From sequence record PQ511146.1: a stretch of 64,000 bases of DNA, one strand, 5' to 3'. The notes beneath the pieces are model-generated. The model was not told the origin of the DNA. It saw nothing but the letters and a program-made list of their open reading frames with translations, and made no database searches. The translations under genes and the position numbers were made by a program. The DNA comes from Escherichia phage NHEP1. Positions 1-64,000 of the stretch are shown in pieces; the stretch's first letter is position 1, and the number at the start of each line of letters is the position of its first letter.

Positions 1-85
1 CTCATCTTAAAGCCCCCTTTTTCGCTTAGTTGAGACTAGTTTACTTTATTGATGGCCCTGGAGTCAAGGCCATCTAAAAATAAAC

Positions 86-490
86 TTAATAAGTTTTCAG
101 TACTTTACCGTCCAACCTGTCAAGCTGGATCTCAATAGCTGCAGAAAACCTATTGTACACCACGTCGCCCATGGAATCCAACCAGTCTATGACGTTATAC
201 ACCTGCTCTTTGTTCTTGCAGGTCCGGATCCGTTTCATGATGTAAGCCGGATCAATATTGGTACTTTCGTTGGTGTTCCCCTGTACCTGATTTGCCGTAT
301 TAGTTACATCTTTAATGGCCTTTACCACCACCTGGAAGGGCTTTAAGGTGCCTTTTGCGTTCATCTCACGCACTTTTGCGGCGCGGTTGTTATAGGTTAC
401 ACAACGGCGGCAAATGTTCACTAAGTGCATGTCAATAATTTTTTCATCGTTTGCCAGTTCGTTCATGATGCGGCGTACGTTCTTATTCAT
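86..490 (-). CDS. hypothetical protein (134 aa)
   Basis: ATG with AAGGA SD about 8 nt upstream; no recognisable motif. Confidence 0.6.
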   Translation of the reverse strand: MNKNVRRIMNELANDEKIIDMHLVNICRRCVTYNNRAAKVREMNAKGTLKPFQVVVKAIKDVTNTANQVQGNTNESTNIDPAYIMKRIRTCKNKEQVYNVIDWLDSMGDVVYNRFSAAIEIQLDRLDGKVLKTY

Positions 491-510
491 GATCTTTTTC
501 CTTTGTGTTG

Positions 511-533
511 GCGGGAAACATTCCCGCCTTTTG
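511..533. promoter_or_regulatory. GC-rich hairpin GGCGGGAA-aca-TTCCCGCC in 5'UTR of gene 86..490
   Basis: 8-bp inverted repeat seen in sequence; followed by T-rich tract on plus strand. Confidence 0.3.
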
Positions 534-538
534 TGATT

Positions 539-566
539 AGTTTACTTGAATTTTGCAGCGTGTCAA
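539..566 (-). promoter_or_regulatory. sigma70-like promoter (TTGACA-16-TAAACT)
   Basis: -35 consensus hexamer with acceptable -10 upstream of gene 86..490. Confidence 0.3.
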
Positions 567-572
567 CAATTT

Positions 573-971
573 TTATTCGTGGGCGCATGTTACAATGTGC
601 TTTTTATAGCCCAGGTGGTTAGCAAGTGCCGACAAAAACTCTTCTTCATAGATCCAGCCGTTGGCAGTGATCCCCATAGCATTTAATGCGCTCTCAAGTG
701 CTGCATTAGCTTTATCGTAACCGTGACCGCTCGCCTTCCCGCCAGTATAACCGTACTTATTGTTCTTGTTGTCGTGAATCCAAAAAACACAGTATTGAGT
801 GTTCCCGCTGGCGGCGGCATAATACCGGATCTCAGCTACTTCGTGCAAATTATTGTCATCGTCCAGGCCCACCAGATTATAAGCCTTGTAAAATCCACGA
901 TCACGGCGGCAGTTCTTGACATCAGAAAAAGAAAAGTCCGCATTATCAAAATTAAAGGTAGTGGTTTTCAT
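573..971 (-). CDS. hypothetical protein (132 aa)
   Basis: ATG with AAGAGGA SD 7 nt upstream. Confidence 0.6.
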   Translation of the reverse strand: MKTTTFNFDNADFSFSDVKNCRRDRGFYKAYNLVGLDDDNNLHEVAEIRYYAAASGNTQYCVFWIHDNKNNKYGYTGGKASGHGYDKANAALESALNAMGITANGWIYEEEFLSALANHLGYKKHIVTCAHE

Positions 972-1003
972 GATTTTATCCTCTTAGTGTCTTTTGTGCT
1001 TTT

Positions 1004-1032
1004 AGTGTATTTGGTGTCAGAATGTATGTCAA
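1004..1032 (-). promoter_or_regulatory. sigma70-like promoter (TTGACA-17-TACACT)
   Basis: consensus -35 with weak -10 upstream of gene 573..971. Confidence 0.3.
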
Positions 1033-1035
1033 TAC

Positions 1036-1233
1036 TTATTTTTTATTAAACCAGTGGTTGATCTGGCCTTTTGTCAGGGCGCAACGATTAAGCTGTTGCC
1101 GGGTGTAGCTCTGACCGCGACGGAATTTATAAAGGCCTTGCCCGTTGTTGATGGTTACGTCCACCTGGCAAATCATTTGATCGGTGACGGCCTGGCGAGT
1201 GTTGCGACGTACTTTAATTCCGTAGGCGTTCAT
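1036..1233 (-). CDS. hypothetical small basic protein (65 aa)
   Basis: ATG with GAGAGGA SD; R/K/Q-rich. Confidence 0.55.
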   Translation of the reverse strand: MNAYGIKVRRNTRQAVTDQMICQVDVTINNGQGLYKFRRGQSYTRQQLNRCALTKGQINHWFNKK

Positions 1234-1285
1234 GATTTTTATCCTCTCTGTTAATTAGTGTGGTGTTGTTCACCTTGCGAGGATA

Positions 1286-1313
1286 AGAATAACAGAACTA
1301 TCCGAGCTGTCAA
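1286..1313 (-). promoter_or_regulatory. sigma70-like promoter (TTGACA-16-TATTCT)
   Basis: consensus -35 upstream of gene 1036..1233. Confidence 0.3.
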
Positions 1314-1633
1314 CCATTAGTTAGAATTATTTTTTGGGCAGAATTCTCCAGCCGCCGCCACTGCCAGGTTAACCATCATTTTTTCGTACTCTTCTTTATG
1401 TTCCAACGCTCCCGCCATAGCCTTTTCAACCAGGGCGATAGCCTCAGCGTCATTAATCGCTACATTTTCCAGGGGGGATCCTATTACCTTTCATTTTTGT
1501 ACCTCTTCTTCAGTTGTTGCCTACCCTGCATAGGCCCACCAGGTTTGCAAGCCTTCATTCTCCCCTACCTGGTCAGTTAGGTCCTGCCAGGCTGGCCCCG
1601 CCAGGTTGCAACGGTTAGCGCATCAGGTTAGAA

Positions 1634-1647
1634 TTTTTTTTTTTTTT
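1634..1647 (+). repeat. homopolymeric T14 tract
   Basis: 14 consecutive T seen in sequence, immediately upstream of a TTGACA hexamer (possible UP element). Confidence 0.9.
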
Positions 1648-1654
1648 GAAAGTG

Positions 1655-1683
1655 TTGACAGCGGCCCCGCCAGGTGGCACAAT
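1655..1683 (+). promoter_or_regulatory. candidate plus-strand promoter (TTGACA-17-CACAAT) with upstream T-tract
   Basis: consensus -35, weak -10; no downstream ORF, would drive a non-coding transcript. Confidence 0.3.
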
Positions 1684-1754
1684 ATACCTATCGAAAGGAC
1701 GGCAGGCACCGGTGACGGGGGAGACAACCACCGGGGATGGGCGCTGCATAAAAT

Positions 1755-1773
1755 GAGAACGGTTATCATTATC
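1755..1773. promoter_or_regulatory. Fur-box-like site (GATAATGATAACCGTTCTC on minus strand)
   Basis: 11/11 contiguous match to the left half of the E. coli Fur consensus GATAATGATAATCATTATC, 16/19 overall. Confidence 0.35.
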
Positions 1774-1890
1774 ATTTAAAAATTTATGCAAAAAATCCTT
1801 GCTCTCTTTGTCCTGTGTGATACTATAATAACAAGCCGGGGCAACAGGGGCCGGGAGACAATCACCGGGGGTGCCTGTTATTCTGCAAAC

Positions 1891-1907
1891 GAGAATGATT
1901 ATCATTC
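1891..1907. promoter_or_regulatory. Fur-box-like perfect palindrome GAGAATGATTATCATTC
   Basis: 7-bp inverted repeat GAATGAT/ATCATTC; 14/19 to Fur consensus. Confidence 0.35.
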
Positions 1908-2029
1908 AAAATTCTAAATGAGAACTTCTCGCATTTCATAAATTTAATTAGCATGCTAATTACCTACCGTGACAATTCTATATAAAATAATACCTCCTTA
2001 AGTATTTCCATATACAAATTTTAAAAATC

Positions 2030-2210
2030 CATTTCCGAAAACGAAAAATCGCTTTCGTTCCCAAAAATTTCAGGTCGAGCGCCGGAACGATTTCCAGAAA
2101 ATCTGATTCAGAAAACGAAAAACAGATCGAGTACTGAGAAATTTATCGAGAAAAATTTTCAGAAAATTCAATCTTTGAAATGAAAAACAGATCGAGTACT
2201 GAGAGAGATG
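2030..2210. repeat. A-tract rich array with 23-bp perfect direct repeat GAAAAACAGATCGAGTACTGAGA (2117-2139 and 2182-2204)
   Basis: direct repeats 65 bp apart plus repeated GAAAACGAAAAA motifs; iteron-like. Confidence 0.6.
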
Positions 2211-2512
2211 TGCCTAAACTTCCTGATAATGATGGGCTTATTGTTATAAAAGGCCAGAAGTAAGTTGGGAAAGTTCTGGTAGATGGGTGAGAGTGTGTGC
2301 GGAAAATCTGGAACGGTGATTTGAAGTACGGTGCGAATGATAGAATGAGTAGCGCAGCTTATCGTGCCTGTCTTGAAAAAATCCATTTTAGTTTTCGATC
2401 CATTTTCTGATTTTCTAAGAATTTTAAAATATCCGACTAGGTAAAATATCAAAAGGAGGAAATCTATTTTAGAAACCCTCCTTATACTTGATGTGCCAGG
2501 GATTTTCAAGTA

Positions 2513-2842
2513 TCAACTATCTTTGTTTTTAGGCTTGTACATGCGTAGAGGTATAGTTTTTATAACACTCCATCTCCCCAGCCCTTCCCAGTTCCAGTTG
2601 TGGGCATGGTACCCGGTTATGCATGCACTGCTGGCGTGATCATAAGCATAAGAGAACGCTATGCGTAACAAACGAGGCCAGTCTTTCCATGGTTGTGGTC
2701 CGTAAGCTTTTCTCCAACACCGACACAAACTAAATGTCTCAAGAATAGGCAGGATAACAAATCCATACACCGCCACCAGAATGGTCAGCGCAATGATTGT
2801 CAGGAATACATACCCTGCAGTTGAAATAATGATCTCTGTCAT
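2513..2842 (-). CDS. hypothetical membrane protein (109 aa)
   Basis: ATG with AGGGGA SD; hydrophobic N-terminal helix; ATGA overlap with upstream gene. Confidence 0.55.
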   Translation of the reverse strand: MTEIIISTAGYVFLTIIALTILVAVYGFVILPILETFSLCRCWRKAYGPQPWKDWPRLLRIAFSYAYDHASSACITGYHAHNWNWEGLGRWSVIKTIPLRMYKPKNKDS

Positions 2843-3036
2843 TTGTCATCCCCTTTCTTACGGATATAGATGTGAGAGCCTGCTTGTACATAAATTTCCC
2901 GACCATCTTCTGCAAAGATGTGGAATACACGGTCACCTTCGTATTCAATACGAGATATCTTCATAACGGTCTTCCCACCCGGAATGCGGATCTCATCGCC
3001 TACAGCAATGTTCCATGCAGATTTAAGCTTAAACAT
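2839..3036 (-). CDS. hypothetical protein (65 aa)
   Basis: ATG 6 nt after AAGGAGG; track start GTG at 3042 sits directly on the SD. Confidence 0.55.
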   Translation of the reverse strand: MFKLKSAWNIAVGDEIRIPGGKTVMKISRIEYEGDRVFHIFAEDGREIYVQAGSHIYIRKKGDDK

Positions 3037-3274
3037 CGTCACCCTCCTTTGGGAACTTGAACTCTGGCATAGCCATATACGCTACAACAGGGTTGTGATC
3101 AAAGTAGAACTGACCATTAATTATCCCAGTTTTTTGCACATAGTCACCAGATCCTGCAAGAACAACCTCGCAAGCTCCGAAATCTACATTGCCATTCTCG
3201 TCAGCCATGGCTACGATATACTTTCCGAGAGGCATGTTTTTAACGCCGTCTACAAATGTCCACCCTTTGTTCAT
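3029..3274 (-). CDS. hypothetical protein (81 aa)
   Basis: ATG with GGAGA SD. Confidence 0.6.
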   Translation of the reverse strand: MNKGWTFVDGVKNMPLGKYIVAMADENGNVDFGACEVVLAGSGDYVQKTGIINGQFYFDHNPVVAYMAMPEFKFPKEGDDV

Positions 3275-3294
3275 ACTTTATCTCCTGCACTTTC

Positions 3295-3627
3295 TTAAGG
3301 TAACCAGTAAACAATCTCGCCTTTCAGTTCCATACCATTACCTACATAAATTTGCCAGCCATCCATCTTAGCTGCTGCAGGAGTAAAATCTTCAGAGCCT
3401 CTAACCTCTTTCCATGAGCCATAGTCTGGCTGCCAGATATAAAATCCACCTTCTTTGTCCCATGCGCAATACACCACGTTCAACCAGTTACCCATTGCAA
3501 CAATGGTGGGCCGTGGGAATAATACATCTACAGATGCGCAGCAATATCGGGTATCTTTTAAATTGCAATCCCAAAAGATGTCTGCCAGTGTGGCGGCGAT
3601 AGCTTTACGTCTTTCTAATGTTACCAT
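3295..3627 (-). CDS. hypothetical protein (110 aa)
   Basis: ATG start; operon context. Confidence 0.55.
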   Translation of the reverse strand: MVTLERRKAIAATLADIFWDCNLKDTRYCCASVDVLFPRPTIVAMGNWLNVVYCAWDKEGGFYIWQPDYGSWKEVRGSEDFTPAAAKMDGWQIYVGNGMELKGEIVYWLP

Positions 3628-3637
3628 GGTACGATAC

Positions 3638-3829
3638 TCACTTGTTGTTAAGAAGTTCTAAAACTTTCTGTTTTACTTTATCAAGATCTGTTGATTCAAA
3701 AACTGTGCGATATCCCCAACTTTGCCCATAGGAATGACTGCAATCACCGTAACACCATTGCTCAACCTGATAGTATTCAAGGAATGGGTGCTGTCTAACT
3801 ATGATACCGTCTCGATTAAAAATTACCAT
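3638..3829 (-). CDS. hypothetical protein (63 aa)
   Basis: ATG with GAGAGGGA SD. Confidence 0.55.
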   Translation of the reverse strand: MVIFNRDGIIVRQHPFLEYYQVEQWCYGDCSHSYGQSWGYRTVFESTDLDKVKQKVLELLNNK

Positions 3830-3860
3830 AATTTATCCCTCTCTGCTAGTTTATGTTTAT

Positions 3861-3888
3861 ATTATATACCGCAGTTTTCAGATGTCAA
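3861..3888 (-). promoter_or_regulatory. sigma70-like promoter (TTGACA-16-TATAAT)
   Basis: both hexamers consensus; intergenic, upstream of gene 3638..3829. Confidence 0.5.
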
Positions 3889-3892
3889 CCTT

Positions 3893-4087
3893 TTACAGGT
3901 TACTCCAGTATACTCGGCATTTACACTTCGGGCAATGAGGTTCTTTTATGTAATAACCGTCAGTCTTTGGAACACTTTTTGGTGCAGTTTTAAGATTGTA
4001 CCGAGTAAAGCAACGGAAGCAGGTTACCTCTCCTACCTGTTGATCGTTTATCCACTCGCCAGAGTAAAGCTCTTTCTTGTTTCTCAT
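3893..4087 (-). CDS. zinc-ribbon protein (64 aa)
   Basis: ATG with GGGGAGA SD; CxxC...CxxC; track GTG extension to 4144 is less likely. Confidence 0.5.
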   Translation of the reverse strand: MRNKKELYSGEWINDQQVGEVTCFRCFTRYNLKTAPKSVPKTDGYYIKEPHCPKCKCRVYWSNL

Positions 4088-4089
4088 AA

Positions 4090-4284
4090 TTATCTCCCCA
4101 AGCCTCTGCAATCTTCTACCAGAATCTCCAGCCAGAAAGCACACGGGAACACTTTGATGATTGAATCTTCACTCGGCTCGGAAGTTCTTTTTCCGTAGGG
4201 CAGGTAGAAATACCCTCCTGCAGATTCAAACATGGCTCCTTCTGTTGTATCTATCACAGCTAGAATTAAGATTTTAGTCTCCAT
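4090..4284 (-). CDS. hypothetical protein (64 aa)
   Basis: ATG with GGGGAG SD. Confidence 0.5.
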   Translation of the reverse strand: METKILILAVIDTTEGAMFESAGGYFYLPYGKRTSEPSEDSIIKVFPCAFWLEILVEDCRGLGR

Positions 4285-4313
4285 AGTGCTCCCCTGTCTT
4301 AATCGTTGTGGTG

Positions 4314-4342
4314 ACTATACCACCTTAAAATATAGCTGTCAA
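4314..4342 (-). promoter_or_regulatory. sigma70-like promoter (TTGACA-17-TATAGT)
   Basis: consensus -35 and 5/6 -10 upstream of gene 4090..4284. Confidence 0.5.
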
Positions 4343-4797
4343 CACTCTTTGTACTCCACCACGATAATATCTATATCAAAAGTGGCAAGGTTAATAATGT
4401 CCTCTACATGTTCCCACTTCAAACCGCCTATGCCGCACCCGATCTTAGGGATGTAGAATGGTAAAATCGACCCCTCAAATACTTCATTGACTCGCTCAAA
4501 TCCTTTCAGTATTGAGAAATATTCAGCATTAGGCCCTGGGTAGAACTGAGTATACAGATTTATTCCGTAGACAATACCTCTCGGAGATAAGTGCTCCCAG
4601 CGGGAGAACGCGCCCAGTTTACTTAGGCAACCGTGCATAGTCATTTTATCAGCTTCCAATGCTTGAGGGAACTCACGGGCAATCTGTTTTGCTACACCCT
4701 TACCCATTGTGTGGAAGCAGTTACAACCGTGGATCAGGTGACCATCACCGCTCTTAAAAAGGGAGATTAAATCTCCCTCTACAGTATCAATAATCAC
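4339..4797 (-). CDS. macro-domain (ADP-ribose binding/processing) protein
   Basis: IVIIDTVEGDL...HGCNCFHTMGKGVAKQI fits macro-domain N(x5)GxGVAxxI pattern; likely GTG start at 4797 after AGGAG, overlapping upstream stop; track ATG at 4878 lacks an SD. Confidence 0.5.
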   Translation of the reverse strand: MIIDTVEGDLISLFKSGDGHLIHGCNCFHTMGKGVAKQIAREFPQALEADKMTMHGCLSKLGAFSRWEHLSPRGIVYGINLYTQFYPGPNAEYFSILKGFERVNEVFEGSILPFYIPKIGCGIGGLKWEHVEDIINLATFDIDIIVVEYKEC

Positions 4798-5212
4798 GAT
4801 ATTCCAGCTCCTCTTCCACAATTTCAAAAAACTCAGTCCAGCACTGTGGCATATTGGAGTTACCGAAGTGGCTTTCATAGTAAAGGTTTTTACCGCTCGG
4901 AAGATAAAAATCTGTTACCTCATAAAATCCACAATCGTCGCACTCTCCCTCTTCAAACTTGGCCTTAACCTTAATGCCGAGGAAGGTGAAAAGTTTATGG
5001 ATATCTTCGGTCTCGAACTCCCAATTAATGTTGTTTTCCGCATCGGTGTAAAACTGGATCAGTAGGCCATCATCCATTTTTCCAAAATATTCTGTGAAGT
5101 AGCTTCCTTCCCAGAAGTCTTTGTGACAAATAATATCCATGCGCTTGCCCATAATAAAGGTGTGGGCGTTTCGTGCATCGTCACGAATCAGTTTTGGCAT
5201 TTCATAAATCAT
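4787..5212 (-). CDS. hypothetical protein (141 aa)
   Basis: ATG start; operon context. Confidence 0.6.
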   Translation of the reverse strand: MIYEMPKLIRDDARNAHTFIMGKRMDIICHKDFWEGSYFTEYFGKMDDGLLIQFYTDAENNINWEFETEDIHKLFTFLGIKVKAKFEEGECDDCGFYEVTDFYLPSGKNLYYESHFGNSNMPQCWTEFFEIVEEELEYRDY

Positions 5213-5277
5213 CGTAGTTCTCCAGGATCAATAGGTGGTGCTACAGGAAGATCATAAAACATGGCGATCACATTCTC

Positions 5278-5475
5278 TTACGCAGGGATTGCTTCAAACA
5301 GGCCGTTATCGATACCATCCTTCAAGTAAAGATTATACTCTATGTCAGTATCTGTGTAAAGGGCAGCATCTAGCATTCTATCTGTTAGTCCATCCATTGG
5401 GTGGAGAAACCACCACCCACGCCAGTCAAAGTAACAACCTGGTGCATCTTCTCTCACACGGATTCGATAAATCAT
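5278..5475 (-). CDS. hypothetical protein (65 aa)
   Basis: ATG with AGGAGG SD. Confidence 0.45.
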   Translation of the reverse strand: MIYRIRVREDAPGCYFDWRGWWFLHPMDGLTDRMLDAALYTDTDIEYNLYLKDGIDNGLFEAIPA

Positions 5476-5571
5476 GGGCAGTGGCCTCCTGTTAGTTACA
5501 CATCCCAGTTTTCTTCGTTCATTACATCCTCCAGCTCAACAAGGTTATAATTGCACACCTTACAACCCGTG

Positions 5572-5988
5572 TCAACAGAAAACTTCAACAAATTCTTCCA
5601 CAGTTTTAATGTCGTGGGAAAAAGGTTTGCGGCTATAACGGGCAATAGCACTGTCAACCACCGCCCGGTACTCCAAATCTTCAGAATATTTCATGAAGCA
5701 TTGCAACGTCTCTGGACAGATAGCCAGATAGCTCCACCACCCCTCTTCAGATTGGTAGTCAAATCCCATACTCTCTAGCCACGAAGCGTATACACCTGCA
5801 CCTTCCAGCCAGTGAGTATTTTCATCAAGGAACTTGTTCACAGTCATGTGAGCTTCTAAGCATTTATCCAACTCTTTTCCGTTAACCAGCCACGCACTGA
5901 CAGTGGCGCATCCAAGGTCCACAGATTGGGTTGATAGATTGTATTGGTCATAGTTCTCAGGTTTAACAATGATATCTTCTAATGTCAT
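5572..5988 (-). CDS. hypothetical protein (138 aa)
   Basis: ATG with AGAGAGGA SD 7 nt upstream. Confidence 0.6.
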   Translation of the reverse strand: MTLEDIIVKPENYDQYNLSTQSVDLGCATVSAWLVNGKELDKCLEAHMTVNKFLDENTHWLEGAGVYASWLESMGFDYQSEEGWWSYLAICPETLQCFMKYSEDLEYRAVVDSAIARYSRKPFSHDIKTVEEFVEVFC

Positions 5989-6005
5989 TTTTCAGTCCTC
6001 TCTAT

Positions 6006-6035
6006 ACAAAAATGCCCCACCCTTTCGGGCAGGGC
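6006..6035 (-). terminator. rho-independent terminator (GCCCUGCCC-GAAA-GGGUGGGGC + U-run)
   Basis: 9-bp stem with GNRA tetraloop followed by AUUUUUG on minus strand, just downstream of gene 6051..7277. Confidence 0.6.
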
Positions 6036-6050
6036 TATGTTGACTAGATG

Positions 6051-7277
6051 TTAAAAAGGTATGTCATCATCAAAGGCGTACTGTGCCGGATTCTGATCCA
6101 TCGGGTCGTCTTCCGCATCATCTACAGGAGGAGCGTCTACAGTGTTTTGCTGTGGGGCGGCTTCCTGTTTGGCAGCTTGAGGCTCTTGATGGTCAGTGAC
6201 TCCAGCACCGTTCTTGATCCAATCATACAACGGTTCAGCAAGATTAGTCAAGACATCTTTTGCCTCTGCAGTAATTGCTACTGCAAAATCATCAACTTTC
6301 GTTTTCTTGTCAATACGGCGACAAGCGTTCAATACCGCATTACCAACACTGGCACCTACTTCATCTTCAGTTCGGTTAGTGGCTTGAGCGTACTCTTTCT
6401 TAAGCTCGATGGTGACCACGTGCAGTGTTTTAGCCACATCTAAAGGACTGTCAATCTTAAACCCGCGATCCAGGATGATCTGCAATGCATTGATACTGTG
6501 CCCTGTCTCTACACCGATGGGGTCGTAAGAGGATTTACGCTTACCACCAGAACCTTGTGTACCGTTCTCTGCTTTAGGCGGGTAGGCCTTGAAGCCGCTG
6601 ATAATATTCCCGGTGTCTTTGTCAACAATAGCTGCAACACGACCACCTACCACCAGGTCTTTAAGCTGCTCATCAGAGACAACCATAGCACCTTCACCAA
6701 TCTTGTGATCATTGACAGTAACCACGTTGCCAACAATCTGAGTCACATCGCCATAGATGCGTAAAACGTCCTGATTGGCATTCTGCTGAGGTTTCTGCTT
6801 CTGGCCTTGTGATTGTGCACCTTGTTGCTGTTTTTGCTGCTGAGTCGCTGCTGGAGCCTCTCCTGCACCCAGCTTGACCATCTTAGCCAGGGAGCCTTTG
6901 TAATAGATCTTACCGTTATGCTCGTTTGCCTTCAAAGGGATATTTACGATCCATCCTGGCGTTACAGTTTCCCACTTGTCATCAATTTTAACAGAGACAG
7001 AGTCTTGATGACCCGGTTTAAGCAGCTTATCACCCATACTGATCCAAACTTCTTCACCACCTTGAAGCAGGTTATCAGAGGAATCCAGTTCAGAAATCAG
7101 TAAAGAGATGGTGTGGCTGGATTCAATTTTCTTACCTTGCCACACAGTGGTTTTAATACCTGTTGTAGGATCAGCACCTTTGATAGGCTTGATGCTGACA
7201 CGTTTAATCATGCCGTGAGCCAGTAAAACAGTTTCACGCGGATTCATCGGGTTAGCGAATTGTTGAATAACGCTCAT
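6051..7277 (-). CDS. putative ssDNA-binding / replication accessory protein with SSB-type C-terminal tip
   Basis: 408 aa; Q/G-rich low-complexity linker; ends ...QYAFDDDIPF, matching the E. coli SSB tip (DDDIPF); N-terminal fold not identified. Confidence 0.45.
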   Translation of the reverse strand: MSVIQQFANPMNPRETVLLAHGMIKRVSIKPIKGADPTTGIKTTVWQGKKIESSHTISLLISELDSSDNLLQGGEEVWISMGDKLLKPGHQDSVSVKIDDKWETVTPGWIVNIPLKANEHNGKIYYKGSLAKMVKLGAGEAPAATQQQKQQQGAQSQGQKQKPQQNANQDVLRIYGDVTQIVGNVVTVNDHKIGEGAMVVSDEQLKDLVVGGRVAAIVDKDTGNIISGFKAYPPKAENGTQGSGGKRKSSYDPIGVETGHSINALQIILDRGFKIDSPLDVAKTLHVVTIELKKEYAQATNRTEDEVGASVGNAVLNACRRIDKKTKVDDFAVAITAEAKDVLTNLAEPLYDWIKNGAGVTDHQEPQAAKQEAAPQQNTVDAPPVDDAEDDPMDQNPAQYAFDDDIPF

Positions 7278-7642
7278 TATTTATCTCCTTGTTCTTCGTT
7301 AGTGTTTGCCGTGTGTGCAAACCCTGCTTGAATTAATTTGTCCTGAACTTGAGCCAACAGGCCCATTGCAAAACTTGTGGTCCCAGAGAGGGCCATCAGC
7401 ATATCTCGTTGTTGAGCTACCCAACCTAAGGCATAGTCCAAACGACGATATTTTTCTTCTTCACGCAGAGCCTGGAATAATTGTTCAGCCTCTGGCTGTT
7501 GTGTAAGCTCCTGAAGTCTTCCCATGAAAGAAGAAAGCACTAGCAGAAGAGACACTTGATCTTTACTTAACCCTAAGAAAAATTCTTGAGGTTGTTCTTG
7601 CTCGTTCATCGCAACCGACGCTTGATCGTTCATTTGTTCCAT
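7277..7642 (-). CDS. hypothetical protein (121 aa)
   Basis: ATG 8 nt after GGAG; track TTG extension to 7753 covers hairpin and promoter-like sequence. Confidence 0.5.
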   Translation of the reverse strand: MEQMNDQASVAMNEQEQPQEFFLGLSKDQVSLLLVLSSFMGRLQELTQQPEAEQLFQALREEEKYRRLDYALGWVAQQRDMLMALSGTTSFAMGLLAQVQDKLIQAGFAHTANTNEEQGDK

Positions 7643-7686
7643 TATGGAATCTCCGATTTTATTTGAACAACATAGAAGGAGACACC

Positions 7687-7715
7687 ATTTTAGCATCTCC
7701 TTCTGCAAATTACAA
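7687..7715 (-). promoter_or_regulatory. candidate promoter (TTGTAA-17-TAAAAT) overlapping an inverted repeat
   Basis: hexamers derived from minus-strand reading; GAAGGAGA/TCTCCTTC inverted repeat overlaps. Confidence 0.3.
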
Positions 7716-7725
7716 CAGGTATTTG

Positions 7726-7971
7726 TTAGCCAATTACTTCGAAAGTACCCCAACTCCCGTTCAGCAGGCAGGTGATCGGATCACCATCATCGTCAATTAT
7801 TTCAAAGTTTTCAACATCCAGAATATGGTCATCGAACACAATGCTCTTATCGCCACCACCAGAAATAACAGCGTATTCCTTACCTTGTGTTAGGTTCTGG
7901 CAACCTTTGCCGCCGAAACCAACTTCAACACAACGTACTTTCTGTCCTGCGCGAGCAACTACTCCAGCCAT
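7726..7971 (-). CDS. hypothetical protein (81 aa)
   Basis: ATG start; operon context. Confidence 0.55.
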   Translation of the reverse strand: MAGVVARAGQKVRCVEVGFGGKGCQNLTQGKEYAVISGGGDKSIVFDDHILDVENFEIIDDDGDPITCLLNGSWGTFEVIG

Positions 7972-7988
7972 CTTAAGGTCTCCTGATA

Positions 7989-8291
7989 TTAATCGTCAAG
8001 TTCAAAATAGATTTTAACAGCTTCATCAAAGATTGGAATCCCGATGTTGTTGATAAGCTGCCAAACTACCATATCTTTTCCTGGATCTGGGAGAATGTCA
8101 ACCTTTCTCCATGCGCTATATATCCAGTTCGGACCGCCTTCTGCACTAACTGGTAGATTTTCACCAGCTTCTTGTAAATACTTATACAGCAAAAGGTATT
8201 CTGGGTACTCTAGAACACTGTCCTCTGTAGTATATAGCAGTTCACGGTATACTTTCAAGAATCCTGTTGGGTTGATGTTTTCAGTCTTCAT
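7989..8291 (-). CDS. hypothetical protein (100 aa)
   Basis: ATG 8 nt after AGGAGA; track start 8309 lacks an SD. Confidence 0.5.
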   Translation of the reverse strand: MKTENINPTGFLKVYRELLYTTEDSVLEYPEYLLLYKYLQEAGENLPVSAEGGPNWIYSAWRKVDILPDPGKDMVVWQLINNIGIPIFDEAVKIYFELDD

Positions 8292-8682
8292 TTGCTGCTT
8301 CTCCTGCATTCATCAGATCTGCCATAGCGTCACCAACGAAGAGGACAACCACGTCGTTGACAGCGTCAGCATCATCTTTATTGATGTTGCTGAATTTGGG
8401 GCACACTGCAATGACCATATAGACCCCGTTGCCCAACTGAACAGTGCGTGTAGTGCACATTAGTGTGGTGCTTGTGCCTTCTTTAAAGGCAAATCCTTGC
8501 AGACGTTCTTCCAGAGAGTCACCTGTGGATTTCAACAAGGCAAGATCGCCCAATGCGTAGGTAGTGTCCTCATAGGTCAGTCCAGAGGTCAATGTTGCCT
8601 TTCCATCAGAAACTATAATAACCCCATCGGCACCGTCAAGCTCAGAGGCTTCAAAGATATTAATATCCCAAATGTTTTTCAT
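8281..8682 (-). CDS. hypothetical protein (133 aa)
   Basis: ATG after GAGGAA; overlaps upstream stop. Confidence 0.55.
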   Translation of the reverse strand: MKNIWDINIFEASELDGADGVIIVSDGKATLTSGLTYEDTTYALGDLALLKSTGDSLEERLQGFAFKEGTSTTLMCTTRTVQLGNGVYMVIAVCPKFSNINKDDADAVNDVVVLFVGDAMADLMNAGEAANED

Positions 8683-8942
8683 CACGCTTCCTCGTCATCT
8701 AATGGGTTGAAGATTTCACCGAAGTATTCTAAGACTTCCAGCTCACGGGTGGTGCAGAAAACACAGTCCCCGTTGTCATCTTCGATAACGGCCTCTTTAC
8801 CAAGAACATCAACTTCAAATTCGTCGTTTAACAGAACGGAACCTGTGTAAACTTTATCTGCCGTGCAGTCCCGAAAAGCAGAGTCCTTCTCCAAGTAGTC
8901 TGGCTTAACCTTGGCTTTAATTCGTTGATATTGTTTGGTCAT
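8682..8942 (-). CDS. small protein, paralog family A (86 aa)
   Basis: ATG downstream of promoter; shares AF(R/K)DCT...DD(N/E)GD.V(F/W)CT motif with gene 9006..9260. Confidence 0.5.
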   Translation of the reverse strand: MTKQYQRIKAKVKPDYLEKDSAFRDCTADKVYTGSVLLNDEFEVDVLGKEAVIEDDNGDCVFCTTRELEVLEYFGEIFNPLDDEEA

Positions 8943-8973
8943 TGCTGTGGTCCCCTTTCGTTTTGATAGGGCC

Positions 8974-9002
8974 ATTATATTAGGCCCTATCGCTATTGTC
9001 AA
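8974..9002 (-). promoter_or_regulatory. consensus sigma70 promoter (TTGACA-17-TATAAT)
   Basis: verified through translation of the track ORF: its TTG 'start' is the -35 hexamer; spacer and -10 lie within palindrome ATAGGGCC...GGCCCTAT. Confidence 0.6.
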
Positions 9003-9005
9003 GTA

Positions 9006-9260
9006 TTAATGCTCAGGTTTTACAAAAACTACTTCGTTAACAGTGCACCAGACAGAATCCCCTTCATCATCTTTAAAGGTAAGACACTGGGCCGAGTTTT
9101 CCAACTCATCAAGTTCTTCTTGTGATAAATAGGTCCCTTCTTCCAGAAGGGCTTTTACCAGAGGGTTCTCACAAAACTCTGCTTCATAAATTGCACCGAG
9201 TGTGCAATCTTTAAAAGCTCGGTCATTTGCAACGCATTCTGGCTTCAAAGTAATTTTCAT
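9006..9260 (-). CDS. small protein, paralog family A (84 aa)
   Basis: ATG start; paralogous to gene 8682..8942. Confidence 0.55.
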   Translation of the reverse strand: MKITLKPECVANDRAFKDCTLGAIYEAEFCENPLVKALLEEGTYLSQEELDELENSAQCLTFKDDEGDSVWCTVNEVVFVKPEH

Positions 9261-9310
9261 CTTGGCGGTCTCCTTAATTATTTAAAATCAACGCTCTGTC
9301 TGTGTGGGGT

Positions 9311-9339
9311 ATCTTACATCTACCCCAACTTGTTGTCAA
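9311..9339 (-). promoter_or_regulatory. sigma70-like promoter (TTGACA-17-TAAGAT)
   Basis: consensus -35 overlapping stop of upstream gene; same -10 as the plus promoter at 29441. Confidence 0.45.
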
Positions 9340-9707
9340 CGACTATTTTCAATCATCCACCAAGGATCGAGATAAGTTTGTTGACTTTTTGCCCACTGGC
9401 AAACTTCATTGTACATCTGGATCTCTTTGTCCGTCAGTTCACGAATAGGCTCATCTATACCCTCATTTTTGTGGTAATCCCAGTCGGCATCGATTTCCCA
9501 CAACCATGACTTACGATCTTCACGTTTACGCACACAGAAGTCCCCAGGACGGCCTGCCAGTGCATTTAGGAACTCGTTCTCCGCTCGCTCCTGGAGAATA
9601 CTAAGGAGCAAAACGTTGGAGCATGACCGTAAAATATGCTTCAGCTCACAATCATCGATCTCAACTTCAATACGTTGCTTGACTGTGTGGGTACCTTTTA
9701 CTAACAT
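9336..9707 (-). CDS. hypothetical protein (123 aa)
   Basis: ATG 4 nt after GAGGAGG; track TTG start at 9734. Confidence 0.55.
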   Translation of the reverse strand: MLVKGTHTVKQRIEVEIDDCELKHILRSCSNVLLLSILQERAENEFLNALAGRPGDFCVRKREDRKSWLWEIDADWDYHKNEGIDEPIRELTDKEIQMYNEVCQWAKSQQTYLDPWWMIENSR

Positions 9708-9717
9708 TCTACCTCCT

Positions 9718-9912
9718 CTAGACGAACTCTGCAAGGGTTGTGTTGTTCACTGCACCGCAGTAGATGGAGTATCCCAACCCGTTAGGGTGTAGAAACCACG
9801 GCACACCTTGATCATCCTTCACGTATACATCTCCATTTTCCGTAAAGGGCCAATACTCTTCTCCAAGGGTAAAATACCTACTCATACCTTCAGCCAGATA
9901 CTTTACTTTCAT
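9718..9912 (-). CDS. small protein, paralog family B (64 aa)
   Basis: shares G..Y.V...D..G..WF/WY motif with the next two genes. Confidence 0.5.
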   Translation of the reverse strand: MKVKYLAEGMSRYFTLGEEYWPFTENGDVYVKDDQGVPWFLHPNGLGYSIYCGAVNNTTLAEFV

Positions 9913-10136
9913 AGATCCTCTTCAACAGCTACAAACTTGGCAAGTAGGGTGGTTCCATAGATATGATACTCACCGTTTGCCAGATGGGAGATAAACCAGG
10001 CAACACCGTCCTCGTCTTCGATCATATTGTTTCTGCGATCCTCGTCGTAATAAACCTTGTAGACCTTACCTTCTTCAAAGAATGATAGGTCTGTCATCTT
10101 CTCTTCTACAAATGTCGCTTTAACCAAAGTTGTCAT
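9909..10136 (-). CDS. small protein, paralog family B (75 aa)
   Basis: ATGA overlap with neighbours; paralog motif. Confidence 0.5.
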   Translation of the reverse strand: MTTLVKATFVEEKMTDLSFFEEGKVYKVYYDEDRRNNMIEDEDGVAWFISHLANGEYHIYGTTLLAKFVAVEEDL

Positions 10137-10417
10137 TGATCTGCCTCCTTCTTGTTGAGCCGGAACACTGCAATAATAGCATTTCCAAGATGCAGTGTCA
10201 AATCATTTCCCAGATACCATAACATTCCACGGTCATCTTTAATGAAAGGGTAACAATCCGGTGCCTTCCAGACATTATACACTTTGCCGACCTGAAAGAA
10301 ATCAGGCCCTGTTGGAATTTTAGTACCGGGCCATACTTGGGACACCTGAACGCATTCTACCTGCATAATGACAGGGATAGTCATGGAGGTAAATGTTTTT
10401 GTTGGTTCTACTACCAT
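10133..10417 (-). CDS. small protein, paralog family B (94 aa)
   Basis: ATG after GAGAGGAGA; track extension to 10507 would overlap the polymerase 3' end. Confidence 0.5.
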   Translation of the reverse strand: MVVEPTKTFTSMTIPVIMQVECVQVSQVWPGTKIPTGPDFFQVGKVYNVWKAPDCYPFIKDDRGMLWYLGNDLTLHLGNAIIAVFRLNKKEADQ

Positions 10418-10466
10418 AAAAGTCTCCTCTCTGTCTAACAACACTTCCGTGTGTTGATAGTTTACA

Positions 10467-13400
10467 TTAGTGACAATCACCCCAGTTACGACCGCACAAG
10501 TATTCACCTGTGATCTGGAACGGAACGCCCATCATTTTAGAAGCCTGCCAGAAGCAATGCACCACCATTTCGCCCACAGGGCTCCAGATAAGCTCAAGCT
10601 TTCCGTCATCATTCAAGATAGGATCGTATACCGTATTTCCATCCTTGTCAACCACTTCGTTTCCGTCCTCATCTTTGCGTGCCTTTTTGTACTTATGACC
10701 GTCGAACACATGAAGTTTAGCCTCTTGTTGGGCTTTAAATGTTTCCAGCTCTTCAATTGTGTCGAAGGTGTATACGGTTTTATACTTAGGTGTGTCAGGC
10801 ACTTGAAGCTGATATTCGTCATGGTAATAGATAATACGACGAACACCCTCATCATACCATCCACGCTTCACCATCTGGTGGTGCATGAGGATTCCGACCA
10901 AGTCGCACAACGATGCACCGCCATTTTGCTGATATGCATTAAGCAAAGAGTGTTTAGAGCGGGTCCAAATGGCATGCCCGTCAAAAGAGTAGATAAATTT
11001 CTTACCTGTTGCTTCCCAGAATTTCTCCAGATCCTCTTTACGCCCCTTAAGGCCCGGGTTGGCATCCCAGAGAGCATCAATTACTCTCTGTCCAAGTTCT
11101 GGAGAGATATCTAGCATATCTGCAACTTTATCTTTTTGTGCCCCGTACATAACCCCATATGTGACAGGCTTACCATCGTTACGGGAAATCTCCTTGCCTG
11201 CTACAGAAGAGTAAGCTTTGGCGTTATTACAGTTACCGCACACTGCCACTTTACCATTCCTTCTCACAATGATTGCTCCAGAAGGGACGGTAACGCAATA
11301 AACCAAAGAACCGCTCACCTCGACAGACTCTTTAGATAGTGTCAGCAACCCTGCTCTCTGTTTGCTACCAATCGTGATTCTGTGCTGTACGGAACGACCT
11401 TTTTTGTGAATCGCCACCGTATTATTCCGTAAACCACACTGAGTAGCCAGCGCAGACACAACCTCTACAGATTTCTTCCTGCACCCGGCCTGAGAGTAGT
11501 AGGCAACTTTTCCACCTTCGGAAGATACCCACCCGTCCCAGTTAGATAAAGAAGCTATAAACAGGTTTTTAGATTCTTTATCAAGGTCCATCAGGTTGTA
11601 GGTGAAATCCTTATTGCTGTCCAAAAACTCAAATACCCAGGACGGAACGTGGAATTGGAACCTTCTCGCCAGTAAGCCCCCTTTTGTGGTTTTCCCGCTC
11701 TGCTCTACATAACTAAGGCTTAGAGCAGAAAAAGTATCTAAAAGCGTTGCAACTTTTCTGCCCTTCCCGACCTGAATCCTGCACACGATGCTGCCGTCCT
11801 TATTTGTATGCAAGTGCCCATCATCGTGAATAGCAATAAGCAAATTAACCTGGGCAGGAGATAAGGTTGTATTCCCATAAAACTCTGCCGCATGGATAAA
11901 CCTTCTTCCTGAATTAGACCCTTTACCTGCTTTCAGGTCTTTTGCCAAATCTTCAAACAATTTATTGCTTCTGTGATCCACGGTCAGCATCCTGTGTTGA
12001 TCTGTAACCATAAAATCCACACTGCTGTTGTGGAAATGATACATATCCCCACAATAACTACGCTTAACGTAATTTAATGGAGTAACAAGGTTCATCGACG
12101 AGGTGTTGTGATCGTACTGGAACACCTGTGTTCCCGGATCAAGATCTTCAAACCTCACCCACCCTTTCTCCGTGAGAATTTGTGTATCTCCTGAATAACA
12201 GTGTGCATCGCCGTTACTTACAACATCATAATACAGACCGTTGTCAAACTCAAAGGCACCCCAGGCCCCGATGAGCTGCTCTAAGTTGGACCCGTCAATA
12301 CCGATCTCAAAGTATCCTGGAGGAACACCCCACAGACTACGCATCTCTTTACCCATAACCACTTTAGGAGATGGTTTAGGCATGTTTGCACAAATACTAT
12401 GTTTCTGTCTGGAAGTGTTTGTTAATCCAGAACTTTTAGCAGGAAGCTTGTGGTCAATCTTCAAACGTGGATGATTAAGAAGACCAGTATCAACCTTATC
12501 TTCCTTGATTGGATCAAGGACCGATCTGCGGTTTCGCAATGATAACCACAAAACGATATCTTTAGCCATCTCTCCGTTCAATTTTTCAAGATTCGGGCAC
12601 AGGTGTCCAAACGTATCTTTCAGTTGCGGAGAAGTAATAAGCGCTCTGGCTTTTCTACGTATCTTCCCAAACACTTCCTTTTTAATCCTTTCTGAGTTAG
12701 GGAAGCTTCGGAACTTATGCACAGTTGTCTGGAACTTGGCATCAGTTTTGTTCCAGAAGTTGATAATTAGATCACAATACTCTGACTCCAAAAGCTCGTC
12801 CATATATGCATATACTCGTGCATCAACATCTGCATCAGGTAAAGCTTTCTTCTTGCTGTCTTTAGTTACATCTTTAGTTCTCCACATTGTTGGGAGCCAA
12901 CCAGCACTGATCAGGTATCGCTTGATGTCGTCCTGATTGCTGATTTTCATAGGTATCTTGCAGTCAGGCATTCGCTTCTGCTGTAGGTCACTTATCGCCT
13001 GATCCATCAGCTCTTTAGGTAAAGGGTGTGGTGTAGAAGTTCCTTTGATATACCCCCTCAAGAAATCAGCCATCTTATCGGGGTCTTTACAGCCCATCTC
13101 TTCACACCATTTTATCCCCATCTTACTTACATCCCCTGTGGAGGTAAATGCTCGCTTAGGAGGAGCTTTGAACTCTAAAGCACTCATGTCCACAGGGTAG
13201 CCAAGCTTGTCTTTTAACCATTTCCAACCATTATTGGAGATTGTCCCATCTTGGTTAAACGGCTTTTCAGGGAACTTAGGCCGCTGAGACATTGATAACT
13301 CTTTTAAAGGAAGTTGTGGTTCAACACGATCAGCGATCTCTTTCATCCACGCATCGCAACGGTCACGTAAAGCAATAGCCCCATCTATGTCGAAATACAC

Positions 13401-14213
13401 CCCCTGTCGAGCCTGCAGCTCCATCAGGAAGTGCTGTAACATGCCTCGGCGTAATGCGTTCTTCCAGGTGATCTTCTTGAAGCCTTTCGGCTTCTCTTTG
13501 GCAGGATCGTACATAAAGTTCTGCATGTCAGATTTGCCGTAGAATACACCTTTTGATTCCGCTACCAACTCCTTCCAGAGCAACTCCTGGATGATAACGT
13601 CCTCGAACACACGATCCACATACTTCCACAGTGGAAGCTCACGCCAGTCATCGATTTGAACTTTCTGGTTACCAAGGGCATAGCCCCATGCCATAAGGCC
13701 ATGAGGCCCAACAGGCTGCATTTTCTTGGTAACTGGATTGAATACTGCGTCCGGACAACCTTTTGGCAAAGGGCGGTCAGGCCACAAGATTCGGCTCATC
13801 GCTAACGTATCAAACAGATTAACCGGGTGGTCGTTGATAGTCCCCATGCATTTAGGATCACGGAACATATCAAAATGAATACCGGATAATCTTTCCATCA
13901 GCATAAAGTCGTAACTGTAGCAGTTATGACAGTTCAAAGCCGTAGGTGACCAGTCTGAATTGCCTGTAAGCCAACCTTCCAACTCTGAAAAATCTGCTAT
14001 GCGAGCCTCAAAATCTGTATAAAGGGTCTTCTTTGCCAGAATGAAGTTCTTAGCTTTCTCCACATCCTCTTCAGAGTAGTGTGTGCGGTCATTTAGAGGA
14101 AGGAACAGCATAAAACGGTTCTTATTCAGCTCTTTAAACAAACCGCAGTGATAATAAAGATCTGGGTCTTCCAGCAGGCCAGAGGCCTCAAAATCGAACG
14201 ACCACATGCTCAT
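10467..14213 (-). CDS. family A DNA polymerase (3'-5' exo + pol) interrupted by an intein
   Basis: Exo I FDFEASGL; motif A IGIDGSNLEQL; motif B KPVTYGVMYG; motif C YYHDEY; AAGGAG SD; 1248-aa precursor. Confidence 0.9.
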   Translation of the reverse strand: MSMWSFDFEASGLLEDPDLYYHCGLFKELNKNRFMLFLPLNDRTHYSEEDVEKAKNFILAKKTLYTDFEARIADFSELEGWLTGNSDWSPTALNCHNCYSYDFMLMERLSGIHFDMFRDPKCMGTINDHPVNLFDTLAMSRILWPDRPLPKGCPDAVFNPVTKKMQPVGPHGLMAWGYALGNQKVQIDDWRELPLWKYVDRVFEDVIIQELLWKELVAESKGVFYGKSDMQNFMYDPAKEKPKGFKKITWKNALRRGMLQHFLMELQARQGVYFDIDGAIALRDRCDAWMKEIADRVEPQLPLKELSMSQRPKFPEKPFNQDGTISNNGWKWLKDKLGYPVDMSALEFKAPPKRAFTSTGDVSKMGIKWCEEMGCKDPDKMADFLRGYIKGTSTPHPLPKELMDQAISDLQQKRMPDCKIPMKISNQDDIKRYLISAGWLPTMWRTKDVTKDSKKKALPDADVDARVYAYMDELLESEYCDLIINFWNKTDAKFQTTVHKFRSFPNSERIKKEVFGKIRRKARALITSPQLKDTFGHLCPNLEKLNGEMAKDIVLWLSLRNRRSVLDPIKEDKVDTGLLNHPRLKIDHKLPAKSSGLTNTSRQKHSICANMPKPSPKVVMGKEMRSLWGVPPGYFEIGIDGSNLEQLIGAWGAFEFDNGLYYDVVSNGDAHCYSGDTQILTEKGWVRFEDLDPGTQVFQYDHNTSSMNLVTPLNYVKRSYCGDMYHFHNSSVDFMVTDQHRMLTVDHRSNKLFEDLAKDLKAGKGSNSGRRFIHAAEFYGNTTLSPAQVNLLIAIHDDGHLHTNKDGSIVCRIQVGKGRKVATLLDTFSALSLSYVEQSGKTTKGGLLARRFQFHVPSWVFEFLDSNKDFTYNLMDLDKESKNLFIASLSNWDGWVSSEGGKVAYYSQAGCRKKSVEVVSALATQCGLRNNTVAIHKKGRSVQHRITIGSKQRAGLLTLSKESVEVSGSLVYCVTVPSGAIIVRRNGKVAVCGNCNNAKAYSSVAGKEISRNDGKPVTYGVMYGAQKDKVADMLDISPELGQRVIDALWDANPGLKGRKEDLEKFWEATGKKFIYSFDGHAIWTRSKHSLLNAYQQNGGASLCDLVGILMHHQMVKRGWYDEGVRRIIYYHDEYQLQVPDTPKYKTVYTFDTIEELETFKAQQEAKLHVFDGHKYKKARKDEDGNEVVDKDGNTVYDPILNDDGKLELIWSPVGEMVVHCFWQASKMMGVPFQITGEYLCGRNWGDCH
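11232..12200 (-). other. intein (about 323 aa) within DNA polymerase, with LAGLIDADG-like endonuclease insert
   Basis: N-terminal CYSGDTQIL after extein ...GDAH; block B TDQH; block F VYCVTV; C-terminal ...VCGN followed by +1 Cys; LLIAIHDDGH and LFIASLSNWDGW resemble LAGLIDADG motifs. Confidence 0.7.
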
Positions 14214-14271
14214 ATACAGTTCTCCTTAAAGGGGAGGCGGTTGTACTACCCCTCCCACTCTTGGTTAAACA

Positions 14272-16350
14272 TTAAAAAGGTGTTTCGTCGTCTTCAAAAC
14301 CAGGAACGTGGTTAGAGGACGGATCATCATACTGAAGGTCTTCCTGTGTGTCAACAGGGTTAACAGCAGGGGTTATAACCTTATCAGCCACAACCTTGCC
14401 CACAGGTGTTTCTACAACTGCATGCTCCTGATCCTCAAACATAGCCTGAGGTCTCCAAACAACCTCCCCACCTTCCCCGTCTGTAAACATCTGCATTTCT
14501 TTGTCCCAGTACCAGTTGCTGGCATCATAGAACTTGCCTGTGTGGGGATCCATAACTAGAGTGTCCGCAATACCTAAGGTTTTTGCTGGGCGGTTTTTAA
14601 GACCTACCAGTCGGACACGTCCACGGGAACGATCCACCATCTCCTCTGCCTCTACCCCGACAACCACCCAGCTAAGTTGCTCCAATCCGGCACTACCGCG
14701 AAGGTTCTCTTTTCGTACAGGGTACCAGAAAGGTAACGGATTTCCATCCTTATCCTTCGGAGGTACAATCTCTGTGCGCTTCAGGTGAGCAATCACCAAG
14801 ATAAACACATTAAACTGCTTACAGAACGCGGCTAGTTGAGTCATAGCCATGTCAAGCTCTTTACGCTCATCCTTAACATTAAGCCCTGAAATCACCATAG
14901 ACAGGTGATCCAGCACAATGTAACGGCAGTGATACAGGCACACCATTTGTTTAAGCTTAGTGATCAGCTCATCTACAGGGATGGAGCCGAAATGCTTGAA
15001 CACTTTGATTTTTCCGGCCTTGGCCCAAGATTGATGAATCTCAGCGTGCTCCTGATCGGTCAGGAACTGACTGGGGTCTTCAACAAACTCTTTAACATCA
15101 AACCCCAGCTGGTTAGCGTACAGAGAGTTGATTGCTTCCTCAGGATCCTCTTCAAGGTGAATCAGGCACAGGCGATCATCCTCTTCATAATCATCAGCTT
15201 TAGGGCATGTTGGATCCATCAAGTATCTTGCAATGCAATGTTCCAGCTTCTTGGCTACAGTTGTTTTACCACCGCCAGACGGGCCTGTCAGCATCATCAA
15301 GGTGCCTTTGTGGAGTCCTTTCAGCATCTTCTGCAGTTTAGGGAACTCTGCACTGATATCTACGCCATTGGAAGTCTTCTTACGAAGAGATTCAATGGAG
15401 AAGTCTTCTAAATCAGATACAGCATCAGGCACATATTTGACTGGGTGACGGAACATGTTGACAATATCTTCCAGCTTTTTAGCCTTCAGCATGTCACGAA
15501 TATCTTTTACACCATCAGGGTCGTTTACCTCACCCGGGTATTCCACGTGGTAAACGTTATCAGCCATCAAAAATGCTGCGATATTATGTGTGGCTTCAAC
15601 ACCTTTAATAACGTGTTTTTGCTTCTCTACCTCGTTAGCTGCATCGTTGTCCATTGCAAGGACCACTGTTCCGTAGCTACGGATAAATTTCTCATTGTTC
15701 GCAAAAGTGTCTACGGCGTTTGCACACCCACAGTTAATTCCAACAAAAGGCAGGCATGGTTTTCCTGCCAGATCCCCGCCGTTGATAACTGCATCAATCC
15801 CATCCTGGACTTCTTTAGCCCACTGCTTCACCTTCGCTGGGGCTTTAGCATTGGTGAGAATTCCTTTTACTTGTATCTGATATGCAGCCTGCCACGCTGC
15901 AATAACATCTCCTTCTCCCTCACAAACGTTAATCTGCTTACGGTTGTTGGAGGATGCACACAGCTTTTGACCAAACATCTGGGAGTTGGCCTTTACTATG
16001 CCAACAACCGAGAAATGGCCCCTTTGCTCTTTAGGGATTGTCCAGTCACGCTTTTTAAAGCCAGATAGATTACCGTAGCGGTCATAATACGGAAAGTAGG
16101 TGGCAGTAACAGTTACACCATCCTCTTGGGATAGCGATGATCGTACACCAAAATATTGTGCAGCCATCAGTCCAATATTTTGTTGTGGAACAGGGACAAT
16201 TTTAGTGTTTTCTAAAACAGTCTCCACAGTTTCAACTTCTTTTTCATCACGATAGTCTCGTTTCACACTCCCCCCACTTTTATACTTAGTTGCTTTCGGG
16301 TTTGGCTCACCGAAACGGTTGTATGCAGATGCCATGAATTTACTGCCCAT
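14272..16350 (-). CDS. T7 gp4-like DNA primase-helicase
   Basis: TOPRIM-like VCEGEGDVIAAW; DnaB-type Walker A GPSGGGKTT and Walker B IVLDHL; acidic C-terminus ending DDETPF; AAGGAGAAG SD; no Cys4 zinc-binding domain seen. Confidence 0.85.
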   Translation of the reverse strand: MGSKFMASAYNRFGEPNPKATKYKSGGSVKRDYRDEKEVETVETVLENTKIVPVPQQNIGLMAAQYFGVRSSLSQEDGVTVTATYFPYYDRYGNLSGFKKRDWTIPKEQRGHFSVVGIVKANSQMFGQKLCASSNNRKQINVCEGEGDVIAAWQAAYQIQVKGILTNAKAPAKVKQWAKEVQDGIDAVINGGDLAGKPCLPFVGINCGCANAVDTFANNEKFIRSYGTVVLAMDNDAANEVEKQKHVIKGVEATHNIAAFLMADNVYHVEYPGEVNDPDGVKDIRDMLKAKKLEDIVNMFRHPVKYVPDAVSDLEDFSIESLRKKTSNGVDISAEFPKLQKMLKGLHKGTLMMLTGPSGGGKTTVAKKLEHCIARYLMDPTCPKADDYEEDDRLCLIHLEEDPEEAINSLYANQLGFDVKEFVEDPSQFLTDQEHAEIHQSWAKAGKIKVFKHFGSIPVDELITKLKQMVCLYHCRYIVLDHLSMVISGLNVKDERKELDMAMTQLAAFCKQFNVFILVIAHLKRTEIVPPKDKDGNPLPFWYPVRKENLRGSAGLEQLSWVVVGVEAEEMVDRSRGRVRLVGLKNRPAKTLGIADTLVMDPHTGKFYDASNWYWDKEMQMFTDGEGGEVVWRPQAMFEDQEHAVVETPVGKVVADKVITPAVNPVDTQEDLQYDDPSSNHVPGFEDDETPF

Positions 16351-17104
16351 TAATTCTTCTCCTTACTGCAGGCTCGTTTGCTAAGAATACAGCTCTTGCC
16401 CAGCCACGTGGTGTAAGGCTTCGAATCATCTTCGTCCTTGCACTCTTTCCACCTAGCTTAGCGTGTTGCATGGAATAACCACTAACCGCATCAACTATTT
16501 GCGGGACAGGTTTTGTGGCGGGGATTATAAATCCATTGCCTATCCAACCGCAAGTTATTTTTGGGTAGGCATCACGTGGAGCTATAAATTCAGGAAACCA
16601 TGGGTTTACATCATCCTCTGGTAAATACCCACCATAATCCGAAGGATGAAAACGGTAATCAGGTTTTCGCCACAGTGTTGACATAACTCCTACAGGGTTC
16701 TCTACATGCCACGGGCAATCGTAAATCTCTCCCAACTCTTCTGCAACCCGAGCATCTTTCACAGCATTAATTTGGATCAGAGGATCCTTAGCCAGCTTTT
16801 TCTTAAAGTGTGCAGCTCCGGATACTGCTAAATGCGTGCACGGAGGAAATGCAAGAATAAAGTCTGGAGCCGGATACATGCAAAAAGTTTCTTGAGGGAA
16901 CCATGGATCAATCCAATAATCCACATAGTGAATGTTAGGATGATCGGTTATCACCTCTACATAACTACCGTGGTCAGCACCTTCTGCATTAAAGCACAGG
17001 CACAGGTACCCAGCTTTTGCCCAGTCAATAACTGCACCACCGGACCCGTCAAATAGACTCCACACGACACCTTTGTGGTAGTGTTCTTTGTAGATAAATT
17101 TCAA
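16340..17104 (-). CDS. DNA (cytosine-5)-methyltransferase-like protein
   Basis: motif I FDGSGG, motif IV FPPC, motif VI HVENPVG; TTG start 7 nt after AGGAGA; track GTG at 17134 lies inside the terminator hairpin. Confidence 0.5.
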   Translation of the reverse strand: MKFIYKEHYHKGVVWSLFDGSGGAVIDWAKAGYLCLCFNAEGADHGSYVEVITDHPNIHYVDYWIDPWFPQETFCMYPAPDFILAFPPCTHLAVSGAAHFKKKLAKDPLIQINAVKDARVAEELGEIYDCPWHVENPVGVMSTLWRKPDYRFHPSDYGGYLPEDDVNPWFPEFIAPRDAYPKITCGWIGNGFIIPATKPVPQIVDAVSGYSMQHAKLGGKSARTKMIRSLTPRGWARAVFLANEPAVRRRINGQ

Positions 17105-17120
17105 TTTGCTGTCTCCTAAT

Positions 17121-17149
17121 GCAAAAAGCCCCACCCTTTCGGGCAGGGC
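17121..17149 (-). terminator. rho-independent terminator (same GAAA-loop hairpin as at 6014)
   Basis: GCCCUGCCC-GAAA-GGGUGGGGC + UUUUUG on minus strand downstream of gene 17156..17638. Confidence 0.55.
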
Positions 17150-17155
17150 ATAGTG

Positions 17156-17638
17156 TTAAACCCGGATACCTATTGTATACTCGGTGGATACCAATGTCAA
17201 ATCTAAATTTAAAATTTCTTGCATCTCATAGTATGCGTCCAGGGTGAGATACATTTCACCATCCTTTTCTACATACTTGTCAAGGTGTTTTAGGCACTTT
17301 GGATAGCTATCAAGGGCAGCCTTTAGGCACTCAAACTCCGTGCTGTTGATGAATCCTTCCATCTTGGCTACCCGTTCCGGAGTAACGATAGCACTGTAGT
17401 GAGATTTAGCTTCCTGAATGCAATGGGTCCAAGCATCAACTTTCTCTTCGAAAAGTCCGAAGAACTTCTTCTTGGTGAGCTTCAGATTCTTTAAGTGCTT
17501 AAGAACTCGGTTGCCGATTACAGACACATCACGAAACTTAAGGATCACTTTGTCAATATCCTCGCGGCCTATTTTCACAAAGCAGGCCTCACACATTTCA
17601 GGAGAGGCATAGCCTACTTTCCACATAAAATCTGACAT
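17156..17638 (-). CDS. hypothetical protein (160 aa)
   Basis: ATG start; operon context. Confidence 0.6.
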   Translation of the reverse strand: MSDFMWKVGYASPEMCEACFVKIGREDIDKVILKFRDVSVIGNRVLKHLKNLKLTKKKFFGLFEEKVDAWTHCIQEAKSHYSAIVTPERVAKMEGFINSTEFECLKAALDSYPKCLKHLDKYVEKDGEMYLTLDAYYEMQEILNLDLTLVSTEYTIGIRV

Positions 17639-17650
17639 AGCACTCCCTCC

Positions 17651-18049
17651 TTATTCCTGAAAAGCAACGATATCGTATGAGCTTGCAGACGAGCCGGGGG
17701 AAGAGTGACTCCAGTCTAGATCATCAGAGAAGTCAGCATACTGTGCACCACTCCGCAGTTTATATTTTACCCACTTACCTGGTGCAGGGTTTTCACCACC
17801 CTCCCATACTTCCCAACCTTCTGGCAAGCCGTTATCTTGGGAGTAACCATCAACTTCACTAGTGATCTCTGGGTTTGGCACCAAGATCCATGCAGGCTCT
17901 TCCTTCTTAGCAAGTGTCCACACAATGTATGTGTCTGAGCAGGAGCATGTCAGTAAAGTATACCCACTGTTCAGAACTTCTGCAAGCTCTTTTTCAGCAT
18001 CTTCTAATTTGGTTAGGTGGTATTGGATAATCTTCACATCTGTAATCAT
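17651..18049 (-). CDS. hypothetical protein (132 aa)
   Basis: ATG start; operon context. Confidence 0.6.
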   Translation of the reverse strand: MITDVKIIQYHLTKLEDAEKELAEVLNSGYTLLTCSCSDTYIVWTLAKKEEPAWILVPNPEITSEVDGYSQDNGLPEGWEVWEGGENPAPGKWVKYKLRSGAQYADFSDDLDWSHSSPGSSASSYDIVAFQE

Positions 18050-18351
18050 TAGAAGCCTCCTACTTCTTCAGCAAATGCTGCCGCTGTCGTCGCTGCATCC
18101 AGATAGGACTCTAGTTCACGTGCTGCACGTTTGTAAATCGAGTGGCGCAGATCGTTTGGTAACTGGTGAAAATCCACCTCTTCTCCGTTGTGGTAAACAT
18201 GCACATCAGTAATCTGTCTAAATCCATAATAATCAACATCAGAATCACGGCACTCCAGATCTGGCAACTGGACAACTGCCTGAGCCTCTACAGTGAGCAT
18301 ATCGTCAAGTTCGAAATCGATTTCAAAAGTGTATGGTTTATAACGCTTCAT
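18049..18351 (-). CDS. hypothetical protein (100 aa)
   Basis: ATG with AAGGAGAA SD. Confidence 0.55.
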   Translation of the reverse strand: MKRYKPYTFEIDFELDDMLTVEAQAVVQLPDLECRDSDVDYYGFRQITDVHVYHNGEEVDFHQLPNDLRHSIYKRAARELESYLDAATTAAAFAEEVGGF

Positions 18352-18410
18352 TATTCGGTGTTCTCCTTATCTTGTGTGAAGAGTAGACCTCTCCTTCGAT
18401 ATTTTAAATA

Positions 18411-19754
18411 TTACTCTAAATCTTCTTCTGAGTCAAGCTTATCTTTCACAGCTAAATTAGGGGCAAGTTTGTAATAGCGAAAGCCCCCACCGCCTTGCCA
18501 GTTTACAGATTTAGAAATACCACTTTGATCTTCACCATCGATCACTTTTTGCAAGCGTGGAATAATATGGGTATGACAATGATCTCCTAGCTCAACCGAG
18601 ATCCAACGTCTTTTCATCTTGTGAGCTACAGCAGCAGTAGTTCCAGAACCACCAAATGAATCCAATACTAAATCTCCTTCTCGCGTACACATTTCTAAAA
18701 TCCGCTTCAAAAGCGCTTCAGGTTTTTTTCCATTTTTGAAACTAACGCCCCCTTCATTTGCTATTCCATTCCAACTAATGTCAGTCCAAACATCAGTTAT
18801 TAGTTCAGCAGGCTGCATCTCACCGTCAATTTCCAAAAGCCTGTTGGAATAAAAGACCATTTGCCTACCATTTGCGATATAAAAGCCTTCGACATCCTCA
18901 TTTGGATGTACATAAACCTTATCCCTATCTTTCTTTGACTTCTCGATAGTTTCTTTTCTCTTTATTTTGGCACCACCGCCAATTGCAACGGATTGAAATA
19001 CACGTTCTGCATTATCAATTGCAAATTGTGCTAATTCATCATCAAATGTATCAGGCAGTTTTTTCTTGGCTTCTTTTGTATCTTTATAGCCATTGGCCTT
19101 TGCAAACGCATCGGCAATACCGCACCACGTCCAACTTTTATAATGGTCATCTGGGTTTAATAGATATTTGTTATATCCCGTATCATACTCTTTAGGTATA
19201 TAGATTTTGTTAAGTGGTTTCTTGGTACGATCTTTTGCATATACAAGCAAAAAGTTTGCTGTGGAGAAAACTGTAGTTCCTGTTGCCTTAAAGCCTGAAG
19301 GGCAATTTGTAGTCATCGATATGGTATTTAACTGATTTGCACGACCAAAAATCTCGTCCATCAAGACTTTTAAATAAGCCATTTCGCAGTCATCTAAGTG
19401 AACGAATATCACTCCATCATCGCTTAGCAGATTACGAATTATTTCTAATCTGTCCCGCATTAAGCCCAGCCAAAGGGAGTGCTCCAGGCTATCATCGTAG
19501 TGCTCAAAATCCCTTCCGGTATTGAATGGCGGGTCTATGTAAACACACTTCACTTTGCCTGCATACTCTTGCTCTAGTGCCTTCAATGCCAGTAAGTTAT
19601 CTCCAAAAATCAGTTTATTATCAAAAATATCGTTTTCGGTCACCTTTTTACTGGCGTGATAAGACTTGCTCGAATCTTCTAACAAAATGTGAGGCTCTAG
19701 CTTTTTGCGCTCGTTCTTACCTATCCAGGTAAGTTCTAATTTGGTTTTACTCAT
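18411..19754 (-). CDS. DNA N6-adenine/N4-cytosine methyltransferase (beta class)
   Basis: motif IV CVYIDPPF precedes motif I VLDSFGGSGTT; AAGGAGAG SD. Confidence 0.75.
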   Translation of the reverse strand: MSKTKLELTWIGKNERKKLEPHILLEDSSKSYHASKKVTENDIFDNKLIFGDNLLALKALEQEYAGKVKCVYIDPPFNTGRDFEHYDDSLEHSLWLGLMRDRLEIIRNLLSDDGVIFVHLDDCEMAYLKVLMDEIFGRANQLNTISMTTNCPSGFKATGTTVFSTANFLLVYAKDRTKKPLNKIYIPKEYDTGYNKYLLNPDDHYKSWTWCGIADAFAKANGYKDTKEAKKKLPDTFDDELAQFAIDNAERVFQSVAIGGGAKIKRKETIEKSKKDRDKVYVHPNEDVEGFYIANGRQMVFYSNRLLEIDGEMQPAELITDVWTDISWNGIANEGGVSFKNGKKPEALLKRILEMCTREGDLVLDSFGGSGTTAAVAHKMKRRWISVELGDHCHTHIIPRLQKVIDGEDQSGISKSVNWQGGGGFRYYKLAPNLAVKDKLDSEEDLE

Positions 19755-19780
19755 CGTTTGGTGCTCTCCTTAGTTTTTGT

Positions 19781-19798
19781 GGGGAGGAGTGCCTCCCC
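19781..19798. promoter_or_regulatory. GC hairpin GGGGAGG-AGUG-CCUCCCC in 5'UTR of methyltransferase gene
   Basis: 7-bp stem; T-run follows on the plus strand only. Confidence 0.3.
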
Positions 19799-19815
19799 TT
19801 TATACTCACATCTTA

Positions 19816-20157
19816 CTACTCAAGGTCTTCAGAGTCAAGCTCAAAAAGAATCAAACTGTGCATGCCTGCAGAGAGATCAACACACCCTGCAACAATAAGG
19901 GTTTGATAGTAAGGTTCAGCACCCTCAATATCTTCGTTAAAATCCACAACAAGGTAGTCACCTTTGTTAAAGGTGTATTTGTCCGATGTAAACGCAAAAC
20001 CTGCCCAGTCCCCTACTGCAGGATCTTTATCAGTCACCTTTGTTAGCAGTAGATCTTTTTCACGAGATCTTTTAGTAAAATCGTGAATCACAACATCCTT
20101 CTCTTCAGGAGTCGGATTGCCACACACGTAGTTAACGATATTTCTCCACAAACTCAT
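19816..20157 (-). CDS. hypothetical protein (113 aa)
   Basis: ATGA overlap with helicase gene. Confidence 0.55.
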   Translation of the reverse strand: MSLWRNIVNYVCGNPTPEEKDVVIHDFTKRSREKDLLLTKVTDKDPAVGDWAGFAFTSDKYTFNKGDYLVVDFNEDIEGAEPYYQTLIVAGCVDLSAGMHSLILFELDSEDLE

Positions 20158-21524
20158 ACGTCCCCCTTTTCTGCTCTAGTTTCAAAATCTTTCCTGACTT
20201 TCTCGTCTAAGCCAGGGAAAGTTGTATTATAAAACTCTACGACTCTCGGGTCAACAATAATATCCACCTCTCTTAATGGACGCAACAAGTTTATTCCTTG
20301 TATCGTCTTAACCCGACTCAAGGCAACATACGTCATTCCGGGAGAGAAAGCTCCGTTCTTTCCGAGGTCTAGGTTGTAACAATCTAACGTAAGTCCTTGA
20401 CTTTTATGCGATGTTACTGCGTACCCAGATTTCAAAGGAAGTTGCTCATAAGACCCGATCACAACCCTCTCTATGAACTTCTCCATCTTCCTTTCGGCAA
20501 TATTGTACCTCTGGGAAGGTTTGTACTCGTTATTCTCCCACAATCTCGGCTCAATTTCAACCTGTGTCCCGTCTTCCAGCTCAACCACCACAGACTTGGT
20601 CTTGAATTTTACCACTGTGGCGCGTGTCCCGTTGACATAGTACGGAACTTTATGTGTCGGGTCAACATCGTTTGAGGTTATCATAACCTTCATCCCTATC
20701 TTCAGCCTCATTTCCTGCTCCACAGGCAGTGTGGAGGGGAACTTACCTTTCATTTTACCAATGTAGGTCTTCTCTGGGGCCTTGATGGCATCATAGAAAC
20801 GTCTGTTCACCTCCTCTGCTTGCTTATTGGTGGCACAGATGGTCAAGGCATCTGTTGGGACACCACCATGATAGCAACGAGTGTTAAGCTCTGCTACAAC
20901 CTCTTTTATGCGACGACCTTCACGAACACAGTTCAACATTGTGGCGAAGCGAACAGATTCCTGACGGAACTGGTCTACTAATGCTATATTGTGAAGATTA
21001 AGATCCTCCCAAGATTTTGTATAGCAACACAGGTCTGTGTGGTAGAAGTTGAAGTAGGCTTCTTTCTCCATAGAAGAGACAACTGGGGGTGCTTGGTAGA
21101 AATCTCCAAACAATAGCACCTGAATGCCTCCGAAAGGTTTGTCATTTTTCCGAAGAAAGCGGAGTTTTCTATCCATCTCTATGAACTTGTCAGCACGGAT
21201 CATAGAGATTTCATCGATAATTAGGATGGTAAATGCCTTGCTTTTCAGAGGCTTTGCTGTTTTTGCCCTTATTGCTGTCCAGTCTGACTCCATGCTCACA
21301 CCTGCGGCAAGATCGAAAGTTCGGTGCGCTGTTGCTCCATTAACGTTTAAAGCGGCTACCCCTGTCGGGGCAACCGTTATGCAAGAGTCTCCATACATGG
21401 ACTGGATCATGTTGATAAGATATGTCTTCCCGGTTCCACCGGGTCCACTTACGAAGACATTCTCACCACTCATGATTGCAACAAGGGCAGCATCTGTGCC
21501 TACATCGTACTGCCCTTTTTCCAT
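20154..21524 (-). CDS. SF1B DNA helicase (Dda/RecD/Pif1-like)
   Basis: Walker A GPGGTGKT, Walker B IIDEISM, C-terminal TSHKSQGLTLD and YVALSRVK motifs. Confidence 0.85.
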   Translation of the reverse strand: MEKGQYDVGTDAALVAIMSGENVFVSGPGGTGKTYLINMIQSMYGDSCITVAPTGVAALNVNGATAHRTFDLAAGVSMESDWTAIRAKTAKPLKSKAFTILIIDEISMIRADKFIEMDRKLRFLRKNDKPFGGIQVLLFGDFYQAPPVVSSMEKEAYFNFYHTDLCCYTKSWEDLNLHNIALVDQFRQESVRFATMLNCVREGRRIKEVVAELNTRCYHGGVPTDALTICATNKQAEEVNRRFYDAIKAPEKTYIGKMKGKFPSTLPVEQEMRLKIGMKVMITSNDVDPTHKVPYYVNGTRATVVKFKTKSVVVELEDGTQVEIEPRLWENNEYKPSQRYNIAERKMEKFIERVVIGSYEQLPLKSGYAVTSHKSQGLTLDCYNLDLGKNGAFSPGMTYVALSRVKTIQGINLLRPLREVDIIVDPRVVEFYNTTFPGLDEKVRKDFETRAEKGDV

Positions 21525-22729
21525 TACGCCTCCTCGTAGATAATGTCGATAGTATTACCGTCGCGGTCAACCACGTACTCAATTGGGTCGCCATCTTTGC
21601 GTGATTCTGGAGCTACTACGATTTCGTAGCGGCATGCACGGCACTTGGCGCTGTTGTGTTGGTAAGGTACACTAACTACATCAGCAGGGTCAACCATGAC
21701 CGTCATCACAGTTCCGTAGCTCTTTGCATACTCTTTGCTGGCACAGTGCAGGCCATAAGAGCATGCAGCTTCCGGATCATCCTCTACAAAGTTACGGGGC
21801 ATGGATACAAAAGCTCCCTGGTATTGTGGGACTTTACCACTGTGCCAATCCACCCACTTGTCGCCGTTAAACTGAACCCCTTTGTAGCAAATGATTCGAC
21901 CATCTTCTGCAATCTGAATGTCGTTTGCCTGCATAAAATCGTAGAGCATGTTTACAGATTTTGCAGAAGGATTGCGTAGCAGGCGAACGAGGAATTTCAC
22001 ATAGCGGTCATCCAGTGTTCCGTCTGCATAATCTTTCTCAATTTTCTTTGCAATGGTGGATCGCATCTCTACACCGTAGTAGTAGAGCTTACCATCTTTC
22101 ATGATCAGGTTGTCTGCAAGTGTGGTGAACTCATTCTTGCGTTCCAGCCAGACAAGGATTTCACCAATTGCCTCGTCATATTCCTGAACAGAGATATGGT
22201 CGAAGACTTTCTGGTAAACTTCCTCACTTTCACTGCGGCGAATTTCAAAAATACCTTCGTTGCAGGTGATCTGGAGGAGTTCCCCGCAAATAACCACCAA
22301 AGGCTCGATGCTTCGGGTCTGTTGCTGAGACACACTGCTCACCACCTCCAGCACCGGGTCTTTTACTTCTACTAAAGGTTCTTCTGACTTGATTGCTACC
22401 CCAGTGAACCCTACACCGTGAACAACACACAGTGGATATACCACACCCCAACGTTTAACGGAACCTTCTCCTGAATCTAAGATCATGGCGTACTTACCGT
22501 TATCTTCCAGCCCATATCGAAATAAACGGGCCTCTTCACGGGTTTCAAAATCCTCACGGGTGTAGCAGACGCTGTCACGGTCAGGATCGAACAACTCTGG
22601 GGCACCTACTGCCAGTGTCCAGGTTGTGTTACCTTTCTCAATAGCGCATGTGAAACCCTTCTTCTCAAGCTCTGCACGGCGGTCACGTGCTTCTTTACGA
22701 GTTTTGAAATGTTCGTAGATGAAAATCAT
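21524..22729 (-). CDS. rIIB-like partner protein (putative) with tandem N-terminal repeats
   Basis: immediately follows the GHKL ATPase; ATG 5 nt after AGGAGA (track TTG at 22765); two about 45-aa repeats at N-terminus; assignment by synteny only. Confidence 0.4.
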   Translation of the reverse strand: MIFIYEHFKTRKEARDRRAELEKKGFTCAIEKGNTTWTLAVGAPELFDPDRDSVCYTREDFETREEARLFRYGLEDNGKYAMILDSGEGSVKRWGVVYPLCVVHGVGFTGVAIKSEEPLVEVKDPVLEVVSSVSQQQTRSIEPLVVICGELLQITCNEGIFEIRRSESEEVYQKVFDHISVQEYDEAIGEILVWLERKNEFTTLADNLIMKDGKLYYYGVEMRSTIAKKIEKDYADGTLDDRYVKFLVRLLRNPSAKSVNMLYDFMQANDIQIAEDGRIICYKGVQFNGDKWVDWHSGKVPQYQGAFVSMPRNFVEDDPEAACSYGLHCASKEYAKSYGTVMTVMVDPADVVSVPYQHNSAKCRACRYEIVVAPESRKDGDPIEYVVDRDGNTIDIIYEEA

Positions 22730-22739
22730 CTTGGTCTCC

Positions 22740-24722
22740 TTATTTGATGTTATTCTTTGTATCAATCAGTTCACGGTATTCAATCATAGCAGGAGTGTCC
22801 CAATATTTCAAGCCTACATGCTTCAAAAGTGGATATTTCTTTTCCAATCTTGCAATATAGGCCTTCCCGCACTTAACCCGGTTGGCGATTAAGATTTTGG
22901 CACGATGATTTAGCTCACCGTACTTCCACGTGGTGCTACCTTCCCACTTGTGGAAATGTGGCCGATAACTTCCAAAATCCTGCATGGGGATAATTTTACC
23001 TAACTGTCTGTACAGGCTGTCATATGAAGTTTCATTTGCTGCGCGAGTTAGTAAGAATTTCCAAGCATCCTCTTTCAACAAATGTTCCACATTCTTCTCT
23101 GTAACATATTGGCAATCAGGATCAGTCCAAAGCAGACGAGATTCCGACACCAGGTACAGATCTTCCCCTTCAGGAATCTGGAGTGCCGCACGCACACGGT
23201 CATAATCTTGCTGGTAGATGTTGCTCATCTGCCCTAGCCAACAACTTCCGCGTTGGATATCCCCCTCATACGGTATGCAGTGCTTAATCTTCCTGAACTC
23301 TGCCTTAGTAATACGCTCACGCCGGAAGTAACCATCCTTCTCAAGTTTTTTAACCCAATAGCCTGGTTCGTAACGGGTTTTGGTTTCACCTTTCTTCGTA
23401 GGTCGGCGTGGAAGCTCCGATAACAATTTGACCGTATCTGCAAAAAACGGATGGTGTGCCGCCTCTTTAAACTCTTTCACCAGATCCGTGTTACGGCAAT
23501 AGAAAACGTTGCGTCCGGTAATCTCGCTTAAGTAGTTACACTTATTCCGGTTATATTTGCCGTCTCCGTCGTTAAATACTAAATAAACTCCCCGTAAGAA
23601 TTCTACCTTTCCGTAGCAGGCGTAACCTATGCGGCCTTTATTTAAGCCGCCAGCGAAGATCTCGCAGTCCCCCAAATTTCCTAGCCCTGTTTCTTCCCAG
23701 CGGTCATACATAAAATTCTTACCGAAGATGTGCCCGAACACTCCACTGTTCTTCATCATCTCGCGTGCTTCTGAGGATGTTTTTGCTGTCTCCAGTTCTG
23801 CAACAACTTCTGCTCCACGAAGGCGAATGCCTTCTTTGACAAAAGCTTCCAAACGCTCTTGGAATCCACCATCGTCGTGACCTTCTATGGTCCATTCACG
23901 CCCTGGGTTAATATTGCAATCTCCGATAGGGATCTCTACACAAATTGCAGGATAATCTATTAGTGTCTCCAGGAACTTAGAACGGTAAGGTTGGTGACCC
24001 ATTACCACACGACTCTCGTCAGAGCTGGTATAACCCTTCAGGATGGTCATCTTCCAACCATCTTTTTCATAATAATACTGCGCCTCTACTTTGTCTCCCT
24101 CCAGCATCTTGCTCGTCATCGGGTCGGTGACAGTGAACGGAAATTTTGCATAGCGCAGGCATGATGCAATAGCGGTGCGATATTTCAGAACATGCTCTTT
24201 CTTAACATGAAACTGAACTTTTACCCCGTTGTGCTCTTCAGTCTTCCGCTCACGGATCTTGGTGACATTTGGGATACCCTGGTCCAAGAACAATAGGTAT
24301 GTGCTTTCCACACCGTTGTGCACACTGATTACATCGAAAGTGTCCACCATACTGAACGGGGCCTTTGAACCAACACCTTTATTGCCTACCAGAGCGTTGC
24401 TGTTGCGCTTGGTTGACTCTCCGAGGTTCATGAAGGTGTTGCGGACCATCTCTTCTGACATGCCTAATCCAACGTCCTGCACAAAGAAGTATGGTTCAAG
24501 GTCTGTAGGAGAGTGAATGATGATCGGAACATCACCCCGTCCAGACTCAACATGGGAGTCCACAGCATTGAAGATCGGTTCACGGCAGCTTGCCAGCACC
24601 TTATCTTCATAAATCCCTTTGATGATTAGCCCAAAAGTCTCTTTGTTCAGAGAAATTGATCCCCTGGTTACCTCCATATTCCCAGTTAGCACCGCTTTAG
24701 TTTCACTGCTGTTTACAATCAT
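22740..24722 (-). CDS. GHKL-family ATPase, rIIA-like
   Basis: Bergerat-fold motifs: N-box EPIFNAVDS, G1 VQDVGLGM, G2 NKGVGSKAP; 660 aa. Confidence 0.6.
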   Translation of the reverse strand: MIVNSSETKAVLTGNMEVTRGSISLNKETFGLIIKGIYEDKVLASCREPIFNAVDSHVESGRGDVPIIIHSPTDLEPYFFVQDVGLGMSEEMVRNTFMNLGESTKRNSNALVGNKGVGSKAPFSMVDTFDVISVHNGVESTYLLFLDQGIPNVTKIRERKTEEHNGVKVQFHVKKEHVLKYRTAIASCLRYAKFPFTVTDPMTSKMLEGDKVEAQYYYEKDGWKMTILKGYTSSDESRVVMGHQPYRSKFLETLIDYPAICVEIPIGDCNINPGREWTIEGHDDGGFQERLEAFVKEGIRLRGAEVVAELETAKTSSEAREMMKNSGVFGHIFGKNFMYDRWEETGLGNLGDCEIFAGGLNKGRIGYACYGKVEFLRGVYLVFNDGDGKYNRNKCNYLSEITGRNVFYCRNTDLVKEFKEAAHHPFFADTVKLLSELPRRPTKKGETKTRYEPGYWVKKLEKDGYFRRERITKAEFRKIKHCIPYEGDIQRGSCWLGQMSNIYQQDYDRVRAALQIPEGEDLYLVSESRLLWTDPDCQYVTEKNVEHLLKEDAWKFLLTRAANETSYDSLYRQLGKIIPMQDFGSYRPHFHKWEGSTTWKYGELNHRAKILIANRVKCGKAYIARLEKKYPLLKHVGLKYWDTPAMIEYRELIDTKNNIK

Positions 24723-25219
24723 TTATTGCGCTCCTTGTAGTAGATATGACTCCCGAATTGAGCTGTCCTCTGCATCTTTTTTGCCCATTTCGGTCGTACT
24801 TTTGTTGTATGGTAGTGTGTTGCTCCGCCTGTTATATCCATAGCCATGTATGCAACATGGTTGTTATTATAGACCTTTAGAAGCATCTTTGCAAGACTTT
24901 TAGCGTGATCCCATGAATCTTTTTCTGTCACCTTAAAAGTTTTGCCGTGGTTTGTCCACGAAAACTGGTTAGGTTGGTAGACAATCTTTCTTATAGTGTC
25001 TGGGTATTTGGGGTGAGATTTCCTGTTTAGTGTGGCAAACCCAGATGCCAGCATACCCATCGTGCCATCCCCTCTAGCCTCCCTGTAGATATTGCATGCC
25101 AGAATGTTTTCCTTAGTATCCGACGGCTTGCAGGTGTGATATACTTTTTGTTTTGGTGCTGCAACAACAGGCAGCGATAAAAATGCGCTCAAAATAATAG
25201 CAAAGATCTTAGTTTTCAC
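24719..25219 (-). CDS. secreted cell-wall hydrolase (SleB/CwlJ-like, Hydrolase_2 family)
   Basis: signal peptide MKTKIFAIILSAFLSLPVVAAP; NIYREARGDG...ATLNR...IVYQPNQFSW motif; GTG start after GGAG. Confidence 0.65.
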   Translation of the reverse strand: MKTKIFAIILSAFLSLPVVAAPKQKVYHTCKPSDTKENILACNIYREARGDGTMGMLASGFATLNRKSHPKYPDTIRKIVYQPNQFSWTNHGKTFKVTEKDSWDHAKSLAKMLLKVYNNNHVAYMAMDITGGATHYHTTKVRPKWAKKMQRTAQFGSHIYYKERNK

Positions 25220-25230
25220 AATAGCTCCAA

Positions 25231-25256
25231 ATAGAAAATCCCCGCCGAAGCGGGGT
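25231..25256 (-). terminator. rho-independent terminator (CCCCGC-UUCG-GCGGGG + U-run)
   Basis: 6-bp GC stem with UUCG loop followed by AUUUUCUAUUU on minus strand. Confidence 0.55.
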
Positions 25257-25268
25257 GTGTCTTAGAAA

Positions 25269-25649
25269 TTAATCGTAGTGTGCCAAAATCTCTCCATCGT
25301 TGCAAGTCCCCTCTACGAAGTTGTGAAGATTCATGCATTCATCTTGATAGAAGAATTTACCGCTTTTCAGCCGTAGACCAAACAACTCCGCATCTCCACG
25401 ATGGCAAGCCTCTACAAGTTCATAGATTTCATACGGTAACTCTCCATCGTCATGGAAGAACCCCGCTTTATCGTTGACATAGATGAAGAAATAGTCACTG
25501 CTGTCGCAAGCGTCCAGTATTTTAAACCAGATTTCATCCACATCTTTTTCTCGGATATCGATCACACAAGTGGAGCTGCATTCGTACTCCTTCTCCGGCT
25601 CCTCGGTCAATACCACCAAGTAGTTTCCCCGCTTACCTACTTTAGCCAT
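25269..25649 (-). CDS. hypothetical protein (126 aa)
   Basis: ATG start; operon context. Confidence 0.6.
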   Translation of the reverse strand: MAKVGKRGNYLVVLTEEPEKEYECSSTCVIDIREKDVDEIWFKILDACDSSDYFFIYVNDKAGFFHDDGELPYEIYELVEACHRGDAELFGLRLKSGKFFYQDECMNLHNFVEGTCNDGEILAHYD

Positions 25650-25658
25650 ACAACCTCC

Positions 25659-26843
25659 TCAAGCTTTAGCTAAAATGGCGCTAAACTCTTCACCAAACTC
25701 TTTTACAATCTTCATCAGGTTTGGGTATGCTTTGATCAGCTGAGCGACGATCTTGTCCCTGCCTTTACCAATAAGTAAGGCATTTCCTAAGGCGTTAGGT
25801 TTCATCATCGCCATAAAGACTGAGAATACAAAGTCTCGGTTCTCATCCTTGAAATTTTCCCAAAGGAAATCAAGGAAGTTTGCCACACAGCTGACAAGAT
25901 CTTCGTCGGAGATACTTGCATTTTCCATCATATTACGAATAGCGATACAACCTTCTGACCCCAGAATCCACAAGATGTCTGGCTGCTTAGGACCTACATA
26001 TTCTTTGCAGCCTCCTGCCATAATCCGACCGATTTCTGGCAAGTTTCGTTTCTTGGTGTGGTAGGTCCAAATTTCTACCGCTGCAGTGTGACCAATTGCA
26101 CCTTGTAGAAGGACACGGGCCATAGCGTCAGAAATAATACCGCTGTCAAAATCGTGCAGGATGTCAGATGCAGCAACCCAAGATCGCGGTGTGGCAAAAG
26201 ATGGACAATTAATCTCAGCCATGGCCTCATAATTATCAATGGCTGATGGGACTCTTTTCAGATATCCAATTACAGAGGAGTGCACCCCATTAAGGAATGC
26301 ATAGTCCTCAATAAACACCTCTGCACTGCTTGTAACTTCTACAATGATAAAGCGGTTAGCTAGAGGAGCTTCGAGCGCCGAAAGAACAGCACCGTCTGTA
26401 GCACGGTTACCTGCAGCTACAAAAACAGAGCCCTTAGGAAATGCATAGGTGCCGCACTTGTGGTCGAGCATAATTTGCATTGCAACCTTCTGCAGGTAGT
26501 TATCTGCATGAGTAAGCTCGTCTAGAAAGATAATTCCGCTCCAGTCCGGATCTGCAGGCCAAAATTCTGGAATTGCAAACACTGTACGTGTAGTCCCATC
26601 CGACTCTACAGGGATAGGTAGCCCAGATAAGTCAGCAGGGTCTTTATCTGACAGTCGCACGTCAACAAGGTTGTCATCTCGCTCACCGAACATATTATCA
26701 GCGATCTGCTTCATCACCTGACTTTTACCCACACCCATTGGTCCCAAAATTAGGACAGATCGGCTATGACGTTGGGCAAACTGAATAATGGCTGGCAACT
26801 CACGGACAGTGATTTGACCACTTTCGAATACGTTTCTTGACAT
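25659..26843 (-). CDS. MoxR-like AAA+ ATPase
   Basis: Walker A GPMGVGKS, Walker B IFLDELTHAD, sensor AAGNRATD; 394 aa. Confidence 0.8.
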   Translation of the reverse strand: MSRNVFESGQITVRELPAIIQFAQRHSRSVLILGPMGVGKSQVMKQIADNMFGERDDNLVDVRLSDKDPADLSGLPIPVESDGTTRTVFAIPEFWPADPDWSGIIFLDELTHADNYLQKVAMQIMLDHKCGTYAFPKGSVFVAAGNRATDGAVLSALEAPLANRFIIVEVTSSAEVFIEDYAFLNGVHSSVIGYLKRVPSAIDNYEAMAEINCPSFATPRSWVAASDILHDFDSGIISDAMARVLLQGAIGHTAAVEIWTYHTKKRNLPEIGRIMAGGCKEYVGPKQPDILWILGSEGCIAIRNMMENASISDEDLVSCVANFLDFLWENFKDENRDFVFSVFMAMMKPNALGNALLIGKGRDKIVAQLIKAYPNLMKIVKEFGEEFSAILAKA

Positions 26844-27112
26844 TAGTAAAAGTCCTCTACTTGTGTGTAAGTGTTTTCAAAGTTTTCCAAAACAGATGTC
26901 ACATCGGATCTGTCAATATCGTACACAACTTCCCAGTTGTATGCAACCCTTTCTGCTGTTGCTTCTTCGGGACTTAACCGCCTACTGGGGTGAAAGAATG
27001 TTGGAGTGCACTTTCTTAGCTGTTTCCCGATTTTCCCATAACAATACCTGTGGATAATTTTGTCAAAATTTAACTCTTTTTCTGCACAAAGTTCATGTTT
27101 CTGGTATAGCAT
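26843..27112 (-). CDS. hypothetical protein (89 aa)
   Basis: ATG after AAAAGAG; track GTG at 27145. Confidence 0.5.
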   Translation of the reverse strand: MLYQKHELCAEKELNFDKIIHRYCYGKIGKQLRKCTPTFFHPSRRLSPEEATAERVAYNWEVVYDIDRSDVTSVLENFENTYTQVEDFY

Positions 27113-27151
27113 GTTTATTACTCTTTTAAGTGGCCTCCTTGCCACTACCTG

Positions 27152-27532
27152 CTAGAATGCAGTTCGAATCCAAACAAGGTTTTTATCTGCCCAATCATAA
27201 AGGCAAGTCATTGCACTGTTGAATTGCTCGCATGGTGGATAATCCTCTTCCATTCGGCGCATACCAGAACCTTGAGGGAAAAGACTCATTGCTGCAAACC
27301 ACGAATCGTAGTCATCCACAGTGTCGAAGTAGTATACAACATCCTCCAATTCAGGGTCGAATTTTAAATTATCAGGATCCAGCAGCTCAGGAAACTTGGC
27401 ACGTAACTTGCCAGCTACGATACTTGCCAGCTCGCTAACATGCTTGTTGTCCCAATCTACCAGTTTCCCGTCTTCATCGATGCGTCCTAGCCACTGTTCA
27501 TGGAGATCAACTGTTGTCTTCCACTGTGCCAT
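27152..27532 (-). CDS. hypothetical acidic protein (126 aa)
   Basis: ATG start; operon context. Confidence 0.6.
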   Translation of the reverse strand: MAQWKTTVDLHEQWLGRIDEDGKLVDWDNKHVSELASIVAGKLRAKFPELLDPDNLKFDPELEDVVYYFDTVDDYDSWFAAMSLFPQGSGMRRMEEDYPPCEQFNSAMTCLYDWADKNLVWIRTAF

Positions 27533-27534
27533 TA

Positions 27535-27792
27535 TCAGTCTACCTCTTCTTCCCGTTGCAGCTCAAGATACCCATAGGTCTGGATATCTTCAAGGGTGTG
27601 AAACTCCCCGTCAGCAGCCAAGGCGCGAACAACTTGGCGCAAAACTTTATGAGGGACTTCATCCAGCCCTAGATTCAGTGCAGGAAACACCTTATCTAAG
27701 TCAACAAAATAAACGAACTGTAGTTCACCAGCTTCAAAAGGTGTATCTTCAATAAACATCTTCTCGGCATTGGTCAAGATCTGCACTTTCAT
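27535..27792 (-). CDS. hypothetical protein (85 aa)
   Basis: tightly packed, 1-nt overlap. Confidence 0.55.
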   Translation of the reverse strand: MKVQILTNAEKMFIEDTPFEAGELQFVYFVDLDKVFPALNLGLDEVPHKVLRQVVRALAADGEFHTLEDIQTYGYLELQREEEVD

Positions 27793-28148
27793 TATTCTAC
27801 CCCCTCTTCTTTTTCTTCAGCATTAGTTTCAGTGCTACCCCACTCTGGAGTTTCCACCTCGATAGTAAACTCACGCACTACACGGTAATTGCCCATGAAG
27901 CGCTCCACTTCTTCAAGGCTTATGGAGAGGCCATTGGCAACCAAGTCTGCAGCACCCTTCTCTACCAGGTAGTCCAGATTGGCTTCCAAGGCTTCAGGCT
28001 CAAACCCTGTCAATGCAATCATATAACCTTCCCCTTCATCAGGGAGGGCAATACAGCCCAACTGATTTTCTTTAAAAAAGCAGTGACCATCATTATTGAT
28101 TGGGTGCTCATTGCAGTAAATAGCTGCACGATAAGTAACTTTAGACAT
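27792..28148 (-). CDS. hypothetical protein (118 aa)
   Basis: operon context. Confidence 0.55.
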   Translation of the reverse strand: MSKVTYRAAIYCNEHPINNDGHCFFKENQLGCIALPDEGEGYMIALTGFEPEALEANLDYLVEKGAADLVANGLSISLEEVERFMGNYRVVREFTIEVETPEWGSTETNAEEKEEGVE

Positions 28149-28160
28149 TGATAGGCCTCC

Positions 28161-28439
28161 TTAGGCAACTGTCATTTTACATTCTTTGAATTTTAGCACA
28201 AGACGGTGATTGTGTCTAGTGTCTAAAAAGATTTTTTCAACCATCAGGCACACGGTGTAACCGTCCATCTTATTGACAACAAAATCTCCAGGGTAAGGGA
28301 GAATGTCACCTGGACTGGGGAAACATAGCCCACTCAAGAAGGCATCGTCGGTGGTGGATTTAATGGATTTCCACACACTGTCTGCCTGAATATTTTCACC
28401 CACATAATATACACTACCACATGCCTTCATCATAGTCAA
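28161..28439 (-). CDS. hypothetical protein (92 aa)
   Basis: ATGA overlap with upstream gene. Confidence 0.55.
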   Translation of the reverse strand: MTMMKACGSVYYVGENIQADSVWKSIKSTTDDAFLSGLCFPSPGDILPYPGDFVVNKMDGYTVCLMVEKIFLDTRHNHRLVLKFKECKMTVA

Positions 28440-29335
28440 ATCTCCGCGTAAATTAAACTGGAATCAGTATACTTCTTTAGTGGGTAAATATCCTGTCCAT
28501 AGATGCCGTCATTAAACACCTCATCTACCCAAAGGCTACACTTATATCCCATCATCTCTAAAACACCCATCTCTTCTTCGGTAAACTTATCACCGCTCTT
28601 GCAAGATGTCAATACCTCATTCTGTACTCTTGCCACCTCGAAGCGGTTATTGGCAATATCGCTATTAGCGATCAAATACTCACCCAAAGGGTGTGCGGCA
28701 TTAAAGATGCACAGTGGACGGTTGACGTAATAGTCTCCAGGTGTATAAAAATTATTGAGGTCTTTCACTAGAACATTCTTATCAGTCACTTCATTCATAA
28801 CATCATGCATATCGCACATCTTTATATGTTTGAGGATTCCATCCCCCATCACAAAATAAAAACTTGCTGAAACACTTTCGGCATAGATCTTACTAGATCC
28901 GTTGTAGTTGTATTTTACTCGGATGCTAACGGGGGTTTTTCCTGTCGCGTTAGCCATCATCCAAAGAAATGGCAGCTCATACTTCTCCTCTGAGGAAACA
29001 AAAGGTGAAGTTGCCAGAGATCGGAAACCTCCAGAGAAGTTGAAAGTTACAGAACCGCTCCGGCGGTATGATACTGCGTATTCCACTTTTATATCAACAT
29101 ATCCGTTGGAGTAAGTATGCCCTCCATTATCAAGGTATGTCCACTTATCGGACCCAGATACCAACCTCCGCTCAATTACCTTCATCACTACAGGGATTAG
29201 CGGATTAGTACAAACCGATTTTGAAGTAGCTTTATCATCCAAAGCCTCGTAAATTGCAGAAAGGATATCACCTGCTGAGAGATTGGTTGTGATATCTTGT
29301 TTCCACCTGGTGCTAAAACTGTTAAGATTTGCCAT
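28436..29335 (-). CDS. hypothetical protein (299 aa), first gene of the long minus-strand operon
   Basis: ATG with AGGAGC SD directly downstream of promoter 29376..29404. Confidence 0.65.
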   Translation of the reverse strand: MANLNSFSTRWKQDITTNLSAGDILSAIYEALDDKATSKSVCTNPLIPVVMKVIERRLVSGSDKWTYLDNGGHTYSNGYVDIKVEYAVSYRRSGSVTFNFSGGFRSLATSPFVSSEEKYELPFLWMMANATGKTPVSIRVKYNYNGSSKIYAESVSASFYFVMGDGILKHIKMCDMHDVMNEVTDKNVLVKDLNNFYTPGDYYVNRPLCIFNAAHPLGEYLIANSDIANNRFEVARVQNEVLTSCKSGDKFTEEEMGVLEMMGYKCSLWVDEVFNDGIYGQDIYPLKKYTDSSLIYAEI

Positions 29336-29375
29336 GAGTAAGTGCTCCTATGTTAGTTTTCTTTTGAATGGGTGC

Positions 29376-29404
29376 ACTATATCGTGGATTTAGAGTAAAG
29401 TCAA
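29376..29404 (-). promoter_or_regulatory. sigma70-like promoter (TTGACT-17-TATAGT), divergent partner
   Basis: hexamers seen in the intergenic strand-switch region. Confidence 0.55.
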
Positions 29405-29417
29405 CACGTTTTTCAGG

Positions 29418-29446
29418 TTGACATCTTCTCAGGCACTTGGTAAGAT
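29418..29446 (+). promoter_or_regulatory. sigma70-like promoter (TTGACA-17-TAAGAT), divergent partner
   Basis: the track TTG 'start' at 29418 is the -35 hexamer; real ATG is at 29478. Confidence 0.55.
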
Positions 29447-29477
29447 TTCTCCACCCACAGAGAACAAGAGACAACTC

Positions 29478-30467
29478 ATGAATCTTGAAAAATATTATAC
29501 ACCAGAAGAGTTAGAGCGCTTGCTCAAAAAATACAGACGCAAACAGAATAACGCACGGAAACGGGATATAGAGTTCAACCTGTCATGGGAAGAATATCTC
29601 CTATTTGGTAAAAAACTTTTAGGAGAGGGAGTATGCGACTATACCCTTATACCTTTCGACATGCACACAGATGAAAACGGACTGGGAAATCCTTTCTACC
29701 CATCTCTGGAGCGGATAGATGATGAAGGTCCTTATGCGGTTGACAATTGTTGTGTGGTGGGATTGAGATGCAACTCCCTAAAGGACTGCCTGGTAGATAA
29801 AAAGACCGCAGTCTTGATTAAAGACAAAACTGATCGAAAAATTGTCCAGCAGATGATGCTCCACCTGAGCGAAGAGCGTATGGAGAAATTGAAAGGTGAT
29901 TACACTTTTGAAGATTTCATCTTGCAATATGGAACGGAAGAGGATAAACTAGCACTCTTTGACGAAGAATGGGAGGAAGATATGTCACCGATGCAGGATT
30001 TTAAAAACTTCATGGCTAATCGTGGAGCCAACAAGCACATTTCTGACATTGTAAACGAGCCTGTAGTAGAGGAGATTGGAGAGATGACGCAACAGGCTTA
30101 CGAAGAGGAAAAAGAGCCTCAAGTGGTCGAAGAAGAGCTTACAGAAGAGGTTCCTGCACTGCCTGACGATGTTGAGATTGCCAAAGCTTACACTTTCTAT
30201 TGCCAGACGTTCTACGATGCAGGTATGAAAGTTGATCTGTCATTCAGCCAGTTTAAGAGCACATACATTCGAAAATGTTGTGCTTTAACTGGTGAACGTC
30301 TCGGTGCCGGACTTAAACCCCTATTAGTTACCGACTGGAACAAAGGTTTCACCAAAGGTAACTTCATGGTAGTATCTCCAATCATGGAGAAGGCTATGAC
30401 AGACCTTATGAAGACCACTCGCATGACAATGACCGAGTTGGCTGGTATTTTCAAGCACGTTAAATAA
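29478..30467 (+). CDS. hypothetical protein, possible HNH-like nuclease (330 aa)
   Basis: ATG 8 nt after AAGAG; F.LSWEEY...C.YT and SLERIDDEG...DNCCVVGLRCNSLK resemble HNH_3 / endonuclease VII-type motifs, with R in place of the catalytic H. Confidence 0.55.
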   Translation: MNLEKYYTPEELERLLKKYRRKQNNARKRDIEFNLSWEEYLLFGKKLLGEGVCDYTLIPFDMHTDENGLGNPFYPSLERIDDEGPYAVDNCCVVGLRCNSLKDCLVDKKTAVLIKDKTDRKIVQQMMLHLSEERMEKLKGDYTFEDFILQYGTEEDKLALFDEEWEEDMSPMQDFKNFMANRGANKHISDIVNEPVVEEIGEMTQQAYEEEKEPQVVEEELTEEVPALPDDVEIAKAYTFYCQTFYDAGMKVDLSFSQFKSTYIRKCCALTGERLGAGLKPLLVTDWNKGFTKGNFMVVSPIMEKAMTDLMKTTRMTMTELAGIFKHVK

Positions 30468-30471
30468 TGAC

Positions 30472-30488
30472 AGGGGCCATTGGCCCCT
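30472..30488 (+). promoter_or_regulatory. intergenic hairpin GGGGCC-ATT-GGCCCC (possible attenuator)
   Basis: near-copy of the bidirectional terminator stem at 36187 but without a clean U-run. Confidence 0.3.
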
Positions 30489-30500
30489 TCTGGAGTTTTA

Positions 30501-31961
30501 ATGGATAGCAGAAGTTCAGAAATCATTACCGCACAAAAAGATGATGCCTTGCGAATGCTGCAGGCCGCTCGCATGTACCTTCTTGAAAAGCTGCCGTTTT
30601 ATGGCACACTGTTGTCAGGGTTGCAGTTCGTAGAAAACCACACATGGTGCTCCACTATGGCAACAGACCATAAACGCATCTACTACAGCCCTGAGTTCAT
30701 TATGGGGTTGGCAGATGAGCGTAAAACCATTCTTAAAGCATCTCTGACTGACAAGCAGTTTGAGATGGCTGAAGTTTTCTATTCCCCAAAATCTGTGAAA
30801 GAGGTGGCCTTTCTTCTGTCACATGAGGTGGGGCATATTATCTGTGATCATCTGGTCCGTGGTAAAAGCTTTGAGCCGGAACTGTTCAATATTGCTTGTG
30901 ATCACGTTATCAACACAGGTCTTGTGGTTGACTTTAGCAAGCCTCCTTGTGTTTTCTTCCCGAAGGGGAAAAGCACTGAGTTCGTAAAAGGTAAGCCTTT
31001 TGGCTTCTTAGCTAATTGCTACTGCGACATGAAGTTTCATGGATGGATTGCGGAGAACGTCTATGCAGTTCTTGATAAACAAAGAGATCAGAATGGCGGT
31101 AAAAGTAAGAACGGTAAAGGTGAGAACTCCCAAGGAGATAAACGACAAACCGATGATCACATGAGCGGGAACGGTGGCACTAGTGATGATCTTGGAAAGG
31201 CTATGGGGTATGATCAGCCGCAACCAGTAATCAGTCAATCGGATAAAGATCAGGCCATGCAGGACTCTGGTGACATGTTGGAAGCAGCAATGCAAGCTTC
31301 AGGAGGTCGTTGCCCCGAGGCGGTGCGCGAGTTTGTCAAAAACAGAGGCAAGCCTGTAATCAATTATATAGATATTATTAAGCAACGTATGTTATCTAAA
31401 AGAAAGGCTGAGTTAACCTACAGAAAACCTGGTCGCCGATCTGGGTCTTTGACCACCACAATGCGAAAAGTTGGAGCTATAAACAAGAATCAACACGTTA
31501 TTGTTCCTGGTCGTAATCCGGAAAACACTATAGATATTGTAGTGGCTTTAGACGTTTCTGGGTCGATCTCACAAAGAACTTTAAAGAAAATGTTCAATGA
31601 GATCACCGGGTTGTGCAATTTGTATAAAGAGTTTAAGGTTACGATGTTCTGTTGGTCAACCGAGGTTGGAGAGGTTAAAGTATACACTCGCGGTAACATC
31701 GATGAGATGATCAACTATGAGGTCCACTCAACATGGGGCACAACAGCCGCCTGCGTGTTCGAGTATCTTGATGCTAACATACCGAATGCAAAAGATGTCA
31801 TCGTCCTTACCGACCTCTACTTTGAGCATAACTTTGAACAAAAGGCTGTTGACAACAAGTGGAAAAAGTACGATACTTTATGGGTTCTCACCGAAGGGTA
31901 TAATAAAAATTATATCCCGAGCTTTGGGAAAACTGTGGAATTAATCGAGTACGCTAAGTAA
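30501..31961 (+). CDS. DUF2201-type putative metallopeptidase + VWA domain protein
   Basis: N-terminal TMATDHKRIYYSPEF, HEVGHIICDH (HExxH) and NIACDHVIN; C-terminal VWA with MIDAS-like DVSGS; ATG after GGAG (track TTG at 30480). Confidence 0.8.
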   Translation: MDSRSSEIITAQKDDALRMLQAARMYLLEKLPFYGTLLSGLQFVENHTWCSTMATDHKRIYYSPEFIMGLADERKTILKASLTDKQFEMAEVFYSPKSVKEVAFLLSHEVGHIICDHLVRGKSFEPELFNIACDHVINTGLVVDFSKPPCVFFPKGKSTEFVKGKPFGFLANCYCDMKFHGWIAENVYAVLDKQRDQNGGKSKNGKGENSQGDKRQTDDHMSGNGGTSDDLGKAMGYDQPQPVISQSDKDQAMQDSGDMLEAAMQASGGRCPEAVREFVKNRGKPVINYIDIIKQRMLSKRKAELTYRKPGRRSGSLTTTMRKVGAINKNQHVIVPGRNPENTIDIVVALDVSGSISQRTLKKMFNEITGLCNLYKEFKVTMFCWSTEVGEVKVYTRGNIDEMINYEVHSTWGTTAACVFEYLDANIPNAKDVIVLTDLYFEHNFEQKAVDNKWKKYDTLWVLTEGYNKNYIPSFGKTVELIEYAK

Positions 31962-31976
31962 GAGAGGATGGTATTT

Positions 31977-32234
31977 ATGGCAACAGAGGTAGTAATTAAA
32001 GCTGAACGCCCAGTTAAAAAAGCTATCAACACGTTCCCTGTAGGAACCATTGTGAGCATGATTACAGAGTCAGGCCGTGTATCTACACTGCTAATCGTGA
32101 AATCTGCATGCTCATCTTGTGTGTGGGCATACGATCTTGACGAGAAAGAACTGAAAGATTTTGTCGGGGAGCTGAAAGCAACAGAGCTTGACGCTCGTAT
32201 CGAAGTATTTGGTGAAACTATGAAGGAAGAGTAA
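31977..32234 (+). CDS. hypothetical protein (85 aa)
   Basis: second ATG, 9 nt after GAGAGG; first ATG at 31968 abuts the SD. Confidence 0.5.
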   Translation: MATEVVIKAERPVKKAINTFPVGTIVSMITESGRVSTLLIVKSACSSCVWAYDLDEKELKDFVGELKATELDARIEVFGETMKEE

Positions 32235-32497
32235 TGACTACAAAAATCACTATTGCAGAACCGAAAGCTAACACGCAACCTATCGAAAAGTTTAAATGCG
32301 GCGAGGTGGTAACATTTACACCAGATAATGAAGATGCTAAGATTTTTGCCATGGTAACAGCCGAGTGGATGTGTGACAATACCACACAGGTGCTGCGTTT
32401 TGACACCTATCTTACAGATGAAATCAGGAACGACAAGATCGTGACTGGTGTGGATACTGAGATCATTTTCTACAAGAGCTTTTTAGAGGGTTTCTGA
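32234..32497 (+). CDS. hypothetical protein (87 aa)
   Basis: TAATG overlap with upstream gene. Confidence 0.55.
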   Translation: MTTKITIAEPKANTQPIEKFKCGEVVTFTPDNEDAKIFAMVTAEWMCDNTTQVLRFDTYLTDEIRNDKIVTGVDTEIIFYKSFLEGF

Positions 32498-32498
32498 T

Positions 32499-32732
32499 AT
32501 GGCAAAAATTCGTAAATTATCCAGCAATCAGGTTGTGAAAGACTTTGAATCTGGAGAGATTCTGTATGTTCGTGATGCAGATGATGAAGGTGAAGATCTT
32601 GTTATGCTGGTAGGGCACGCTGAAGACGGATGCATCCAGGCTGTTTTTCTTGAAACAGCTGTGGTACACTGGATAGAGCTGGACCTGAAAGCACGAAAAC
32701 CTAAAGCAGAAATCATTATTTACGAAGATTGA
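32499..32732 (+). CDS. hypothetical protein (77 aa)
   Basis: ATG 8 nt after GAGGG. Confidence 0.55.
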   Translation: MAKIRKLSSNQVVKDFESGEILYVRDADDEGEDLVMLVGHAEDGCIQAVFLETAVVHWIELDLKARKPKAEIIIYED

Positions 32733-32748
32733 CAAAAAGGAGAGAGCC

Positions 32749-33198
32749 GTGTTGAGCAAACGTGAATGCGACAGCATTAGTCTGAATTCCTATAAGAAAC
32801 AATGGTTTGGGGTAGAAGTTTGCCGACTGCGGCTAGGCTCCTACTTGAACTTCGTCTATTATGAGAGTGACAGCCGTATCGTCTCTTATGAAGTGTTCTA
32901 CACTAAGAATACATTCGAGCTGAGACGTAAGGTGGATGGCGGGAGATCTACCGCCCAGAATAATTGGGAAACTATTCTACCTCCAGATGTTATAGGAAGC
33001 CCCCTGAATGTATCTGAAGATGAAAATCTTATGGTTCATGCTATGATGGGACTTGACAGCTTAGAGCTGGCGATCTATGATATGTCTATCGAAGCAGTTA
33101 AGCTGGACTACATCGAAAACACTTTAGAGGAAGGTATCAAGAAGTTTCTCGGTGAGAAATTGAAAGCCCACTTTCATAAGGAGCTATATCTGTTATGA
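32749..33198 (+). CDS. hypothetical protein (149 aa)
   Basis: GTG after AAAGGAGAGAG. Confidence 0.55.
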   Translation: MLSKRECDSISLNSYKKQWFGVEVCRLRLGSYLNFVYYESDSRIVSYEVFYTKNTFELRRKVDGGRSTAQNNWETILPPDVIGSPLNVSEDENLMVHAMMGLDSLELAIYDMSIEAVKLDYIENTLEEGIKKFLGEKLKAHFHKELYLL

Positions 33199-33440
33199 AG
33201 ACCCGTAAAGAACGTAACAAGATTTTACCTGGCGCTCTCGAACACATGATGAAGTGCAGATCTATCTGGCACTCTGCCAAGGAGGGGCAGCATGTGGTCG
33301 TGGTTAGTGATAATGCCAACCCATTCGGTGATTATGTCACCATGATGACTCCATACATCCGCGACGGTGTTGTGGAAGTGGTTCCTTATAACGGTCTGCA
33401 TGAGAGGCATTTTGAGAGCACTTTGCTAGTGGAGCTATAA
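33195..33440 (+). CDS. hypothetical protein (81 aa)
   Basis: ATGA overlap with upstream gene. Confidence 0.5.
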   Translation: MKTRKERNKILPGALEHMMKCRSIWHSAKEGQHVVVVSDNANPFGDYVTMMTPYIRDGVVEVVPYNGLHERHFESTLLVEL

Positions 33441-33442
33441 TC

Positions 33443-34009
33443 ATGGCGGTCAATGTGGCTTACAACACAGGAAAGCTTGACAGAGACATTGGGTGTCTTG
33501 TCCTTTCAGATACAGAGGAGTATTGGGGTTATGGGTTGCTGTCAGACCCACACCCGAGCAACCTTGTATCAACAGTGCTATATCGCTACGACCCTGTACC
33601 AACGGTACACGACAAAGACATTCACGACCTTCGGATCAAGTGTCTGGAAGATCTTCTGAACAATGGCTGCAACGATCTGCGGGTAGCCAAGGAGAAGCTT
33701 ACAAACATTCACAAAGAGGAAGTGATGAGCACCCTCAGTAAGAGATCAGTGCACAAAAAGATGATGCTGAACTTTGCAATGGGTATCTACATGGATGGGT
33801 ATAAGGGAGGGGATCCGATCCTCAAGCTTCGCTGCCCAACACTGTGGGAAAGAGTGGTTGACAGTAAGGACGGTACTGCCCTGCTAGAACTCCACACTGC
33901 AGGTTGGATTTGGCGGTATGTAGACGGATACCCTCTGTGGGCATGTGGGCCCGGTGAGTTTGTTGACAGACCTAGCGCGGTAGTGGATTTGCTATTGCAG
34001 TTTGAATAA
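33443..34009 (+). CDS. hypothetical protein (188 aa)
   Basis: ATG 8 nt after GGAG. Confidence 0.55.
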   Translation: MAVNVAYNTGKLDRDIGCLVLSDTEEYWGYGLLSDPHPSNLVSTVLYRYDPVPTVHDKDIHDLRIKCLEDLLNNGCNDLRVAKEKLTNIHKEEVMSTLSKRSVHKKMMLNFAMGIYMDGYKGGDPILKLRCPTLWERVVDSKDGTALLELHTAGWIWRYVDGYPLWACGPGEFVDRPSAVVDLLLQFE

Positions 34010-34065
34010 AAGGTGAGTTATAAAGCATTCATACACCTATCAACAATACAACAAGAGAGACTGAG

Positions 34066-34341
34066 ATGACGAAAGAAGAAGCTGACGTATTAGACTTTGC
34101 ACTAGAGGCTACGCAAGAGGCTCTAGTGTTAGCTTGGAAAATGAACCAACGTGCTGCAGAATGCAACCGCCGAATCAATGAGATCCTGGGTATGTCTATG
34201 TATGATTTCACCATGCATGCTGGAGAGATTCCTGAATTAACTGCTGAGATGAATGATCTTGACAATAAAATTAATATCATTCTGAAGACAGCAGAAACAA
34301 CTCACCAAACCGCCCGTAAATTTATCAACGAGAAGGTGTGA
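34066..34341 (+). CDS. hypothetical protein (91 aa)
   Basis: ATG after AAGAGAGA. Confidence 0.5.
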   Translation: MTKEEADVLDFALEATQEALVLAWKMNQRAAECNRRINEILGMSMYDFTMHAGEIPELTAEMNDLDNKINIILKTAETTHQTARKFINEKV

Positions 34342-34343
34342 AT

Positions 34344-34817
34344 ATGGACTACAGCTACTGCGGAGAAGAAGTACCTTTTAACTACAGCAATCTCGCCACG
34401 AGTAATCCATATGAGACTCGTCACGGCACACACATCATTGCTATTGACTTTGATGGAACGTTTAATGCGAGCCCTTTCATCTTCTCCCGCCTTATTAAGG
34501 ACCTGAAGAAGGAAGGGTGGACAGTCTATCTTGTGACTTTCCGATTCATCACTCAAGACAACGTGGACATCGAATACTGGCGCAAGGAGTTAGATGTTGG
34601 AGTGTTTTATACTGGAGGCGTTCAGAAGGCCGCTTATCTGGCGCAGTTTGATATCTACCCAGACATCTGGGTTGATGATTCTCCAGCTTGCATTCCGGCT
34701 AAGAATCAGTTAGAGTTTGCAATGAAGGAGATTGAGTATAAGTCTGACGCTAAGCGTAACGGATGGCCCTTTATTATTGAAGATTACCCAGATCCTGAAC
34801 CGGAGAAAGAACCATGA
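34344..34817 (+). CDS. HAD-superfamily phosphatase (putative nucleotidase)
   Basis: motif I IAIDFDGT, motif II LVTFR, motif IV IWVDDSP; ATG 7 nt after GAGAAGG. Confidence 0.55.
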   Translation: MDYSYCGEEVPFNYSNLATSNPYETRHGTHIIAIDFDGTFNASPFIFSRLIKDLKKEGWTVYLVTFRFITQDNVDIEYWRKELDVGVFYTGGVQKAAYLAQFDIYPDIWVDDSPACIPAKNQLEFAMKEIEYKSDAKRNGWPFIIEDYPDPEPEKEP

Positions 34818-34984
34818 AACGAAGATACCATTACGTGATGTGGAAGTTATATCATGGTGCTGCTAAGGCTTATCGAGCCGTGTTTGGTAATGACAATCAC
34901 TGCATTATGTTACACCTTACATCCATTGAGCATCACAATGAGTGGATTCGTGCAATCGTAATAGGTGACAAAGACTTTAAGTAA
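34814..34984 (+). CDS. small hypothetical protein (56 aa, not in ORF track)
   Basis: ATGA overlap with upstream stop suggests translational coupling; below the track length cutoff. Confidence 0.35.
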   Translation: MKRRYHYVMWKLYHGAAKAYRAVFGNDNHCIMLHLTSIEHHNEWIRAIVIGDKDFK

Positions 34985-35014
34985 AGTATGGCTTTCGAGA
35001 TGGAGACTGACTAA

Positions 35015-35398
35015 ATGTGCAAGTGTAAATCTTATAATTGGAAAGTGAAAGGTGCCAAGCATCCAAATGTTATCGTTGATGTGCCTAAAAAGCTCCGTGA
35101 CGGCAAAAAACGTGTGTGCCTTGATAAGTGCATGGCTAAACCTATCATGAGCCTATGGGCGGCAGGATTGAAGACCTTAAACTGCTGCTGTGGTCATAAC
35201 AAACGCCCACCAAGCATTATCATACCGGAGAATGCAGATCCTAAAGCATATGCCAAGATACTGACCCGCTACTACAGCACCTTCTTGATTGGAAAATGGT
35301 GCCACGATGAACTCCAGTGGTGGATAGCGTATGGCGGTCTTGGTGCTGCTTTAGGTTTCCCAGCTTTATCAGATAAATCTGTCAAGGTATCGTCGTAA
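35015..35398 (+). CDS. Cys-rich hypothetical protein (127 aa)
   Basis: ATG 8 nt after GGAGA; CxCx...CLDKC...CCCGH. Confidence 0.5.
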   Translation: MCKCKSYNWKVKGAKHPNVIVDVPKKLRDGKKRVCLDKCMAKPIMSLWAAGLKTLNCCCGHNKRPPSIIIPENADPKAYAKILTRYYSTFLIGKWCHDELQWWIAYGGLGAALGFPALSDKSVKVSS

Positions 35399-35502
35399 CC
35401 TATTTTAAGGCCTCAAACGAGGCCTATGCCTTCATAAACTACCTGCCTCTGTGTGATTACCCTTCTAAATAAAATACCCTCTCAAATTGCTTAAAATTAA
35501 GC

Positions 35503-35531
35503 TTGACATCAACACCAGATTTATATATGAT
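35503..35531 (+). promoter_or_regulatory. sigma70-like promoter (TTGACA-17-TATGAT)
   Basis: intergenic; consensus -35, 5/6 -10; the track TTG start at 35487 lies upstream of it. Confidence 0.55.
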
Positions 35532-35561
35532 TATCTCATCAACCAAGCAGAGGAGATTGTC

Positions 35562-35969
35562 ATGGATAATCTTGCGAGTGTGAACGTCGAAATTGTTAAA
35601 CTAAAGTTCTTGGGCTTTCGAGACCCTAATTCTCTAACAGCTATACTGATGGATACCCACTTCACACCTGGGAAAGAGTACACTGCCTTCCGTTATATTT
35701 GTGGAGATCACGAATCGGCCTATAGTGTGAATACAAACCTCGGCGAGGGATATTTCATCAAAGATATCACAGATCACTTGTGGGGTATGTGGGAATTGGT
35801 GGAAGAAGAGAATAAATCCCTTCCCAAAGAGATTTGGGTGCACACCTTCCACACAGGTAAGTTCGGAGGTACGGAACATAAGTCTATCCACTATGAAGAA
35901 GAAAGTGCCATCAAACAACAAGCTGTGCTTGGTGGATCTGTAGAAAAATTTGTTAAATGCGAGGACTGA
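35562..35969 (+). CDS. hypothetical protein (135 aa)
   Basis: ATG 5 nt after AGGAGA. Confidence 0.55.
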   Translation: MDNLASVNVEIVKLKFLGFRDPNSLTAILMDTHFTPGKEYTAFRYICGDHESAYSVNTNLGEGYFIKDITDHLWGMWELVEEENKSLPKEIWVHTFHTGKFGGTEHKSIHYEEESAIKQQAVLGGSVEKFVKCED

Positions 35970-35972
35970 GAA

Positions 35973-36173
35973 ATGGCTGATTTTTGTAAAGATTGCTCTG
36001 AAGAGTTGTTTGGCTTTGACTGCAAAGATTTGGAAGGTCTGATCACTGAGGATCAGTGGAAGGAAGGCTATGCAGCACCTGTTATTTGTGAAGGTTGTGG
36101 CTATACCTATGTTGACCATAAAGGTAAGCGCGTCAAGCCGTCTGAAGATGGGGCATGTTGGGAGTATTACTAA
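35973..36173 (+). CDS. zinc-ribbon protein (66 aa)
   Basis: ATG 7 nt after GAGGA; CKDC...CEGC. Confidence 0.5.
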   Translation: MADFCKDCSEELFGFDCKDLEGLITEDQWKEGYAAPVICEGCGYTYVDHKGKRVKPSEDGACWEYY

Positions 36174-36176
36174 CTA

Positions 36177-36210
36177 TAAAAAGAAAGGGGCCATTTGGCC
36201 CCTTTTTTAT
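36177..36210. terminator. bidirectional rho-independent terminator (GGGGCC-AUUU-GGCCCC flanked by A-run and U-run)
   Basis: lies between the convergent plus module (ends 36173) and minus structural operon (ends 36221). Confidence 0.7.
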
Positions 36211-36220
36211 CTACTACTTG

Positions 36221-39200
36221 TTAAAGAGAGAAAGTCGCGTAGGCTCCCAGACGATACTGCTGATCACCAGGGAACATAACACCTATAGAGGCTGTCCCTA
36301 GAATCCTGCCTTCCTTTCCAGACTCCATTCTGAACCCTACCCATCCGGAACTCCTTGCAGCCTCGATGTTGTCGCTATACCCAAAAGTGGCAAGCTCGTC
36401 AACACCAGCTCCAAACAGCAACTGAAGCTGACTTCTCGGAAGCCCTATAATTTCAGGAATATATGCACCAAAGTACACCATCTGCCCTACCTTAGGACCG
36501 CTGCCGTACTCCATCGGCTTGCTTGTAGAGAAAGTCTTCATACCAGAAGTCCCTGCCGGATTAGGGTATGCCCCGTTTGTTGCTGTGCCTATCCACATTC
36601 TCCACTGAGGTGCCATCTGTCTGACAGTGAAAGATGTTGAAGACGTTTTGCGGCCTGCATCATCCGTAACTACAAACTTTATAGTGACATTACCAGGGGC
36701 TTTAAATGTTACCAATCCTGTGGTAGCATCCACTGTTGCAATGTTAGTATTACTACTTTCCCAAGTCTTTCTAATCCCTGGCACATTGGAAGGGGTAATA
36801 GAAGGTTCCTGCATCTGCAGTTTACCGCCCACAATCCCTATGCCGTTACCTGGATTATACAACGCACCAACTTCATCTACAATGTTACCTGCCTTGAGGC
36901 TGTACTTTTTAGAGAAGTTGTAAGTGCCGTTATATGCGTGTGTCCCTGAGAAGGTTACATCTGCCTTGCCGTTGGAGATGCAAACCAAAGCATACTTCCT
37001 GTCAGGCAACTGTGCCCCAGTTTCTGGGTGAGTTTTACCCACCTGGAACACGCTCGGGTCAGTAGAGTCGTGGCTATCACTAACAGAGCTTGGACCACCC
37101 ATCAACTGTGACAAGCAATTCCTTACCCATGTCCAGTTATTGTCACTGGAGAAGTCTACAGTCAAATCAAACACAACCCACTCATTTGGCTTCCACACAG
37201 GTGTTGTGATCAACTTACCAACACCCCCACCCTGAAGAGTAGGAGATTGTTCAGTGATCAGGGCAGAGTATGCCAGAGTGCCCAACTGCATAGTCTGGCT
37301 TGCTGTCCTCACTACCTTAGAATCAGCATCTGTGAAGTTGTTGATGATCTGGAATGTGCCATAAGTGTTTTTACAGGTAATTCTGGCGTTCAGTGTGTCA
37401 ATCTTCCTCACATCTGCCATAGCAGTGTTAGACACAGAGAAGTCAGAAGCTTTAGCTGAGTTTGCTGCAACAGCCGGATCAACGTTGAGGGTTGCGTTGA
37501 ACTGGCAGGCAGGAGTAACCAGCAGCTTGTTATCACCTATTTGCTTCCATGAAACACTTTGAACAGGGAGATTCCATTTAATACCTGAGAAAACTTTAGC
37601 AACCCTTGGTCCCAGAGCTCCCGTCCTGTTGTCTTTACAGCACATGGACATAGTGATCGTTGACGGGGTGGCCTGACCAAACAATTGTTGTGCTTTTGCA
37701 GAGGACATGGTGTAGAAATTGTCCTTAACAAACTCATCAGCCGCTAACGATCCGTCAGATCTCCACCATTGCACCTGGTACCCAGTCTTATCCCAGCCAC
37801 CGACCTGCTTTAAGTCCTCCCAAGAGATTTCCAAATCTCCGGTGGTAGGGTTAATTGCCGCAGTTCCTGGTGTTCCAGATGACCATATTGGGATATCGAA
37901 CCACGCTGGTTTAACAGACTGCACTGCGTTAGGTCCTATTGCAGCAGCAAGTTGTTGACCCATCAATACGCGAGCATCTTTCACCAGACCCCACTCAATC
38001 ATAGACCCAGAGTAACCCTCTTTCTTATATGCGGATGACCCATTCAAGTGAATAAGTCTACTTGTGCCGAAGTTATGTGCTCCACCGCCGTTGTCGTCTG
38101 CAAAATTGGTTATGATTCTATCCCTGATGTTTTTCCATGCCCTGCCCCCAATCTCGTAGTCATGGTCATAACATCTTTGCAGCGTTGTCCAGCAAATGAT
38201 CGCCATCCTTCTGCCGTTACTGAAGCCAAAAGCCTGATCGTTAAGCTCTCTCCACAAATAGCAGTTAGTGGTCCACATAGCTCTGTGAATGTTGAACCAG
38301 TTTATAGACTTGGCTGAGTTATCCCACTGAGTCCCAGGTAATTCAGGCCACACTGCATTAACCAGCATGTCTTCTGTTCCTGCATCAACCAAGAACCCTC
38401 TTACCTTTTTACCCATGCCTACCCTGTCTTTTGCAATCCAACTGCCAAACAATCTCAGTTTTGGACCGTAAACAACATCTTCCGGATGCTCAAAAGAGAC
38501 ATACTTCAGATATACTGTAGGGTCACCATAGGTGCCATCACAAACAGCTTTGTGCATGTTCTCGCCAAGGTCTAGACGAAGTCCTGTTACAACTTTTGAC
38601 GTGTCGGTGAATTTGTCTGTTAAATCAAATTCATACCACCACCAACCTGCACCCAACAATACCTTCTTACAACGCTGCGCATCTGTATCAGATATTCTCT
38701 TATCTCCTGAAAAAGGTGAGTCAGCAAACTGATAGTGCAGAGCAATTTCAAAAGGATGTGTGGAGGTCCCGTTTTCTGCAAGGACTTGTTTACCTATTAA
38801 GTCACACTTAATAATCATCACAACACGTTTGTACCCATTTGTTACTGGGATCTGCATAGACATAGATGTCCCGTCCATGTTTGATCTCAGCGCAGTCATG
38901 ATGATATAAGGATCAACGGCATTACCAAGAGTTTCAGGCCCTGGAATTATCTTATACTTCTTAACCTGCCCCATGATGTAATCACTGGCGTAAGTTGCAG
39001 CCTCGAAGCAAGATCCCCCGTTAGGCAGTTCCCCTGGCCCCCAGAAAAATGCGCCATAACAGTTATAAAACCACTTGTTAGGGTCGTATTTGTTCTTGAA
39101 GGTCTGAACCTCGTTGGCCTGTTTTGTCAAGAAAACCTGCGTATCTGTAAAGATTGCAGGGTTTACTCTTGACTGTCGATTAGCATACCCGGTTTGGTTA

Positions 39201-41854
39201 AACCATTGATTGCAAGAGTAATCCCTCATATAATCGTAATCAGAGTATTTGTTTGCATCCTCGTTCCAACACATGTTGAGGTTGGTGCCGCCCATGCATA
39301 CAATATATTCTTCAACGTATTTATCACTTCGAGTGGGAATTCCTATGAACCATCTGTTAACAGGCTCGTCCCAAGCGGTACGTTCATCTTTAACGCAGAT
39401 TGCAATCCAGTCATGTGTCCCTGTTTTCTTGCACACATCCCGTTTCATACCGTAGTAGAATTCTTTGGTATTTGGCTCAGGTGCGCTTATCAGGTAGCTC
39501 CACGCTTGGTCTGCATAGGTTCCGTCAGTGCGTGGGTCGTGATCAAAGGCGTACATGATGATCCTTTCCCCGCCAAGATGTTCACCAAGAGTAACTTTGA
39601 TGTTCACATCTCCGTAACCGTTGCGAACAACATCCATATTGTCAATAGAGATGCCTCTAGGGGTGTAGGCAATTTTCAGTGAGTTATCCTCACTGGTGCC
39701 CCCAAGTGTAATCCCTATGTTGTTTGTTGTCCCGTCGGCATATCTTACTGTGGCTTCCCAGCGTATTCCGAAATATCCTGCATCATGGCTGACAATTTTC
39801 AGTGTACGAGCACCTGGGTGAGGTTTTCCAGGATCAGGCCAAGGGTCTGGGTGTTCGTGGACAGTCAACGACGTTCCGTTTTGCTCGTTAACCTGCAACA
39901 TTTTACCACCTCTGCCGTTAGGGTTGAACTCCCATACGGCCTGTGTCTGCACTAAGTTGTTGTAGGTATTTCGTCTCTGATCATAAATCTCTTGGGTAAC
40001 ATCATAAGTGACTGATCCAGCATCCATTCTGTGGAGTCGGACCATATACGATGTATCTCCTTCTACCGCAGGCTGAGTCCCATTCAGCCCGAAGTATACA
40101 GTGTCATTAACATGGAACTGTTTGTTTCTACCGACAGTATGCCACTTACCGTCAGAAGGATACGCAGGAACTATGGTGTTCCAGTTCAAGGTCCTTGTCG
40201 TGTGCGTTCTGCCTGTGCCATGCTTGTCATGATAGGTTATTTTTACAGAGTACAGGCCACGTCTGTTCACATTCCTGTTATACTGAGTAACAACAACTTC
40301 GTTGGCCCCGCCGTGGTTCCAGTTGGTGGAGAATTGGTAATTTGCATCTGTAACAACCGTACCTGCAGCATTTACCAGTTCAATCTTGTCAATAATGAAC
40401 GTAGCTCCCTCTGGCTGAGGCTTCAATTTCATCTTGACCGTGTCACCAATGTAGATATTGCTAACGCTGCTAACACCGTTAACGTCAAAAATATCATCAA
40501 CACCCCAACTATCTACTGGGACATTTTTATACCAATTCTCAGGAACCTCTGTGAACCCTTGACTATTAAGTCTGCCACCAAACAGGTTATTAGAACCTGC
40601 AAAACTTCCCCTTGGGATGCCTGACCACCAAAGTTTACCATTAACAACAGTAAAGGTCCCTAAGAAACCTTCTCTGTGAATGCCTTGGAAATAAACACTC
40701 TCTGTCCAGCTAACTGGGAGGCGTTGCTCAACGTATTTAGCCGTAGCAAGGGCCTGGTAATGAACAAAATCGGCACGGGGGTTATTGTTTGCAGATTGTG
40801 CGCCAATATCGTTGCACAGGTTTCGAGAGAAGCCACGATACTGCTTAGTACCATTGTTGAAGAAAATGCCACTTGTGCCGTACCCACGAGCCATTATCAC
40901 CTCATGGGTGTAGGTTATATTCAAAGCACGCCAGGCATCATCCCCCCAAACGTTTTGACCATAAAATACGTTAACAAGTTGTTGGTCATCAGGTCTGTGC
41001 ATTCTTTGTGTTGCAACCACTGCCCCGTTCGGACCACACATGAATCCTTTCCACTCCTCATCTGCAGGAATGCCTTTCAAATCGTTGCGAGTAATCTGAG
41101 CAGGGGGCCAAACAAGGTCGTTTCTACTGTTGTTTCTCAGAAAGTCGTATCCAGCAATCCAAAAACCTCTAGGCCCACCGAAAATAACAGAGTTGTCATG
41201 CACCTCGCAGTTGATACTTGGGTTTTTCCAAGGGCCTGTTTCAGGATTTTCTGATGTTTCACCAATCTTTACAGGAGTTGCATGCTGGTTCTTATCTACA
41301 TGTAAAGATCCGTAGGTGTTGTTACCAGACCCGTACAGGTGTAAAATGCCGTCACCCTCAGCCTCTGCCATAACCCAAACAGTGTTGTTAATACCACCCA
41401 TTACCTCGATAAGGCGCTCTGGGTGGGTGTCAAGGTGCAATCCTTGAACAATCTGTTCCGGAAGAGGTGTCCACTCGTTTACGCAAACATCGTTACCACC
41501 TGCCGCAGTGGATCCGATAAGACCTGCAGTGCAACCGATGTAGAAAAACTGGTTATCAAAAGTCCGGATCACAAACGCACGGTCTGCTCTCCACACATGA
41601 TCAACATTCCAGGCCGTCTCGCTCGGGTAGTTTATAGGGTTACGATCCCCAGTGCGACACTCCCCGAACTTGTTATAGCCAGTAATATTAAGCTGACCGT
41701 CGTCAAAAAGTATAGCTAAGCTATTTACATAAGCTACTGTAGTGCTTGTACCGTCACTGTTGTCTATTGGGTATGACAGAACAGCAAGTTCCTTAACTCC
41801 ACCCCTCTTATCGAGGAAATGACGACCAAGTTTTAGCAAAGGGATTGGAAGCAT
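36221..41854 (-). CDS. giant tail fibre / adhesin-like structural protein (1877 aa)
   Basis: ATG 6 nt after GGAG; Big_2-like Ig segment near C-terminus; RCC1-like glycine-rich repeats near N-terminus; last gene of structural operon. Confidence 0.7.
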   Translation of the reverse strand: MLPIPLLKLGRHFLDKRGGVKELAVLSYPIDNSDGTSTTVAYVNSLAILFDDGQLNITGYNKFGECRTGDRNPINYPSETAWNVDHVWRADRAFVIRTFDNQFFYIGCTAGLIGSTAAGGNDVCVNEWTPLPEQIVQGLHLDTHPERLIEVMGGINNTVWVMAEAEGDGILHLYGSGNNTYGSLHVDKNQHATPVKIGETSENPETGPWKNPSINCEVHDNSVIFGGPRGFWIAGYDFLRNNSRNDLVWPPAQITRNDLKGIPADEEWKGFMCGPNGAVVATQRMHRPDDQQLVNVFYGQNVWGDDAWRALNITYTHEVIMARGYGTSGIFFNNGTKQYRGFSRNLCNDIGAQSANNNPRADFVHYQALATAKYVEQRLPVSWTESVYFQGIHREGFLGTFTVVNGKLWWSGIPRGSFAGSNNLFGGRLNSQGFTEVPENWYKNVPVDSWGVDDIFDVNGVSSVSNIYIGDTVKMKLKPQPEGATFIIDKIELVNAAGTVVTDANYQFSTNWNHGGANEVVVTQYNRNVNRRGLYSVKITYHDKHGTGRTHTTRTLNWNTIVPAYPSDGKWHTVGRNKQFHVNDTVYFGLNGTQPAVEGDTSYMVRLHRMDAGSVTYDVTQEIYDQRRNTYNNLVQTQAVWEFNPNGRGGKMLQVNEQNGTSLTVHEHPDPWPDPGKPHPGARTLKIVSHDAGYFGIRWEATVRYADGTTNNIGITLGGTSEDNSLKIAYTPRGISIDNMDVVRNGYGDVNIKVTLGEHLGGERIIMYAFDHDPRTDGTYADQAWSYLISAPEPNTKEFYYGMKRDVCKKTGTHDWIAICVKDERTAWDEPVNRWFIGIPTRSDKYVEEYIVCMGGTNLNMCWNEDANKYSDYDYMRDYSCNQWFNQTGYANRQSRVNPAIFTDTQVFLTKQANEVQTFKNKYDPNKWFYNCYGAFFWGPGELPNGGSCFEAATYASDYIMGQVKKYKIIPGPETLGNAVDPYIIMTALRSNMDGTSMSMQIPVTNGYKRVVMIIKCDLIGKQVLAENGTSTHPFEIALHYQFADSPFSGDKRISDTDAQRCKKVLLGAGWWWYEFDLTDKFTDTSKVVTGLRLDLGENMHKAVCDGTYGDPTVYLKYVSFEHPEDVVYGPKLRLFGSWIAKDRVGMGKKVRGFLVDAGTEDMLVNAVWPELPGTQWDNSAKSINWFNIHRAMWTTNCYLWRELNDQAFGFSNGRRMAIICWTTLQRCYDHDYEIGGRAWKNIRDRIITNFADDNGGGAHNFGTSRLIHLNGSSAYKKEGYSGSMIEWGLVKDARVLMGQQLAAAIGPNAVQSVKPAWFDIPIWSSGTPGTAAINPTTGDLEISWEDLKQVGGWDKTGYQVQWWRSDGSLAADEFVKDNFYTMSSAKAQQLFGQATPSTITMSMCCKDNRTGALGPRVAKVFSGIKWNLPVQSVSWKQIGDNKLLVTPACQFNATLNVDPAVAANSAKASDFSVSNTAMADVRKIDTLNARITCKNTYGTFQIINNFTDADSKVVRTASQTMQLGTLAYSALITEQSPTLQGGGVGKLITTPVWKPNEWVVFDLTVDFSSDNNWTWVRNCLSQLMGGPSSVSDSHDSTDPSVFQVGKTHPETGAQLPDRKYALVCISNGKADVTFSGTHAYNGTYNFSKKYSLKAGNIVDEVGALYNPGNGIGIVGGKLQMQEPSITPSNVPGIRKTWESSNTNIATVDATTGLVTFKAPGNVTIKFVVTDDAGRKTSSTSFTVRQMAPQWRMWIGTATNGAYPNPAGTSGMKTFSTSKPMEYGSGPKVGQMVYFGAYIPEIIGLPRSQLQLLFGAGVDELATFGYSDNIEAARSSGWVGFRMESGKEGRILGTASIGVMFPGDQQYRLGAYATFSL

Positions 41855-41902
41855 TGTGTTCTCCAGATAAGAAAACCGCCCCGTCAGGAGCGGTCAGATA
41901 TA

Positions 41903-43648
41903 TTAACGTTGTGCAATAACCACATCCACAATATCACCAACACCACAATATGTCAATTGTAGCAAGGTGACACTGTTGGCTTTGTTGTTAATAACAGGAG
42001 TAGCCGACAGTATGGCATATTTATCGTGTAAGGTCACGTTGTGGCCTACAGCATCCTGAATGACATAGATGATTGCAGTGAACGGGTAAGGTTTATCTTC
42101 AGCCGATGTTCCAGGCCATTGCCCTATTGTAAAATCCCCTTTCGCGTGGACAACATACATATTGGCCTGCCCGTTAGGTGTCCATGTCCCACTAGATGCG
42201 TCAGCCTCCTCTAAGTCAAACTCCACCTTCCCTGCATGGAAAGCAGGGGCAGTAATAGTTTTACCAGCTTCAATTTCTTGAGAGGTGGTTATCTTGCCAC
42301 TGGAGTTAATGCCATTACAGACAAAGTTGACATTAGAGAAGTCTGGCAGCCACCCAGTCACTGTACCTGATATTTCAAGGTTGTGAAGGTAGGTGGTGCC
42401 CGTCCCTGCTGCGTTTAAACTAACATCTCCATTTACCTGCAAGTTTCTGGTAACGTTGCAGTTTTCAGAGTTTGCAGTTGTTGCAGTTAGAGTGGTGGTT
42501 GTCAGCTCGGTAATTGCACCTTTGTTGGCTGTAAGCCCTTCTCCTTCAAAAGTGGCACGCTCATTCACCCTCAGAGTATTTAAAGATATGTTCTGGACAG
42601 ATGCTGTGCCACGAATGACTATAGATCCGCCAACCTCTAAATCTCCATTGATCAGTGCATCTCCCGTGCTTTCAATATAGCTAGGGTAGATCATGGTGCC
42701 ATCTACAGAGTAGGTTATCCCTGTAACGGTGCCTGTCACCTCAAGGTTCTTAACCCTGGTGGTCCCATCAACCTGCAATGTCGGTTCGGTGGCTGCCTTC
42801 ATGGCATTACCGCGAATGTACACGTAGTCAAAAAAGTTATTACCTAGACCATCAAAATGCACATCGTTGTTATTAGCCACTGGTTTCCCAGAAGTTATAG
42901 TGTCAGCTATAGCTCTGTGAGTTGATACTTCATGAGGTTGCAGCTCTGTGCTTCTCCAGTCTGCATGCTTAGGATCGCTCCACGCAAAGGTTAGTGTAGA
43001 AGTATTTGCAGTAAGGATTAGGTTCCTGAAGCGTGCAGTAGAATCTGCTCCATTAACAGGCCCGTGTAAGGTAAGGGTGCCCCCAACTATGGTGTTGGCA
43101 AGTTCTGTAAGACCTTTTACCACCAAAGATCCTACAGTAACTTTCATCCCCTCCATGGCTTTAAATATGCTATCCACATAGTCAACAACAAACTCTGTGT
43201 TTGCTATAGATTCGGACTTATCGTCCATTGGAGGTGTAGGTACTCTCGGGTCACCTTCGAACCTTGGACTGTTAAGTTTTGCGTAGTATTTTGCCATTAC
43301 TGCAGAATCGGTATATAATCTCCAGTTCGGAGATCGTGAAGGATCTGCTGGCATCCTAACCGGGTTAGATTTTGATGCTGCTGGGGCGTACCACCACTGA
43401 GTGCCTGTATCCCCTTTAAACTCATACAACTGGTTAAAAACTGTTGTGGATGCACCATACGCCCAAGGGATTGGTGGCGTTTTAAAATAAAGGGTGTCAA
43501 GCATGGCTTTTCGTACCGTAGGGATGGTGGTCCCATCCTCTACGACAACTTCATCCACAGCGTTACCGTTGACAATCAAGTGCAAACGTTCAGAATCAAC
43601 AATTACTTGATCTACCGCCTGCTCAAAGCTTGTCATGTCTTGCGCCAT
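41903..43648 (-). CDS. tail fibre/spike protein (581 aa)
   Basis: beta-rich repetitive sequence typical of fibre shafts; position in tail module. Confidence 0.6.
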   Translation of the reverse strand: MAQDMTSFEQAVDQVIVDSERLHLIVNGNAVDEVVVEDGTTIPTVRKAMLDTLYFKTPPIPWAYGASTTVFNQLYEFKGDTGTQWWYAPAASKSNPVRMPADPSRSPNWRLYTDSAVMAKYYAKLNSPRFEGDPRVPTPPMDDKSESIANTEFVVDYVDSIFKAMEGMKVTVGSLVVKGLTELANTIVGGTLTLHGPVNGADSTARFRNLILTANTSTLTFAWSDPKHADWRSTELQPHEVSTHRAIADTITSGKPVANNNDVHFDGLGNNFFDYVYIRGNAMKAATEPTLQVDGTTRVKNLEVTGTVTGITYSVDGTMIYPSYIESTGDALINGDLEVGGSIVIRGTASVQNISLNTLRVNERATFEGEGLTANKGAITELTTTTLTATTANSENCNVTRNLQVNGDVSLNAAGTGTTYLHNLEISGTVTGWLPDFSNVNFVCNGINSSGKITTSQEIEAGKTITAPAFHAGKVEFDLEEADASSGTWTPNGQANMYVVHAKGDFTIGQWPGTSAEDKPYPFTAIIYVIQDAVGHNVTLHDKYAILSATPVINNKANSVTLLQLTYCGVGDIVDVVIAQR

Positions 43649-43657
43649 GATTTCTCC

Positions 43658-43924
43658 TTAAGCTTTTTGCTCTTCGTTTTTAACGTGGTCAGGGTGCTGG
43701 CAACCCCACCGGAGCGAGATGAATTTGCTAATAAGCTGGGGGCAAGCTACCGAAGGTGCGTATATCCACGCATACCATTCAGGAAGCGTATCATTGTACC
43801 CCATATGAATAAACACCCCAGTCATCACTGCCATGCCTATGTTTGACCATAGCTTAGATTGGGACACTTTCGTAGGGTCATCAGATGCCGCAACCAACCC
43901 CCATAAAAACTGAGTTAATTTCAT
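43658..43924 (-). CDS. small membrane protein (88 aa)
   Basis: hydrophobic segments; function not assigned. Confidence 0.45.
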   Translation of the reverse strand: MKLTQFLWGLVAASDDPTKVSQSKLWSNIGMAVMTGVFIHMGYNDTLPEWYAWIYAPSVACPQLISKFISLRWGCQHPDHVKNEEQKA

Positions 43925-43933
43925 TTACCCTCT

Positions 43934-44977
43934 TTAAGCATAAGATATGGTGATCCATTGACCGTTTACAAATTTTTGAATAGCACCAGTCCAATAGTCA
44001 CCTTGATACGGGTGTTTATAGGCGTAATTGCCGGAGCACATTACATGCCCAGGGTATACTCTTGATTCTCTGTAGGTGGTTCTGAAACGGTTTGCTATCC
44101 TTACATCTTCAACACCCCTACTAGGCATAGGGATAGTAAGGTTACCACTGCTATCTGCGCTACTACCATTTACCCTGCGGACCACGTTTCTCCCACCAAC
44201 TGTTGCATATTGACCCCTGGCGGTTTTATCGTTACAATCTACTCTTCCACCTATTTGAGCGCTGCCGCAGGATTGTTGTCCATTAACAGTGGCTCTTGGT
44301 ATCGTTACCGCATTGGCATTTGCAGAGGAGCTTTTTGCATCATTGCATTCAAGATTTCCTTGGATAGCCAGTCTTGCACGGTTGGCAGTTATAGCATTGA
44401 GCTTCATAGCCGAAAACACAGGCTGCCCACCAGAAGGTTGAAATCTCCAACGGAAACCGTCTATTTGGTGAGAAGGATCATCAAGGTCTGTGCCGTCAGC
44501 GCCACCGATGTTGTCCATAATCCAGAAATCCATCATCGTCTTGTCTGGAGTTATGGTGGTGTATATCGCCGCATTGTCTGTTGACGCAGATGCAAACTCA
44601 ATTCTTTGAAGACCTAAAGTTTGAGTCTGGATCATTGTGTCTCCAGTCTTGTCAACATAAAGGTCATCCATTTCTTCAGGCGAGTATACATTGAGAACTT
44701 GACGTGCAGCAGCTTTGTCTGGAACGTCTGCCAGATTATTAGTGACCCTTAAGAATCTATTATCCCATCCAGGGACAACATCTTCTGTTAAATGCTTTAG
44801 CCACGCAGAGAGCATGTGGAGTTCAAAGTTAACAACTTCACATGCTATCCTTTGTGTCACATCCCAACCTTTCAATCTCTCTTCTTTGTTCGGTTGAGAT
44901 TTGTTCAACTCTCCTGTATTTTCAAGCACAACATCCTGATTGGCCCAAATATCGAGAGGGATAACTGGTTTAGTCAT
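43934..44977 (-). CDS. tail fibre protein, paralog 1
   Basis: ATG 5 nt after AGGAGA; N- and C-terminal similarity (...VNGQWIT.SYA) to gene 45993..47033. Confidence 0.65.
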   Translation of the reverse strand: MTKPVIPLDIWANQDVVLENTGELNKSQPNKEERLKGWDVTQRIACEVVNFELHMLSAWLKHLTEDVVPGWDNRFLRVTNNLADVPDKAAARQVLNVYSPEEMDDLYVDKTGDTMIQTQTLGLQRIEFASASTDNAAIYTTITPDKTMMDFWIMDNIGGADGTDLDDPSHQIDGFRWRFQPSGGQPVFSAMKLNAITANRARLAIQGNLECNDAKSSSANANAVTIPRATVNGQQSCGSAQIGGRVDCNDKTARGQYATVGGRNVVRRVNGSSADSSGNLTIPMPSRGVEDVRIANRFRTTYRESRVYPGHVMCSGNYAYKHPYQGDYWTGAIQKFVNGQWITISYA

Positions 44978-45036
44978 CACGTTCTCCTGAGAAAATTCCT
45001 TAAGGACTATTTTAACACTTTAGAGAACAAAATGCA

Positions 45037-45058
45037 AGAACGGCATCCTTGCCGTTCT
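45037..45058 (-). terminator. putative terminator hairpin (9-bp stem, AGGA loop, U-rich tail)
   Basis: AGAACGGCA-ucc-UGCCGUUCU followed by UGCAUUUUGUUCUCU on minus strand. Confidence 0.45.
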
Positions 45059-45067
45059 GACCTTTGT

Positions 45068-45382
45068 TTACCTTTTACTATGCTCTACAAGCATGTGTAA
45101 AATCTTTTGTACATCAGCTCTGATACCGGAGACATCTGTCCTGACATCTTGCTTAAGGTCGTTAATATCGGCCTCTAGCTTACTTAGCCGGGTCTCAATA
45201 ATGGAATCAAGTCTATCTTTTGTAACCATGCTATTTTTCACTAAAATGAGGTCTTTCTCCAGCTCATCCAGCCTCTTGGAAATGCCTTTCCATTTGGTGT
45301 GCCACTGGTTGAAAGCCCATACACAGATCGGGACAACGGTACCCATGCAGATACCGTACAGTGCCGCCAAATCCAACTCCAC
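45068..45382 (-). CDS. small membrane protein (104 aa)
   Basis: GTG 4 nt after AAGAGGAGG; N-terminal TM helix then coiled coil. Confidence 0.5.
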   Translation of the reverse strand: MELDLAALYGICMGTVVPICVWAFNQWHTKWKGISKRLDELEKDLILVKNSMVTKDRLDSIIETRLSKLEADINDLKQDVRTDVSGIRADVQKILHMLVEHSKR

Positions 45383-45393
45383 AACACCTCCTC

Positions 45394-45978
45394 TTAGAGG
45401 GTAGGTCGTTCCGGGAAGAAAATGTCAGGGGCTTTAGATGTATCTATTTCAAGAAGTTTTACCCTGTACATTTTCAAATCTCTGATGTTGCGTTTTTGGT
45501 CATCAGTGAGATCGTATTCAAGGTCAATCATGTCTTGATAGGCACCAATTCTAGCAGTAGCCCAAGCAAGTTCTGTCTCTATGACACCCTCTGCCTGTTG
45601 AACAAAGAATTCATTGTCTGTGACAAATTCATCACCAACTAAACGCAAAGCGTCGTGGTGGAGCATAATGTTTTCTGGTACCTCTTCTTTTTTGGCGATA
45701 ACCACACGAAGACCTGGAGCAGGCCACAAGGCATCGGGTTCTTCTGTAGATGTCTTAAGAATACCCTTCTCGTCAACAAGTAGGAAGATACAACCCGGAT
45801 TTTCTTGTCGTAATGCTCGTGATTGCACATACCAATCGCCATCATCATTACGTAAAAAATATCCAGTGTATGCCGTGTAATCCTCAACCTCCTGAGGAGT
45901 CAACTCCTTGGTCTCCTTGTTGGTGTAGTATTCGCCAGATCCCGGCTGGTAAAGCTTAAACTCTTGAAGTATTTTCAT
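45394..45978 (-). CDS. tail fibre assembly (chaperone) protein
   Basis: about 190 aa directly downstream of a fibre gene; C-terminal pattern ...W...YR..L..ID..APDIFFPERP typical of Tfa proteins. Confidence 0.55.
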   Translation of the reverse strand: MKILQEFKLYQPGSGEYYTNKETKELTPQEVEDYTAYTGYFLRNDDGDWYVQSRALRQENPGCIFLLVDEKGILKTSTEEPDALWPAPGLRVVIAKKEEVPENIMLHHDALRLVGDEFVTDNEFFVQQAEGVIETELAWATARIGAYQDMIDLEYDLTDDQKRNIRDLKMYRVKLLEIDTSKAPDIFFPERPTL

Positions 45979-45992
45979 GCTAGTCCTCCGAT

Positions 45993-47033
45993 CTACGCAT
46001 AATTAACAGTGATCCATTGACCATTTACAAGTTTTTGTAAAGGACCTGCCCAGTAGGTTGAACCACGCATCTCTTTTTTATCACCAAAATGCCAACCTGT
46101 GACAACGTAGCCGTTGCGAACTGGAGATTCAGAAACACCATCAACAAGTCTTGCACCGATTCTGATATCCTGTACCCCTGTCTGCGGGATGGTGATCGTT
46201 ACATCGCCGTTACCGTTAGCCGTCACTCCATTCACAGAGCGCACCACATTTCTGTTACCGACAACACAGTGCTGGCTTCTTACAACCATACTGTCACAAC
46301 TTGCGCCGCCATTAACATATACTGACCCAGCCGTCAACTGACTAGCTACATTGCAGTTGGTGAATGTTGCTGTGCTGCTAATGGTGAGGTTATTACATCG
46401 CATGTTATCAACAACTTCAACATTGCCCACCACTTTCAACAACGCACGATTAGCCGTGATCGCGTTCAGGTACATCAGAGTGAACTCTGGGTTAATGTCC
46501 GGCTGAGTTGGCTGGAATCTCCAACGGAACGCATCTACTGTAGATGTACCACCATCATCGAACGCCCCAATATTATCACTTAACCCAAAGTCAAGAGTTG
46601 TCTTATCTGGGCCAATAGTTGTCTCTATCCAAGCCTTATCTGTCTCGGCAGCTTTAAAGTTGATACGTTGCAAACCCAATGGGCCTGTCATTGTATCACC
46701 TGTAACTTTTACATACCTGGCGTCTGCCTCTTCCTTAGTAATAATCCCAAGGTTTCTACGGGCAACAGGGATGTTTAAAAGATCACTCAAGTTATTATCA
46801 CGTACCAGATAACGCCCTTCTTGAGCGGGGATCTGCTCGTCAGCAATGTATTTTGCCCAAGTTCCGAGCATATTGAAAATATAGTTAAGTTCTTCACAGG
46901 ATGGCTTTTGACCAAGATCCCAACCTTTTCTCCACAAATCATCAATCGGGCGTAGCCTGTTCTGTCTGTGGGTGTTAGGCAGAACCTGATCCTCCTCTGC
47001 CCAAATCTCTAATGGAAAACTAGGTTTTGACAT
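45993..47033 (-). CDS. tail fibre protein, paralog 2
   Basis: paralog of gene 43934..44977; AGGAGA SD. Confidence 0.65.
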   Translation of the reverse strand: MSKPSFPLEIWAEEDQVLPNTHRQNRLRPIDDLWRKGWDLGQKPSCEELNYIFNMLGTWAKYIADEQIPAQEGRYLVRDNNLSDLLNIPVARRNLGIITKEEADARYVKVTGDTMTGPLGLQRINFKAAETDKAWIETTIGPDKTTLDFGLSDNIGAFDDGGTSTVDAFRWRFQPTQPDINPEFTLMYLNAITANRALLKVVGNVEVVDNMRCNNLTISSTATFTNCNVASQLTAGSVYVNGGASCDSMVVRSQHCVVGNRNVVRSVNGVTANGNGDVTITIPQTGVQDIRIGARLVDGVSESPVRNGYVVTGWHFGDKKEMRGSTYWAGPLQKLVNGQWITVNYA

Positions 47034-47045
47034 TTTATCTCCTGA

Positions 47046-49118
47046 TTATGAGAAGTCTGGCGGAACAACATCTTCTACATACCCTTTCAGAGCAACCTGT
47101 CCCATATGCAGAACAGTAGAATCTCTGGCGGTAACAGTGATGCTGTCAGACATTACTTGCGGGTATGCCCACACATACTGTTTTACCTCAGGGTATCTAT
47201 ACTCTATGGTTGCCATGTTTCCGCAGATACATCTCCATAAAAATTCTTGGTAATTCCTGGTTGGGTCGTAGCCATATACCGGAGCAAGCTCTTTGCTAGG
47301 AACGAACCCTGCAAGGTATTGTATTTCAGACGGTTGCCAACCTAACTTAACGATAGGTATGTTTACAGACTCTTTTGCCTTTTCAATACCGCCCTGCATC
47401 ACCCAATCGTAGCACTCGGTGCAGAAGAAATCAAGAGCGCCTGCTTCCTTTTTATATTGGTCGGCAAGGTTCAGTTTTTGCGTAAGCTCGGTTTCCATAA
47501 TGGTCGGGAAAAACAGCAAAGCTGTCATCTGAGCCGATGCAGCATGTGCTTTTATTGCCTTTGAAATAGCTGCAATACGAGCTCCAAGCTTACCACGACA
47601 AAATGCTACATACTTGTCATAAACACCGCCAGTTTTAGGATCGTCAATAGTCCCAATGTCTAGTGCATATTCACCAGTCTCATCATAAAACGCCTGCTTT
47701 GTAGGGTAGTCATAAATACAAGGCTTACGAGTATCGGTATTGAACCACCACCACGGTTCACCAATCTGCATAATCACTGGCAGGTTGTTTCTCATAGCGG
47801 CTGATGCAAAATTCTTAAATACTGCAGTAAGGAAATTCATACCCTCTTCAATGGTTGGAGACAGGAGGTAACTACAAGGCGTATAGCCTGTTTTAGCATA
47901 GTTATCGTTCCAGTCTCTCTGGGTCCATTCCAACGGACAGGCATCGCTATAAAGCTCAAAGCTTACAGACTGCATAACGTCGAAGTCATGTCGTTTGGCA
48001 TTGTACATAAAATCATCATGCCATTTATAAGCTGCAGCGTTTAGAGCTCCTGTTTTGTTTATAGACCATTGGGTTCCTGACCATGTGTAGTCATAATAAT
48101 GGCTCATACCAACATAATGGTTTATGGTTCCTGTATAGCCCAGACGCTTGATATTACTCAACACCCTTAAAGGGGATACGTTCCACATATCGTCATATGC
48201 TGTGCAGATCCCAACATCGTGTTCTTTCACCTGAATATTGTTAAGTTGCATCATTTTCCAGCCTGTGTCCGGCTGAAGAAGATCTAGACGCAACTCACAC
48301 TCTACATTTTCCGTTCTCGGGTCTGTGCTATTACCTACCCAATCTTTAGGCATAAGTGGTATTAGAATCCTTCTCACCTGCCGGGGATCAACACCCATCA
48401 TGTTGTTGTTCTGGTCCATCCCGACGCAGTCCTCGAAATCAATATGAATTTCTGCAACATTCTTATCCTCTGAGATGCTGACAGCATATTGAGCTAAAGG
48501 AACATAGATGATTGTACCATCAACAAGGTCTACAGTCATAATCATCTTTTCAGGGGTGGAGAAGTTGCTGGCATTGGTTATTGACATTCTGAACCAAAGC
48601 TTGGTGTTTCTCATCTCGTAGTGATCATCAAATCCAATGCCGAAATGGTCATACTTGTCAACTGTTTCCCAAATGCACCCAGCCATGCCCCCATATGTTC
48701 TTGACACTAAACGATTAATACAGCAGTTATTATCCGCAACAATACAGGTGCTTTCAGTCTGCTGTGTGGTTGTAACCCAGTATCTTGGGTGAAACATTCT
48801 CTCCTCAACGGTATCCCAAGATATTCTGTCAAGATTTTCATCTGAAACTATTGTACATTTCGCTCTTTGTGTTCCAATCATAACCCCTTGGGAGTTTGAT
48901 GAAAACTCCATAAAGAAGCTCCTTGGCAACCTGTTTGGCAATTTGTCAACAATTTCTACAGGGATCTCGATACTGGTTGCCCCAACCGGGATAGTTACAT
49001 CGCCCTCAACATGATCATAATCCCTACCCGGAACTGCAGTATCCTGAACTGTGCGGTAATGAAACCGTGCAGCCATTGTAGAGTAATCACGGTAAGGTTT
49101 AAAAACAGCTGTTGCCAT
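47046..49118 (-). CDS. tail/baseplate-associated structural protein (690 aa)
   Basis: large ORF inside the structural operon; no diagnostic motif. Confidence 0.6.
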   Translation of the reverse strand: MATAVFKPYRDYSTMAARFHYRTVQDTAVPGRDYDHVEGDVTIPVGATSIEIPVEIVDKLPNRLPRSFFMEFSSNSQGVMIGTQRAKCTIVSDENLDRISWDTVEERMFHPRYWVTTTQQTESTCIVADNNCCINRLVSRTYGGMAGCIWETVDKYDHFGIGFDDHYEMRNTKLWFRMSITNASNFSTPEKMIMTVDLVDGTIIYVPLAQYAVSISEDKNVAEIHIDFEDCVGMDQNNNMMGVDPRQVRRILIPLMPKDWVGNSTDPRTENVECELRLDLLQPDTGWKMMQLNNIQVKEHDVGICTAYDDMWNVSPLRVLSNIKRLGYTGTINHYVGMSHYYDYTWSGTQWSINKTGALNAAAYKWHDDFMYNAKRHDFDVMQSVSFELYSDACPLEWTQRDWNDNYAKTGYTPCSYLLSPTIEEGMNFLTAVFKNFASAAMRNNLPVIMQIGEPWWWFNTDTRKPCIYDYPTKQAFYDETGEYALDIGTIDDPKTGGVYDKYVAFCRGKLGARIAAISKAIKAHAASAQMTALLFFPTIMETELTQKLNLADQYKKEAGALDFFCTECYDWVMQGGIEKAKESVNIPIVKLGWQPSEIQYLAGFVPSKELAPVYGYDPTRNYQEFLWRCICGNMATIEYRYPEVKQYVWAYPQVMSDSITVTARDSTVLHMGQVALKGYVEDVVPPDFS

Positions 49119-49804
49119 TAACCCTCCTGTCTAGTTGCGTTTACTGTAATACTTTCACAATAAATGGTTGTAGTGTCCCAATCAGGTCTTACGTCAGGAA
49201 CATATAACAAAGTAGCCAGCCCACCAACCCCGAACTGATTTTCTTCCCACACTGATCCAAAGCCGAGAGCTGTAGAGTCCCCTTCAAAACCAAAAGCTTG
49301 CCCTTGCGACTCCGTAAGACGCAAATGACAAGGCAATGGCAGCATATCCAAGATCTGGTCGATAGACTGCAATATGTCAAAGCAAGTTTTTCTAATGTTT
49401 ATGTCAAACCTGAAATTGTCACCTTTCCACGTATCGAAATTATCTCTTCCGAACAACTGTCGTAAGGTGGAGATGACATCTTCGCGAGTACCACCTCTTG
49501 ATGATGCTGCCTGCTGAATAATCAGTGTAGCACGAAAATCCGCATCTGAAAGCCCATTCCGAAGAATACCAAGTTGATTACCAACTTCGTCAAGGTATCT
49601 TCCGCTGGCATTGTTAAGCAGTCTTCCTTCAGCCAAACCTACCAGCATCTTATCAACATTCTCCAACCTTTTAAGGTACACGGTTAAGAATGTGACTAAA
49701 TTAACCTTCTCAGCCAGAAAATCTCCAGGTAGGTAGTCAAGACCCCCCTGAACAAAATCTGGCAGAGTGTGGATGTGGTTGACATCCGACTTAATCTCTG
49801 CCAT
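49118..49804 (-). CDS. structural protein, possibly baseplate gpI-like (228 aa)
   Basis: size and position after a J-type baseplate-like gene; tentative. Confidence 0.45.
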   Translation of the reverse strand: MAEIKSDVNHIHTLPDFVQGGLDYLPGDFLAEKVNLVTFLTVYLKRLENVDKMLVGLAEGRLLNNASGRYLDEVGNQLGILRNGLSDADFRATLIIQQAASSRGGTREDVISTLRQLFGRDNFDTWKGDNFRFDINIRKTCFDILQSIDQILDMLPLPCHLRLTESQGQAFGFEGDSTALGFGSVWEENQFGVGGLATLLYVPDVRPDWDTTTIYCESITVNATRQEG

Positions 49805-49815
49805 ATCTCGCCGCC

Positions 49816-51306
49816 TTAAATAGTTTGTTGGAAAGTTATATTACTTTCGTCGAGGTCAAACACCTCGGTCATGTTTGCAACAATATCGTTTGTAGTGTAA
49901 GCTTCGTCAGAGGCTCCTACAGGTTTAACTTGAATTACCAATCTGTTAAATCTGCCTATCGACACAGCAGCGGATGCAGCACCTACCAATTGGATATTGT
50001 ACAACGTATCGGCGACATCCAAGCCGTTAACAACCTGTAAAAGAGCCTCTACAATGGCATCTTTTTCGGTTGTGGAAAGCGCAGCACCTGAGTAGGTAAT
50101 TCTTACATCTAGGCGGTAGGTATTTGCCTTGGAGTAATAAATCCTTTCAGTCTGACCGTCTGATGTGGTAATATCGTAGAAGATATTCCCATAAGTTCTG
50201 TTTGTGCAAGCTATGGTTTGATACAGTGCCTGACAGATATCCTCTGTTGCACCACCAAACACCACCACTTGAAACTTATAAGGTGGTATACCTTTCGCAT
50301 CCGTTTTATCGGTGTTGTTGGAGAACACTCTTACTTTCTCAACACCTTTCACCTCGCTTACAGCGCTAAGGATTGCAGGACGGGTAGCTTTAGATGTCAG
50401 CTGTTTAGTGCTGGAAGCTCTTAAGCGATACTCAGAGTCTTTCTCAACATCCCTACCCTCATTGAATCTTTCTCGGTTGGTAAGCTTGATAAATCCACTG
50501 GGAGTAGGTGACATTGTTGTCACGGTTTCTGCCTCTCTTGACAGCTCACCAGCCTCGTTAGCGATAACATCTAGGGTGATAGTTCTTTCCCCTACAATCG
50601 GGGATACTCTGAAATCTACCCTGCTATTAAGTCCAACTTGATCAAGATTCGAATTGTACCCTATCCACAACGTCCCTGTCAACATATCTATCTGAATTAG
50701 ATCATCATTCAGCAGGGTTGTATTATCGACAATGAATTGCTTAATCTCGCCGTAAAAGCTTGGCAAATCAGAAGAGTCCAGAGCCTTATCTGTTAAAACC
50801 AGACTTTTTGTTTTGATACTTCCGTCTGTCTGGTTGGTAATTTGAAAGTTGTATTTCCCAATTCTTAGGTCTGGAGCGTTTATTCTGTGAGCAATAAGAT
50901 TTCCCGCCACCTGCACATCGTTGCTAAGAACAAAGTTGCCACTGTCCAGCGTATAAGTTTTGGAATCATAAATCATATTGTACGGCACAGTTGTGTTGAT
51001 TGTCAACTGGCAGGTACCTGATGATTTAGAACGGCCTCTTCGGTAAATACCCTGTCTTCCAAGAAGCTCATCCAGGTAAATACCTTCTGCCCCATATAGC
51101 GTCTGTGATGCGTATACAGATGCTGCCATAAGAATAAGTTGATATTCTCGCTCGTTGAAAATAGTGGTCAGCTTATCTGCAACTGAGTTACTTTGTACGT
51201 TGAAGTTTTCGCCAAAAGCACGGATCAGGCTTTGCTTAGTTTCAACGATTAGGTCATTTAGGGTTGGTATAACGAAACCAGCCTCTGTCAATCCATACTT
51301 AGCCAC
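49816..51306 (-). CDS. structural protein, possibly baseplate J-like (496 aa)
   Basis: GTG 4 nt after GGAGGAG; first gene after internal promoter; tentative family call. Confidence 0.5.
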   Translation of the reverse strand: MAKYGLTEAGFVIPTLNDLIVETKQSLIRAFGENFNVQSNSVADKLTTIFNEREYQLILMAASVYASQTLYGAEGIYLDELLGRQGIYRRGRSKSSGTCQLTINTTVPYNMIYDSKTYTLDSGNFVLSNDVQVAGNLIAHRINAPDLRIGKYNFQITNQTDGSIKTKSLVLTDKALDSSDLPSFYGEIKQFIVDNTTLLNDDLIQIDMLTGTLWIGYNSNLDQVGLNSRVDFRVSPIVGERTITLDVIANEAGELSREAETVTTMSPTPSGFIKLTNRERFNEGRDVEKDSEYRLRASSTKQLTSKATRPAILSAVSEVKGVEKVRVFSNNTDKTDAKGIPPYKFQVVVFGGATEDICQALYQTIACTNRTYGNIFYDITTSDGQTERIYYSKANTYRLDVRITYSGAALSTTEKDAIVEALLQVVNGLDVADTLYNIQLVGAASAAVSIGRFNRLVIQVKPVGASDEAYTTNDIVANMTEVFDLDESNITFQQTI

Positions 51307-51339
51307 GTCACTCCTCCGGTATGAAAATCTCTACAAGGT

Positions 51340-51368
51340 ATTTTACCAAATTTTGTAACAATAGTCAA
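51340..51368 (-). promoter_or_regulatory. sigma70-like promoter (TTGACT-17-TAAAAT) inside the structural module
   Basis: hexamers between terminator 51376..51404 and gene start 51306. Confidence 0.55.
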
Positions 51369-51375
51369 TCTGAGC

Positions 51376-51404
51376 ATAAAAATAAACCCCGCCGAAGCGG
51401 GGCT
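51376..51404 (-). terminator. rho-independent terminator (CCCCGC-UUCG-GCGGGG + U-run)
   Basis: same hairpin as at 25240 and 57198; follows the J-like gene. Confidence 0.6.
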
Positions 51405-51411
51405 TTAAAGG

Positions 51412-54400
51412 TTAGTCGTGAGACTCGTTCCAAGGTCCCTGGAAGCTTGAGTTAGAACGACTAACGATCACAGTGGGACAGGAGATTGTGACACCTGTCA
51501 CGCTAGACGTTGACCACGGTGTGTAAATCTCGATAACAATGTCTATAGTTTGTTCACCCAGACCTGTTATCCCTACCGCACACATGCCGTTGTTGTCGTT
51601 AAAATACTTCTTGCCAGCAAGGATCTGATGACCAGCTATCCATGCATTCAGCTGGGAGCTGGCAAGAGTACCATTCAGTTTAAAGAAGAATGTTACGTTC
51701 TTACCCTGACCTGAAACGTTATCTACGTATCTCCACCTCCAACGGCAAACCCTTTGCCGGGAGTTGTATACTGGAGCACAATCTCCGTAAGTCCTGTGTG
51801 CAACAATCGCACCTTCGAACTGGTTAGCACGGATAACGGAAGCTTCTACACGTCCACGGAATGTACCTCCTGTTGCATCTATGGTTCCTCTAAAGCTACC
51901 GTTGTTGGCATAAACATCCCCACGGAAGGTGCCACTGGTAGCGTTAACTGCCCCTGTGAAGTTACCTGCACTAGCGTTGATGTTACCTTTCACCCACACA
52001 TCCATAAACTGGGCGTGCCCGTTCTTGTTAATATACCAACCGTATTTGTGGTACCCGTTGCCATCGTAGTTGTTTGACGAAATTTCTTGCGCGATCTTGG
52101 CAGAAGAGATCGTGCCGTTCTCTATAAAAGCGTCTTTCAAGAACGCTTGGTTGTTCTTGATTGCGAAAGCAAGGGTTGCTGTTCCATTGCCTGGGTTGTA
52201 TACCGCAAAGTTGTTTGCGCTAACCATGAAATATGACTGAACTTGGCCTCCAGAGCCTTCCATGCCTAACTGGATACCTGCCACATACTTATTCCCTGCG
52301 GAGTCTACCTGTATTTTTGTGCCCCATTGAGCATTTACTTTGCCCTCTAAGTCGGTCACAGCCTTAGATGTTGTAGCCACTGCAGCTCTGAGTTCGGTCA
52401 CATCTCCAACATCATCAATAATCTCCTGCTTAGCAACAGCAAGTTCTTGACGAATAGCTGACGCTGTGCCATTAATAAGGTCAACAGTAGACTTATTAGT
52501 TTCAGAAATATTCGCAGACAATTCTTTCTTAGTCTGAGTCAGCTTATTATCCAACCCGTTAATGTTATTGGTGTTGGTTGTAATCTGCCCTTTAGCAGTG
52601 GTTAACTGCTCAGTCAAAGCTGCCGTTTTCTGATTCAATAGGTCAGTTGTGGCCTTGTTGGTGGTAGAAATCAACGTATTAAGATCAGACTTGGCGGTGT
52701 TTATCTTACCATCAAGCGTGGTGTAGTTTTTGGACACTGTGGCGTTGGTCTGGCTAATCTTCTGGTCAAGAGTCTCAGAAGTTCTGTTCAGCAAGTCCAC
52801 AGTGGCCTGGTTAGTGCTCAGAATGCTCGCATCCAACTCAGATCTTTGAGTATTCAACTTGCCCTCTAGGCTCTTATCACCAGCCAGATAGCCTTTTTCA
52901 ACATCTCCGATCTGCTCAGTCAACTCTCCCTGTGCAGCAACCAGTTTTTCATCCAACGCCTCTGTTTTCTTATTAAGAAGATCAGTGGTGGATTTGTTGG
53001 TTGACTCAATCAAGGATGATAGTTTAGCACTCTCATTTTGCAGGTTGTTGGTCAACTCACCTTTCGTTGCTGTCAGCTTGTTATCTAAAGCCTCAGTTTT
53101 CCGATTAAGGAGATCTGTAGTCGTTTTATTGGTTGAAACAATTAGAGAGTTCAGCTCAGAGCTTTCCTGTGCCAAAGCATCTTCCAATTCACCCCTTGTT
53201 GAAACAATCTTCTCGTCCAAAGCTTCAGTTTTCTGATTTAACAGATCGGTTGTAGCTTTGTTAGTGGTCTGTATTAGAGAAGTCAGCTTACCACTTTCTT
53301 TAGAAAGATCATCTGCAAACTTGTTCTGAGTGGCTACCAGTTTCTGGTCTAGAGTGGTAAGCGTTCCATTAACGTCCTGGAAGTTGTCGTGGGTTTCTTG
53401 GATGAATATTCCAACCCTATTCCCCAACTGAGCATACAGCTTGTCTACTCTAGAGAACTCACCTTCCATGTGGTCAAAAGCCTCGTCAACTCTACCATCC
53501 ATGTACCTGTTAAGTTCTGTGACACGATTTTCAACCTCTTCAATAGAGGAATCTAAAGTGCTCATCAACTCTTTATAAGTTTCTGTCTTTTTAAATTCAG
53601 CATCTATCTGAGGCATCAAATCTTCAATAGAGGTGTAGCAGCGTGCAGCGCATTCTATAAACTGAGAACTACCAAAAGCGTTTGTGGTTCGAATATACCA
53701 ATAATAGATCTTATCGTTCTGCAGACCTTCAGATGTCCAAGTTGAACCAACACCCATACGAGTGGCTTTTGAAGTAACGGTTGCATCACTTGTGTCTGGC
53801 AACCTTGTCATACCAGATGTCCAAAAGTCATACTGGGTGCTTACACTTGCTAAGTCCCTGCTGTGCGGAATCAAGGTGATAGCAAAGTATCCCTGCTTAA
53901 CTTCTACAGAAACCGGAGCTTCAGGTGCCTGAATGTTAAACTCGCAGTACGCTTCTGGAGATACACCACCTTTATAAGATGTTGCAACCACGGTTGCTGT
54001 GTATGACCCTTTGGTCAATCCTTCTACACGGACAAACTGCTCTACTGTTTGTGCTGTCCAAATAATTTCTCCGTTCTTTCTTACCTGCACAATATTTTGA
54101 GCATAAGTTCCAACGTTGTCCCAAGCCAAAACACCATGAGTTACTTCCCCAGCTTGAAGAACAGAGTATCTGAAGTTTTGCGGTTGAGCTACGCCGGACG
54201 GGGATATCGGAATATCCACATCGCCAGAATCCGGAAGTTGCCCTGTGGCATCATTCCACTCTTTAGCATCTTGACGGAGTTTTACCTTGACACCGCCCTT
54301 TTTGGTGAACTCCCACTCAAGAACCCTCATTTCTTGGCCCACTATACCAATACTTGGAAGGTCCATCGTAACGTAACGCCCAGGCTTAAATTTAAAACCC

Positions 54401-55557
54401 CGCATATTGCAGGTTACTTCAATAATCCTACCAGCTCTGGCACGTCTTAAGAAGATTGCAGAAACACGCTGAGCTTGATAAGGACTGGTAACAAAGCGAT
54501 AATCTATATCGATTATCTTTCTTTCTCCATCCTTCTCTATCCACTCTGGGACAAACACTGATGGAAAATCTGTTTCAGAATATCCTTTAGCCGGACTAGT
54601 GAATCTGCCAGTTATTGTGTTGGATCTTTTGTCGAAGGAGGCTTCAGGATAGATCTTAACCTCACCGCAAACACAGTCCTCACTCAGTGTCATTGTTGCC
54701 GGGCCATAGTATGCACCTACCAGCAGACCATATTTGCCAGCTACATAGCTAAGGTCTGCACCACAAGCTTTCAGCATCTCTGCCATAATGCTTGCTGGTG
54801 CTTCATCCATGTCGAACTCGCCATTAATGGTGTAACGGCGCTCACTGGTTCCGTCCGCGTTTTTTACAGCCTCGTCGCATATGTTGGCAGCTTCCTTGAA
54901 GGACTCCCAGTTGATGGTTTCGTCAGGACATTTAAGGTACGTTCTTAGATAGTCCAGAATCACCAAGGCAGCGTTGTTGGTATACACCTCTTTACTGATA
55001 CGAGGATCATAACATTTTTTACCAACCTTGACGAGTGTAACGTTTGGCAACCCAAAAGGAAACTTGTTAGGGTCAAACTTAAAGCTGGCACGTAGCCAAC
55101 TGATCCCTCTACCTATCATGTCTGGTGACCACGAAGGGCAGTGTGTGCCCATGAAAGGATCAGAGGTTTTCCTGTCGTTATGCAACTCCCACGATACCAA
55201 ATCCCCATACGAGGAAATAGGATTACCGTCGATAAGTATATCTTCTATACCTTCCAAGGGATGATTGGCAAGAACAATAGCACAATGAAGGGTTCTGTCC
55301 CTGTCCTGCTCTAAAAACGCAAGCAATCCAGATGTGCGTGTCTTCCCATATACTACAGAGCAAGGTGCAGCAGAAGATCTGAGAAGTTTTTGTCTATCTT
55401 GTTGACTTCTGTAAGATTTGTTGCCTTCGAAAATCTTATCAAGGGTTCTGGTGGTAACAGTGTTCAGGCTGTCAGCCAGAGCTGCCTTGGATGCGTTCCA
55501 GTCATAGCTCGAAGATCTTGCAGAAGCAACGATGTTATCAATCATTGCAATTGGCAT
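51412..55557 (-). CDS. lambda J-like tail tip / host-specificity protein (1381 aa)
   Basis: segments APEAPVSVEVKQGYFAITLIPH, DFWTS, YYWYIRTTNAFGSSQFIE parallel lambda gpJ as recalled from memory; GGAGG SD; internal coiled-coil repeat array. Confidence 0.65.
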   Translation of the reverse strand: MPIAMIDNIVASARSSSYDWNASKAALADSLNTVTTRTLDKIFEGNKSYRSQQDRQKLLRSSAAPCSVVYGKTRTSGLLAFLEQDRDRTLHCAIVLANHPLEGIEDILIDGNPISSYGDLVSWELHNDRKTSDPFMGTHCPSWSPDMIGRGISWLRASFKFDPNKFPFGLPNVTLVKVGKKCYDPRISKEVYTNNAALVILDYLRTYLKCPDETINWESFKEAANICDEAVKNADGTSERRYTINGEFDMDEAPASIMAEMLKACGADLSYVAGKYGLLVGAYYGPATMTLSEDCVCGEVKIYPEASFDKRSNTITGRFTSPAKGYSETDFPSVFVPEWIEKDGERKIIDIDYRFVTSPYQAQRVSAIFLRRARAGRIIEVTCNMRGFKFKPGRYVTMDLPSIGIVGQEMRVLEWEFTKKGGVKVKLRQDAKEWNDATGQLPDSGDVDIPISPSGVAQPQNFRYSVLQAGEVTHGVLAWDNVGTYAQNIVQVRKNGEIIWTAQTVEQFVRVEGLTKGSYTATVVATSYKGGVSPEAYCEFNIQAPEAPVSVEVKQGYFAITLIPHSRDLASVSTQYDFWTSGMTRLPDTSDATVTSKATRMGVGSTWTSEGLQNDKIYYWYIRTTNAFGSSQFIECAARCYTSIEDLMPQIDAEFKKTETYKELMSTLDSSIEEVENRVTELNRYMDGRVDEAFDHMEGEFSRVDKLYAQLGNRVGIFIQETHDNFQDVNGTLTTLDQKLVATQNKFADDLSKESGKLTSLIQTTNKATTDLLNQKTEALDEKIVSTRGELEDALAQESSELNSLIVSTNKTTTDLLNRKTEALDNKLTATKGELTNNLQNESAKLSSLIESTNKSTTDLLNKKTEALDEKLVAAQGELTEQIGDVEKGYLAGDKSLEGKLNTQRSELDASILSTNQATVDLLNRTSETLDQKISQTNATVSKNYTTLDGKINTAKSDLNTLISTTNKATTDLLNQKTAALTEQLTTAKGQITTNTNNINGLDNKLTQTKKELSANISETNKSTVDLINGTASAIRQELAVAKQEIIDDVGDVTELRAAVATTSKAVTDLEGKVNAQWGTKIQVDSAGNKYVAGIQLGMEGSGGQVQSYFMVSANNFAVYNPGNGTATLAFAIKNNQAFLKDAFIENGTISSAKIAQEISSNNYDGNGYHKYGWYINKNGHAQFMDVWVKGNINASAGNFTGAVNATSGTFRGDVYANNGSFRGTIDATGGTFRGRVEASVIRANQFEGAIVAHRTYGDCAPVYNSRQRVCRWRWRYVDNVSGQGKNVTFFFKLNGTLASSQLNAWIAGHQILAGKKYFNDNNGMCAVGITGLGEQTIDIVIEIYTPWSTSSVTGVTISCPTVIVSRSNSSFQGPWNESHD
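52400..53300 (-). repeat. intragenic tandem repeats encoding about 33-aa coiled-coil units (S.L.SLI..TNK.TTDLLN.KTEALD.KL)
   Basis: at least six repeat units in the translated J-like protein; bounds approximate. Confidence 0.5.
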
Positions 55558-55982
55558 TAATACCTCCAGACATCAACAACGATAGAATCTTTCATGTCGA
55601 ACATAAAGATCCCTTTATCACCTTTCGCCCAAATCTGGTTGTTCCAGAACACACCAGCGGTGAGCCCGTTCAGACCTTCGAAAATAACAATATCACCACG
55701 CTGAACCTGTTTAGGAGTATCCAGTCGAGTCAAAAAGAGATCAAAAATAGTAGGCAGATGTGTGGTTTTGAAACGAAGCATGCACCATCTCTTGCTTTCC
55801 AACTCTGTTTTATACGTTCCTTCAAAGTTAGAAAGAAAATCTGTTCCGTATTGGGCATCAACACACTTAGCCGCAAAAGTGCAGCAATCGTGGAATCCCC
55901 ATTCAAACGGGATGGTGGCTTCTTCGTCAAACACTTTCCACAATCTTTCTTGCCAGTCCACTAAACGAGGGTGTGTGCTCAT
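55557..55982 (-). CDS. tail tip-associated protein (141 aa)
   Basis: ATG 4 nt after GGGAGG (track TTG at 55994); FHDCC segment, peptidase assignment not supportable. Confidence 0.5.
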   Translation of the reverse strand: MSTHPRLVDWQERLWKVFDEEATIPFEWGFHDCCTFAAKCVDAQYGTDFLSNFEGTYKTELESKRWCMLRFKTTHLPTIFDLFLTRLDTPKQVQRGDIVIFEGLNGLTAGVFWNNQIWAKGDKGIFMFDMKDSIVVDVWRY

Positions 55983-56533
55983 TAAACCTCCCAAATGATC
56001 GGGCGGCTTGCCACCTGATCCACATATTTAAAAAATCTGTCATTATCGTTTCTTGAGCTATGGCTCTCCTCTGTGTACCGATAAGGAAAACCTCTTAACC
56101 AGCTGTTGAAGATGGAAGATATGGATATGGACAAAGCACTATTCTCCCCTGTCTGAATAGCCATGTCTGTTATAAGGCCGTCAAACAAGCCATTGGTTGT
56201 AACAGGTAAACCATTCTCCATAGCTGTGATATACAACGTGGCACGACAACCCGAATACTCCGTCTTCAGCAGATCACCTACATACTTGGGATCAAACCCG
56301 TTCAATGTTGCTACCACAGATCCGAAGTTGGTGGCATCTTTCTCAGACACAGCAGTCAATGTTGCTGATCCACCTATCCCTATAAAATGTTGCCCCTCAA
56401 TCACCACAACACCAGTTCCTGAGCACACCCTGACAGTCCCTGTTGGTAGCTCTAGCTTTGCAGCAATTAAGATCTCAACACTATCAAGCTCCAGCTTTTC
56501 AAGAAATAAATTATCTAATGGCGCTCTAATCAT
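55982..56533 (-). CDS. tail tip-associated protein (183 aa)
   Basis: ATG 8 nt after GAGGA (track TTG at 56548). Confidence 0.5.
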   Translation of the reverse strand: MIRAPLDNLFLEKLELDSVEILIAAKLELPTGTVRVCSGTGVVVIEGQHFIGIGGSATLTAVSEKDATNFGSVVATLNGFDPKYVGDLLKTEYSGCRATLYITAMENGLPVTTNGLFDGLITDMAIQTGENSALSISISSIFNSWLRGFPYRYTEESHSSRNDNDRFFKYVDQVASRPIIWEV

Positions 56534-56534
56534 C

Positions 56535-57125
56535 TTAGAAATCCTCAAAGAAGTTGATAACTATATTATCACCTTTTTGCATAGCATCGACTTTTTGCTT
56601 AATTTTATAAATATCTCTGATATGAAACCTACCCTTTGGGGATTGAGTTATTATCTTCATAGTGTCCCCTGCGGCAATAGGTTTTCTAAGTCTTGGAGAT
56701 ATGCTTATAACAGCAGACCCAACACCATCGCTGCGCACTGGAGCTGTTACCACTTTCAATTCATCGTTAACAGATATTTTATCCCCAGCTCTGGCTATGT
56801 CTCTGTTTGGCTCCCATCCGACCGTCTTCAAAAAATCGTCGTTACCAGTAGGCCCAAGGGCGATTGGCTCATTAGCTGTTACTGAGTGACCGTACGTTTT
56901 AATAAGAAAAATGTTCCCATCTTTATACACCTGATCAACAAAGCTCTTAAGCTCTAGCAGTTGTGACTCGCTGATATTGGAAACCGTCAAAGTGCCTTTC
57001 CAGTTAGGTGTGGCATAGGTCACTTTTTGCGTTTTACCTGTAAACGGACTTTTAAACGTAACAATATCTGCCAGCAGCTCCAATCTGATGTCTGGAAGGT
57101 ATCTAGGCCTTTCCCATAAAAACAT
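56535..57125 (-). CDS. tail tip-associated protein (196 aa)
   Basis: ATG 4 nt after GGAGG; first gene after terminator 57187..57217. Confidence 0.55.
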   Translation of the reverse strand: MFLWERPRYLPDIRLELLADIVTFKSPFTGKTQKVTYATPNWKGTLTVSNISESQLLELKSFVDQVYKDGNIFLIKTYGHSVTANEPIALGPTGNDDFLKTVGWEPNRDIARAGDKISVNDELKVVTAPVRSDGVGSAVISISPRLRKPIAAGDTMKIITQSPKGRFHIRDIYKIKQKVDAMQKGDNIVINFFEDF

Positions 57126-57186
57126 TGTGCCTCCAGGTTAAACAATCATGATAGTTATTTTACCAGATTTTGAGTTAATACGCAAT

Positions 57187-57217
57187 ACAAACAAAAAGCC
57201 CCCGCCGAAGCGAGGGC
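57187..57217 (-). terminator. rho-independent terminator (GCCCUCGC-UUCG-GCGGGGGC + U-run)
   Basis: hairpin and UUUUUGUUUG on minus strand after the 1272-aa fibre gene. Confidence 0.6.
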
Positions 57218-57224
57218 AAAACAG

Positions 57225-60200
57225 TTACTTCAGTTTCTCTTGCAGCCCAGTAACAACCTCTGTCAATTTTTTAACCTGTTCCTCAAGGGCGGTTATTTTA
57301 TCATCCTGTTCCCTACAAACTTGGACAAGCAAGCCTGTCACAGCTGCGTAATCCACGCTGTAGAATCTTTCCTCTGTTATCAAAGGAGTTCCATCTTGCG
57401 TGGGATCAGGAGCCTCTTTCCTTTGCACGAAAGATCCAACCGCTTCAGGTAATGCTTCCATAACCTCTTGAGCAATTACCCCTGCGTAAGGCATACCATT
57501 CTCTTTTAAAGTGTAGGTATAGCCATTCATCTTCCGGATAGCTTCTAACGCGTTAGGAATAACTTCTATGTTATCCTTCAGGTCGCGGTCAGAGTTTTGG
57601 TTCACGGATACACAGTTTACTGCACCGTTTACAGAAAGATATCTTGATTTATCCGGCAAGGTACCACAATGCCATACCCAATTTGCTTGAGAATCGTCAA
57701 GAACCTTAAACTCCAACACGTTTGGACGATTTCCTGTGCTGCCGTTGCCCCAATAGTGCATATGAGCGCTATTCGCAGGCATGTTGCCACCGTTATTAGT
57801 GACATGGCTTCCAGAAATATATACCTTTAACTCTGGGGTCGGTATTTCCCCTTCTGGGGTTGTTCCTCCATACCTGAAGCTAACACCGTTACCGCCTGTT
57901 TGGGTCCACGGTCCCCAAGTAAAGACCTGCTTCACCATATTCCCATAACGTATAAATCTATCGCCGTGATAGGTAATATACTCTTGAACACACCCATTAC
58001 CGTTATTGGCGTTATTTTGTAACACAATGAGTGTCCCGGCCTCATTTACGGGATAATGACGATCATTTGTTGCATCATTATTTGCAGGCTGATGGTAAAT
58101 ACCCTCCCACAATCCGTGATAGGTATTAAGGTCTGAAGTACCAAGGCCTTGACCCCTGTGCTGCATGGCCTTATTCCAGGGGTGATGATTACCACCTTCT
58201 ATAGACCTGGTGTATAAGTTACTTTGTCTGCCAGCAATCTGGAAAGCGTAGTTTCCTGAGAATCCTACAGATAAGCCACCTACAACCATGGTGTCTTGTG
58301 GACCGTTAACATTACCAGCTATTATTTTTGACGGGTTGTTAGGCCCGAACTGGTTGTTCCAGTCTGCACCAGTATGACATACAAAACCACCAGGAGCTGA
58401 GAAAGTACCGTCCTTGTTGAAGTTGTAGAATCTATGAGCTGTGCCTACCACATCACGAACAATAACTTGACCAGCCTCTGGGGTGGATCTGAACTCTGCC
58501 TGTCCTTGCAGTCTTGCACCATTACCACATTTAGAGGTAAAGGTGTTGTTGATCAGATCCTCTGTTCCTTCCGATGCAGCTTGGAACCCTGCGTTAGAGA
58601 ACAGTGCTTTCCTGGTGGTTTGGCTACCTGGACAAATGTAGTTAAGACCATTATACCACATCTCTACAGGAGGCATCTCTGTCTTACTCATCAGAACCAT
58701 TCTGTCAGGTGTGCCTATATAGTGCCAGCCTGCGCCACCCCCAGTATAGAACCCTGATGTTCCCTTGAACTCAGCAAGAGGTCTGGTGTTTGTTACATCA
58801 TCACCTTTAATTGCAAGACTTAAATTATCTGATGCAAGAGGGGCGCAAAACTTGACACCATCTTGGTTGTTAGTTACATTCCCTACCTGCCAGTCATTTT
58901 CTCTGGTAAATACCTCAAGAACGTTTCTGCTTGCGTAGATACTAACAGGGAAAGCACGCGCCTCAACATAGAATGCAACATACTCCTGCTTTCCTCTGGT
59001 TGGAGCTATGCACCCAAGAATTGCTTTCTCGTTTTGGTAGAAATTAATAACACCTTGGAAAGAATCCCCCCTATCCGTCCAGCCACCAGTTCTGTAGTGA
59101 CACTGCAAGGTAGCACAGTTCATAGGGTCATTTCCAGATGAAGATCTGGTGACTATAGTAATATCCGTACCTGTCGAAGGGGCGTAATACGGATCTGTTC
59201 TAACGATGATTGGGTAGTATTTCCCATCTTCCATCCCTGCGGTTCTTGGCAGTGTTAAGAAATCTTTTACACCTGCTGCTACAGGAACTCTAAACATATT
59301 CTGAGCTTCTGCCAGAGTTGTAACCCCAGTACCACCTGCTGCCTGAGGTAAAGGTTCCCACTTGGCCTTCCGGTTGTTATAAACACCCCATTCCAGAGTA
59401 CCATTACCGGATTCATCCATCCCTCCATCCCAGATTACCATTTTTGCGGCTTTCTTGGATCCCCAGAACCCTCTTTCTGCTCCTGAACTACGGATCCATT
59501 CTCCGAGTCCCCAGTTTGTCAGCTGACCAGTAAGATCCCCAACCTGCATGTATTTAGGACAGTCTAATACGCCGTCTTCGCGGAAACCTAAATATCTATG
59601 GGTTTCAGATCCTTTTGCACCTTTGTGTAGGTGGATTGTTAACCACGCCTTATTGTCGTTTCTTACCTCGGAATAGATCCTATACCCATGCTCAAGGACA
59701 CCGTCAGCACTGTATTTGTCCCCGTGAACAATGCCAGATGCCGACTTGACATCAGCAGAGCTTTGAGACAGGTAAAGGTGCCCGAAGGTAGGAGAATTCC
59801 TAGACCCAAGACCTATGTGCGATCTAAAGGTCTCATCGTTACGAGGTCTGACCATCGGCTGCCATGCAGTCCACTGGTTTGTGTTGGCCTGATAAGTTCT
59901 CAAATACCAAACATCTACGTTAGAGAATGGGTAGTATTCCTGACGACAGCCTGTGCCGCCGTTAGCATTGTTCTGCCAAACAATTAGGTGACCCGCACCA
60001 GAACCTGCAGGGTAACCATTTGCCTCAGTTGCATTAGCAGTCATCGGCTGGTAGTATACACCATCCTGATTACCAGTCAAGTTATTGATATTGAAATTTG
60101 CCTCAAGGGCTGCACGTTGCTTATAGAAAGCCCCTAAGTTAATGCGTGCACCTGCGGCATCTTTGGCCCCTGTACCACCCTGCTCTATAGCAAGAGGTTG

Positions 60201-61043
60201 CCACGAAGCTGTTTGTTGGTTCCACATACCCCAACGGCCTGTTGCATCAAGCTGCAAGTACCCTGCCGTGTTTAAATCATCTCCGGCACGGATAACTGTT
60301 CTTGTTGGGTTGTTTGCCTCCAGGCGTTTAAATTCGTCACGAAGTGCTATTCTTTTTGTTGTTGCTACACCGTTGGTTACTGCAATGGTATACATGGCTC
60401 CAGAGGTAGCGCCACGGAAAATGCCATCAACAGTTGTAGTATCACGACGAGATACCACACCGTTCAGAAATTTTTCACCAGCTGCTTCAGAAGGGTAGTT
60501 AGTAGTTCTTCCCTCTTCAATAACTGCAGGACCAACAAAGTTGACAAGGTGAATAACATCACCTACAGTATGCACTGTACCAAAATCTACCCGCTGTGCA
60601 AGTGCTTTAGCATCGTTGGCTGTCTGAACAGTAACATCCATTACATCCTGGACAGACTGCCCTTCGGCTGTCATGATCATAGATGCGCCAATGGTAGATT
60701 CTAGCTCCTCCCTTAGGGACGGGTCAGTATATACCATCCACGCAGCGTCAGTAATCCCACCGTCAGAATATGGTGAAGACAGTGCAGGGACAGTGTGTGG
60801 AAATTCGCCTTTCCAACGCAGGTATAGATCTTCCTCTTCGAAGTAGGCAAAATCCATTGGGCCGTTTAACTTACCACCTTCCTTAAAGGAGATTACATGA
60901 GAAACAGTCCCATCCACATGGACAACATCGCCAATTTTTACACGACGGGTCAGGTCTGGTTGTTGAACAACCAGGTAATCATCCTCTGTCACTGCGGTAG
61001 TGGCAGGAAGAGATTCAATTCTGACAACTTTAATATCAGCCAT
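57225..61043 (-). CDS. long tail fibre with C-terminal intramolecular chaperone (peptidase S74-like) domain
   Basis: C-terminal ...NSDRDLKDNIEVIPNALEAIRKMNGYTYTLK...AGVIAQEV...PEAV signature (about 57228-57650); AGGAGA SD. Confidence 0.7.
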   Translation of the reverse strand: MADIKVVRIESLPATTAVTEDDYLVVQQPDLTRRVKIGDVVHVDGTVSHVISFKEGGKLNGPMDFAYFEEEDLYLRWKGEFPHTVPALSSPYSDGGITDAAWMVYTDPSLREELESTIGASMIMTAEGQSVQDVMDVTVQTANDAKALAQRVDFGTVHTVGDVIHLVNFVGPAVIEEGRTTNYPSEAAGEKFLNGVVSRRDTTTVDGIFRGATSGAMYTIAVTNGVATTKRIALRDEFKRLEANNPTRTVIRAGDDLNTAGYLQLDATGRWGMWNQQTASWQPLAIEQGGTGAKDAAGARINLGAFYKQRAALEANFNINNLTGNQDGVYYQPMTANATEANGYPAGSGAGHLIVWQNNANGGTGCRQEYYPFSNVDVWYLRTYQANTNQWTAWQPMVRPRNDETFRSHIGLGSRNSPTFGHLYLSQSSADVKSASGIVHGDKYSADGVLEHGYRIYSEVRNDNKAWLTIHLHKGAKGSETHRYLGFREDGVLDCPKYMQVGDLTGQLTNWGLGEWIRSSGAERGFWGSKKAAKMVIWDGGMDESGNGTLEWGVYNNRKAKWEPLPQAAGGTGVTTLAEAQNMFRVPVAAGVKDFLTLPRTAGMEDGKYYPIIVRTDPYYAPSTGTDITIVTRSSSGNDPMNCATLQCHYRTGGWTDRGDSFQGVINFYQNEKAILGCIAPTRGKQEYVAFYVEARAFPVSIYASRNVLEVFTRENDWQVGNVTNNQDGVKFCAPLASDNLSLAIKGDDVTNTRPLAEFKGTSGFYTGGGAGWHYIGTPDRMVLMSKTEMPPVEMWYNGLNYICPGSQTTRKALFSNAGFQAASEGTEDLINNTFTSKCGNGARLQGQAEFRSTPEAGQVIVRDVVGTAHRFYNFNKDGTFSAPGGFVCHTGADWNNQFGPNNPSKIIAGNVNGPQDTMVVGGLSVGFSGNYAFQIAGRQSNLYTRSIEGGNHHPWNKAMQHRGQGLGTSDLNTYHGLWEGIYHQPANNDATNDRHYPVNEAGTLIVLQNNANNGNGCVQEYITYHGDRFIRYGNMVKQVFTWGPWTQTGGNGVSFRYGGTTPEGEIPTPELKVYISGSHVTNNGGNMPANSAHMHYWGNGSTGNRPNVLEFKVLDDSQANWVWHCGTLPDKSRYLSVNGAVNCVSVNQNSDRDLKDNIEVIPNALEAIRKMNGYTYTLKENGMPYAGVIAQEVMEALPEAVGSFVQRKEAPDPTQDGTPLITEERFYSVDYAAVTGLLVQVCREQDDKITALEEQVKKLTEVVTGLQEKLK

Positions 61044-61078
61044 TCTTTCTCCTGAAAGGGGGCAAACAGCCCCCTATG

Positions 61079-63676
61079 TTAAAGGTACAATCCACGGTAT
61101 TGAGCATAAAGTCCCAGACCGCGAAGGATTTCGCCAGAGTGATAGCCTACCGGATCAGAAACTGCCCAGCAGCCGTTTAAAACATTATCCCCGTTAATGA
61201 AGTGGTGCTTTTGCAGTAACTTCATACAGGCTTCTACAACAATATCTATTTGAGGTATTGTCTCTGAATACCCGCAAAGACCTAGCCAGCAGCAACCTGC
61301 AAGCCATTCACCTACCACCCACATCCTGTCTCCTCTGTCCTGATAAGAGTATCCTCCAGAGGTGTTAAAGTCTGTAGGTAGATTTCCTGAATGAGATGAC
61401 TGGAATCTGTTGAGGAACCATGCCCATTTCTGGCAGAACAGGAACAGTCTTTCATCAACAGGTTCTTTATGTTTCTTGAGCTCATATATTGTGCGGCACG
61501 CAGCAACAAAAGATCTTGACTGGAGCTTAGAGTTATCTACCATCTCCCACCAACCAGTCAACCCTTCATTACCTCTTTGCCATACATAACGTGAGGCAAC
61601 TGGACCCTCTGTCTTAAATGTATTATTATACCAGACTTGAGAGTCGTACAGAAAGCCTATTGTATTTGACAATCTATGGCGATCTATGTTTTCTGCACCC
61701 ATGCAGTAGACTGCTGGGTATTGCATGCCAGGGTAGGGCCAATTTGGCTTTTCCTCTAAGAGATAGTTTTCCTTATCTATCACCTTCCCAGCAGGGAACA
61801 CACCAGGAGTGTGTCTGTATGCTCCTTGCTTGTAGTTTCTGACATAGCAATCACCAACCTTGGCGGTTGATTCTGTCTTGCTTGCCATCCATACACTAAA
61901 CCAGATCAGATAAGCATCCCTATCTGCAACATAAAATTGCGGCAGCGTGTTGACGCAATACAGATCGAACAAGCCATTGCCTATCTGCCTGTCGCTCAGA
62001 CTGAAATCTACAGAGGTAATTCCTTTAGGGTTAGCAAAGAAAGGTTTAATCTCATCTTCTGTGTGATGAGGTTGTGTTGGGTCTAGTTTAAAATCGCCCA
62101 GGGTAAGAGTTTCTGTTATCCATTGCCCGTTAGTAGCATATAGATCAGCATACCATAACCAACGGTCTTTGTCAAGAAATTTGACCCTTACCATCTCATC
62201 ATCTGACCGATAAGTCACTGAGTTTAAAGAAATCTCTCTTCCAAAATTGAAAGTTACCTTGCCTCTTACTATGTTGCAACGGGTGAAGTTGTCAGAGTGG
62301 TTGTAAATGTCGGTATCATACTGCATACTGACACTCGCGCCACCGCTTACGGTAATGTTTTCCTCTTTTGGCAAGAGATACGGGTTACCGTCTTTACCAA
62401 CCACCTCCACGAAATCGGTGACCTTGGCAACTGTCTCTGTTACCTCTGACCCTCCAAAAGGGACCCCTATCCTATACTGTTTTTTGTTATTGTTGCCATC
62501 ATTAAGGATGAAATGTGGCTGAAACAGAACCCCTTCTCCTCCGAAATTCATAACAATTTCAGCATCTCTGCCTATTTTGTATGTAATCCCTTTTTGGATT
62601 ATTTCGCAAGGCTGGCGTGCGTTCATTCTAAAATTGATATATCCGTCACTATCCCTACTCATGACAGGTACTGTTCCTGCAACTAGACAGGTGCCATCTG
62701 TGAACGGAGCCTTAATCAACGTGGTCTTTCTAAACAGTTTGTCGTAGGCATTTATATCACTGAAATTAAGCAGCTTGTTGTAAGATTGCTTAAACGCTGT
62801 GTAATACTTTTCCTCACCTGTCAAGGTATAGAGTTGATAACAAGCGTCACACCACATTTCTTCCCCGTCCAACTCTGGGGCTTGATTGTCTGCAACCACG
62901 TTTATAGGATTTACAATTACAGGGGATCCAGCAGGTATCACCGATCCACCCTGCTCTTGTGGCAATCTCACACAGTAGGTTACCTTGTGGCTGCCTGTAA
63001 CACCCTTATCCTGCAGTTGGATTGTGCCGAACTCTGCAGACGTATGACCACTATCGGCTATGCTACCATTGGCCCAATAGCGGTTACCATCCCATGCTAT
63101 ATACCACTCAACCCACCAACTTAATCCAGATGTTGTCCAATTTGGGTTAGCATCTGTGCCGCCGTAAACATCAGAGTCTACAGTGTTTCTTCCTAGCACA
63201 CCGTTATACGCTTGGAATGCCTTGTCTAAGTATTCTCCCCATGTCGGGGATCCAGCTGGGATTTTTCCTCTACCATTGGTGAAAGACACCACTACATCTT
63301 TAAACCCACCATGTGATGGAACCCCATCTGTGGATAACGGGTAGTGGGACAATCTTTGCATTTTACTTTCTACTGCATATACGCCCAGAAGATGACTGTT
63401 GTAGGCTTCCCAAGCCTCTTTGGCCCTATCTAGATAAAAATCGCTTTTTGATGCCCTGTATGCCTCAATGTACCCCAGAATCAACACAGCCTGAGCTTCA
63501 TGCATTGCCCAATCATTATTTATCTTACTCCCTGACCAACCTGACGCTATAAGTCCATCCTGGTTTACCAGTTTGTTCTGCGTGGGGAGATTGGTAATGC
63601 CTGTGTTGTTATCGAGGCACTTCCTGTGCCCCTCAATCATCTGAAATACGTTATCAATGTTGTGTTGAATACGCAT
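61079..63676 (-). CDS. large tail-associated protein (865 aa), possibly a glycan-binding/degrading spike
   Basis: AGGAGC SD; aromatic/Trp-rich; no diagnostic catalytic motif. Confidence 0.55.
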   Translation of the reverse strand: MRIQHNIDNVFQMIEGHRKCLDNNTGITNLPTQNKLVNQDGLIASGWSGSKINNDWAMHEAQAVLILGYIEAYRASKSDFYLDRAKEAWEAYNSHLLGVYAVESKMQRLSHYPLSTDGVPSHGGFKDVVVSFTNGRGKIPAGSPTWGEYLDKAFQAYNGVLGRNTVDSDVYGGTDANPNWTTSGLSWWVEWYIAWDGNRYWANGSIADSGHTSAEFGTIQLQDKGVTGSHKVTYCVRLPQEQGGSVIPAGSPVIVNPINVVADNQAPELDGEEMWCDACYQLYTLTGEEKYYTAFKQSYNKLLNFSDINAYDKLFRKTTLIKAPFTDGTCLVAGTVPVMSRDSDGYINFRMNARQPCEIIQKGITYKIGRDAEIVMNFGGEGVLFQPHFILNDGNNNKKQYRIGVPFGGSEVTETVAKVTDFVEVVGKDGNPYLLPKEENITVSGGASVSMQYDTDIYNHSDNFTRCNIVRGKVTFNFGREISLNSVTYRSDDEMVRVKFLDKDRWLWYADLYATNGQWITETLTLGDFKLDPTQPHHTEDEIKPFFANPKGITSVDFSLSDRQIGNGLFDLYCVNTLPQFYVADRDAYLIWFSVWMASKTESTAKVGDCYVRNYKQGAYRHTPGVFPAGKVIDKENYLLEEKPNWPYPGMQYPAVYCMGAENIDRHRLSNTIGFLYDSQVWYNNTFKTEGPVASRYVWQRGNEGLTGWWEMVDNSKLQSRSFVAACRTIYELKKHKEPVDERLFLFCQKWAWFLNRFQSSHSGNLPTDFNTSGGYSYQDRGDRMWVVGEWLAGCCWLGLCGYSETIPQIDIVVEACMKLLQKHHFINGDNVLNGCWAVSDPVGYHSGEILRGLGLYAQYRGLYL

Positions 63677-63677
63677 C

Positions 63678-63965
63678 TTAGATAGCTCCTGCTATAATCA
63701 GTGCCCCGTACCAAGTTAGCCCGTTGTCGTAGGTTTCTAACTTGAAAATATCTGTTGCACCAGCTGTAAATGTTAGGATAGGATCTCTTCCGTATGCCCA
63801 TTTAACATTATCAGGCCAATAGACTTTGTTACCGCCAGAGGTCTGAGTAATGCATACGGTTATAGTTCTCGCTACCCCTTCAAGACCTTCTGTCTGATTT
63901 TCAAAAGAGATTGTGGTATTTGAAGTTAGTCGAACTTTAAAAGTGTCCGCAACTTCAAGATCCAT
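63678..63965 (-). CDS. hypothetical structural protein, possibly 5'-truncated by window edge
   Basis: no SD before the ATG at 63965 and the frame stays open upstream to 64000. Confidence 0.4.
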   Translation of the reverse strand: MDLEVADTFKVRLTSNTTISFENQTEGLEGVARTITVCITQTSGGNKVYWPDNVKWAYGRDPILTFTAGATDIFKLETYDNGLTWYGALIIAGAI

Positions 63966-64000
63966 ATCAAGCTGACCACCAATAGATCCGTAATCAACTA

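Follow-up and report, generated by a model that had tools for sequence, protein, structure and literature searches.

Fur is an abundant repressor, and Fur boxes are textbook bacterial operators. In Escherichia coli, the Fur operators of fecI, fhuF, entC and iucA are built from a 19-bp box with a 7-1-7 core and have overlapping sites at an offset of 6 bp. Operators of this kind on the chromosome usually cover the −35 and −10 elements, whereas the phage boxes described here lie some 57–80 bp downstream of the putative transcription starts; the phage boxes differ also in their setting, a virulent phage and a non-coding part of its genome, and in that its relatives carry them as 29-bp phased arrays. 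In temperate phages, we know of Fur boxes only in front of cargo genes. Two examples are sitABCD on lambdoid coliphages, which is Fur-regulated (PMC6969025), and a Fur-regulated Shiga toxin 1 on a temperate phage, which is cited in PMC2189734. The present locus resembles both in that a host Fur box is borne on phage DNA. In those cases, however, the box controls a host-benefit gene in lysogens from the gene's own promoter, whereas the phage studied here is strictly lytic, no regulated ORF is present and the box is placed within a conserved non-coding cassette. The searchable literature yielded nothing pertinent on Fur boxes in lytic phages, on the rV5 transcriptome or on this region; only sitABCD on lambdoid prophages was returned. 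The locus is thus best described as a predicted operator of known type in a new setting and architecture.

Three further groups of systems invite comparison. RyhB and PrrF, small RNAs under Fur repression, are like the phage units short promoter-driven non-coding units tied to Fur boxes, and PrrF1 and PrrF2 stand in tandem, as the phage units do. In RyhB and PrrF, however, the box overlaps the promoter and there is an intrinsic terminator, whereas in the phage the box follows the RNA and there is no terminator; moreover, the two groups have no sequence or Rfam similarity. ColE1 RNA II, the T7 primary origin with its tandem promoters, and T4 oriF and oriG are transcription-activated or primer-RNA origins. 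The phage locus is like them in having one or two promoters that would fire into AT-rich repeats and a predicted structured 5′ leader, and unlike them in that the gap has neither DnaA boxes nor a skew signal, an origin role being conjectural here. Finally, the repressor roadblocks of PurR at purB and of CodY and CcpA in Bacillus have an operator downstream of the start, as the phage units do. We know of no such mode for Fur, and a Fur roadblock at this locus, unlike those of PurR, CodY and CcpA, is proposed from geometry alone.

The 64-kb stretch of DNA analysed here, referred to as the window, is by its similarity to sequenced genomes that of an rV5/FV3-like Vequintavirus: positions 1250–2550 are 90–95% identical to FV3, rV5, ECP32 and about 100 further records. 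The units of interest are held in a non-coding gap of ∼1 kb (about 1495–2512), flanked by small minus-strand early genes, every one of which is assigned by PHROGs to families of unknown function. In the rV5 genome paper (PMC3606486), the map shows a ‘non-coding’ box, and skew analysis did not place the origin, the only skew changes being linked to transcription. ARAGORN identified no tRNA or tmRNA, either in the window or at the related loci. Searches with Rfam covariance models gave nothing relevant at E values up to 10 across positions 1200–2700 of the window and nothing at E values up to 1 in nine related loci, and blastn of positions 1690–1960 against 5426 E. coli genomes gave no match.

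Positions 1634–1925 comprise two paralogous plus-strand units (Table 1), each consisting of a predicted sigma-70 promoter, a leader of ∼55–60 nt containing GGGAGACAAYCACCGGGG, and a Fur-box cluster. An earlier reading, made from the letters of the window only and referred to below as the sequence-only reading, had proposed two tandem units with common sequence, and this is borne out by two repeat families separated by ∼135 bp: D4 (1719–1739 and 1853–1873, 90% identical) and D5 (1751–1783 and 1887–1919). The unit-to-unit distance is about 134–136 bp. The GGGAGACAAYCACCGGGG element is common to both leaders (1719–1736 and 1853–1870), and GAGAAYGRTTATCATT has exactly two occurrences, at 1755 and 1891, two matches being obtained in 0 of 100 shuffles. 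The suggestion of tandem small-RNA genes that carry operator sites is, in the sense of small units of transcription, in keeping with the conserved promoters and with their constant spacing to a hairpin that has moderate covariation support. Taken as a whole, the interpretation offered in that reading is partly supported.

Table 1. Features of the tandem units and the adjoining repeats (window coordinates)
Feature	Position	Strand	Basis or remark
Promoter-like site, TTGCAA-17-TAGAAT	1606–1634	+	Consensus match only; just upstream of the T tract
T14 tract, positioned like an A/T-rich UP-type element before the P1 −35	1634–1647	+	Not conserved
Promoter P1: TTGACA, 17-nt spacer, TG, CACAAT (extended −10)	1655–1683	+	Consensus scan
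Unit 1 leader, diverged RNA-B paralogue; core GGGAGACAACCACCGGGG at 1719–1736	1690–1751	+	Both ends inferred
Fur-box cluster 1: two overlapping 19-mers, 6-bp offset	1752–1776	.	PWM, conservation
Promoter P2: TTGCTC, 16-nt spacer, TG-a-TACTAT(AAT)	1799–1829	+	Homology to P2 of other genera
Unit 2 leader, RNA-B family: imperfect hairpin, conserved loop GAGACAAUCACC	1833–1887	+	Core at 1853–1870
Fur-box cluster 2, includes 7-1-7 repeat 1893–1907	1888–1912	.	PWM, conservation
Degenerate third box AATGAGAACTTCTCGCATT, 6.7 bits	1917–1935	.	29 bp beyond box 2
Iteron-like direct repeats (GAAAACGAAAAAcaGATCGAGTACTGAGA and variants)	2024–2204	.	Repeat search; 35% GC stretch

The region had also been described as free of ORFs. 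Strictly, it is not: a minus-strand ORF of 96 aa (1615–1905) spans both units and is entered as hypothetical in FV3 (ORF182) and WalterGehring. It begins with ATG, is intact in four close relatives and is annotated in some of them, as would be expected if the region encoded a protein of the FV3 ORF182 type. The pattern of variation speaks otherwise. Variable columns fall almost evenly on the three codon positions (13/14/14), the relative L053 (89% identity) has two in-frame stops, and the indels in the A/T tracts are not multiples of three and shift the frame. We conclude from these three observations that the ORF is not a gene. It has, moreover, no Shine–Dalgarno sequence and is absent in other genera. 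A protein-coding role for the region is therefore barely credible, and what stands of the original description is that the region is non-coding, this ORF having no coding signature.

Promoter P1 matches the consensus at 10 of 12 positions, has a putative start near A1690 and is kept in FV3, WalterGehring and the relatives L049 and L053. The T14 tract that had been remarked on upstream of the TTGACA hexamer is indeed present (1634–1647 and 1655–1660, respectively), but it is not conserved; the corresponding position in close relatives reads A6T5 or A4T6. It is at most an A/T-rich upstream element, a strain-level feature outside the conserved design. Promoter P2, with a putative start near A1833, was missed by a simple consensus scan because its −35 element agrees with the consensus at no more than 3 of 6 positions. 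The P2 promoters of eight genera have TTGCAA, TTGATC or TTGACC as the −35 element, a spacer of 16–17 nt and TATATT or TATTAT as the −10 element, and 6 nt after the latter is the first base of the outer helix of the leader, AT(A/G)GCG. Neither the −35 nor the −10 element of P1 or P2 is overlapped by a box, both clusters lying downstream, and no terminator-like site was found on the plus strand at 1200–2700, so that neither leader is followed by an intrinsic terminator. Promoter candidates that do overlap the boxes lie on the minus strand; they match only 8–9 of 12 consensus positions and their −11 A is not conserved. One of these, TTGAAT-N18-CAGAAT over box 2, was considered as a Fur-repressed promoter antisense to the leader, by analogy with ColE1, and was set aside for two reasons: its match to the consensus is only 8 of 12, and about 5 of 12 lineages lack the key −11 A.

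The resemblance of the boxes to Fur sites was assessed with a position weight matrix (PWM) for which the phage was left out and 12 regions of E. coli K-12 with DNase footprints were the sole training set. The footprinted regions, for which coordinates are given in Table 3 of Chen et al. (2007; PMC2189734), were taken from NC_000913.3, and EM with random starts was used to derive a palindromic 19-mer model, whose consensus is ATTGATAATCATTATCAAT. The four best matches in the 64-kb window all lie inside the tandem units. Those of cluster 1 score 21.6 bits (1752–1770) and 20.7 bits (1758–1776); those of cluster 2 score 23.7 bits (1888–1906), the best in the window, and 15.0 bits (1894–1912). For comparison, the leave-one-out scores of the 12 real Fur sites have a mean of 18.5 bits and a range of 9.4–25.2 bits, the best match elsewhere in the window scores 14.8 bits, and the maximum in Markov-simulated 64-kb sequences is 14.6 ± 2.0 bits. 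The sites thus score like strong authentic Fur sites, are the top matches of the window and lie clearly above background, in agreement with the Fur-like character that had been assigned to them.

Both of the individual sequences picked out in the sequence-only reading withstand closer inspection. The near-consensus sequence on the minus strand, GATAATGATAACCGTTCTC at 1755–1773, is the sole match with three or fewer mismatches to the Fur consensus GATAATGATAATCATTATC in 64 kb, where 0.01 would be expected, and the perfect palindrome is an exact 7-1-7 inverted repeat, GAATGAT-T-ATCATTC at 1893–1907. The overlapping pairs 1752/1758 and 1888/1894 have an offset of 6 bp, as in Fur clusters, where the distance between overlapping sites is 6 (or 3) bp (PMC2189734). 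Among the E. coli operators, fecI may be compared in detail. Its footprint, ATATGAGAATGGTTATCATTAC, is nearly identical to the phage box (AATGAGAATGATTATCATT in the phage and TATGAGAATGGTTATCATT in the fecI footprint), the phage boxes score as high as footprinted sites or higher, and the 6-bp offset is the same. By sequence identity, then, the boxes look like authentic Fur sites; that Fur binds these predicted boxes, and the direction of an iron effect, we infer. A Fur homologue was not found by tblastn in any Vequintavirinae or Stephanstirmvirinae genome and therefore the binder would be the host Fur protein.

The boxes are exceptionally well conserved. Across 16 phage lineages, conservation of the box 19-mer is 95%, falling to 75%, 51% and 42% in the 30, 60 and 95 nt upstream of it, so that no other element of the locus is as well conserved as the boxes. 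In distant blastn comparisons, only about positions 1851–1938 of the window survive in other genera, at 80–90% identity. There, RNA-B is followed by one to five boxes with a spacing of 29 bp, an arrangement found in Certrevirus, Seunavirus, Mydovirus, Henunavirus, Avunavirus, Phapecoctavirus (Stephanstirmvirinae) and an Aeromonas phage; the module as a whole is present in these genera, in a Serratia phage and in an Aeromonas Plateaulakevirus. The boxes of other genera score 16–27.5 bits, and the degenerate third box of the window, at 1917, is displaced from box 2 by the same 29-bp step. The conserved module begins in some cases with a small plus-strand ORF and continues with P1, leading into a conserved RNA-A of ∼95 nt, and a TGTAAAGA-nn-TGTAAAGA repeat; P2, the RNA-B leader and the one to five Fur boxes at 29 bp follow, and the module ends with AAAAATTTTTTCGC and three or four long iterons terminating in GATCGAGAACC, and then more short repeats. 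RNA-A is absent from the window. In the rV5 lineage its place is taken by a second, diverged copy of RNA-B plus box, and in the L058 copy the homology of units 1 and 2 to each other is still visible.

The number of boxes bears on the possibility that they serve as a decoy. Amplifying phage DNA would then titrate host Fur and derepress iron uptake and iron-sparing functions, supplying iron-dependent phage processes, and the promoters and leader RNAs would have a separate function. The predicted sites are of high affinity and number up to five per locus, Klebsiella phage BIS47 has additional Fur boxes in a second non-coding hub, and cloned Fur boxes on multicopy DNA are able to titrate Fur, which is the basis of the FURTA assay (PMC1874648). 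With only two or three sites per genome in the window, and a single box in several relatives (PVP-SE1, Hena1 and Av-05), the sink would nevertheless be small for so abundant a repressor. Titration does not, moreover, require a site fixed directly after the RNA-B hairpin, as is seen in every genus. We regard a decoy role as unlikely.

A second question is whether the palindromes belong to a DNA-binding protein encoded by the phages themselves, their likeness to Fur boxes being due to chance or mimicry and host Fur being irrelevant. Most of the neighbouring phage genes are of unknown function, and many phage boxes deviate symmetrically from the consensus of the textbooks (TGAGAAT...ATTCTCA); the footprinted fecI site, however, has the same variant. 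The site also extends well beyond these phages. The exact 19-mer AATGAGAATGATT[AC]TCATT occurs in at least 120 bacterial genomes from many phyla. The first ORFs reading away from the site were taken as its context and, among the matches listed, these encode mainly TonB-receptor Plug (14), Fe3+-type SBP (9), FUR (7), ZnuA (5), siderophore Lys/Orn oxygenase (4), Peripla_BP_2 (3) and FTR1 (2) proteins. To judge from these domain assignments, the bacterial neighbours are those of the classical Fur regulon, and the fact that diverse bacteria have the exact 19-mer in front of genes for iron transporters, TonB receptors and Fur itself argues against a private phage operator. So does the identity of the box across subfamilies, in unrelated contigs of 33–59% GC and in an Aeromonas phage, since a co-evolving pair of protein and site would be expected to drift. 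No neighbouring or binder gene is shared across the unrelated phage contigs that carry the box, which argues for a conserved host binder and against a co-transferred phage protein. We consider it distinctly unlikely that a phage protein owns these sites.

Alignment of the leaders by MAFFT without structural guidance (16 sequences) gave no consensus structure in RNAalifold, for which reason a covariance model and a hand-anchored helix, both structure-guided, were used. The covariance model was seeded with three sequences and found 22 instances, including positions 1841–1887 of the window in the unit 2 leader. In the resulting structure-guided alignment, 84% of cells are paired, compared with 36–49% in slid controls, and six pairs are changed on both sides, compared with 2.7 ± 0.9 in shuffles. 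In the hand-anchored outer helix, 97 of 104 cells are paired on the plus strand, and three positions show exchanges between A-U and G-C. The figure for the minus strand is 93 of 104, and G-U pairs therefore favour the plus strand. The 3′ strand of the RNA-B helix is CCCGCTAT and variants of it, and ends about 6 nt before the box. In rV5-type phages, the unit 2 helix is shifted (GGCA/UGCC or AACAGG/CCUGUU) because the putative start at ∼1833 lies inside the ancestral 5′ strand. Folding of single leader sequences gave z-scores of about 0 to −2.8, about −1 being typical, and stability is thus unremarkable. Overall, the predicted hairpin has moderate covariation support, drawn from a structure-guided alignment, and the RNA ends given for both leaders are putative.

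The apical loop, GAGACAAYCACC, is nearly invariant. A 17-nt core, GGAGACAATCACCGGGG, is present in three copies in an unrelated phage contig of 46.8 kb, each copy behind its own −10 element and before a T run, with no Fur box. The recurrence of the core with a −10 of its own suggests that the leader RNA may have a function of its own. The leader-RNA family is apparently undescribed, and comparison with the 36-nt ToxI antitoxin repeat of phiTE/ToxIN gave no match at up to 14 mismatches. Such RNAs could be free-standing sRNAs acting through the GAGACAAYCACC loop on a host or phage target, with the boxes setting their 3′ ends or their level. The covariation signal in the outer helix, the conserved loop and the three copies in the 46.8-kb contig are in keeping with this, but the window has no terminator behind either leader, structural stability is weak, and the leaders match neither Rfam families nor E. 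coli genomes. An account in which free sRNAs are the principal function is, in our estimation, a poor prospect.

The explanation that we favour, tentatively and at a little under even chances, is a tandem duplication of a conserved cassette in which Fur–Fe2+, bound downstream of the start, would limit the length of the transcripts by serving as a roadblock or insulator. The cassette is made up of a predicted host-type sigma-70 promoter, a leader of ∼55–60 nt whose putative start coincides with the base of an imperfect hairpin with loop GAGACAAYCACC or lies close to it, and, directly after the leader, one or more high-affinity predicted operators for host Fur. In an iron-replete cell, Fur–Fe2+ dimers would sit on the boxes, which lie at about +57 to +80 from each putative start. 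Bound Fur would block or insulate, so that the plus-strand RNAs would be short and would not enter the next unit or the repeats at 2024–2204. When iron is scarce, Fur would depart and read-through would follow, and an early phage function at this hub, possibly the initiation of replication, would in this way be coupled to the iron status of the host. It is the constant geometry of start, ∼55-nt hairpin and box, with in the window the next promoter 23 bp further on, that a roadblock or insulator best fits; box cluster 1 is 23–47 bp upstream of the next −35 element. Several observations weigh on the other side. The boxes do not overlap the −35 and −10 elements of P1 and P2, which is the usual geometry of Fur repression; for a protein as abundant as Fur, service as a roadblock near +60 would be unusual; and the leaders have no intrinsic terminator behind them and have ordinary folding energies.

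The stretch downstream of the units, 1926–2512, has a GC content of 35% and includes the repeat families D1 and D3 at 2024–2204. The layout of these iterons is homologous to that of the ...GAAAAnCGATCGAGAACC repeats of other genera, and the segment 2024–2204 may be an origin or a regulatory hub. The origin part of the roadblock proposal has to contend with the fact that no DnaA boxes (TTATCCACA, up to one mismatch) are present in 1495–2512 and that there is no skew switch, cumulative GC skew being monotonic across the locus. The proximity of boxes and iterons also suggests a different part for Fur, in which an array of boxes would recruit it either to organise an origin or to keep the AT-rich iterons free from silencing of the H-NS type, Fur working in the manner of IHF or DnaA at origins and not as a repressor. 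Fe–Fur is known to counter such silencing at ftnA. Iteron-like repeats lie next to the boxes in every genus, and the regular phasing of the boxes, 29 bp (or 26–28 bp), suggests a higher-order complex. In unrelated contigs, too, boxes are found in such company: those of the L016 contig, two in number, have DnaA boxes around them, three of these perfect and several degenerate, with a primase-helicase gene close by, and in contigs of the L017 group, two TGTGGATAA boxes are followed by one Fur-like box near a primase gene. These contexts hint at a link of the box to replication modules. The window itself, with neither DnaA boxes nor a skew switch in its gap, gives this architectural role no such encouragement, nor do the purely transcription-linked skew changes reported for rV5 (PMC3606486), and we hold it to be improbable.

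Should virulent phages indeed retain near-perfect Fur operators at their principal non-coding region, under stronger conservation than any sequence nearby, the iron status of the host would be an input to the lytic programme of virulent phages, which would bear on phage behaviour in the iron-limited gut, in blood and at infection sites. rV5-like phages have therapeutic use in iron-limited niches. The locus is a directly testable system for such a Fur input. It bears also on the replication start site, which was sought by skew in PMC3606486 without success, and on annotation, since existing records leave the region empty or fill it with the spurious ORF.

Beyond the related genera, the exact 20-mer TGAGAATGATT[AC]TCATTCAA is present in unrelated uncultured phage contigs of 33–59% GC. 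The conservation of the box across unrelated phages suggests that lytic phages may read host iron status. In the broadest form of this idea, unrelated lytic lineages would share a portable Fur-operator cassette through which the host iron sensor gates early transcription or replication at a hub, with, in the rV5 lineage, the addition of a new sRNA family with loop GAGACAAYCACC; we put this forward as a possibility somewhat less probable than the roadblock itself. The lineages concerned are Vequintavirinae, Stephanstirmvirinae, Aeromonas Plateaulakevirus and uncultured phages of 33–59% GC. Arrangements among the uncultured contigs vary: L020 and L025 have arrays of four boxes at spacings of 26–38 bp, and in L036 the order is promoter, box and RBS.

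Comparison of the non-coding hub with the corresponding loci of related phages shows that much of its architecture is shared between genera. In related phages of other genera (L003, L004, L005 and L012), the hub contains RNA-A, a unit of about 95 nt (...ACGCCACCCCACGGCGAAAAGGCGGGGCTAACGTACCGGG...GGTCGGAAGGTGGATCGCCGGTAGTTCG) with its own strong promoter upstream. Conservation of RNA-A is very high among the Vequintavirinae genera and Phapecoctavirus, complementarity within it (CGCC/GGCG and CCCC/GGGG) is pseudoknot-like, and no match to it was found in Rfam. The window lacks RNA-A and carries in its place a second unit of RNA-B, the leader family that lies behind promoter P2 and directly before the predicted Fur boxes.

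The direct repeat TGTAAAGA-nn(n)-TGTAAAGA, conserved in most genera, is positioned after RNA-A and before P2. In the window, 17-mers resembling GGCCCCGCCAGG(T)TGCA occur four times within 1533–1679 (starts at 1533, 1580, 1594 and 1663), one of them forming the GC-rich spacer of P1, the promoter of the first unit; P1 and P2 of other genera have similar GC-rich spacers (GGCCCGGCGGGGC). Further along, two 55-nt iteron-like copies (2085–2139 and 2150–2204) are 78% identical, and a third, related copy lies at 2024–2070. Their layout corresponds to that of the AAAAATTTTTTCGC...GATCGAGAACC repeats in other genera.

Features of the hub and of related or unrelated loci
Feature	Location	Strand	Remark
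RNA-A	L005 1322-1415; L003 1322-1415; L004 ~1330-1425; L012 ~1385-1480		related phages
Direct repeat	L003 1425-1446; L005 1425-1446; L004 1437-1458		related phages
Iteron-like repeats	window 2024-2204		all share core GAAAACGAAAAAcaGATCGAGTACTGAGA
Hairpin AGGAGG...CCTCCT	window 2442-2483	minus	
Mini-unit	L051 ~715-775	reverse	unrelated contig
Mini-unit	L055 1758-1812		unrelated contig
Mini-unit	L055 ~2820-2880	reverse	unrelated contig

One border of the hub is formed by the minus-strand equivalent of FV3 ORF181 (ATG at 1494), which is 177 nt long in FV3. The window copy is frameshifted at 1472–1477, stopping after 13 codons, and the frame is picked up again as ORF 1418..1317; this reflects either a sequencing error, a real pseudogene or a phase-variable tract. 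The homopolymer at this position reads G6 on the plus strand and C6 on the minus strand. At the other edge, just past the stop of the gene at 2513..2842, the AGGAGG...CCTCCT hairpin is followed on its own strand by TTTTGATATTTT and is likely to be a terminator that would shield the hub from minus-strand transcription arriving from upstream.

Elements of the window's units also occur elsewhere. The three mini-units, all belonging to one unrelated 46.8-kb phage contig, have the RNA-B core and no Fur box. In each of them a −10 box is separated by about 25 nt from GGAGACAATCACCGGGG, and a T run follows about 10 nt later; they resemble sRNA genes of about 50 nt. Two strong predicted Fur boxes (24.1 and 22.8 bits on the Fur weight matrix), 29 bp apart, are present in an unrelated uncultured phage (L016 1219–1365); the DnaA boxes that flank them comprise three perfect copies of TTATCCACA and several degenerate copies. 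This region looks origin-like, and downstream of it comes a module that includes a T7 gp4-like primase-helicase. Klebsiella phage BIS47, a Mydovirus, has a second hub: in about 1.8 kb of non-coding DNA (BIS47 102.1–104.0 kb, locus L187), more Fur-like boxes, at L187 1430, 1578 and 1924 (24.4, 17.9 and 16.8 bits), adjoin promoter-like sites.

What the first reader, a model, noticed from the sequence alone, without database searches (positions are those of the whole stretch)
2030..2210. Iteron-like array: 23-bp perfect direct repeats and phased GAAAAC motifs
GAAAAACAGATCGAGTACTGAGA occurs twice (2117-2139, 2182-2204), 65 bp apart, inside an A-tract-rich stretch with repeated GAAAACGAAAAA motifs in both orientations. 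Direct repeats of this length in AT-rich intergenic DNA are typical of replication origins or arrays of sites for a phage DNA-binding protein. The region lies between early gene clusters, where an origin or packaging signal would be plausible.
Basis: seen in the sequence. Interest (0 to 1): 0.5.

Follow-up and report, generated by a model that had tools for sequence, protein, structure and literature searches.

The report
Conserved repeat array in phage control island
The two identical 23-base repeats are real and form the core of a three-unit repeat array in a roughly 1-kb gene-free island that rV5-like phages keep almost unchanged; it most likely helps start DNA replication, but this has not been shown.

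Summary
The window is an rV5-like (Vequintavirus) coliphage. The 23-mer occurs exactly twice, at the stated coordinates, and nowhere else in 64 kb. The two copies are the cores of 65-bp tandem units II and III; a degenerate unit I lies upstream. The claimed helical phasing of A-tracts is not significant.

The array is non-coding and not a structured RNA. It is more conserved (0.92 mean pairwise identity; unit II 0.96) than the flanking genes (0.80-0.83) or the adjacent spacer (0.70). Seunavirus, Mydovirus, Certrevirus and Henunavirus carry three 63-78-bp units ending in (G)ATCGAG(A/T)(A/C)CC. An Aeromonas phage keeps the core.

The array sits in a ~1-kb island with, in order:
- tandem sigma70 promoters pointing against all neighbouring genes;
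- GC hairpins and Fur-box-like palindromes at 29-bp spacing;
- the least stable duplex of the window, then the array;
- a G-skewed variable spacer, an inverted AT-rich block and a minus-strand terminator.

Best reading (about 0.35): a transcription-activated replication origin region of the T7/T4 type, for a phage with a T7-like replisome. It is not a classical iteron origin. Rivals are an early non-coding RNA, a transcription-control or insulator array, and a pac site. I found no published description.

The parts
2117..2139 (+). 23-mer copy 1 (core of unit II): GAAAAACAGATCGAGTACTGAGA. Contains GATC and the invariant ATCGAGTAC.
   Evidence: invariant in 17 vequintavirus sequences
2182..2204 (+). 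23-mer copy 2 (core of unit III). Most relatives read GAAAAAGTGATCGAGTAC here.
2011..2084 (+). Array unit I (74 bp, degenerate). Holds AAAAATCCATTT, GAAAACGAAAAA, a weak palindrome (2031-2068) and a core-like GGTCGAGCG (TCGAG at 2075-2079).
   Evidence: (D3, I8)
2085..2149 (+). Array unit II (65 bp), the most conserved unit (mean pairwise identity 0.964).
   Evidence: (D1)
2150..2214 (+). Array unit III (65 bp). Starts with GAAAAATTTT, the counterpart of the AAAAATTTTTT that opens each unit in other genera.
1933..2032 (.). AT-rich segment (GC 0.23). Least stable 100-bp duplex of the whole 64-kb window (z = 4.6); candidate unwinding element.
1655..1683 (+). Sigma70-type promoter (here called P_A): TGTTGACA, 17-bp spacer, TGgCACAAT (extended -10). 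It points rightwards, against all flanking genes, and fits the Vequintavirinae early-promoter consensus TGTTGAC.
   Evidence: invariant in relatives, and two variants move the -10 towards consensus (CATAAT); consensus from PMC7344957
1775..1829 (+). Second + strand promoter (here called P_B). Perfect -10 TATAAT at 1824-1829, an A/T-rich UP-like stretch at 1775-1797, and a poor -35 (TTGCTC, 19-bp spacer).
   Evidence: Read from the sequence. Homologous promoters in other genera: TTGATC-16-TGcTATTAT, TTGCAA-17-TATATT
1836..1886 (.). GC-rich hairpin unit with the cross-genus invariant loop GAGACAAnCACCG. A paralogous unit lies at about 1690-1750.
   Evidence: (D4)
1885..1936 (.). Two palindromic boxes 29 bp apart (AAACGAGAATGATTATCATTC, AAATGAGAACTTCTCGCATTTC). 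1891-1909 matches the Fur-box consensus 15/19. A further box at 1755-1773 matches 16/19.
   Evidence: (D6, D13)
2205..2372 (.). Variable spacer (pairwise identity 0.70, with 1- and 2-nt indels) of conserved composition: G 0.32, C 0.12. It holds the strongest G>C skew of the window. Its minus-strand RNA would be C-rich, G-poor and nearly unstructured (like a Rho-loading 'rut' site).
2373..2452 (.). Conserved AT-rich right block. It carries array motifs in inverted orientation (minus strand: GAAAATCAGAAAATGGATCGAAAAC) and AAAATATC twice. Second least stable duplex of the window.
   Evidence: (I5, I14, I22)
2453..2483 (-). Intrinsic terminator hairpin of the upstream minus-strand gene (2513-2842), followed by UUUUGAUAUUUU.
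   Evidence: -15.7 kcal/mol, z = -3.0; conserved
1533..1679 (+). Four copies of GGCCCCGCCAGGTKGCA, one inside the spacer of the 1655-1683 promoter (operator-like). This left edge of the island is variable in copy number among relatives.
   Evidence: (D2)

Best explanation
The repeats are the recognition cores of a three-unit tandem DNA array. The array is the central part of a ~1-kb non-coding island (about 1495-2510), which most likely serves as a transcription-activated origin of replication.

Proposed mechanism:
1. Host RNA polymerase starts at the conserved sigma70 promoters (1655-1683; -10 at 1824-1829). These point rightwards, against every neighbouring gene, and have no open reading frame to express.
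2. Transcription runs through G-rich hairpin segments and the palindromic boxes into the most easily melted DNA of the region (1933-2032), then the array, then the G-skewed spacer.
3. This opens the duplex and/or leaves an RNA-DNA hybrid that the phage's T7-like DNA polymerase can extend.
4. The array units, each ending in GAAAA(A)-NN-GATCGAG(T/A)AC, are bound by an unidentified phage protein, or by the primase-helicase itself, which assembles the replisome there.
5. The minus-strand terminator (2453-2483) and the C-rich (rut-like) spacer shield the island from the strong incoming minus-strand transcription.

Shown: the existence, uniqueness, conservation and anatomy of the array and island; the promoter-like sites and their conservation; the low duplex stability; the T7-type replication genes.

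Inferred: that the promoters fire, that a protein binds the cores, and that replication starts here.
For: Uniqueness:
- The 23-mer (up to 3 mismatches) occurs only at this locus in 64 kb.
- The 271-bp region has one locus per genome in 116 phage records; second places were checked in four genomes and were only the internal repeat offset.

Selection (17 vequintaviruses, mean pairwise identity):
- Array 0.916; unit II 0.964.
- Spacer 0.705; flanking coding sequence 0.80-0.83.

Deep conservation of architecture:
- Three 63-78-bp units with the same motif order and a (G)ATCGAG(A/T)(A/C)CC core in 4MG, KB57, CR8 and Erwinia pEp_SNUABM_01.
- The cores are also present in Aeromonas phage 2L372X.
- The island is detectable in 361 phage records.
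- Orthologous units resemble each other more than paralogous ones (by eye), so each unit is individually maintained.

Not coding, not structured RNA:
- ORF calls are inconsistent between records, and relatives differ by 1-2-nt indels.
- Folding z-scores are near 0 on both strands.
- There is no consensus structure and no Rfam hit.

Origin-like context:
- The two least stable 100-bp segments of the window flank the array (1933-2032, z = 4.6; 2375-2474, z = 4.15).
- 2-3 tandem + strand sigma70-like promoters are conserved in every genus of the subfamilies Vequintavirinae and Stephanstirmvirinae examined, while their spacers diverge. They are always oriented towards the array and against the flanking genes. 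In the Aeromonas phage a promoter-like site was read by eye only; the scan found none on that strand.
- In Seunavirus, Mydovirus and Henunavirus a third promoter sits directly upstream of unit 1.

Replisome type:
- gp4-like primase-helicase (DnaB_C/AAA_25) at 14272-16350, a family-A DNA polymerase at 10467-14213 and a PIF1-like helicase at 20154-21524 (rV5 annotation).
- No recognisable initiator protein was seen among the genes examined.
- The rV5 genome paper could not place the origin by skew (PMC3606486).
Against: - There is no direct evidence of initiation.
- Classical origin hallmarks are missing: no DnaA, IHF or Fis consensus sites, no adjacent initiator gene, and flanking genes of unknown function only.
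- A-tracts are not helically phased.
- The GC/AT-skew step at the island is only local, about 4 kb.
- rV5 has a larger (2.6-kb) repeat-rich non-coding region at 104.0-106.6 kb, at a convergent transcription junction. It is an equally good or better origin candidate, and its duplex stability is as low.
- In Stephanstirmvirinae the promoter/hairpin/box part is kept, but the array is replaced by unrelated AT-rich tandem units. The GATCGAG array is therefore not indispensable to whatever the island does.
- Near base-by-base invariance over about 500 bp within the genus exceeds what known origins need.
Confidence: 0.35

Rival explanations
1. The array is the body of an early non-coding RNA. The + strand promoters transcribe it, and the repeated, largely unstructured modules act at the RNA level as a decoy or sponge for a host RNA-binding protein or nuclease. 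This would be analogous to the pseudo-ToxI antitoxin mimic of the related phage phiTE.
For: - Strong conserved promoters with no ORF downstream. In 4MG, KB57 and the Erwinia phage a promoter lies about 40-50 bp upstream of unit 1.
- Precedent: a tandem-repeat ncRNA in an rV5-like phage counteracts ToxIN (PMC3475682).
- The 3' halves of the units fold slightly better than shuffles on the + strand (mean z = -0.82, combined Z = -3.2, against -1.6 on the minus strand).
Against: - No consensus secondary structure for the units, and whole-array z is about 0.
- Units are 63-78 nt, against 34-45 nt for type III antitoxins.
- Copy number is fixed at 3 (no expansions) in all genomes seen.
- A-richness and purine bias of the + strand are not conserved (0.61 here, 0.48-0.53 in Erwinia, CR8 and Aeromonas).
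- No + strand terminator follows the array.
- The phiTE pseudo-ToxI locus lies elsewhere, next to the tRNAs and terL.
- Conservation across hosts looks like a core function, not an accessory counter-defence.
Confidence: 0.2
2. The array is a protein-binding control region for transcription only: an insulator or upstream regulatory region between two minus-strand early operons. It would be bound by a phage regulator or a host nucleoid protein and would act together with the Fur-box-like operators that overlap weak minus-strand promoters.
For: - The island is bracketed by a minus-strand terminator plus a rut-like C-rich spacer on one side, and by the next minus-strand promoter (1313-1286; P195B in rV5) on the other.
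- A weak minus-strand promoter, ATGAAA-17-TAGAAT (1939-1911), is overlapped by two boxes, and the array lies at about -100 to -300 from it.
- An exact H-NS high-affinity 10-mer, TCGATAAATT, lies between units II and III (consensus recalled from memory).
- The operator-like GGCCCCGCCAGGT repeat lies in a promoter spacer.
Against: - The minus-strand promoters score only 9/12 and are not found in every genus.
- The single H-NS motif may be chance (7 matches at 9 or more of 10 positions in 64 kb).
- This reading does not explain why the two most meltable segments flank the array, or why dedicated strong + strand promoters face it.
- No regulator gene is adjacent.
Confidence: 0.2
3. The array and the inverted right block are the two arms of a pac site. 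Small terminase would bind the repeats and the first headful cut would fall in the variable spacer, as in P1 (GATC hexamer clusters) or SPP1 (pacL/pacR).
For: - These phages are circularly permuted, headful packagers. A sub-molar 'pac fragment' is reported for phiTE (PMC3475682), and PhageTerm calls a vequintavirus 'pac' (PMC13211470).
- The layout is two conserved motif blocks in opposite orientation around a poorly conserved 168-bp spacer.
- The cores contain GATC, and the phage encodes an N6-adenine methylase.
Against: - The island lies among early genes, far from the terminase genes. In phiTE terL is near the tRNAs in a different region.
- GATC is not universal in the cores (Erwinia: CTCAAGT).
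- Two GenBank records that begin or end inside the island do so at arbitrary assembly breaks; one shows an assembly overlap. About 0.8 such cases are expected by chance among roughly 360 records.
- No terminus has been mapped here.
Confidence: 0.07

Closest known systems
Phage T7 primary origin (tandem promoters phi1.1A/1.1B followed by an AT-rich segment)
   Same: Tandem promoters are directed into an AT-rich, easily melted segment. The replisome is of the same type (family-A polymerase plus gp4-like primase-helicase), and no dedicated initiator protein is known. (T7 facts are from established knowledge; the local features are.)
   Different: The promoters here are host sigma70-type and point against the surrounding genes. 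A 3 x 65-78-bp repeat array, palindromic box arrays and a G-skewed spacer are added, none of which T7 has. Function is untested.
Phage T4 origins oriF/oriG (middle promoter plus unwinding element, R-loop primer) and oriE (early promoter, iterons, unwinding element)
   Same: Promoter followed by an unwinding element. oriE combines an early promoter, a non-coding primer transcript and short direct repeats.
   Different: T4 oriE iterons are about 12 nt and clustered. Here the conserved cores are spaced 52-78 bp apart within long units. There are no repE-like genes nearby and no sequence similarity.
Iteron origins (lambda ori; plasmids P1, pSC101, RK2)
   Same: Direct repeats lie next to an AT-rich region. 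The nearby 19-21-bp palindromic boxes at 29-bp spacing resemble lambda's four dyad-symmetric iterons more than the 23-mers do.
   Different: No cognate Rep or O gene, no DnaA or IHF sites, only 2-3 long-spaced copies, and A-tracts that are not phased.
pac sites of P1 (two clusters of TGATCA/G hexamers, Dam-dependent) and SPP1 (pacL-pacC-pacR)
   Same: Two blocks of short repeated motifs, some with GATC, flank a less conserved middle segment. The phages package by the headful mechanism.
   Different: The site is not in or near the terminase genes, GATC is not conserved in all genera, and no terminus has been mapped.
Type III antitoxin RNA arrays (ToxI) and phage pseudo-ToxI (phiTE)
   Same: Promoter followed by head-to-tail non-coding repeats, in a phage of the same subfamily as phiTE.
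   Different: The unit length differs (65-78 nt against 36 nt), there is no pseudoknot or consensus structure, copy number does not vary, and the genomic locus is different.
Fur boxes of enterobacterial iron-regulated promoters (for the palindromes adjacent to the array)
   Same: 15-16 of 19 matches to GATAATGATAATCATTATC, with overlapping 6-bp registers and tandem sites. These are the only such matches in 64 kb.
   Different: They lie in a lytic phage, at a regular 28-29-bp period. The family consensus (AATGAGAATGATTCTCATT) differs from the Fur consensus at one position per half-site. Binding by Fur is untested.

Membership tests
Iteron-type replication origin | Three or more direct repeats of about 17-22 bp, usually contiguous or at regular spacing of about 2 helical turns | tested here: not met
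   Two perfect 23-mers plus one degenerate copy. The core conserved across genera is about 10-12 bp, spaced 52, 65 and 63-78 bp apart.
Iteron-type replication origin | Adjacent AT-rich DNA-unwinding element | tested here: met
   1933-2032 is the least stable 100-bp duplex of the 64 kb (z = 4.6); 2375-2474 is second.
Iteron-type replication origin | Cognate initiator (Rep/O-like) gene at or next to the repeats | tested here: not met
   Flanking genes have no Pfam domain, and their PHROG families are of unknown function. Small + strand ORFs present in other genera are not homologous to each other and are absent here.
Iteron-type replication origin | Host-factor sites (DnaA boxes, IHF, Fis) | tested here: not met
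   No DnaA (8 or more of 9), IHF or Fis consensus match in 1500-2500.
Iteron-type replication origin | Replication initiates there / the region supports autonomous or phage-dependent replication | not testable with these tools
   Needs marker-frequency sequencing, 2D gels or an origin-cloning assay.
Transcription-activated phage origin (T7 / T4 oriF-G type) | Promoter(s) directed into the origin, not needed to express a downstream gene | tested here: met
   TTGACA-17-TGgCACAAT at 1655-1683 and TATAAT at 1824-1829 on the + strand, with no conserved ORF downstream. They are conserved in position and orientation in every genus of the subfamilies Vequintavirinae and Stephanstirmvirinae examined. 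Promoter activity itself was not tested.
Transcription-activated phage origin (T7 / T4 oriF-G type) | AT-rich unwinding element downstream of the promoter | tested here: met
   about 100-200 bp downstream of the second promoter.
Transcription-activated phage origin (T7 / T4 oriF-G type) | Replisome able to use an RNA polymerase transcript as primer (T7-like polymerase plus gp4-like helicase-primase) | tested here: met
   DnaB_C/AAA_25 in 14272-16350; DNA polymerase PHROGs and weak DNA_pol_A in 10467-14213; rV5 annotation. Primer use itself was not tested.
Transcription-activated phage origin (T7 / T4 oriF-G type) | Strand-compositional switch at the origin | tested here: inconclusive
   GC skew is -0.086 left and -0.128 right of the island within the same transcription unit, but the step is confined to about 4 kb.
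pac site of headful phages | Location in or beside the small-terminase gene, or a mapped terminus | tested here: not met
   The island is in the early region. In phiTE terL is in another region. Record ends inside the island are arbitrary assembly breaks, one with a 91-bp overlap.
Type III antitoxin-like RNA repeat array | Tandem 34-45-nt repeats, each folding into a pseudoknot or hairpin | tested here: not met
   Units are 63-78 nt, with no consensus structure and z about 0.
Known RNA families (Rfam 15) | Match to a curated covariance model | tested here: not met
   No hit with E <= 1 in window 1-8000 or in seven homologous loci.
Fur box (adjacent palindromes, not the 23-mers) | Match to the 19-bp consensus GATAATGATAATCATTATC, built of adjacent GATAAT-like hexamers | tested here: met
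   16/19 at 1755-1773 and 15/19 at 1891-1909, with hits in the 6-bp-shifted register. There are no other matches of 15/19 or better in 64 kb, and related genera score 15-16/19. Fur binding was not tested.

The most novel reading that the evidence does not exclude
The island is an iron-gated replication or transcription switch shared by hundreds of lytic enterobacterial phages. Host Fur would occupy the 29-bp-periodic box array between the outward-facing early promoters and the repeat array. It would thereby decide whether transcription enters the meltable DNA and the repeat units, where an unknown phage protein recognising GATCGAG(A/T)ACC assembles the replisome. Phage DNA replication would then be tied to the iron status of the host.
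Probability: 0.1. Interest if true: 0.8.

Novelty: new variant of a known kind. Interest (0 to 1): 0.55.

Why it matters
No origin of replication, pac site or non-coding regulatory RNA has been defined for the rV5-like phages (Vequintavirinae and their Stephanstirmvirinae relatives). These are a large group widely used for biocontrol and therapy of E. coli O157, Salmonella, Klebsiella, Cronobacter and Pectobacterium.

The island described here is one of the most conserved sequences seen in the parts of these genomes examined. It is non-coding, and database records mostly label it with spurious 'hypothetical protein' ORFs.

If it is the origin:
- It would give a cis-element for engineering these phages, for example origin plasmids and replication-dependent reporters.
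- It would be a new example of promoter-driven initiation that uses host RNA polymerase.

If instead it is an RNA or regulatory hub with genuine Fur boxes, it would show a lytic phage reading host iron status. Either way it defines a short list of experiments.

Tried and rejected
- **Protein coding.** ORFs 2070-2171(-) and 2168-2509(-), and the ORFs annotated in some relatives (rV5 ORF198/199, one YN3 CDS), are called inconsistently between records. Relatives differ by 1-2-nt indels, and in relatives the 27-codon + ORF that starts at the ATG at 2180, just before copy 2, hits a stop after 3 codons. Rejected.
- **Known RNA family.** No Rfam match.
- **Structured RNA in the array.** Folding z is about 0, and RNAalifold finds nothing for the units or for the GC hairpin alignment. 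Only a weak hairpin tendency remains.
- **tRNAs.** None.
- **Helical phasing or curvature of A-tracts.** Not significant.
- **DnaA, IHF and Fis sites.** None.
- **GC/AT skew as an origin marker.** Only a local step.
- **Genome terminus at the island.** The phiWec189 record starts, and the PQ002170 record ends, inside the island at arbitrary assembly breaks; PQ002170 shows a 91-bp assembly overlap. About 0.8 such cases are expected by chance.
- **Homology with the phiTE pseudo-ToxI locus.** It is a different region.
- **General promoter or terminator motif.** The 23-mer is unique to this locus, and no promoter-like site lies inside the array.
- **Terminator-like hairpin 2068-2031(-).** It is not conserved, and the substitutions in relatives are uncompensated.
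- **Two-core pattern scan of 185,000 bacterial genomes.** Only chance hits, mostly in GC-rich taxa.
- **Single-core scans of IMG/VR.** Mostly chance hits, but they yielded the distant relatives used above.
- **Conserved small + strand gene in the island.** Such ORFs exist in other genera but are mutually unrelated and absent here.
- **Conserved purine-rich + strand (R-loop or Hfq-type A-rich RNA).** Not conserved across genera.
- **Literature.** I found no description of the island, of an origin or of a transcriptome for these phages.
Full report
**What the window is.** Bases 1200-3200 are 90-94% identical to more than 100 Vequintavirus genomes: rV5, FV3, FFH2, YN3 and others, including mislabelled 'Campylobacter phage' records. 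All credible genes around the finding lie on the minus strand. The replication genes lie 8-19 kb further along the same minus-strand unit: a family-A DNA polymerase, a gp4-like primase-helicase, an N6-adenine methylase and a PIF1-like helicase.

**The observation.**
- The 23-mer GAAAAACAGATCGAGTACTGAGA is at 2117-2139 and 2182-2204. With up to three mismatches it occurs nowhere else in the 64 kb, and no shuffle produced a match.
- It is the end of a 55-nt imperfect repeat with a 65-bp period. A third, weaker unit lies upstream, so the array is three head-to-tail units: 2011-2084, 2085-2149 and 2150-2214.
- The 12-mer GAAAACGAAAAA occurs twice but is not statistically remarkable.
- The 'phasing' of A-tracts is not supported: p = 0.56 here, and not significant in other genera.

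**It is not a gene and not a structured RNA.**
- ORFs overlapping the array are annotated in some records and not in others, at different coordinates.
- The adjacent spacer carries 1- and 2-nt indels between relatives.
- Rfam finds nothing.
- Single-sequence folding of each unit and of 1990-2260 gives z-scores near zero on both strands.
- RNAalifold finds no consensus pairs in 14 units from five genera.
- The 3' halves of the units fold slightly better than shuffles on the + strand (combined Z = -3.2). This reflects short, unit-specific inverted repeats around a TTTTGAAAA-like centre, not a common structure.

**Conservation within the genus.** In an alignment of the window with 16 relatives, mean pairwise identity is:
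- array 0.916 (unit II 0.964);
- the stretch 1655-1935 to its left 0.961;
- spacer 2205-2372 only 0.705;
- flanking coding DNA 0.80-0.83.

The perfect 23-mer identity is limited to a subset of genomes. Most have CA to GT in copy 2, so the invariant part is GAAAA(A)-NN-GATCGAGTAC.

**Conservation beyond the genus.**
- Pattern scans of IMG/VR gave two more distant clades, one of which is phage 4MG.
- A sensitive blastn search with the 4MG homologue hit 361 phage records. They span Vequintavirinae (Seunavirus, Mydovirus, Certrevirus, Henunavirus), Stephanstirmvirinae (Phapecoctavirus, Justusliebigvirus) and an Aeromonas Plateaulakevirus.
- 4MG, KB57, CR8 and Erwinia phage pEp_SNUABM_01 each have three tandem units of 63-78 bp with the same internal order: A5T6, then AGAAAAAATACGATCT, then GAAAAyGAAAAA, then NN, then (G)ATCGAG(A/T)(A/C)CC.
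- The Vequintavirus units are the same thing with about one helical turn (10 bp) removed.
- The Aeromonas phage keeps two cores about 78 bp apart.
- In tuntematon and alia the same position holds unrelated AT-rich tandem units of 67-75 or 138 bp.

**The island around the array.** From left to right on the + strand:
1. Four GGCCCCGCCAGGTKGCA repeats (1533-1679), one inside a promoter spacer.
2. A near-consensus extended -10 promoter, TGTTGACA-17-TGgCACAAT (1655-1683). It fits the early-promoter consensus reported for Certrevirus (PMC7344957). Then a GC-rich hairpin unit and a Fur-box-like palindrome (1755-1773).
3. A second promoter with a perfect TATAAT (1824-1829) and an UP-like A/T tract.
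4. A second hairpin unit whose loop, GAGACAAnCACCG, is invariant across genera.
5. Two palindromic boxes 29 bp apart (1887-1936).
6. A perfect 16-bp palindrome (1946-1961).
7. The least stable 100 bp of the whole window (1933-2032, z = 4.6).
8. The array.
9. The variable spacer (2205-2372).
10. A conserved AT-rich block (2373-2452). It carries array motifs in inverted orientation and is the second least stable segment.
11. The intrinsic terminator of the upstream minus-strand gene (2453-2483; -15.7 kcal/mol, z = -3.0).

In every genus of the subfamilies Vequintavirinae and Stephanstirmvirinae examined, two or three sigma70-like promoters stand in tandem on the + strand. They point towards the array and against the flanking genes, while the promoter spacers have diverged. 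In Seunavirus, Mydovirus and Henunavirus one of them lies just upstream of unit 1.

**The spacer.** Although only about 70% identical between genomes, it keeps G 0.29-0.34 and C 0.12-0.16 (GC skew +0.32 to +0.46) in all 17 sequences. It contains the highest 168-bp GC skew of the window. Read on the minus strand it is a C-rich, G-poor, almost unstructured RNA (-12 kcal/mol for 148 nt). That is the composition of a Rho loading site placed behind the intrinsic terminator. Read on the + strand it is a G-rich transcript, which favours RNA-DNA hybrids. Both readings fit an island that is shielded from incoming transcription and transcribed from its own promoters.

**Interpretation.** A unique, strongly conserved, non-coding, unstructured array of sequence-specific units points to a DNA element recognised by a protein. 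So do its position between the two most meltable segments and the dedicated promoters facing it, in a phage with a T7-type replisome and no recognisable initiator.

The closest known logic is the T7 primary origin and the T4 oriE/F/G origins, where a transcript opens or primes an AT-rich segment. I therefore rank a transcription-activated origin first, at about 0.35. It is not a member of the classical iteron family: the repeat size, spacing and number, an initiator gene, and DnaA/IHF sites were all tested and not met.

**Weaknesses.**
- There is no functional evidence.
- The skew step at the island is only local.
- rV5 has a second, larger repeat-rich non-coding region at 104.0-106.6 kb. This is probably the 'non-coding' box of Kropinski et al. 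2013, and it competes for the role.
- Stephanstirmvirinae keep the promoter/hairpin/box module but swap the array.
- The almost base-perfect conservation of about 500 bp within the genus remains unexplained.

**Rivals.**
- An early ncRNA containing the array (0.2). It gains from the promoter just upstream in three genera and from the pseudo-ToxI precedent in phiTE. It loses on structure, unit size, fixed copy number and non-conserved strand composition.
- A purely transcriptional control or insulator array (0.2). It fits the terminator, the rut-like spacer, the box-overlapped weak minus-strand promoters and an exact H-NS motif.
- A pac site (0.07). It fits the two-arm layout and the GATC-containing cores, but nothing maps a terminus here.

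**Novelty.** I found no description of this island, of an origin or of a transcriptome for these phages in the searchable literature. Database records mostly cover it with inconsistent hypothetical ORFs or leave it blank. Two records mark 'repeat_region' features without comment.

Noticed in passing
window 1755-1773, 1885-1936 (and L070, L071, L072, L073, L075, L076): These palindromic boxes (family consensus AAATGAGAATGATTCTCATTT) match the Fur-box consensus 15-16/19. They are the only matches of 15/19 or better in 64 kb. They occur as arrays of 2-4 copies at a 28-29-bp period in every related genus, including an Aeromonas phage. This suggests iron/Fur control, or Fur titration, in lytic phages.
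   Followed up: partly
window 2205-2372: This variable spacer keeps an extreme G>C composition (GC skew +0.32 to +0.46) in all 17 genomes despite about 70% identity, and it holds the highest skew in the window. It looks like a Rho-loading (rut) site on the minus strand or an R-loop-prone G-rich transcript on the + strand.
   Followed up: partly
window 1533-1679: There are four copies of GGCCCCGCCAGGTKGCA, one lying in the spacer of the strong + strand promoter 1655-1683 (operator-like). Relatives differ by deletions of whole copies.
   Followed up: no
window 1836-1886 and 1690-1750: These are paralogous GC-rich hairpin units whose loop, GAGACAAnCACCG, is invariant from Vequintavirus to Phapecoctavirus, while the stems differ and give no consensus fold. 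They fold better on the minus strand (z = -2.6) than on the + strand (z about -1).
   Followed up: partly
window 1471-1476 (ORF region 1312-1494, minus strand): The G-run has one more G than in all 16 relatives. This frameshifts a 58-aa ORF that is intact and annotated in relatives, so it is either a sequencing error in a homopolymer or a real pseudogene.
   Followed up: partly
window 1634-1648: A T14 homopolymer lies just upstream of the + strand promoter. Most relatives have A2-4 T6-7 here, and a few keep a long T run, so the tract is length-polymorphic.
   Followed up: no
window 10467-14213 (minus strand): The DNA polymerase ORF is 1248 aa. DNA-polymerase PHROG matches cover residues 1-675 and 995-1248. 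Between them is a ~330-aa insert with a weak Hint-domain hit that resembles inserts found in PhoH and RNR phage proteins, so it is probably an intein. rV5 annotates a 775-aa polymerase.
   Followed up: partly
window 1946-1961: A perfect 16-bp palindrome, AATTAGCATGCTAATT, lies inside the AT-rich segment. It is conserved as TTAGCnnGCTAA in a more distant clade (L062, L029).
   Followed up: no
window 2422-2446: The right block contains AAAATATC twice and GGTAAAATA. These resemble the TggTAaAAtA motif that the rV5 genome paper found upstream of late genes. 4MG and CR8 have 3-4 copies of CAAATATC at the same place.
   Followed up: no
window 2140-2149 (minus strand): An exact match to the H-NS high-affinity 10-mer TCGATAAATT lies between array units II and III. 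There are 7 matches at 9 or more of 10 positions in the 64 kb. The consensus is recalled from memory.
   Followed up: partly
L077 8014-10619 (rV5 104,013-106,618; outside the window): This is a 2.6-kb ORF-free, repeat-rich region (AGTTTACA and AACTAT motif families, 18-bp perfect inverted repeats) at the convergent junction of two transcription units. It is a competing origin or terminus candidate. Similar AACTAT/TAGTTAC motifs are inserted inside the island of clade-2 relatives (L062, L029).
   Followed up: partly
PLSDB record CP057073.1 (hit H140): A 137,565-bp 'plasmid' from a cattle E. coli assembly is a complete vequintavirus genome (89% identity across the island). It is either phage carried along in the culture or a pseudolysogen.
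   Followed up: no
L071 1524-1538 (phage 4MG): The hairpin CGCCACTCCACGGCG at the left edge of the island reads on the minus strand as a canonical intrinsic terminator (stem plus TTTTCTCTTC). This hints that the island is also transcribed leftwards in Seunavirus.
   Followed up: no

Follow-up and report, generated by a model that had tools for sequence, protein, structure and literature searches.

A Tk.4/AdfM-family macrodomain in the rV5-like Escherichia phage NHEP1: translation start, glutamine-type active site and probable role against host DarT2

A reading frame on the minus strand of Escherichia phage NHEP1 (record PQ511146.1; the whole 64,000-nucleotide stretch analysed is termed the window) raises the questions of where its translation begins, to which kind of macrodomain its product belongs and which ADP-ribose linkage the product would remove during infection. 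An earlier note, made from the sequence alone, had read the product as a macro-domain protein that might reverse ADP-ribosylation in host defence (for example, by DarTG), and had preferred a GTG at 4797 to the ATG at 4878 of the initial gene call. The features concerned are the following:

4339..4797, minus strand: macrodomain gene, 152 aa; GTG start 4797-4795, TGA stop 4341-4339; PHROG 335
4339-4878, minus strand: first gene call from ATG 4878, 179 aa; contains ...WNIVIIDTVEGDLISLFKSGDGHLIHGCNCFHTMGKGVAKQI...
4798..4878, minus strand: 27-codon 5' extension of the ATG-4878 call, judged spurious; lies wholly within the upstream gene
4808..4813, minus strand: Shine-Dalgarno (SD) sequence GAGGAG, 10 nt 5' of GTG 4797; AGGAG occupies 4812-4808
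4787..4797, minus strand: 11-nt overlap GTGATTATTGA between the macrodomain start and the upstream stop TGA 4789-4787
4787..5212, minus strand: upstream gene, 141 aa, PHROG 8157, function not assigned

Translation from GTG 4797, giving a 152-aa product, is supported by comparative sequence evidence as well as by the ribosome-binding signal. The duplex with the anti-SD sequence amounts to -8.3 kcal/mol before GTG 4797 and to -3.4 kcal/mol before ATG 4878, the background on the minus strand being -3.2 +/- 2.6 kcal/mol, with about the top 8% of positions at or below -7.0 kcal/mol. The near-identical ECP26 protein and the 91%-identical BP9 protein in GenBank have the same GTG start and the same 459-nt CDS, while an ATG occupies the homologous position in all four of the more distant relatives (L006-L009; 70-79% identity), where purine-rich SD-like runs are also found 5' of the ATG. 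The IMG/VR scan comprised five loci, a number that suffices for this start-codon comparison but not for surveying synteny broadly. The duplex, the GenBank starts and the ATG of the relatives agree with the earlier proposal of a GTG start preceded by AGGAG, and the near-background value at ATG 4878 with its remark that this codon lacks an SD sequence.

It is scarcely credible that the true product is instead the 179-aa form that begins at ATG 4878, or one that begins at some other upstream codon, with the GTG as an internal Val codon. Although the 39 codons 5' of the GTG stay open in NHEP1 and its closest relatives, and upstream ATGs are used in some annotations (the gene track of the window; a 498-nt CDS in the related record WM), the ATG at -27 is missing from L006-L009, and L007, L008 and L009 carry in-frame stops 4-13 codons 5' of the conserved ATG, have no alternative start and place that ATG exactly where NHEP1 has its GTG. 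In L006, the frame stays open for 30 codons and a TTG is retained upstream, but the ATG at -27 is lost. Further, no SD sequence precedes ATG 4878, and its first 27 codons fall entirely inside the upstream gene (4787-5212), as had been pointed out earlier; the homologues, each of about 150 aa, all begin MII... The AF2 fold is already complete from residue 2 of the 152-aa form. Starts at TTG 4821, TTG 4827 and the ATG at -13 (record WM) were dismissed on the comparative and SD evidence.

The overlap with the upstream gene, described in the earlier note, was found to comprise 11 shared nucleotides that include the upstream TGA (4789-4787). The stretch 4787..4797 is a probable site of translational coupling, by which initiation of the macrodomain gene would be tied to termination of the upstream gene, and the two genes are probably carried on one transcript. 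Two sigma-70-like sites flank the pair:

5332..5360, minus strand: TTTACA-17-TATAAT, an 11/12 match to the consensus; candidate promoter for the 141-aa and macrodomain genes
4314..4342, minus strand: TTGACA-17-TATAGT with TG, an 11/12 match to the consensus; overlaps the macrodomain stop

The second of these points towards the next small gene (4090-4284). Positions 1-10500 of the window hold 36 sigma-70-like promoter sites against 20.1 +/- 4.6 expected (both strands together), the majority on the coding strand. The source phage is a Vequintavirus (an rV5-like E. coli myophage), and the leftward non-structural block that holds the macrodomain gene also carries rIIA/rIIB, helicases, a primase-helicase and a DNA polymerase; the block is presumably early or middle in expression. 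The 141-aa upstream gene, for which Pfam and PADLOC returned no match, is not a conserved partner of the macrodomain gene; it adjoins that gene in close relatives only, is displaced or absent in L007-L009, and in Krischvirus ECD7 the PHROG 8157 gene lies about 9 kb away from tk.4.

Judged from its sequence and its predicted structure, the 152-aa protein is a stand-alone ALC1-like macrodomain, of the class that includes TARG1, DarG, SCO6735 and Poa1p. The Pfam profile PF01661 (Macro) was matched over positions 1-118 of 118 at 31.3 bits (cut-off 22; E 2.1e-7), and the macrodomain signal as a whole greatly exceeds chance. The AF2 model of the 152-aa form (pLDDT 97, pTM 0.91) gave a Foldseek probability of 1.00 and TM values of 0.75-0.85 to TARG1, DarG and Poa1p, consistent with the macro fold (three-layer alpha/beta/alpha). 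The top matches were TARG1 (TMt 0.85), the DarG proteins of T. aquaticus and M. tuberculosis, Poa1p, BT1257 and SCO6735; the search against the PDB gave 175 matches at E <= 0.001 and, among the matches listed, all were either macrodomains or designed proteins with macro-like scores. The macro-domain identity claimed in the earlier note is upheld by these results together with membership of PHROG 335, and the structure prediction for which that note had called gave the macro fold, a non-macro outcome not being seen.

The ALC1-like class is assigned because the nearest proteins by both sequence and structure belong to it, and not to the MacroD-type, PARG-like or viral Mac1 domains. A profile search of PDB sequences returned SCO6735 (5e-18), MtbDarG (1e-17), BT1257 (2e-17), TARG1 (5e-17) and Poa1p (1.4e-14), with MacroD-type and viral Mac1 (coronavirus) domains at about 2e-3; Foldseek ranks the macrodomain classes in the same order.

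In NCBIfam and PADLOC, the sole matches were to the macrodomain part of DarG. The NCBIfam model NF048014 (DarG) scored 44.1 bits, where the equivalog cut-off is 250, over profile positions 3-143 of 338, and the PADLOC DarG profile was matched over positions 9-141 of 329; the two-domain architecture of DarG (macrodomain plus C-terminal DarT-binding domain) is absent from the 152-aa protein. A darT gene was not found beside the macrodomain gene, the neighbours being small phage genes with neither a Pfam nor a PADLOC match (the PADLOC scan covered three of them), and none is annotated in related genomes. Identity as a DarG antitoxin was rejected on the score below cut-off, the missing DarT-binding domain, the missing catalytic Lys (K80 of T. 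aquaticus DarG) and the lack of an adjacent darT. A split DarG, in which the 141-aa gene would supply the DarT-binding half or act as an obligate partner, was rejected on the lack of any Pfam or PADLOC match and on the non-conserved adjacency.

At the position of the catalytic Lys, the protein differs from DarG and TARG1. Two codons are of interest:

4720..4722, minus strand: Asn26 codon; invariant across homologues
4546..4548, minus strand: Gln84 codon of the NLYTQ motif; position of the catalytic Lys in DarG and TARG1

Profile alignments to 5e3b, 5m3i and 4j5r place Gln84 opposite the Gln of the NMIGQ motif of SCO6735 and BT1257, where DarG and TARG1 carry their Lys (K80 and K84, respectively). 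The NLYTQ Gln is invariant in 92/92 sequences; N26, G34 and G120 are likewise invariant across the 92 homologues, with G32, G122 and G125 nearly so, the glycines belonging to two Gly-rich loops. H23 and N26 correspond to H24 and N27 of SCO6735 (His-x-Cys-Asn motif), Asn26 being the equivalent of DarG N22, SCO6735 N27 and PhiKZ AdfM N23 (PMC13309987, PMC9411070). The TARG1 dyad Lys84/Asp125 is absent, since the Lys is replaced by Gln84 and the Asp of PRIGCGLDRLQW by Gly, giving PKIGCGIGGLKW. By these alignments, the protein is a Gln-type (SCO6735-like) member of the ALC1-like macrodomains. Comparison with relatives gives dN/dS values of 0.13-0.25, indicating purifying selection. In SCO6735, Gln85 is essential (Q85A and Q85E are inactive), and the enzyme strips thymidine-linked ADP-ribose and rescues cells from DarT, an activity killed by Q85A (PMC9411070). 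Krischvirus ECD7 carries a natural Q84K variant.

Apart from the class, the family can be named, as the similarity searches identify the protein as a member of the Tk.4/AdfM family (PHROG 335). PHROG 335 was matched at E 5.9e-61 by the NHEP1 protein and at 1.3e-65 by T4 Tk.4, and BLASTP aligned the two proteins over 150/152 residues at 41% identity (E 7e-43). The Krischvirus Tk.4 proteins (ECD7, Whisky) are 70% identical over the full length, the ECD7 gene standing at the syntenic tk/tk.4/vs locus. Knockout of tk.4 renders T4 sensitive to DarTG2, and the gene has been named adfM (preprint, bioRxiv 10.1101/2025.11.20.689424). The earlier idea that defence-related ADP-ribosylation (DarTG) would be reversed matches the sole experimental data on the family, those on T4 tk.4/adfM. 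The most likely function is that of a DNA ADP-ribosylhydrolase with an anti-DarTG2 role in rV5-like phages. The full reading, namely a stand-alone ALC1-like Tk.4/AdfM macrodomain that starts at GTG 4797 and acts as a DNA ADP-ribosylhydrolase countering host DarT2, is considered rather probable. In the literature, no experiments on a Vequintavirus against DarTG2 were found, and a challenge with DarTG2 is not described in the HIDEN-SEQ study of Bas54 (Vequintavirinae). DarTG2 defence becomes apparent in M9-glucose at 30 C or under sub-MIC chloramphenicol, and T5 is sensitive to it.

According to the proposed mechanism, host DarT2 would attach ADP-ribose to thymidine in single-stranded phage DNA, and the macrodomain protein would bind that ADP-ribose and hydrolyse the glycosidic bond, allowing replication to continue; the phage would, in effect, carry its own copy of the enzymatic half of the antitoxin. 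Catalysis would resemble that of SCO6735, in that Asn26 together with an essential Gln84 would hold the distal ribose and an activated water in place, and the Lys-dependent chemistry of DarG and TARG1 would not be used. Against this explanation, the support from T4 is genetic, and a protein 41% identical to T4 Tk.4 need not share its specificity. Moreover, the ALC1-like class is promiscuous in its substrates, proteins being further targets of SCO6735 and TARG1, and ADP-ribose-1''-phosphate that of Poa1p; homology therefore leaves the substrate unfixed.

Among the alternatives, it is unlikely, though worth weighing, that the protein mainly hydrolyses ADP-ribose linked to protein or RNA, with DNA not the main substrate, and that it reverses the modification of phage or host proteins or of mRNA by other host ADP-ribosyltransferase defences or toxins, or tunes a phage NAD-dependent enzyme. 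Sirtuin-macrodomain pairings are known, and a Sir2-like protein is annotated in a related Vequintavirus genome; nevertheless, that gene lies about 50 kb off and is unlinked, and the related genome WM annotates no ADP-ribosyltransferase. TARG1 and SCO6735, the nearest relatives with solved structures, act both on DNA adducts and on ADP-ribose joined to Glu in proteins (PMC9411070), whereas the only known phenotype of the family is the DarTG2 sensitivity of T4 without tk.4.

A small-molecule enzyme, either a Poa1p-like ADP-ribose-1''-phosphate phosphatase or an O-acetyl-ADP-ribose deacetylase engaged in the clean-up of NAD metabolites in infection, appears doubtful. The labels "phosphatase", "Poa1p-like" and "O-acetyl-ADP-ribose deacetylase" occur in PHROG 335 and in several GenBank records, but these names are transferred annotations; Poa1p is significant by sequence (1.4e-14) and by structure (Foldseek E 6e-9), yet it is a weaker sequence match than SCO6735, DarG and TARG1 (about 1e-17). 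Related genomes annotate PNK, RNA ligase and a Sir2-like protein, and NAMPT- or PRPP-synthetase-like genes stand beside some homologues, but no putative partner gene adjoins the macrodomain gene in NHEP1, and a small-molecule activity would leave the DarTG2 phenotype of T4 tk.4 unexplained. A link to NAD salvage or to a phage ADP-ribosyltransferase is a weak rival, as WM annotates no ART, NADAR, NAMPT or PRPP-synthetase and only the distant Sir2-like gene. Some homologues in other phages (H55, H65, H67) do adjoin NAD-salvage-type genes (NAMPT-/PRPP-synthetase-like), a hint that part of the Tk.4/AdfM family may work in a metabolic setting.

That the protein is a non-catalytic binder, which sequesters ADP-ribose-derived immune signals or blocks DarT by binding without hydrolysis, is highly improbable. 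The catalytic Lys of DarG and TARG1 is absent, and catalytically inactive forms of SCO6735, DarG and TARG1 can still inhibit DarT in vitro by interacting with it (PMC9411070); however, the equivalent Gln is catalytically essential in SCO6735, a very active hydrolase, Asn26 is invariant, the Gly-rich loops are conserved and the C-terminal DarT-binding domain is missing.

With DNA ADP-ribosylhydrolase activity against host DarT2 retained as the preferred reading, a broader and quite speculative proposal may be added, for which confidence is low. Tk.4/AdfM macrodomains of the Gln type, which occur in about 5% of sequenced phage genomes, might constitute a distinct lysine-independent, water-mediated eraser of broad spectrum, acting on DNA thymidine as well as on the RNA or protein targets of other ADP-ribosylating defences, such that one small early gene would disarm several systems; the ECD7 Q84K variant would then reflect an easy switch between chemistries.

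The gene itself is already annotated (as "macro domain protein" in near-identical GenBank records), and its family is very common among phages. For annotation, it should be called from GTG 4797 (152 aa) and named a Tk.4/AdfM-family macrodomain, probable DNA ADP-ribosylhydrolase, while the "phosphatase" name and the 179-aa model should be dropped. If the preferred reading is true, intrinsic resistance to DarTG2 is predicted for the rV5-like phages, a group with candidates for phage therapy, as is their sensitisation by the loss of this one gene. A second large group of E. coli phages would thereby join the carriers of an antitoxin-like enzyme, in a phage family with the SCO6735-type Gln active site instead of the DarG-type Lys.

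Among known systems, T4 Tk.4 (AdfM) and the Krischvirus Tk.4 proteins are alike in length (about 152-155 aa), in being stand-alone macrodomains of PHROG 335 and in sharing the NLYTQ, HGCNC and IGxGIG motifs with the NHEP1 protein. Both tk.4 and the NHEP1 gene have small non-structural genes around them, and each overlaps the preceding gene at its stop codon. They differ in phage group (Straboviridae as against Vequintavirinae) and in neighbour (the vs gene rather than the PHROG 8157 gene), and the anti-DarTG2 role is known genetically for T4 only. SCO6735 (Streptomyces coelicolor) and BT1257 (Bacteroides), the top PDB profile matches, have His23, Asn26 and Gln84 in common with the phage protein and likewise lack the Lys/Asp dyad of TARG1, but they are cellular proteins of about 22-23% identity, and the K89 position of SCO6735 near the mobile loop is not kept in the NHEP1 protein (QFYPGP vs QHGMK). 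Human TARG1 (OARD1/C6orf130) is the best structural match (Foldseek E 2e-10, TMt 0.85) and of the same ALC1-like class, but has Lys84/Asp125 where the NHEP1 protein has Gln84 and Gly, at 23-24% identity.

The DarG2 macrodomain (T. aquaticus 5M31/5M3E, M. tuberculosis 5M3I) shares the fold (TM about 0.75), the Asn equivalent to N22 and the presumed substrate; however, DarG2 has a C-terminal DarT-binding domain and Lys80, whereas the NHEP1 protein consists of the macrodomain only, with Gln84. AdfM of the chimallivirus PhiKZ (gp104), likened here by description, is also a phage-borne, stand-alone DarG2-like macrodomain with the same proposed role, and it counters DarTG2 by taking ADP-ribose off DNA (PMC13309987). 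With N23 and K78, PhiKZ AdfM is of the Lys type, and it is taken up into the phage nucleus, whereas the NHEP1 protein is of the Gln type and belongs to a nucleus-less phage.

The gene on the minus strand at 4339-4797 (152 aa) had been proposed in the earlier note to encode a macro-domain protein, and this identity was confirmed by Pfam, PHROG, AlphaFold2 and Foldseek; the structure prediction suggested there as a check gave a macro fold, with DarG among the Foldseek matches. Assigned by sequence to Pfam Macro, the protein covers the whole PF01661 profile at 31.3 bits (gathering threshold, 22 bits) and matches PHROG 335 with an E-value of 6e-61. The AlphaFold2 model, obtained from a family alignment of 92 homologues, has a mean pLDDT of 97 and a pTM of 0.91, and its first strand begins at residue 2. 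Foldseek against the PDB returned TARG1 (E 2e-10, TM 0.78/0.85), the DarG macrodomains of T. aquaticus and M. tuberculosis, Poa1p, BT1257 and SCO6735, all with a probability of 1.00. A profile search of PDB sequences gave SCO6735 (5e-18), M. tuberculosis DarG (1e-17), BT1257 (2e-17), TARG1 (5e-17), T. aquaticus DarG (3e-15) and Poa1p (1e-14), with coronavirus Mac1 at ~2e-3 at most. Since SCO6735, DarG, TARG1, BT1257 and Poa1p are the best matches in both searches and Mac1 trails so far behind, the protein belongs to the ALC1-like macrodomain class.

Across the family alignment, N26, G34, A36, N80, Q84, P117 and G120 are invariant, while H23, G24, C27, M31, G32, Y82, T83, G88, I119, G122 and G125 are nearly so. 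HMMER aligns N80-L-Y-T-Q84 with N-M-I-G-Q of SCO6735 and BT1257, N-F-P-T-K of DarG and L-I-T-K of TARG1, an alignment that places Gln84 at the position of the catalytic lysine (Lys80 of DarG, Lys84 of TARG1). Furthermore, Asp125 of TARG1 is replaced by Gly, whereas His24, Asn27 and Lys34 of SCO6735 correspond to His23, Asn26 and Lys33, and the Gln84 arrangement is that of SCO6735 (Gln85). In SCO6735 activity depends on this glutamine (both Q85A and Q85E are inactive), the proposed mechanism is water-mediated and lysine-independent, and the enzyme efficiently strips DarT-made ADP-ribose from DNA thymidine and rescues cells from DarT (PMC9411070). Gln is present in all 92 aligned homologues and in the Tk.4 protein of phage Whisky (NLYTQ; L014:1501-1956). 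The nearly identical Tk.4 of Krischvirus ECD7 carries Lys at the catalytic position (NLYTK; L015:2398-2853, minus strand, = NC_041936 51397-51852; identical to the copy at L009:1501-1956), a natural single-nucleotide switch (Q84K) to the DarG/TARG1-type residue.

Megablast of 3500-6000 matched 150 phage records, the best being Escherichia phages vB_EcoM-ECP26 and B9-1 (98.9% identity), rV5-like myophages of ~136 kb in the genus Vequintavirus. Sixteen 'Campylobacter phage' records of 128-140 kb with Campylobacter jejuni as stated host (for example, MG065658, MG065661 and MG065682) are ~92-94% identical to the Vequintavirus region of the window; either the host assignment seems questionable or rV5-like coliphages had contaminated the stocks. 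With tblastn, homologues were detected in 2802 of 50,697 phage records, among them hundreds of T4-like phages in which the homologue adjoins vs. Several unrelated phages carry it directly beside annotated nicotinamide phosphoribosyltransferase or ribose-phosphate pyrophosphokinase genes, such NAD-reconstitution-type neighbours being found in Acinetobacter phage Liucustia (H55), Vibrio phages Ceto (H65) and Achelous (H67), and H80; this hints that, for some family members, ADP-ribose erasing is tied to the recycling of NAD.

T4 Tk.4, itself of PHROG 335 and with NLYTQ, shares 41% full-length identity with the protein (E 7e-43). Identity rises to 70% with Tk.4 of ECD7 and Whisky, encoded at a syntenic tk / tk.4 / vs / regB locus; by homology the window protein is assigned to the Tk.4/AdfM family (PHROG 335). 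In a 2025 preprint, tk.4 was the sole T4 gene depleted from a transposon library on a DarTG2 host, a clean knockout rendered T4 sensitive to DarTG2, and the gene was renamed adfM (10.1101/2025.11.20.689424). AdfM of PhiKZ belongs to the Lys type, with N23 and K78 (PMC13309987). A literature search found no experiment on any Vequintavirus orthologue; a library of Bas54 (Vequintavirinae) was made in the preprint, which describes no DarTG2 challenge of that library (10.1101/2025.11.20.689424).

The protein is probably a stand-alone, antitoxin-like DNA ADP-ribosylhydrolase that sustains replication in DarTG2 hosts. DarT2 would place ADP-ribose on thymidine in single-stranded phage DNA; the macrodomain protein would bind the adduct and hydrolyse it through Asn26 and Gln84 in the manner of SCO6735, and its removal would allow phage replication to continue. 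De-ADP-ribosylation of protein or RNA is a rather unlikely alternative function. Less probable still is a small-molecule enzyme of the Poa1p or O-acetyl-ADP-ribose type, the origin of the 'phosphatase' label; matched records read 'macro domain protein', 'O-acetyl-ADP-ribose deacetylase' or 'phosphatase'. That the protein is a non-catalytic binder is very improbable, and that its true form is the 179-aa product is hardly credible in view of the start-codon evidence. The features concerned, all on the minus strand, are as follows.

4339-4878, minus strand: open reading frame in its ATG form, 179 aa, from ORF calling; the sequence includes IVIIDTVEGDLISLFKSGDGHLIHGCNCFHTMGKGVAKQI
4797-4795, minus strand: in-frame GTG, 27 codons 3' of the ATG
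4813-4808, minus strand: Shine-Dalgarno GAGGAG, with a 10-nt spacer before the GTG
4787-5212, minus strand: upstream gene, 141 aa, PHROG 8157, with its TGA stop at 4789-4787

The reading frame, GTG, AGGAG and overlap with the upstream stop described in the earlier note were all found in the sequence where the note places them, and its preference for GTG 4797 is supported by relatives, homologue N-termini and length, fold, and the Shine-Dalgarno duplex. The homologous codon is ATG in all four relatives L006-L009 (70-79% protein identity), and the ATG at -27 is missing from each. In-frame stops lie 13, 4 and 4 codons upstream in L007, L008 and L009, with no other start there; L006 retains a 30-codon open frame with a single upstream TTG. 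Family-wide, homologues begin MII(D/K)... and are ~150 aa long, and the modelled macrodomain fold is complete without the 27-codon extension. The anti-Shine-Dalgarno duplex is -8.3 kcal/mol before GTG 4797 and -3.0 before two upstream TTGs; before ATG 4878, said to have no Shine-Dalgarno, it is -3.4, about the minus-strand background (-3.2 +/- 2.6). In GenBank, ECP26 and BP9 have a CDS of 459 nt, exactly the GTG-4797 form, and the related Vequintavirus WM (PQ014731) uses another upstream ATG (498 nt).

The 27 additional codons lie wholly within the 141-aa gene, and the GTG form shares 11 nt with its 3' end (GTGATTATTGA) because of the TGA at 4789-4787, making translational coupling plausible. 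The 141-aa gene was rejected as a conserved partner, as it adjoins the macrodomain gene in close relatives only; its homologue is located elsewhere in L008 and in Krischvirus. The protein, which has a CDDC motif, occurs only in Vequintavirus (91-100% identity) and Krischvirus (~37%, away from tk.4), and Pfam and PADLOC gave no family or defence-model match. The macrodomain gene evolves under purifying selection (dN/dS 0.13-0.25). At codon 18 (4744-4746, minus strand) it has Asp (KSGDGH), with Ala (KSGAGH) in all Vequintavirus-type relatives examined (L001-L003, L005-L008) and Asn in Krischvirus L009; this strain-specific change lies in a surface loop of the structure model and is probably neutral.

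The gene sits in a leftward-transcribed non-structural block of, in downstream order, MoxR ATPase, rIIA and rIIB, helicases, DNA methylase, primase-helicase, DNA polymerase (10467-14213) and then small genes without assigned function. In 1-10500, 36 sigma-70-like promoter matches were found against 20.1 +/- 4.6 expected (both strands), the majority on the minus strand. Individual elements include:

5360-5332: sigma-70-like site upstream of the 141-aa gene
9002-8974 and 3888-3861: perfect 12/12 sigma-70 sites
6035-6014: strong terminator-like hairpin

The dense matches, perfect sites and hairpin suggest that host RNAP drives numerous short transcription units among these small genes, and early expression of the macrodomain gene may reasonably be inferred from its block and the over-represented matches. 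The MoxR-type ATPase gene at 25659-26843 (minus strand; ECP26 18314-19498, offset 7345) gave nothing in Pfam beyond a sub-threshold AAA_14 match. Its counterpart by annotation alone, bas54_0063, likewise labelled MoxR ATPase, was reported, together with one other gene, to be required for overcoming the predicted defence system DS-28 (10.1101/2025.11.20.689424). WM annotates a Sir2-like protein (113338-114099), RNA ligase (114455-115372) and polynucleotide kinase (30276-30749), with no ADP-ribosyltransferase, NADAR or NAMPT; the Sir2-like gene, ~50 kb away, is a conceivable functional partner of the macrodomain. The window ORF 34338-34817, taken as the kinase counterpart, had no Pfam match.

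Database entries for near-identical proteins already carry the name 'macro domain protein' and the identical start, the family ranks among the accessory genes most often found in large phages of Gram-negative bacteria, and a role against DarTG2 has been described for T4; the observation is right but unremarkable. Added here are the confirmed start codon, the assignment of the active site to the Gln (SCO6735-like) type and the testable prediction that DarTG2 resistance of rV5-like phages is due to this gene. In NCBIfam and PADLOC, the only match was to the macrodomain part of DarG (44 bits; profile positions 3-143 of 338; equivalog cut-off, 250 bits). Identity as a DarG antitoxin was rejected, as the protein scores below that cut-off and is without the DarT-binding domain and the catalytic Lys, and no adjacent darT was detected; it is instead likened to the enzymatic half of DarG2.
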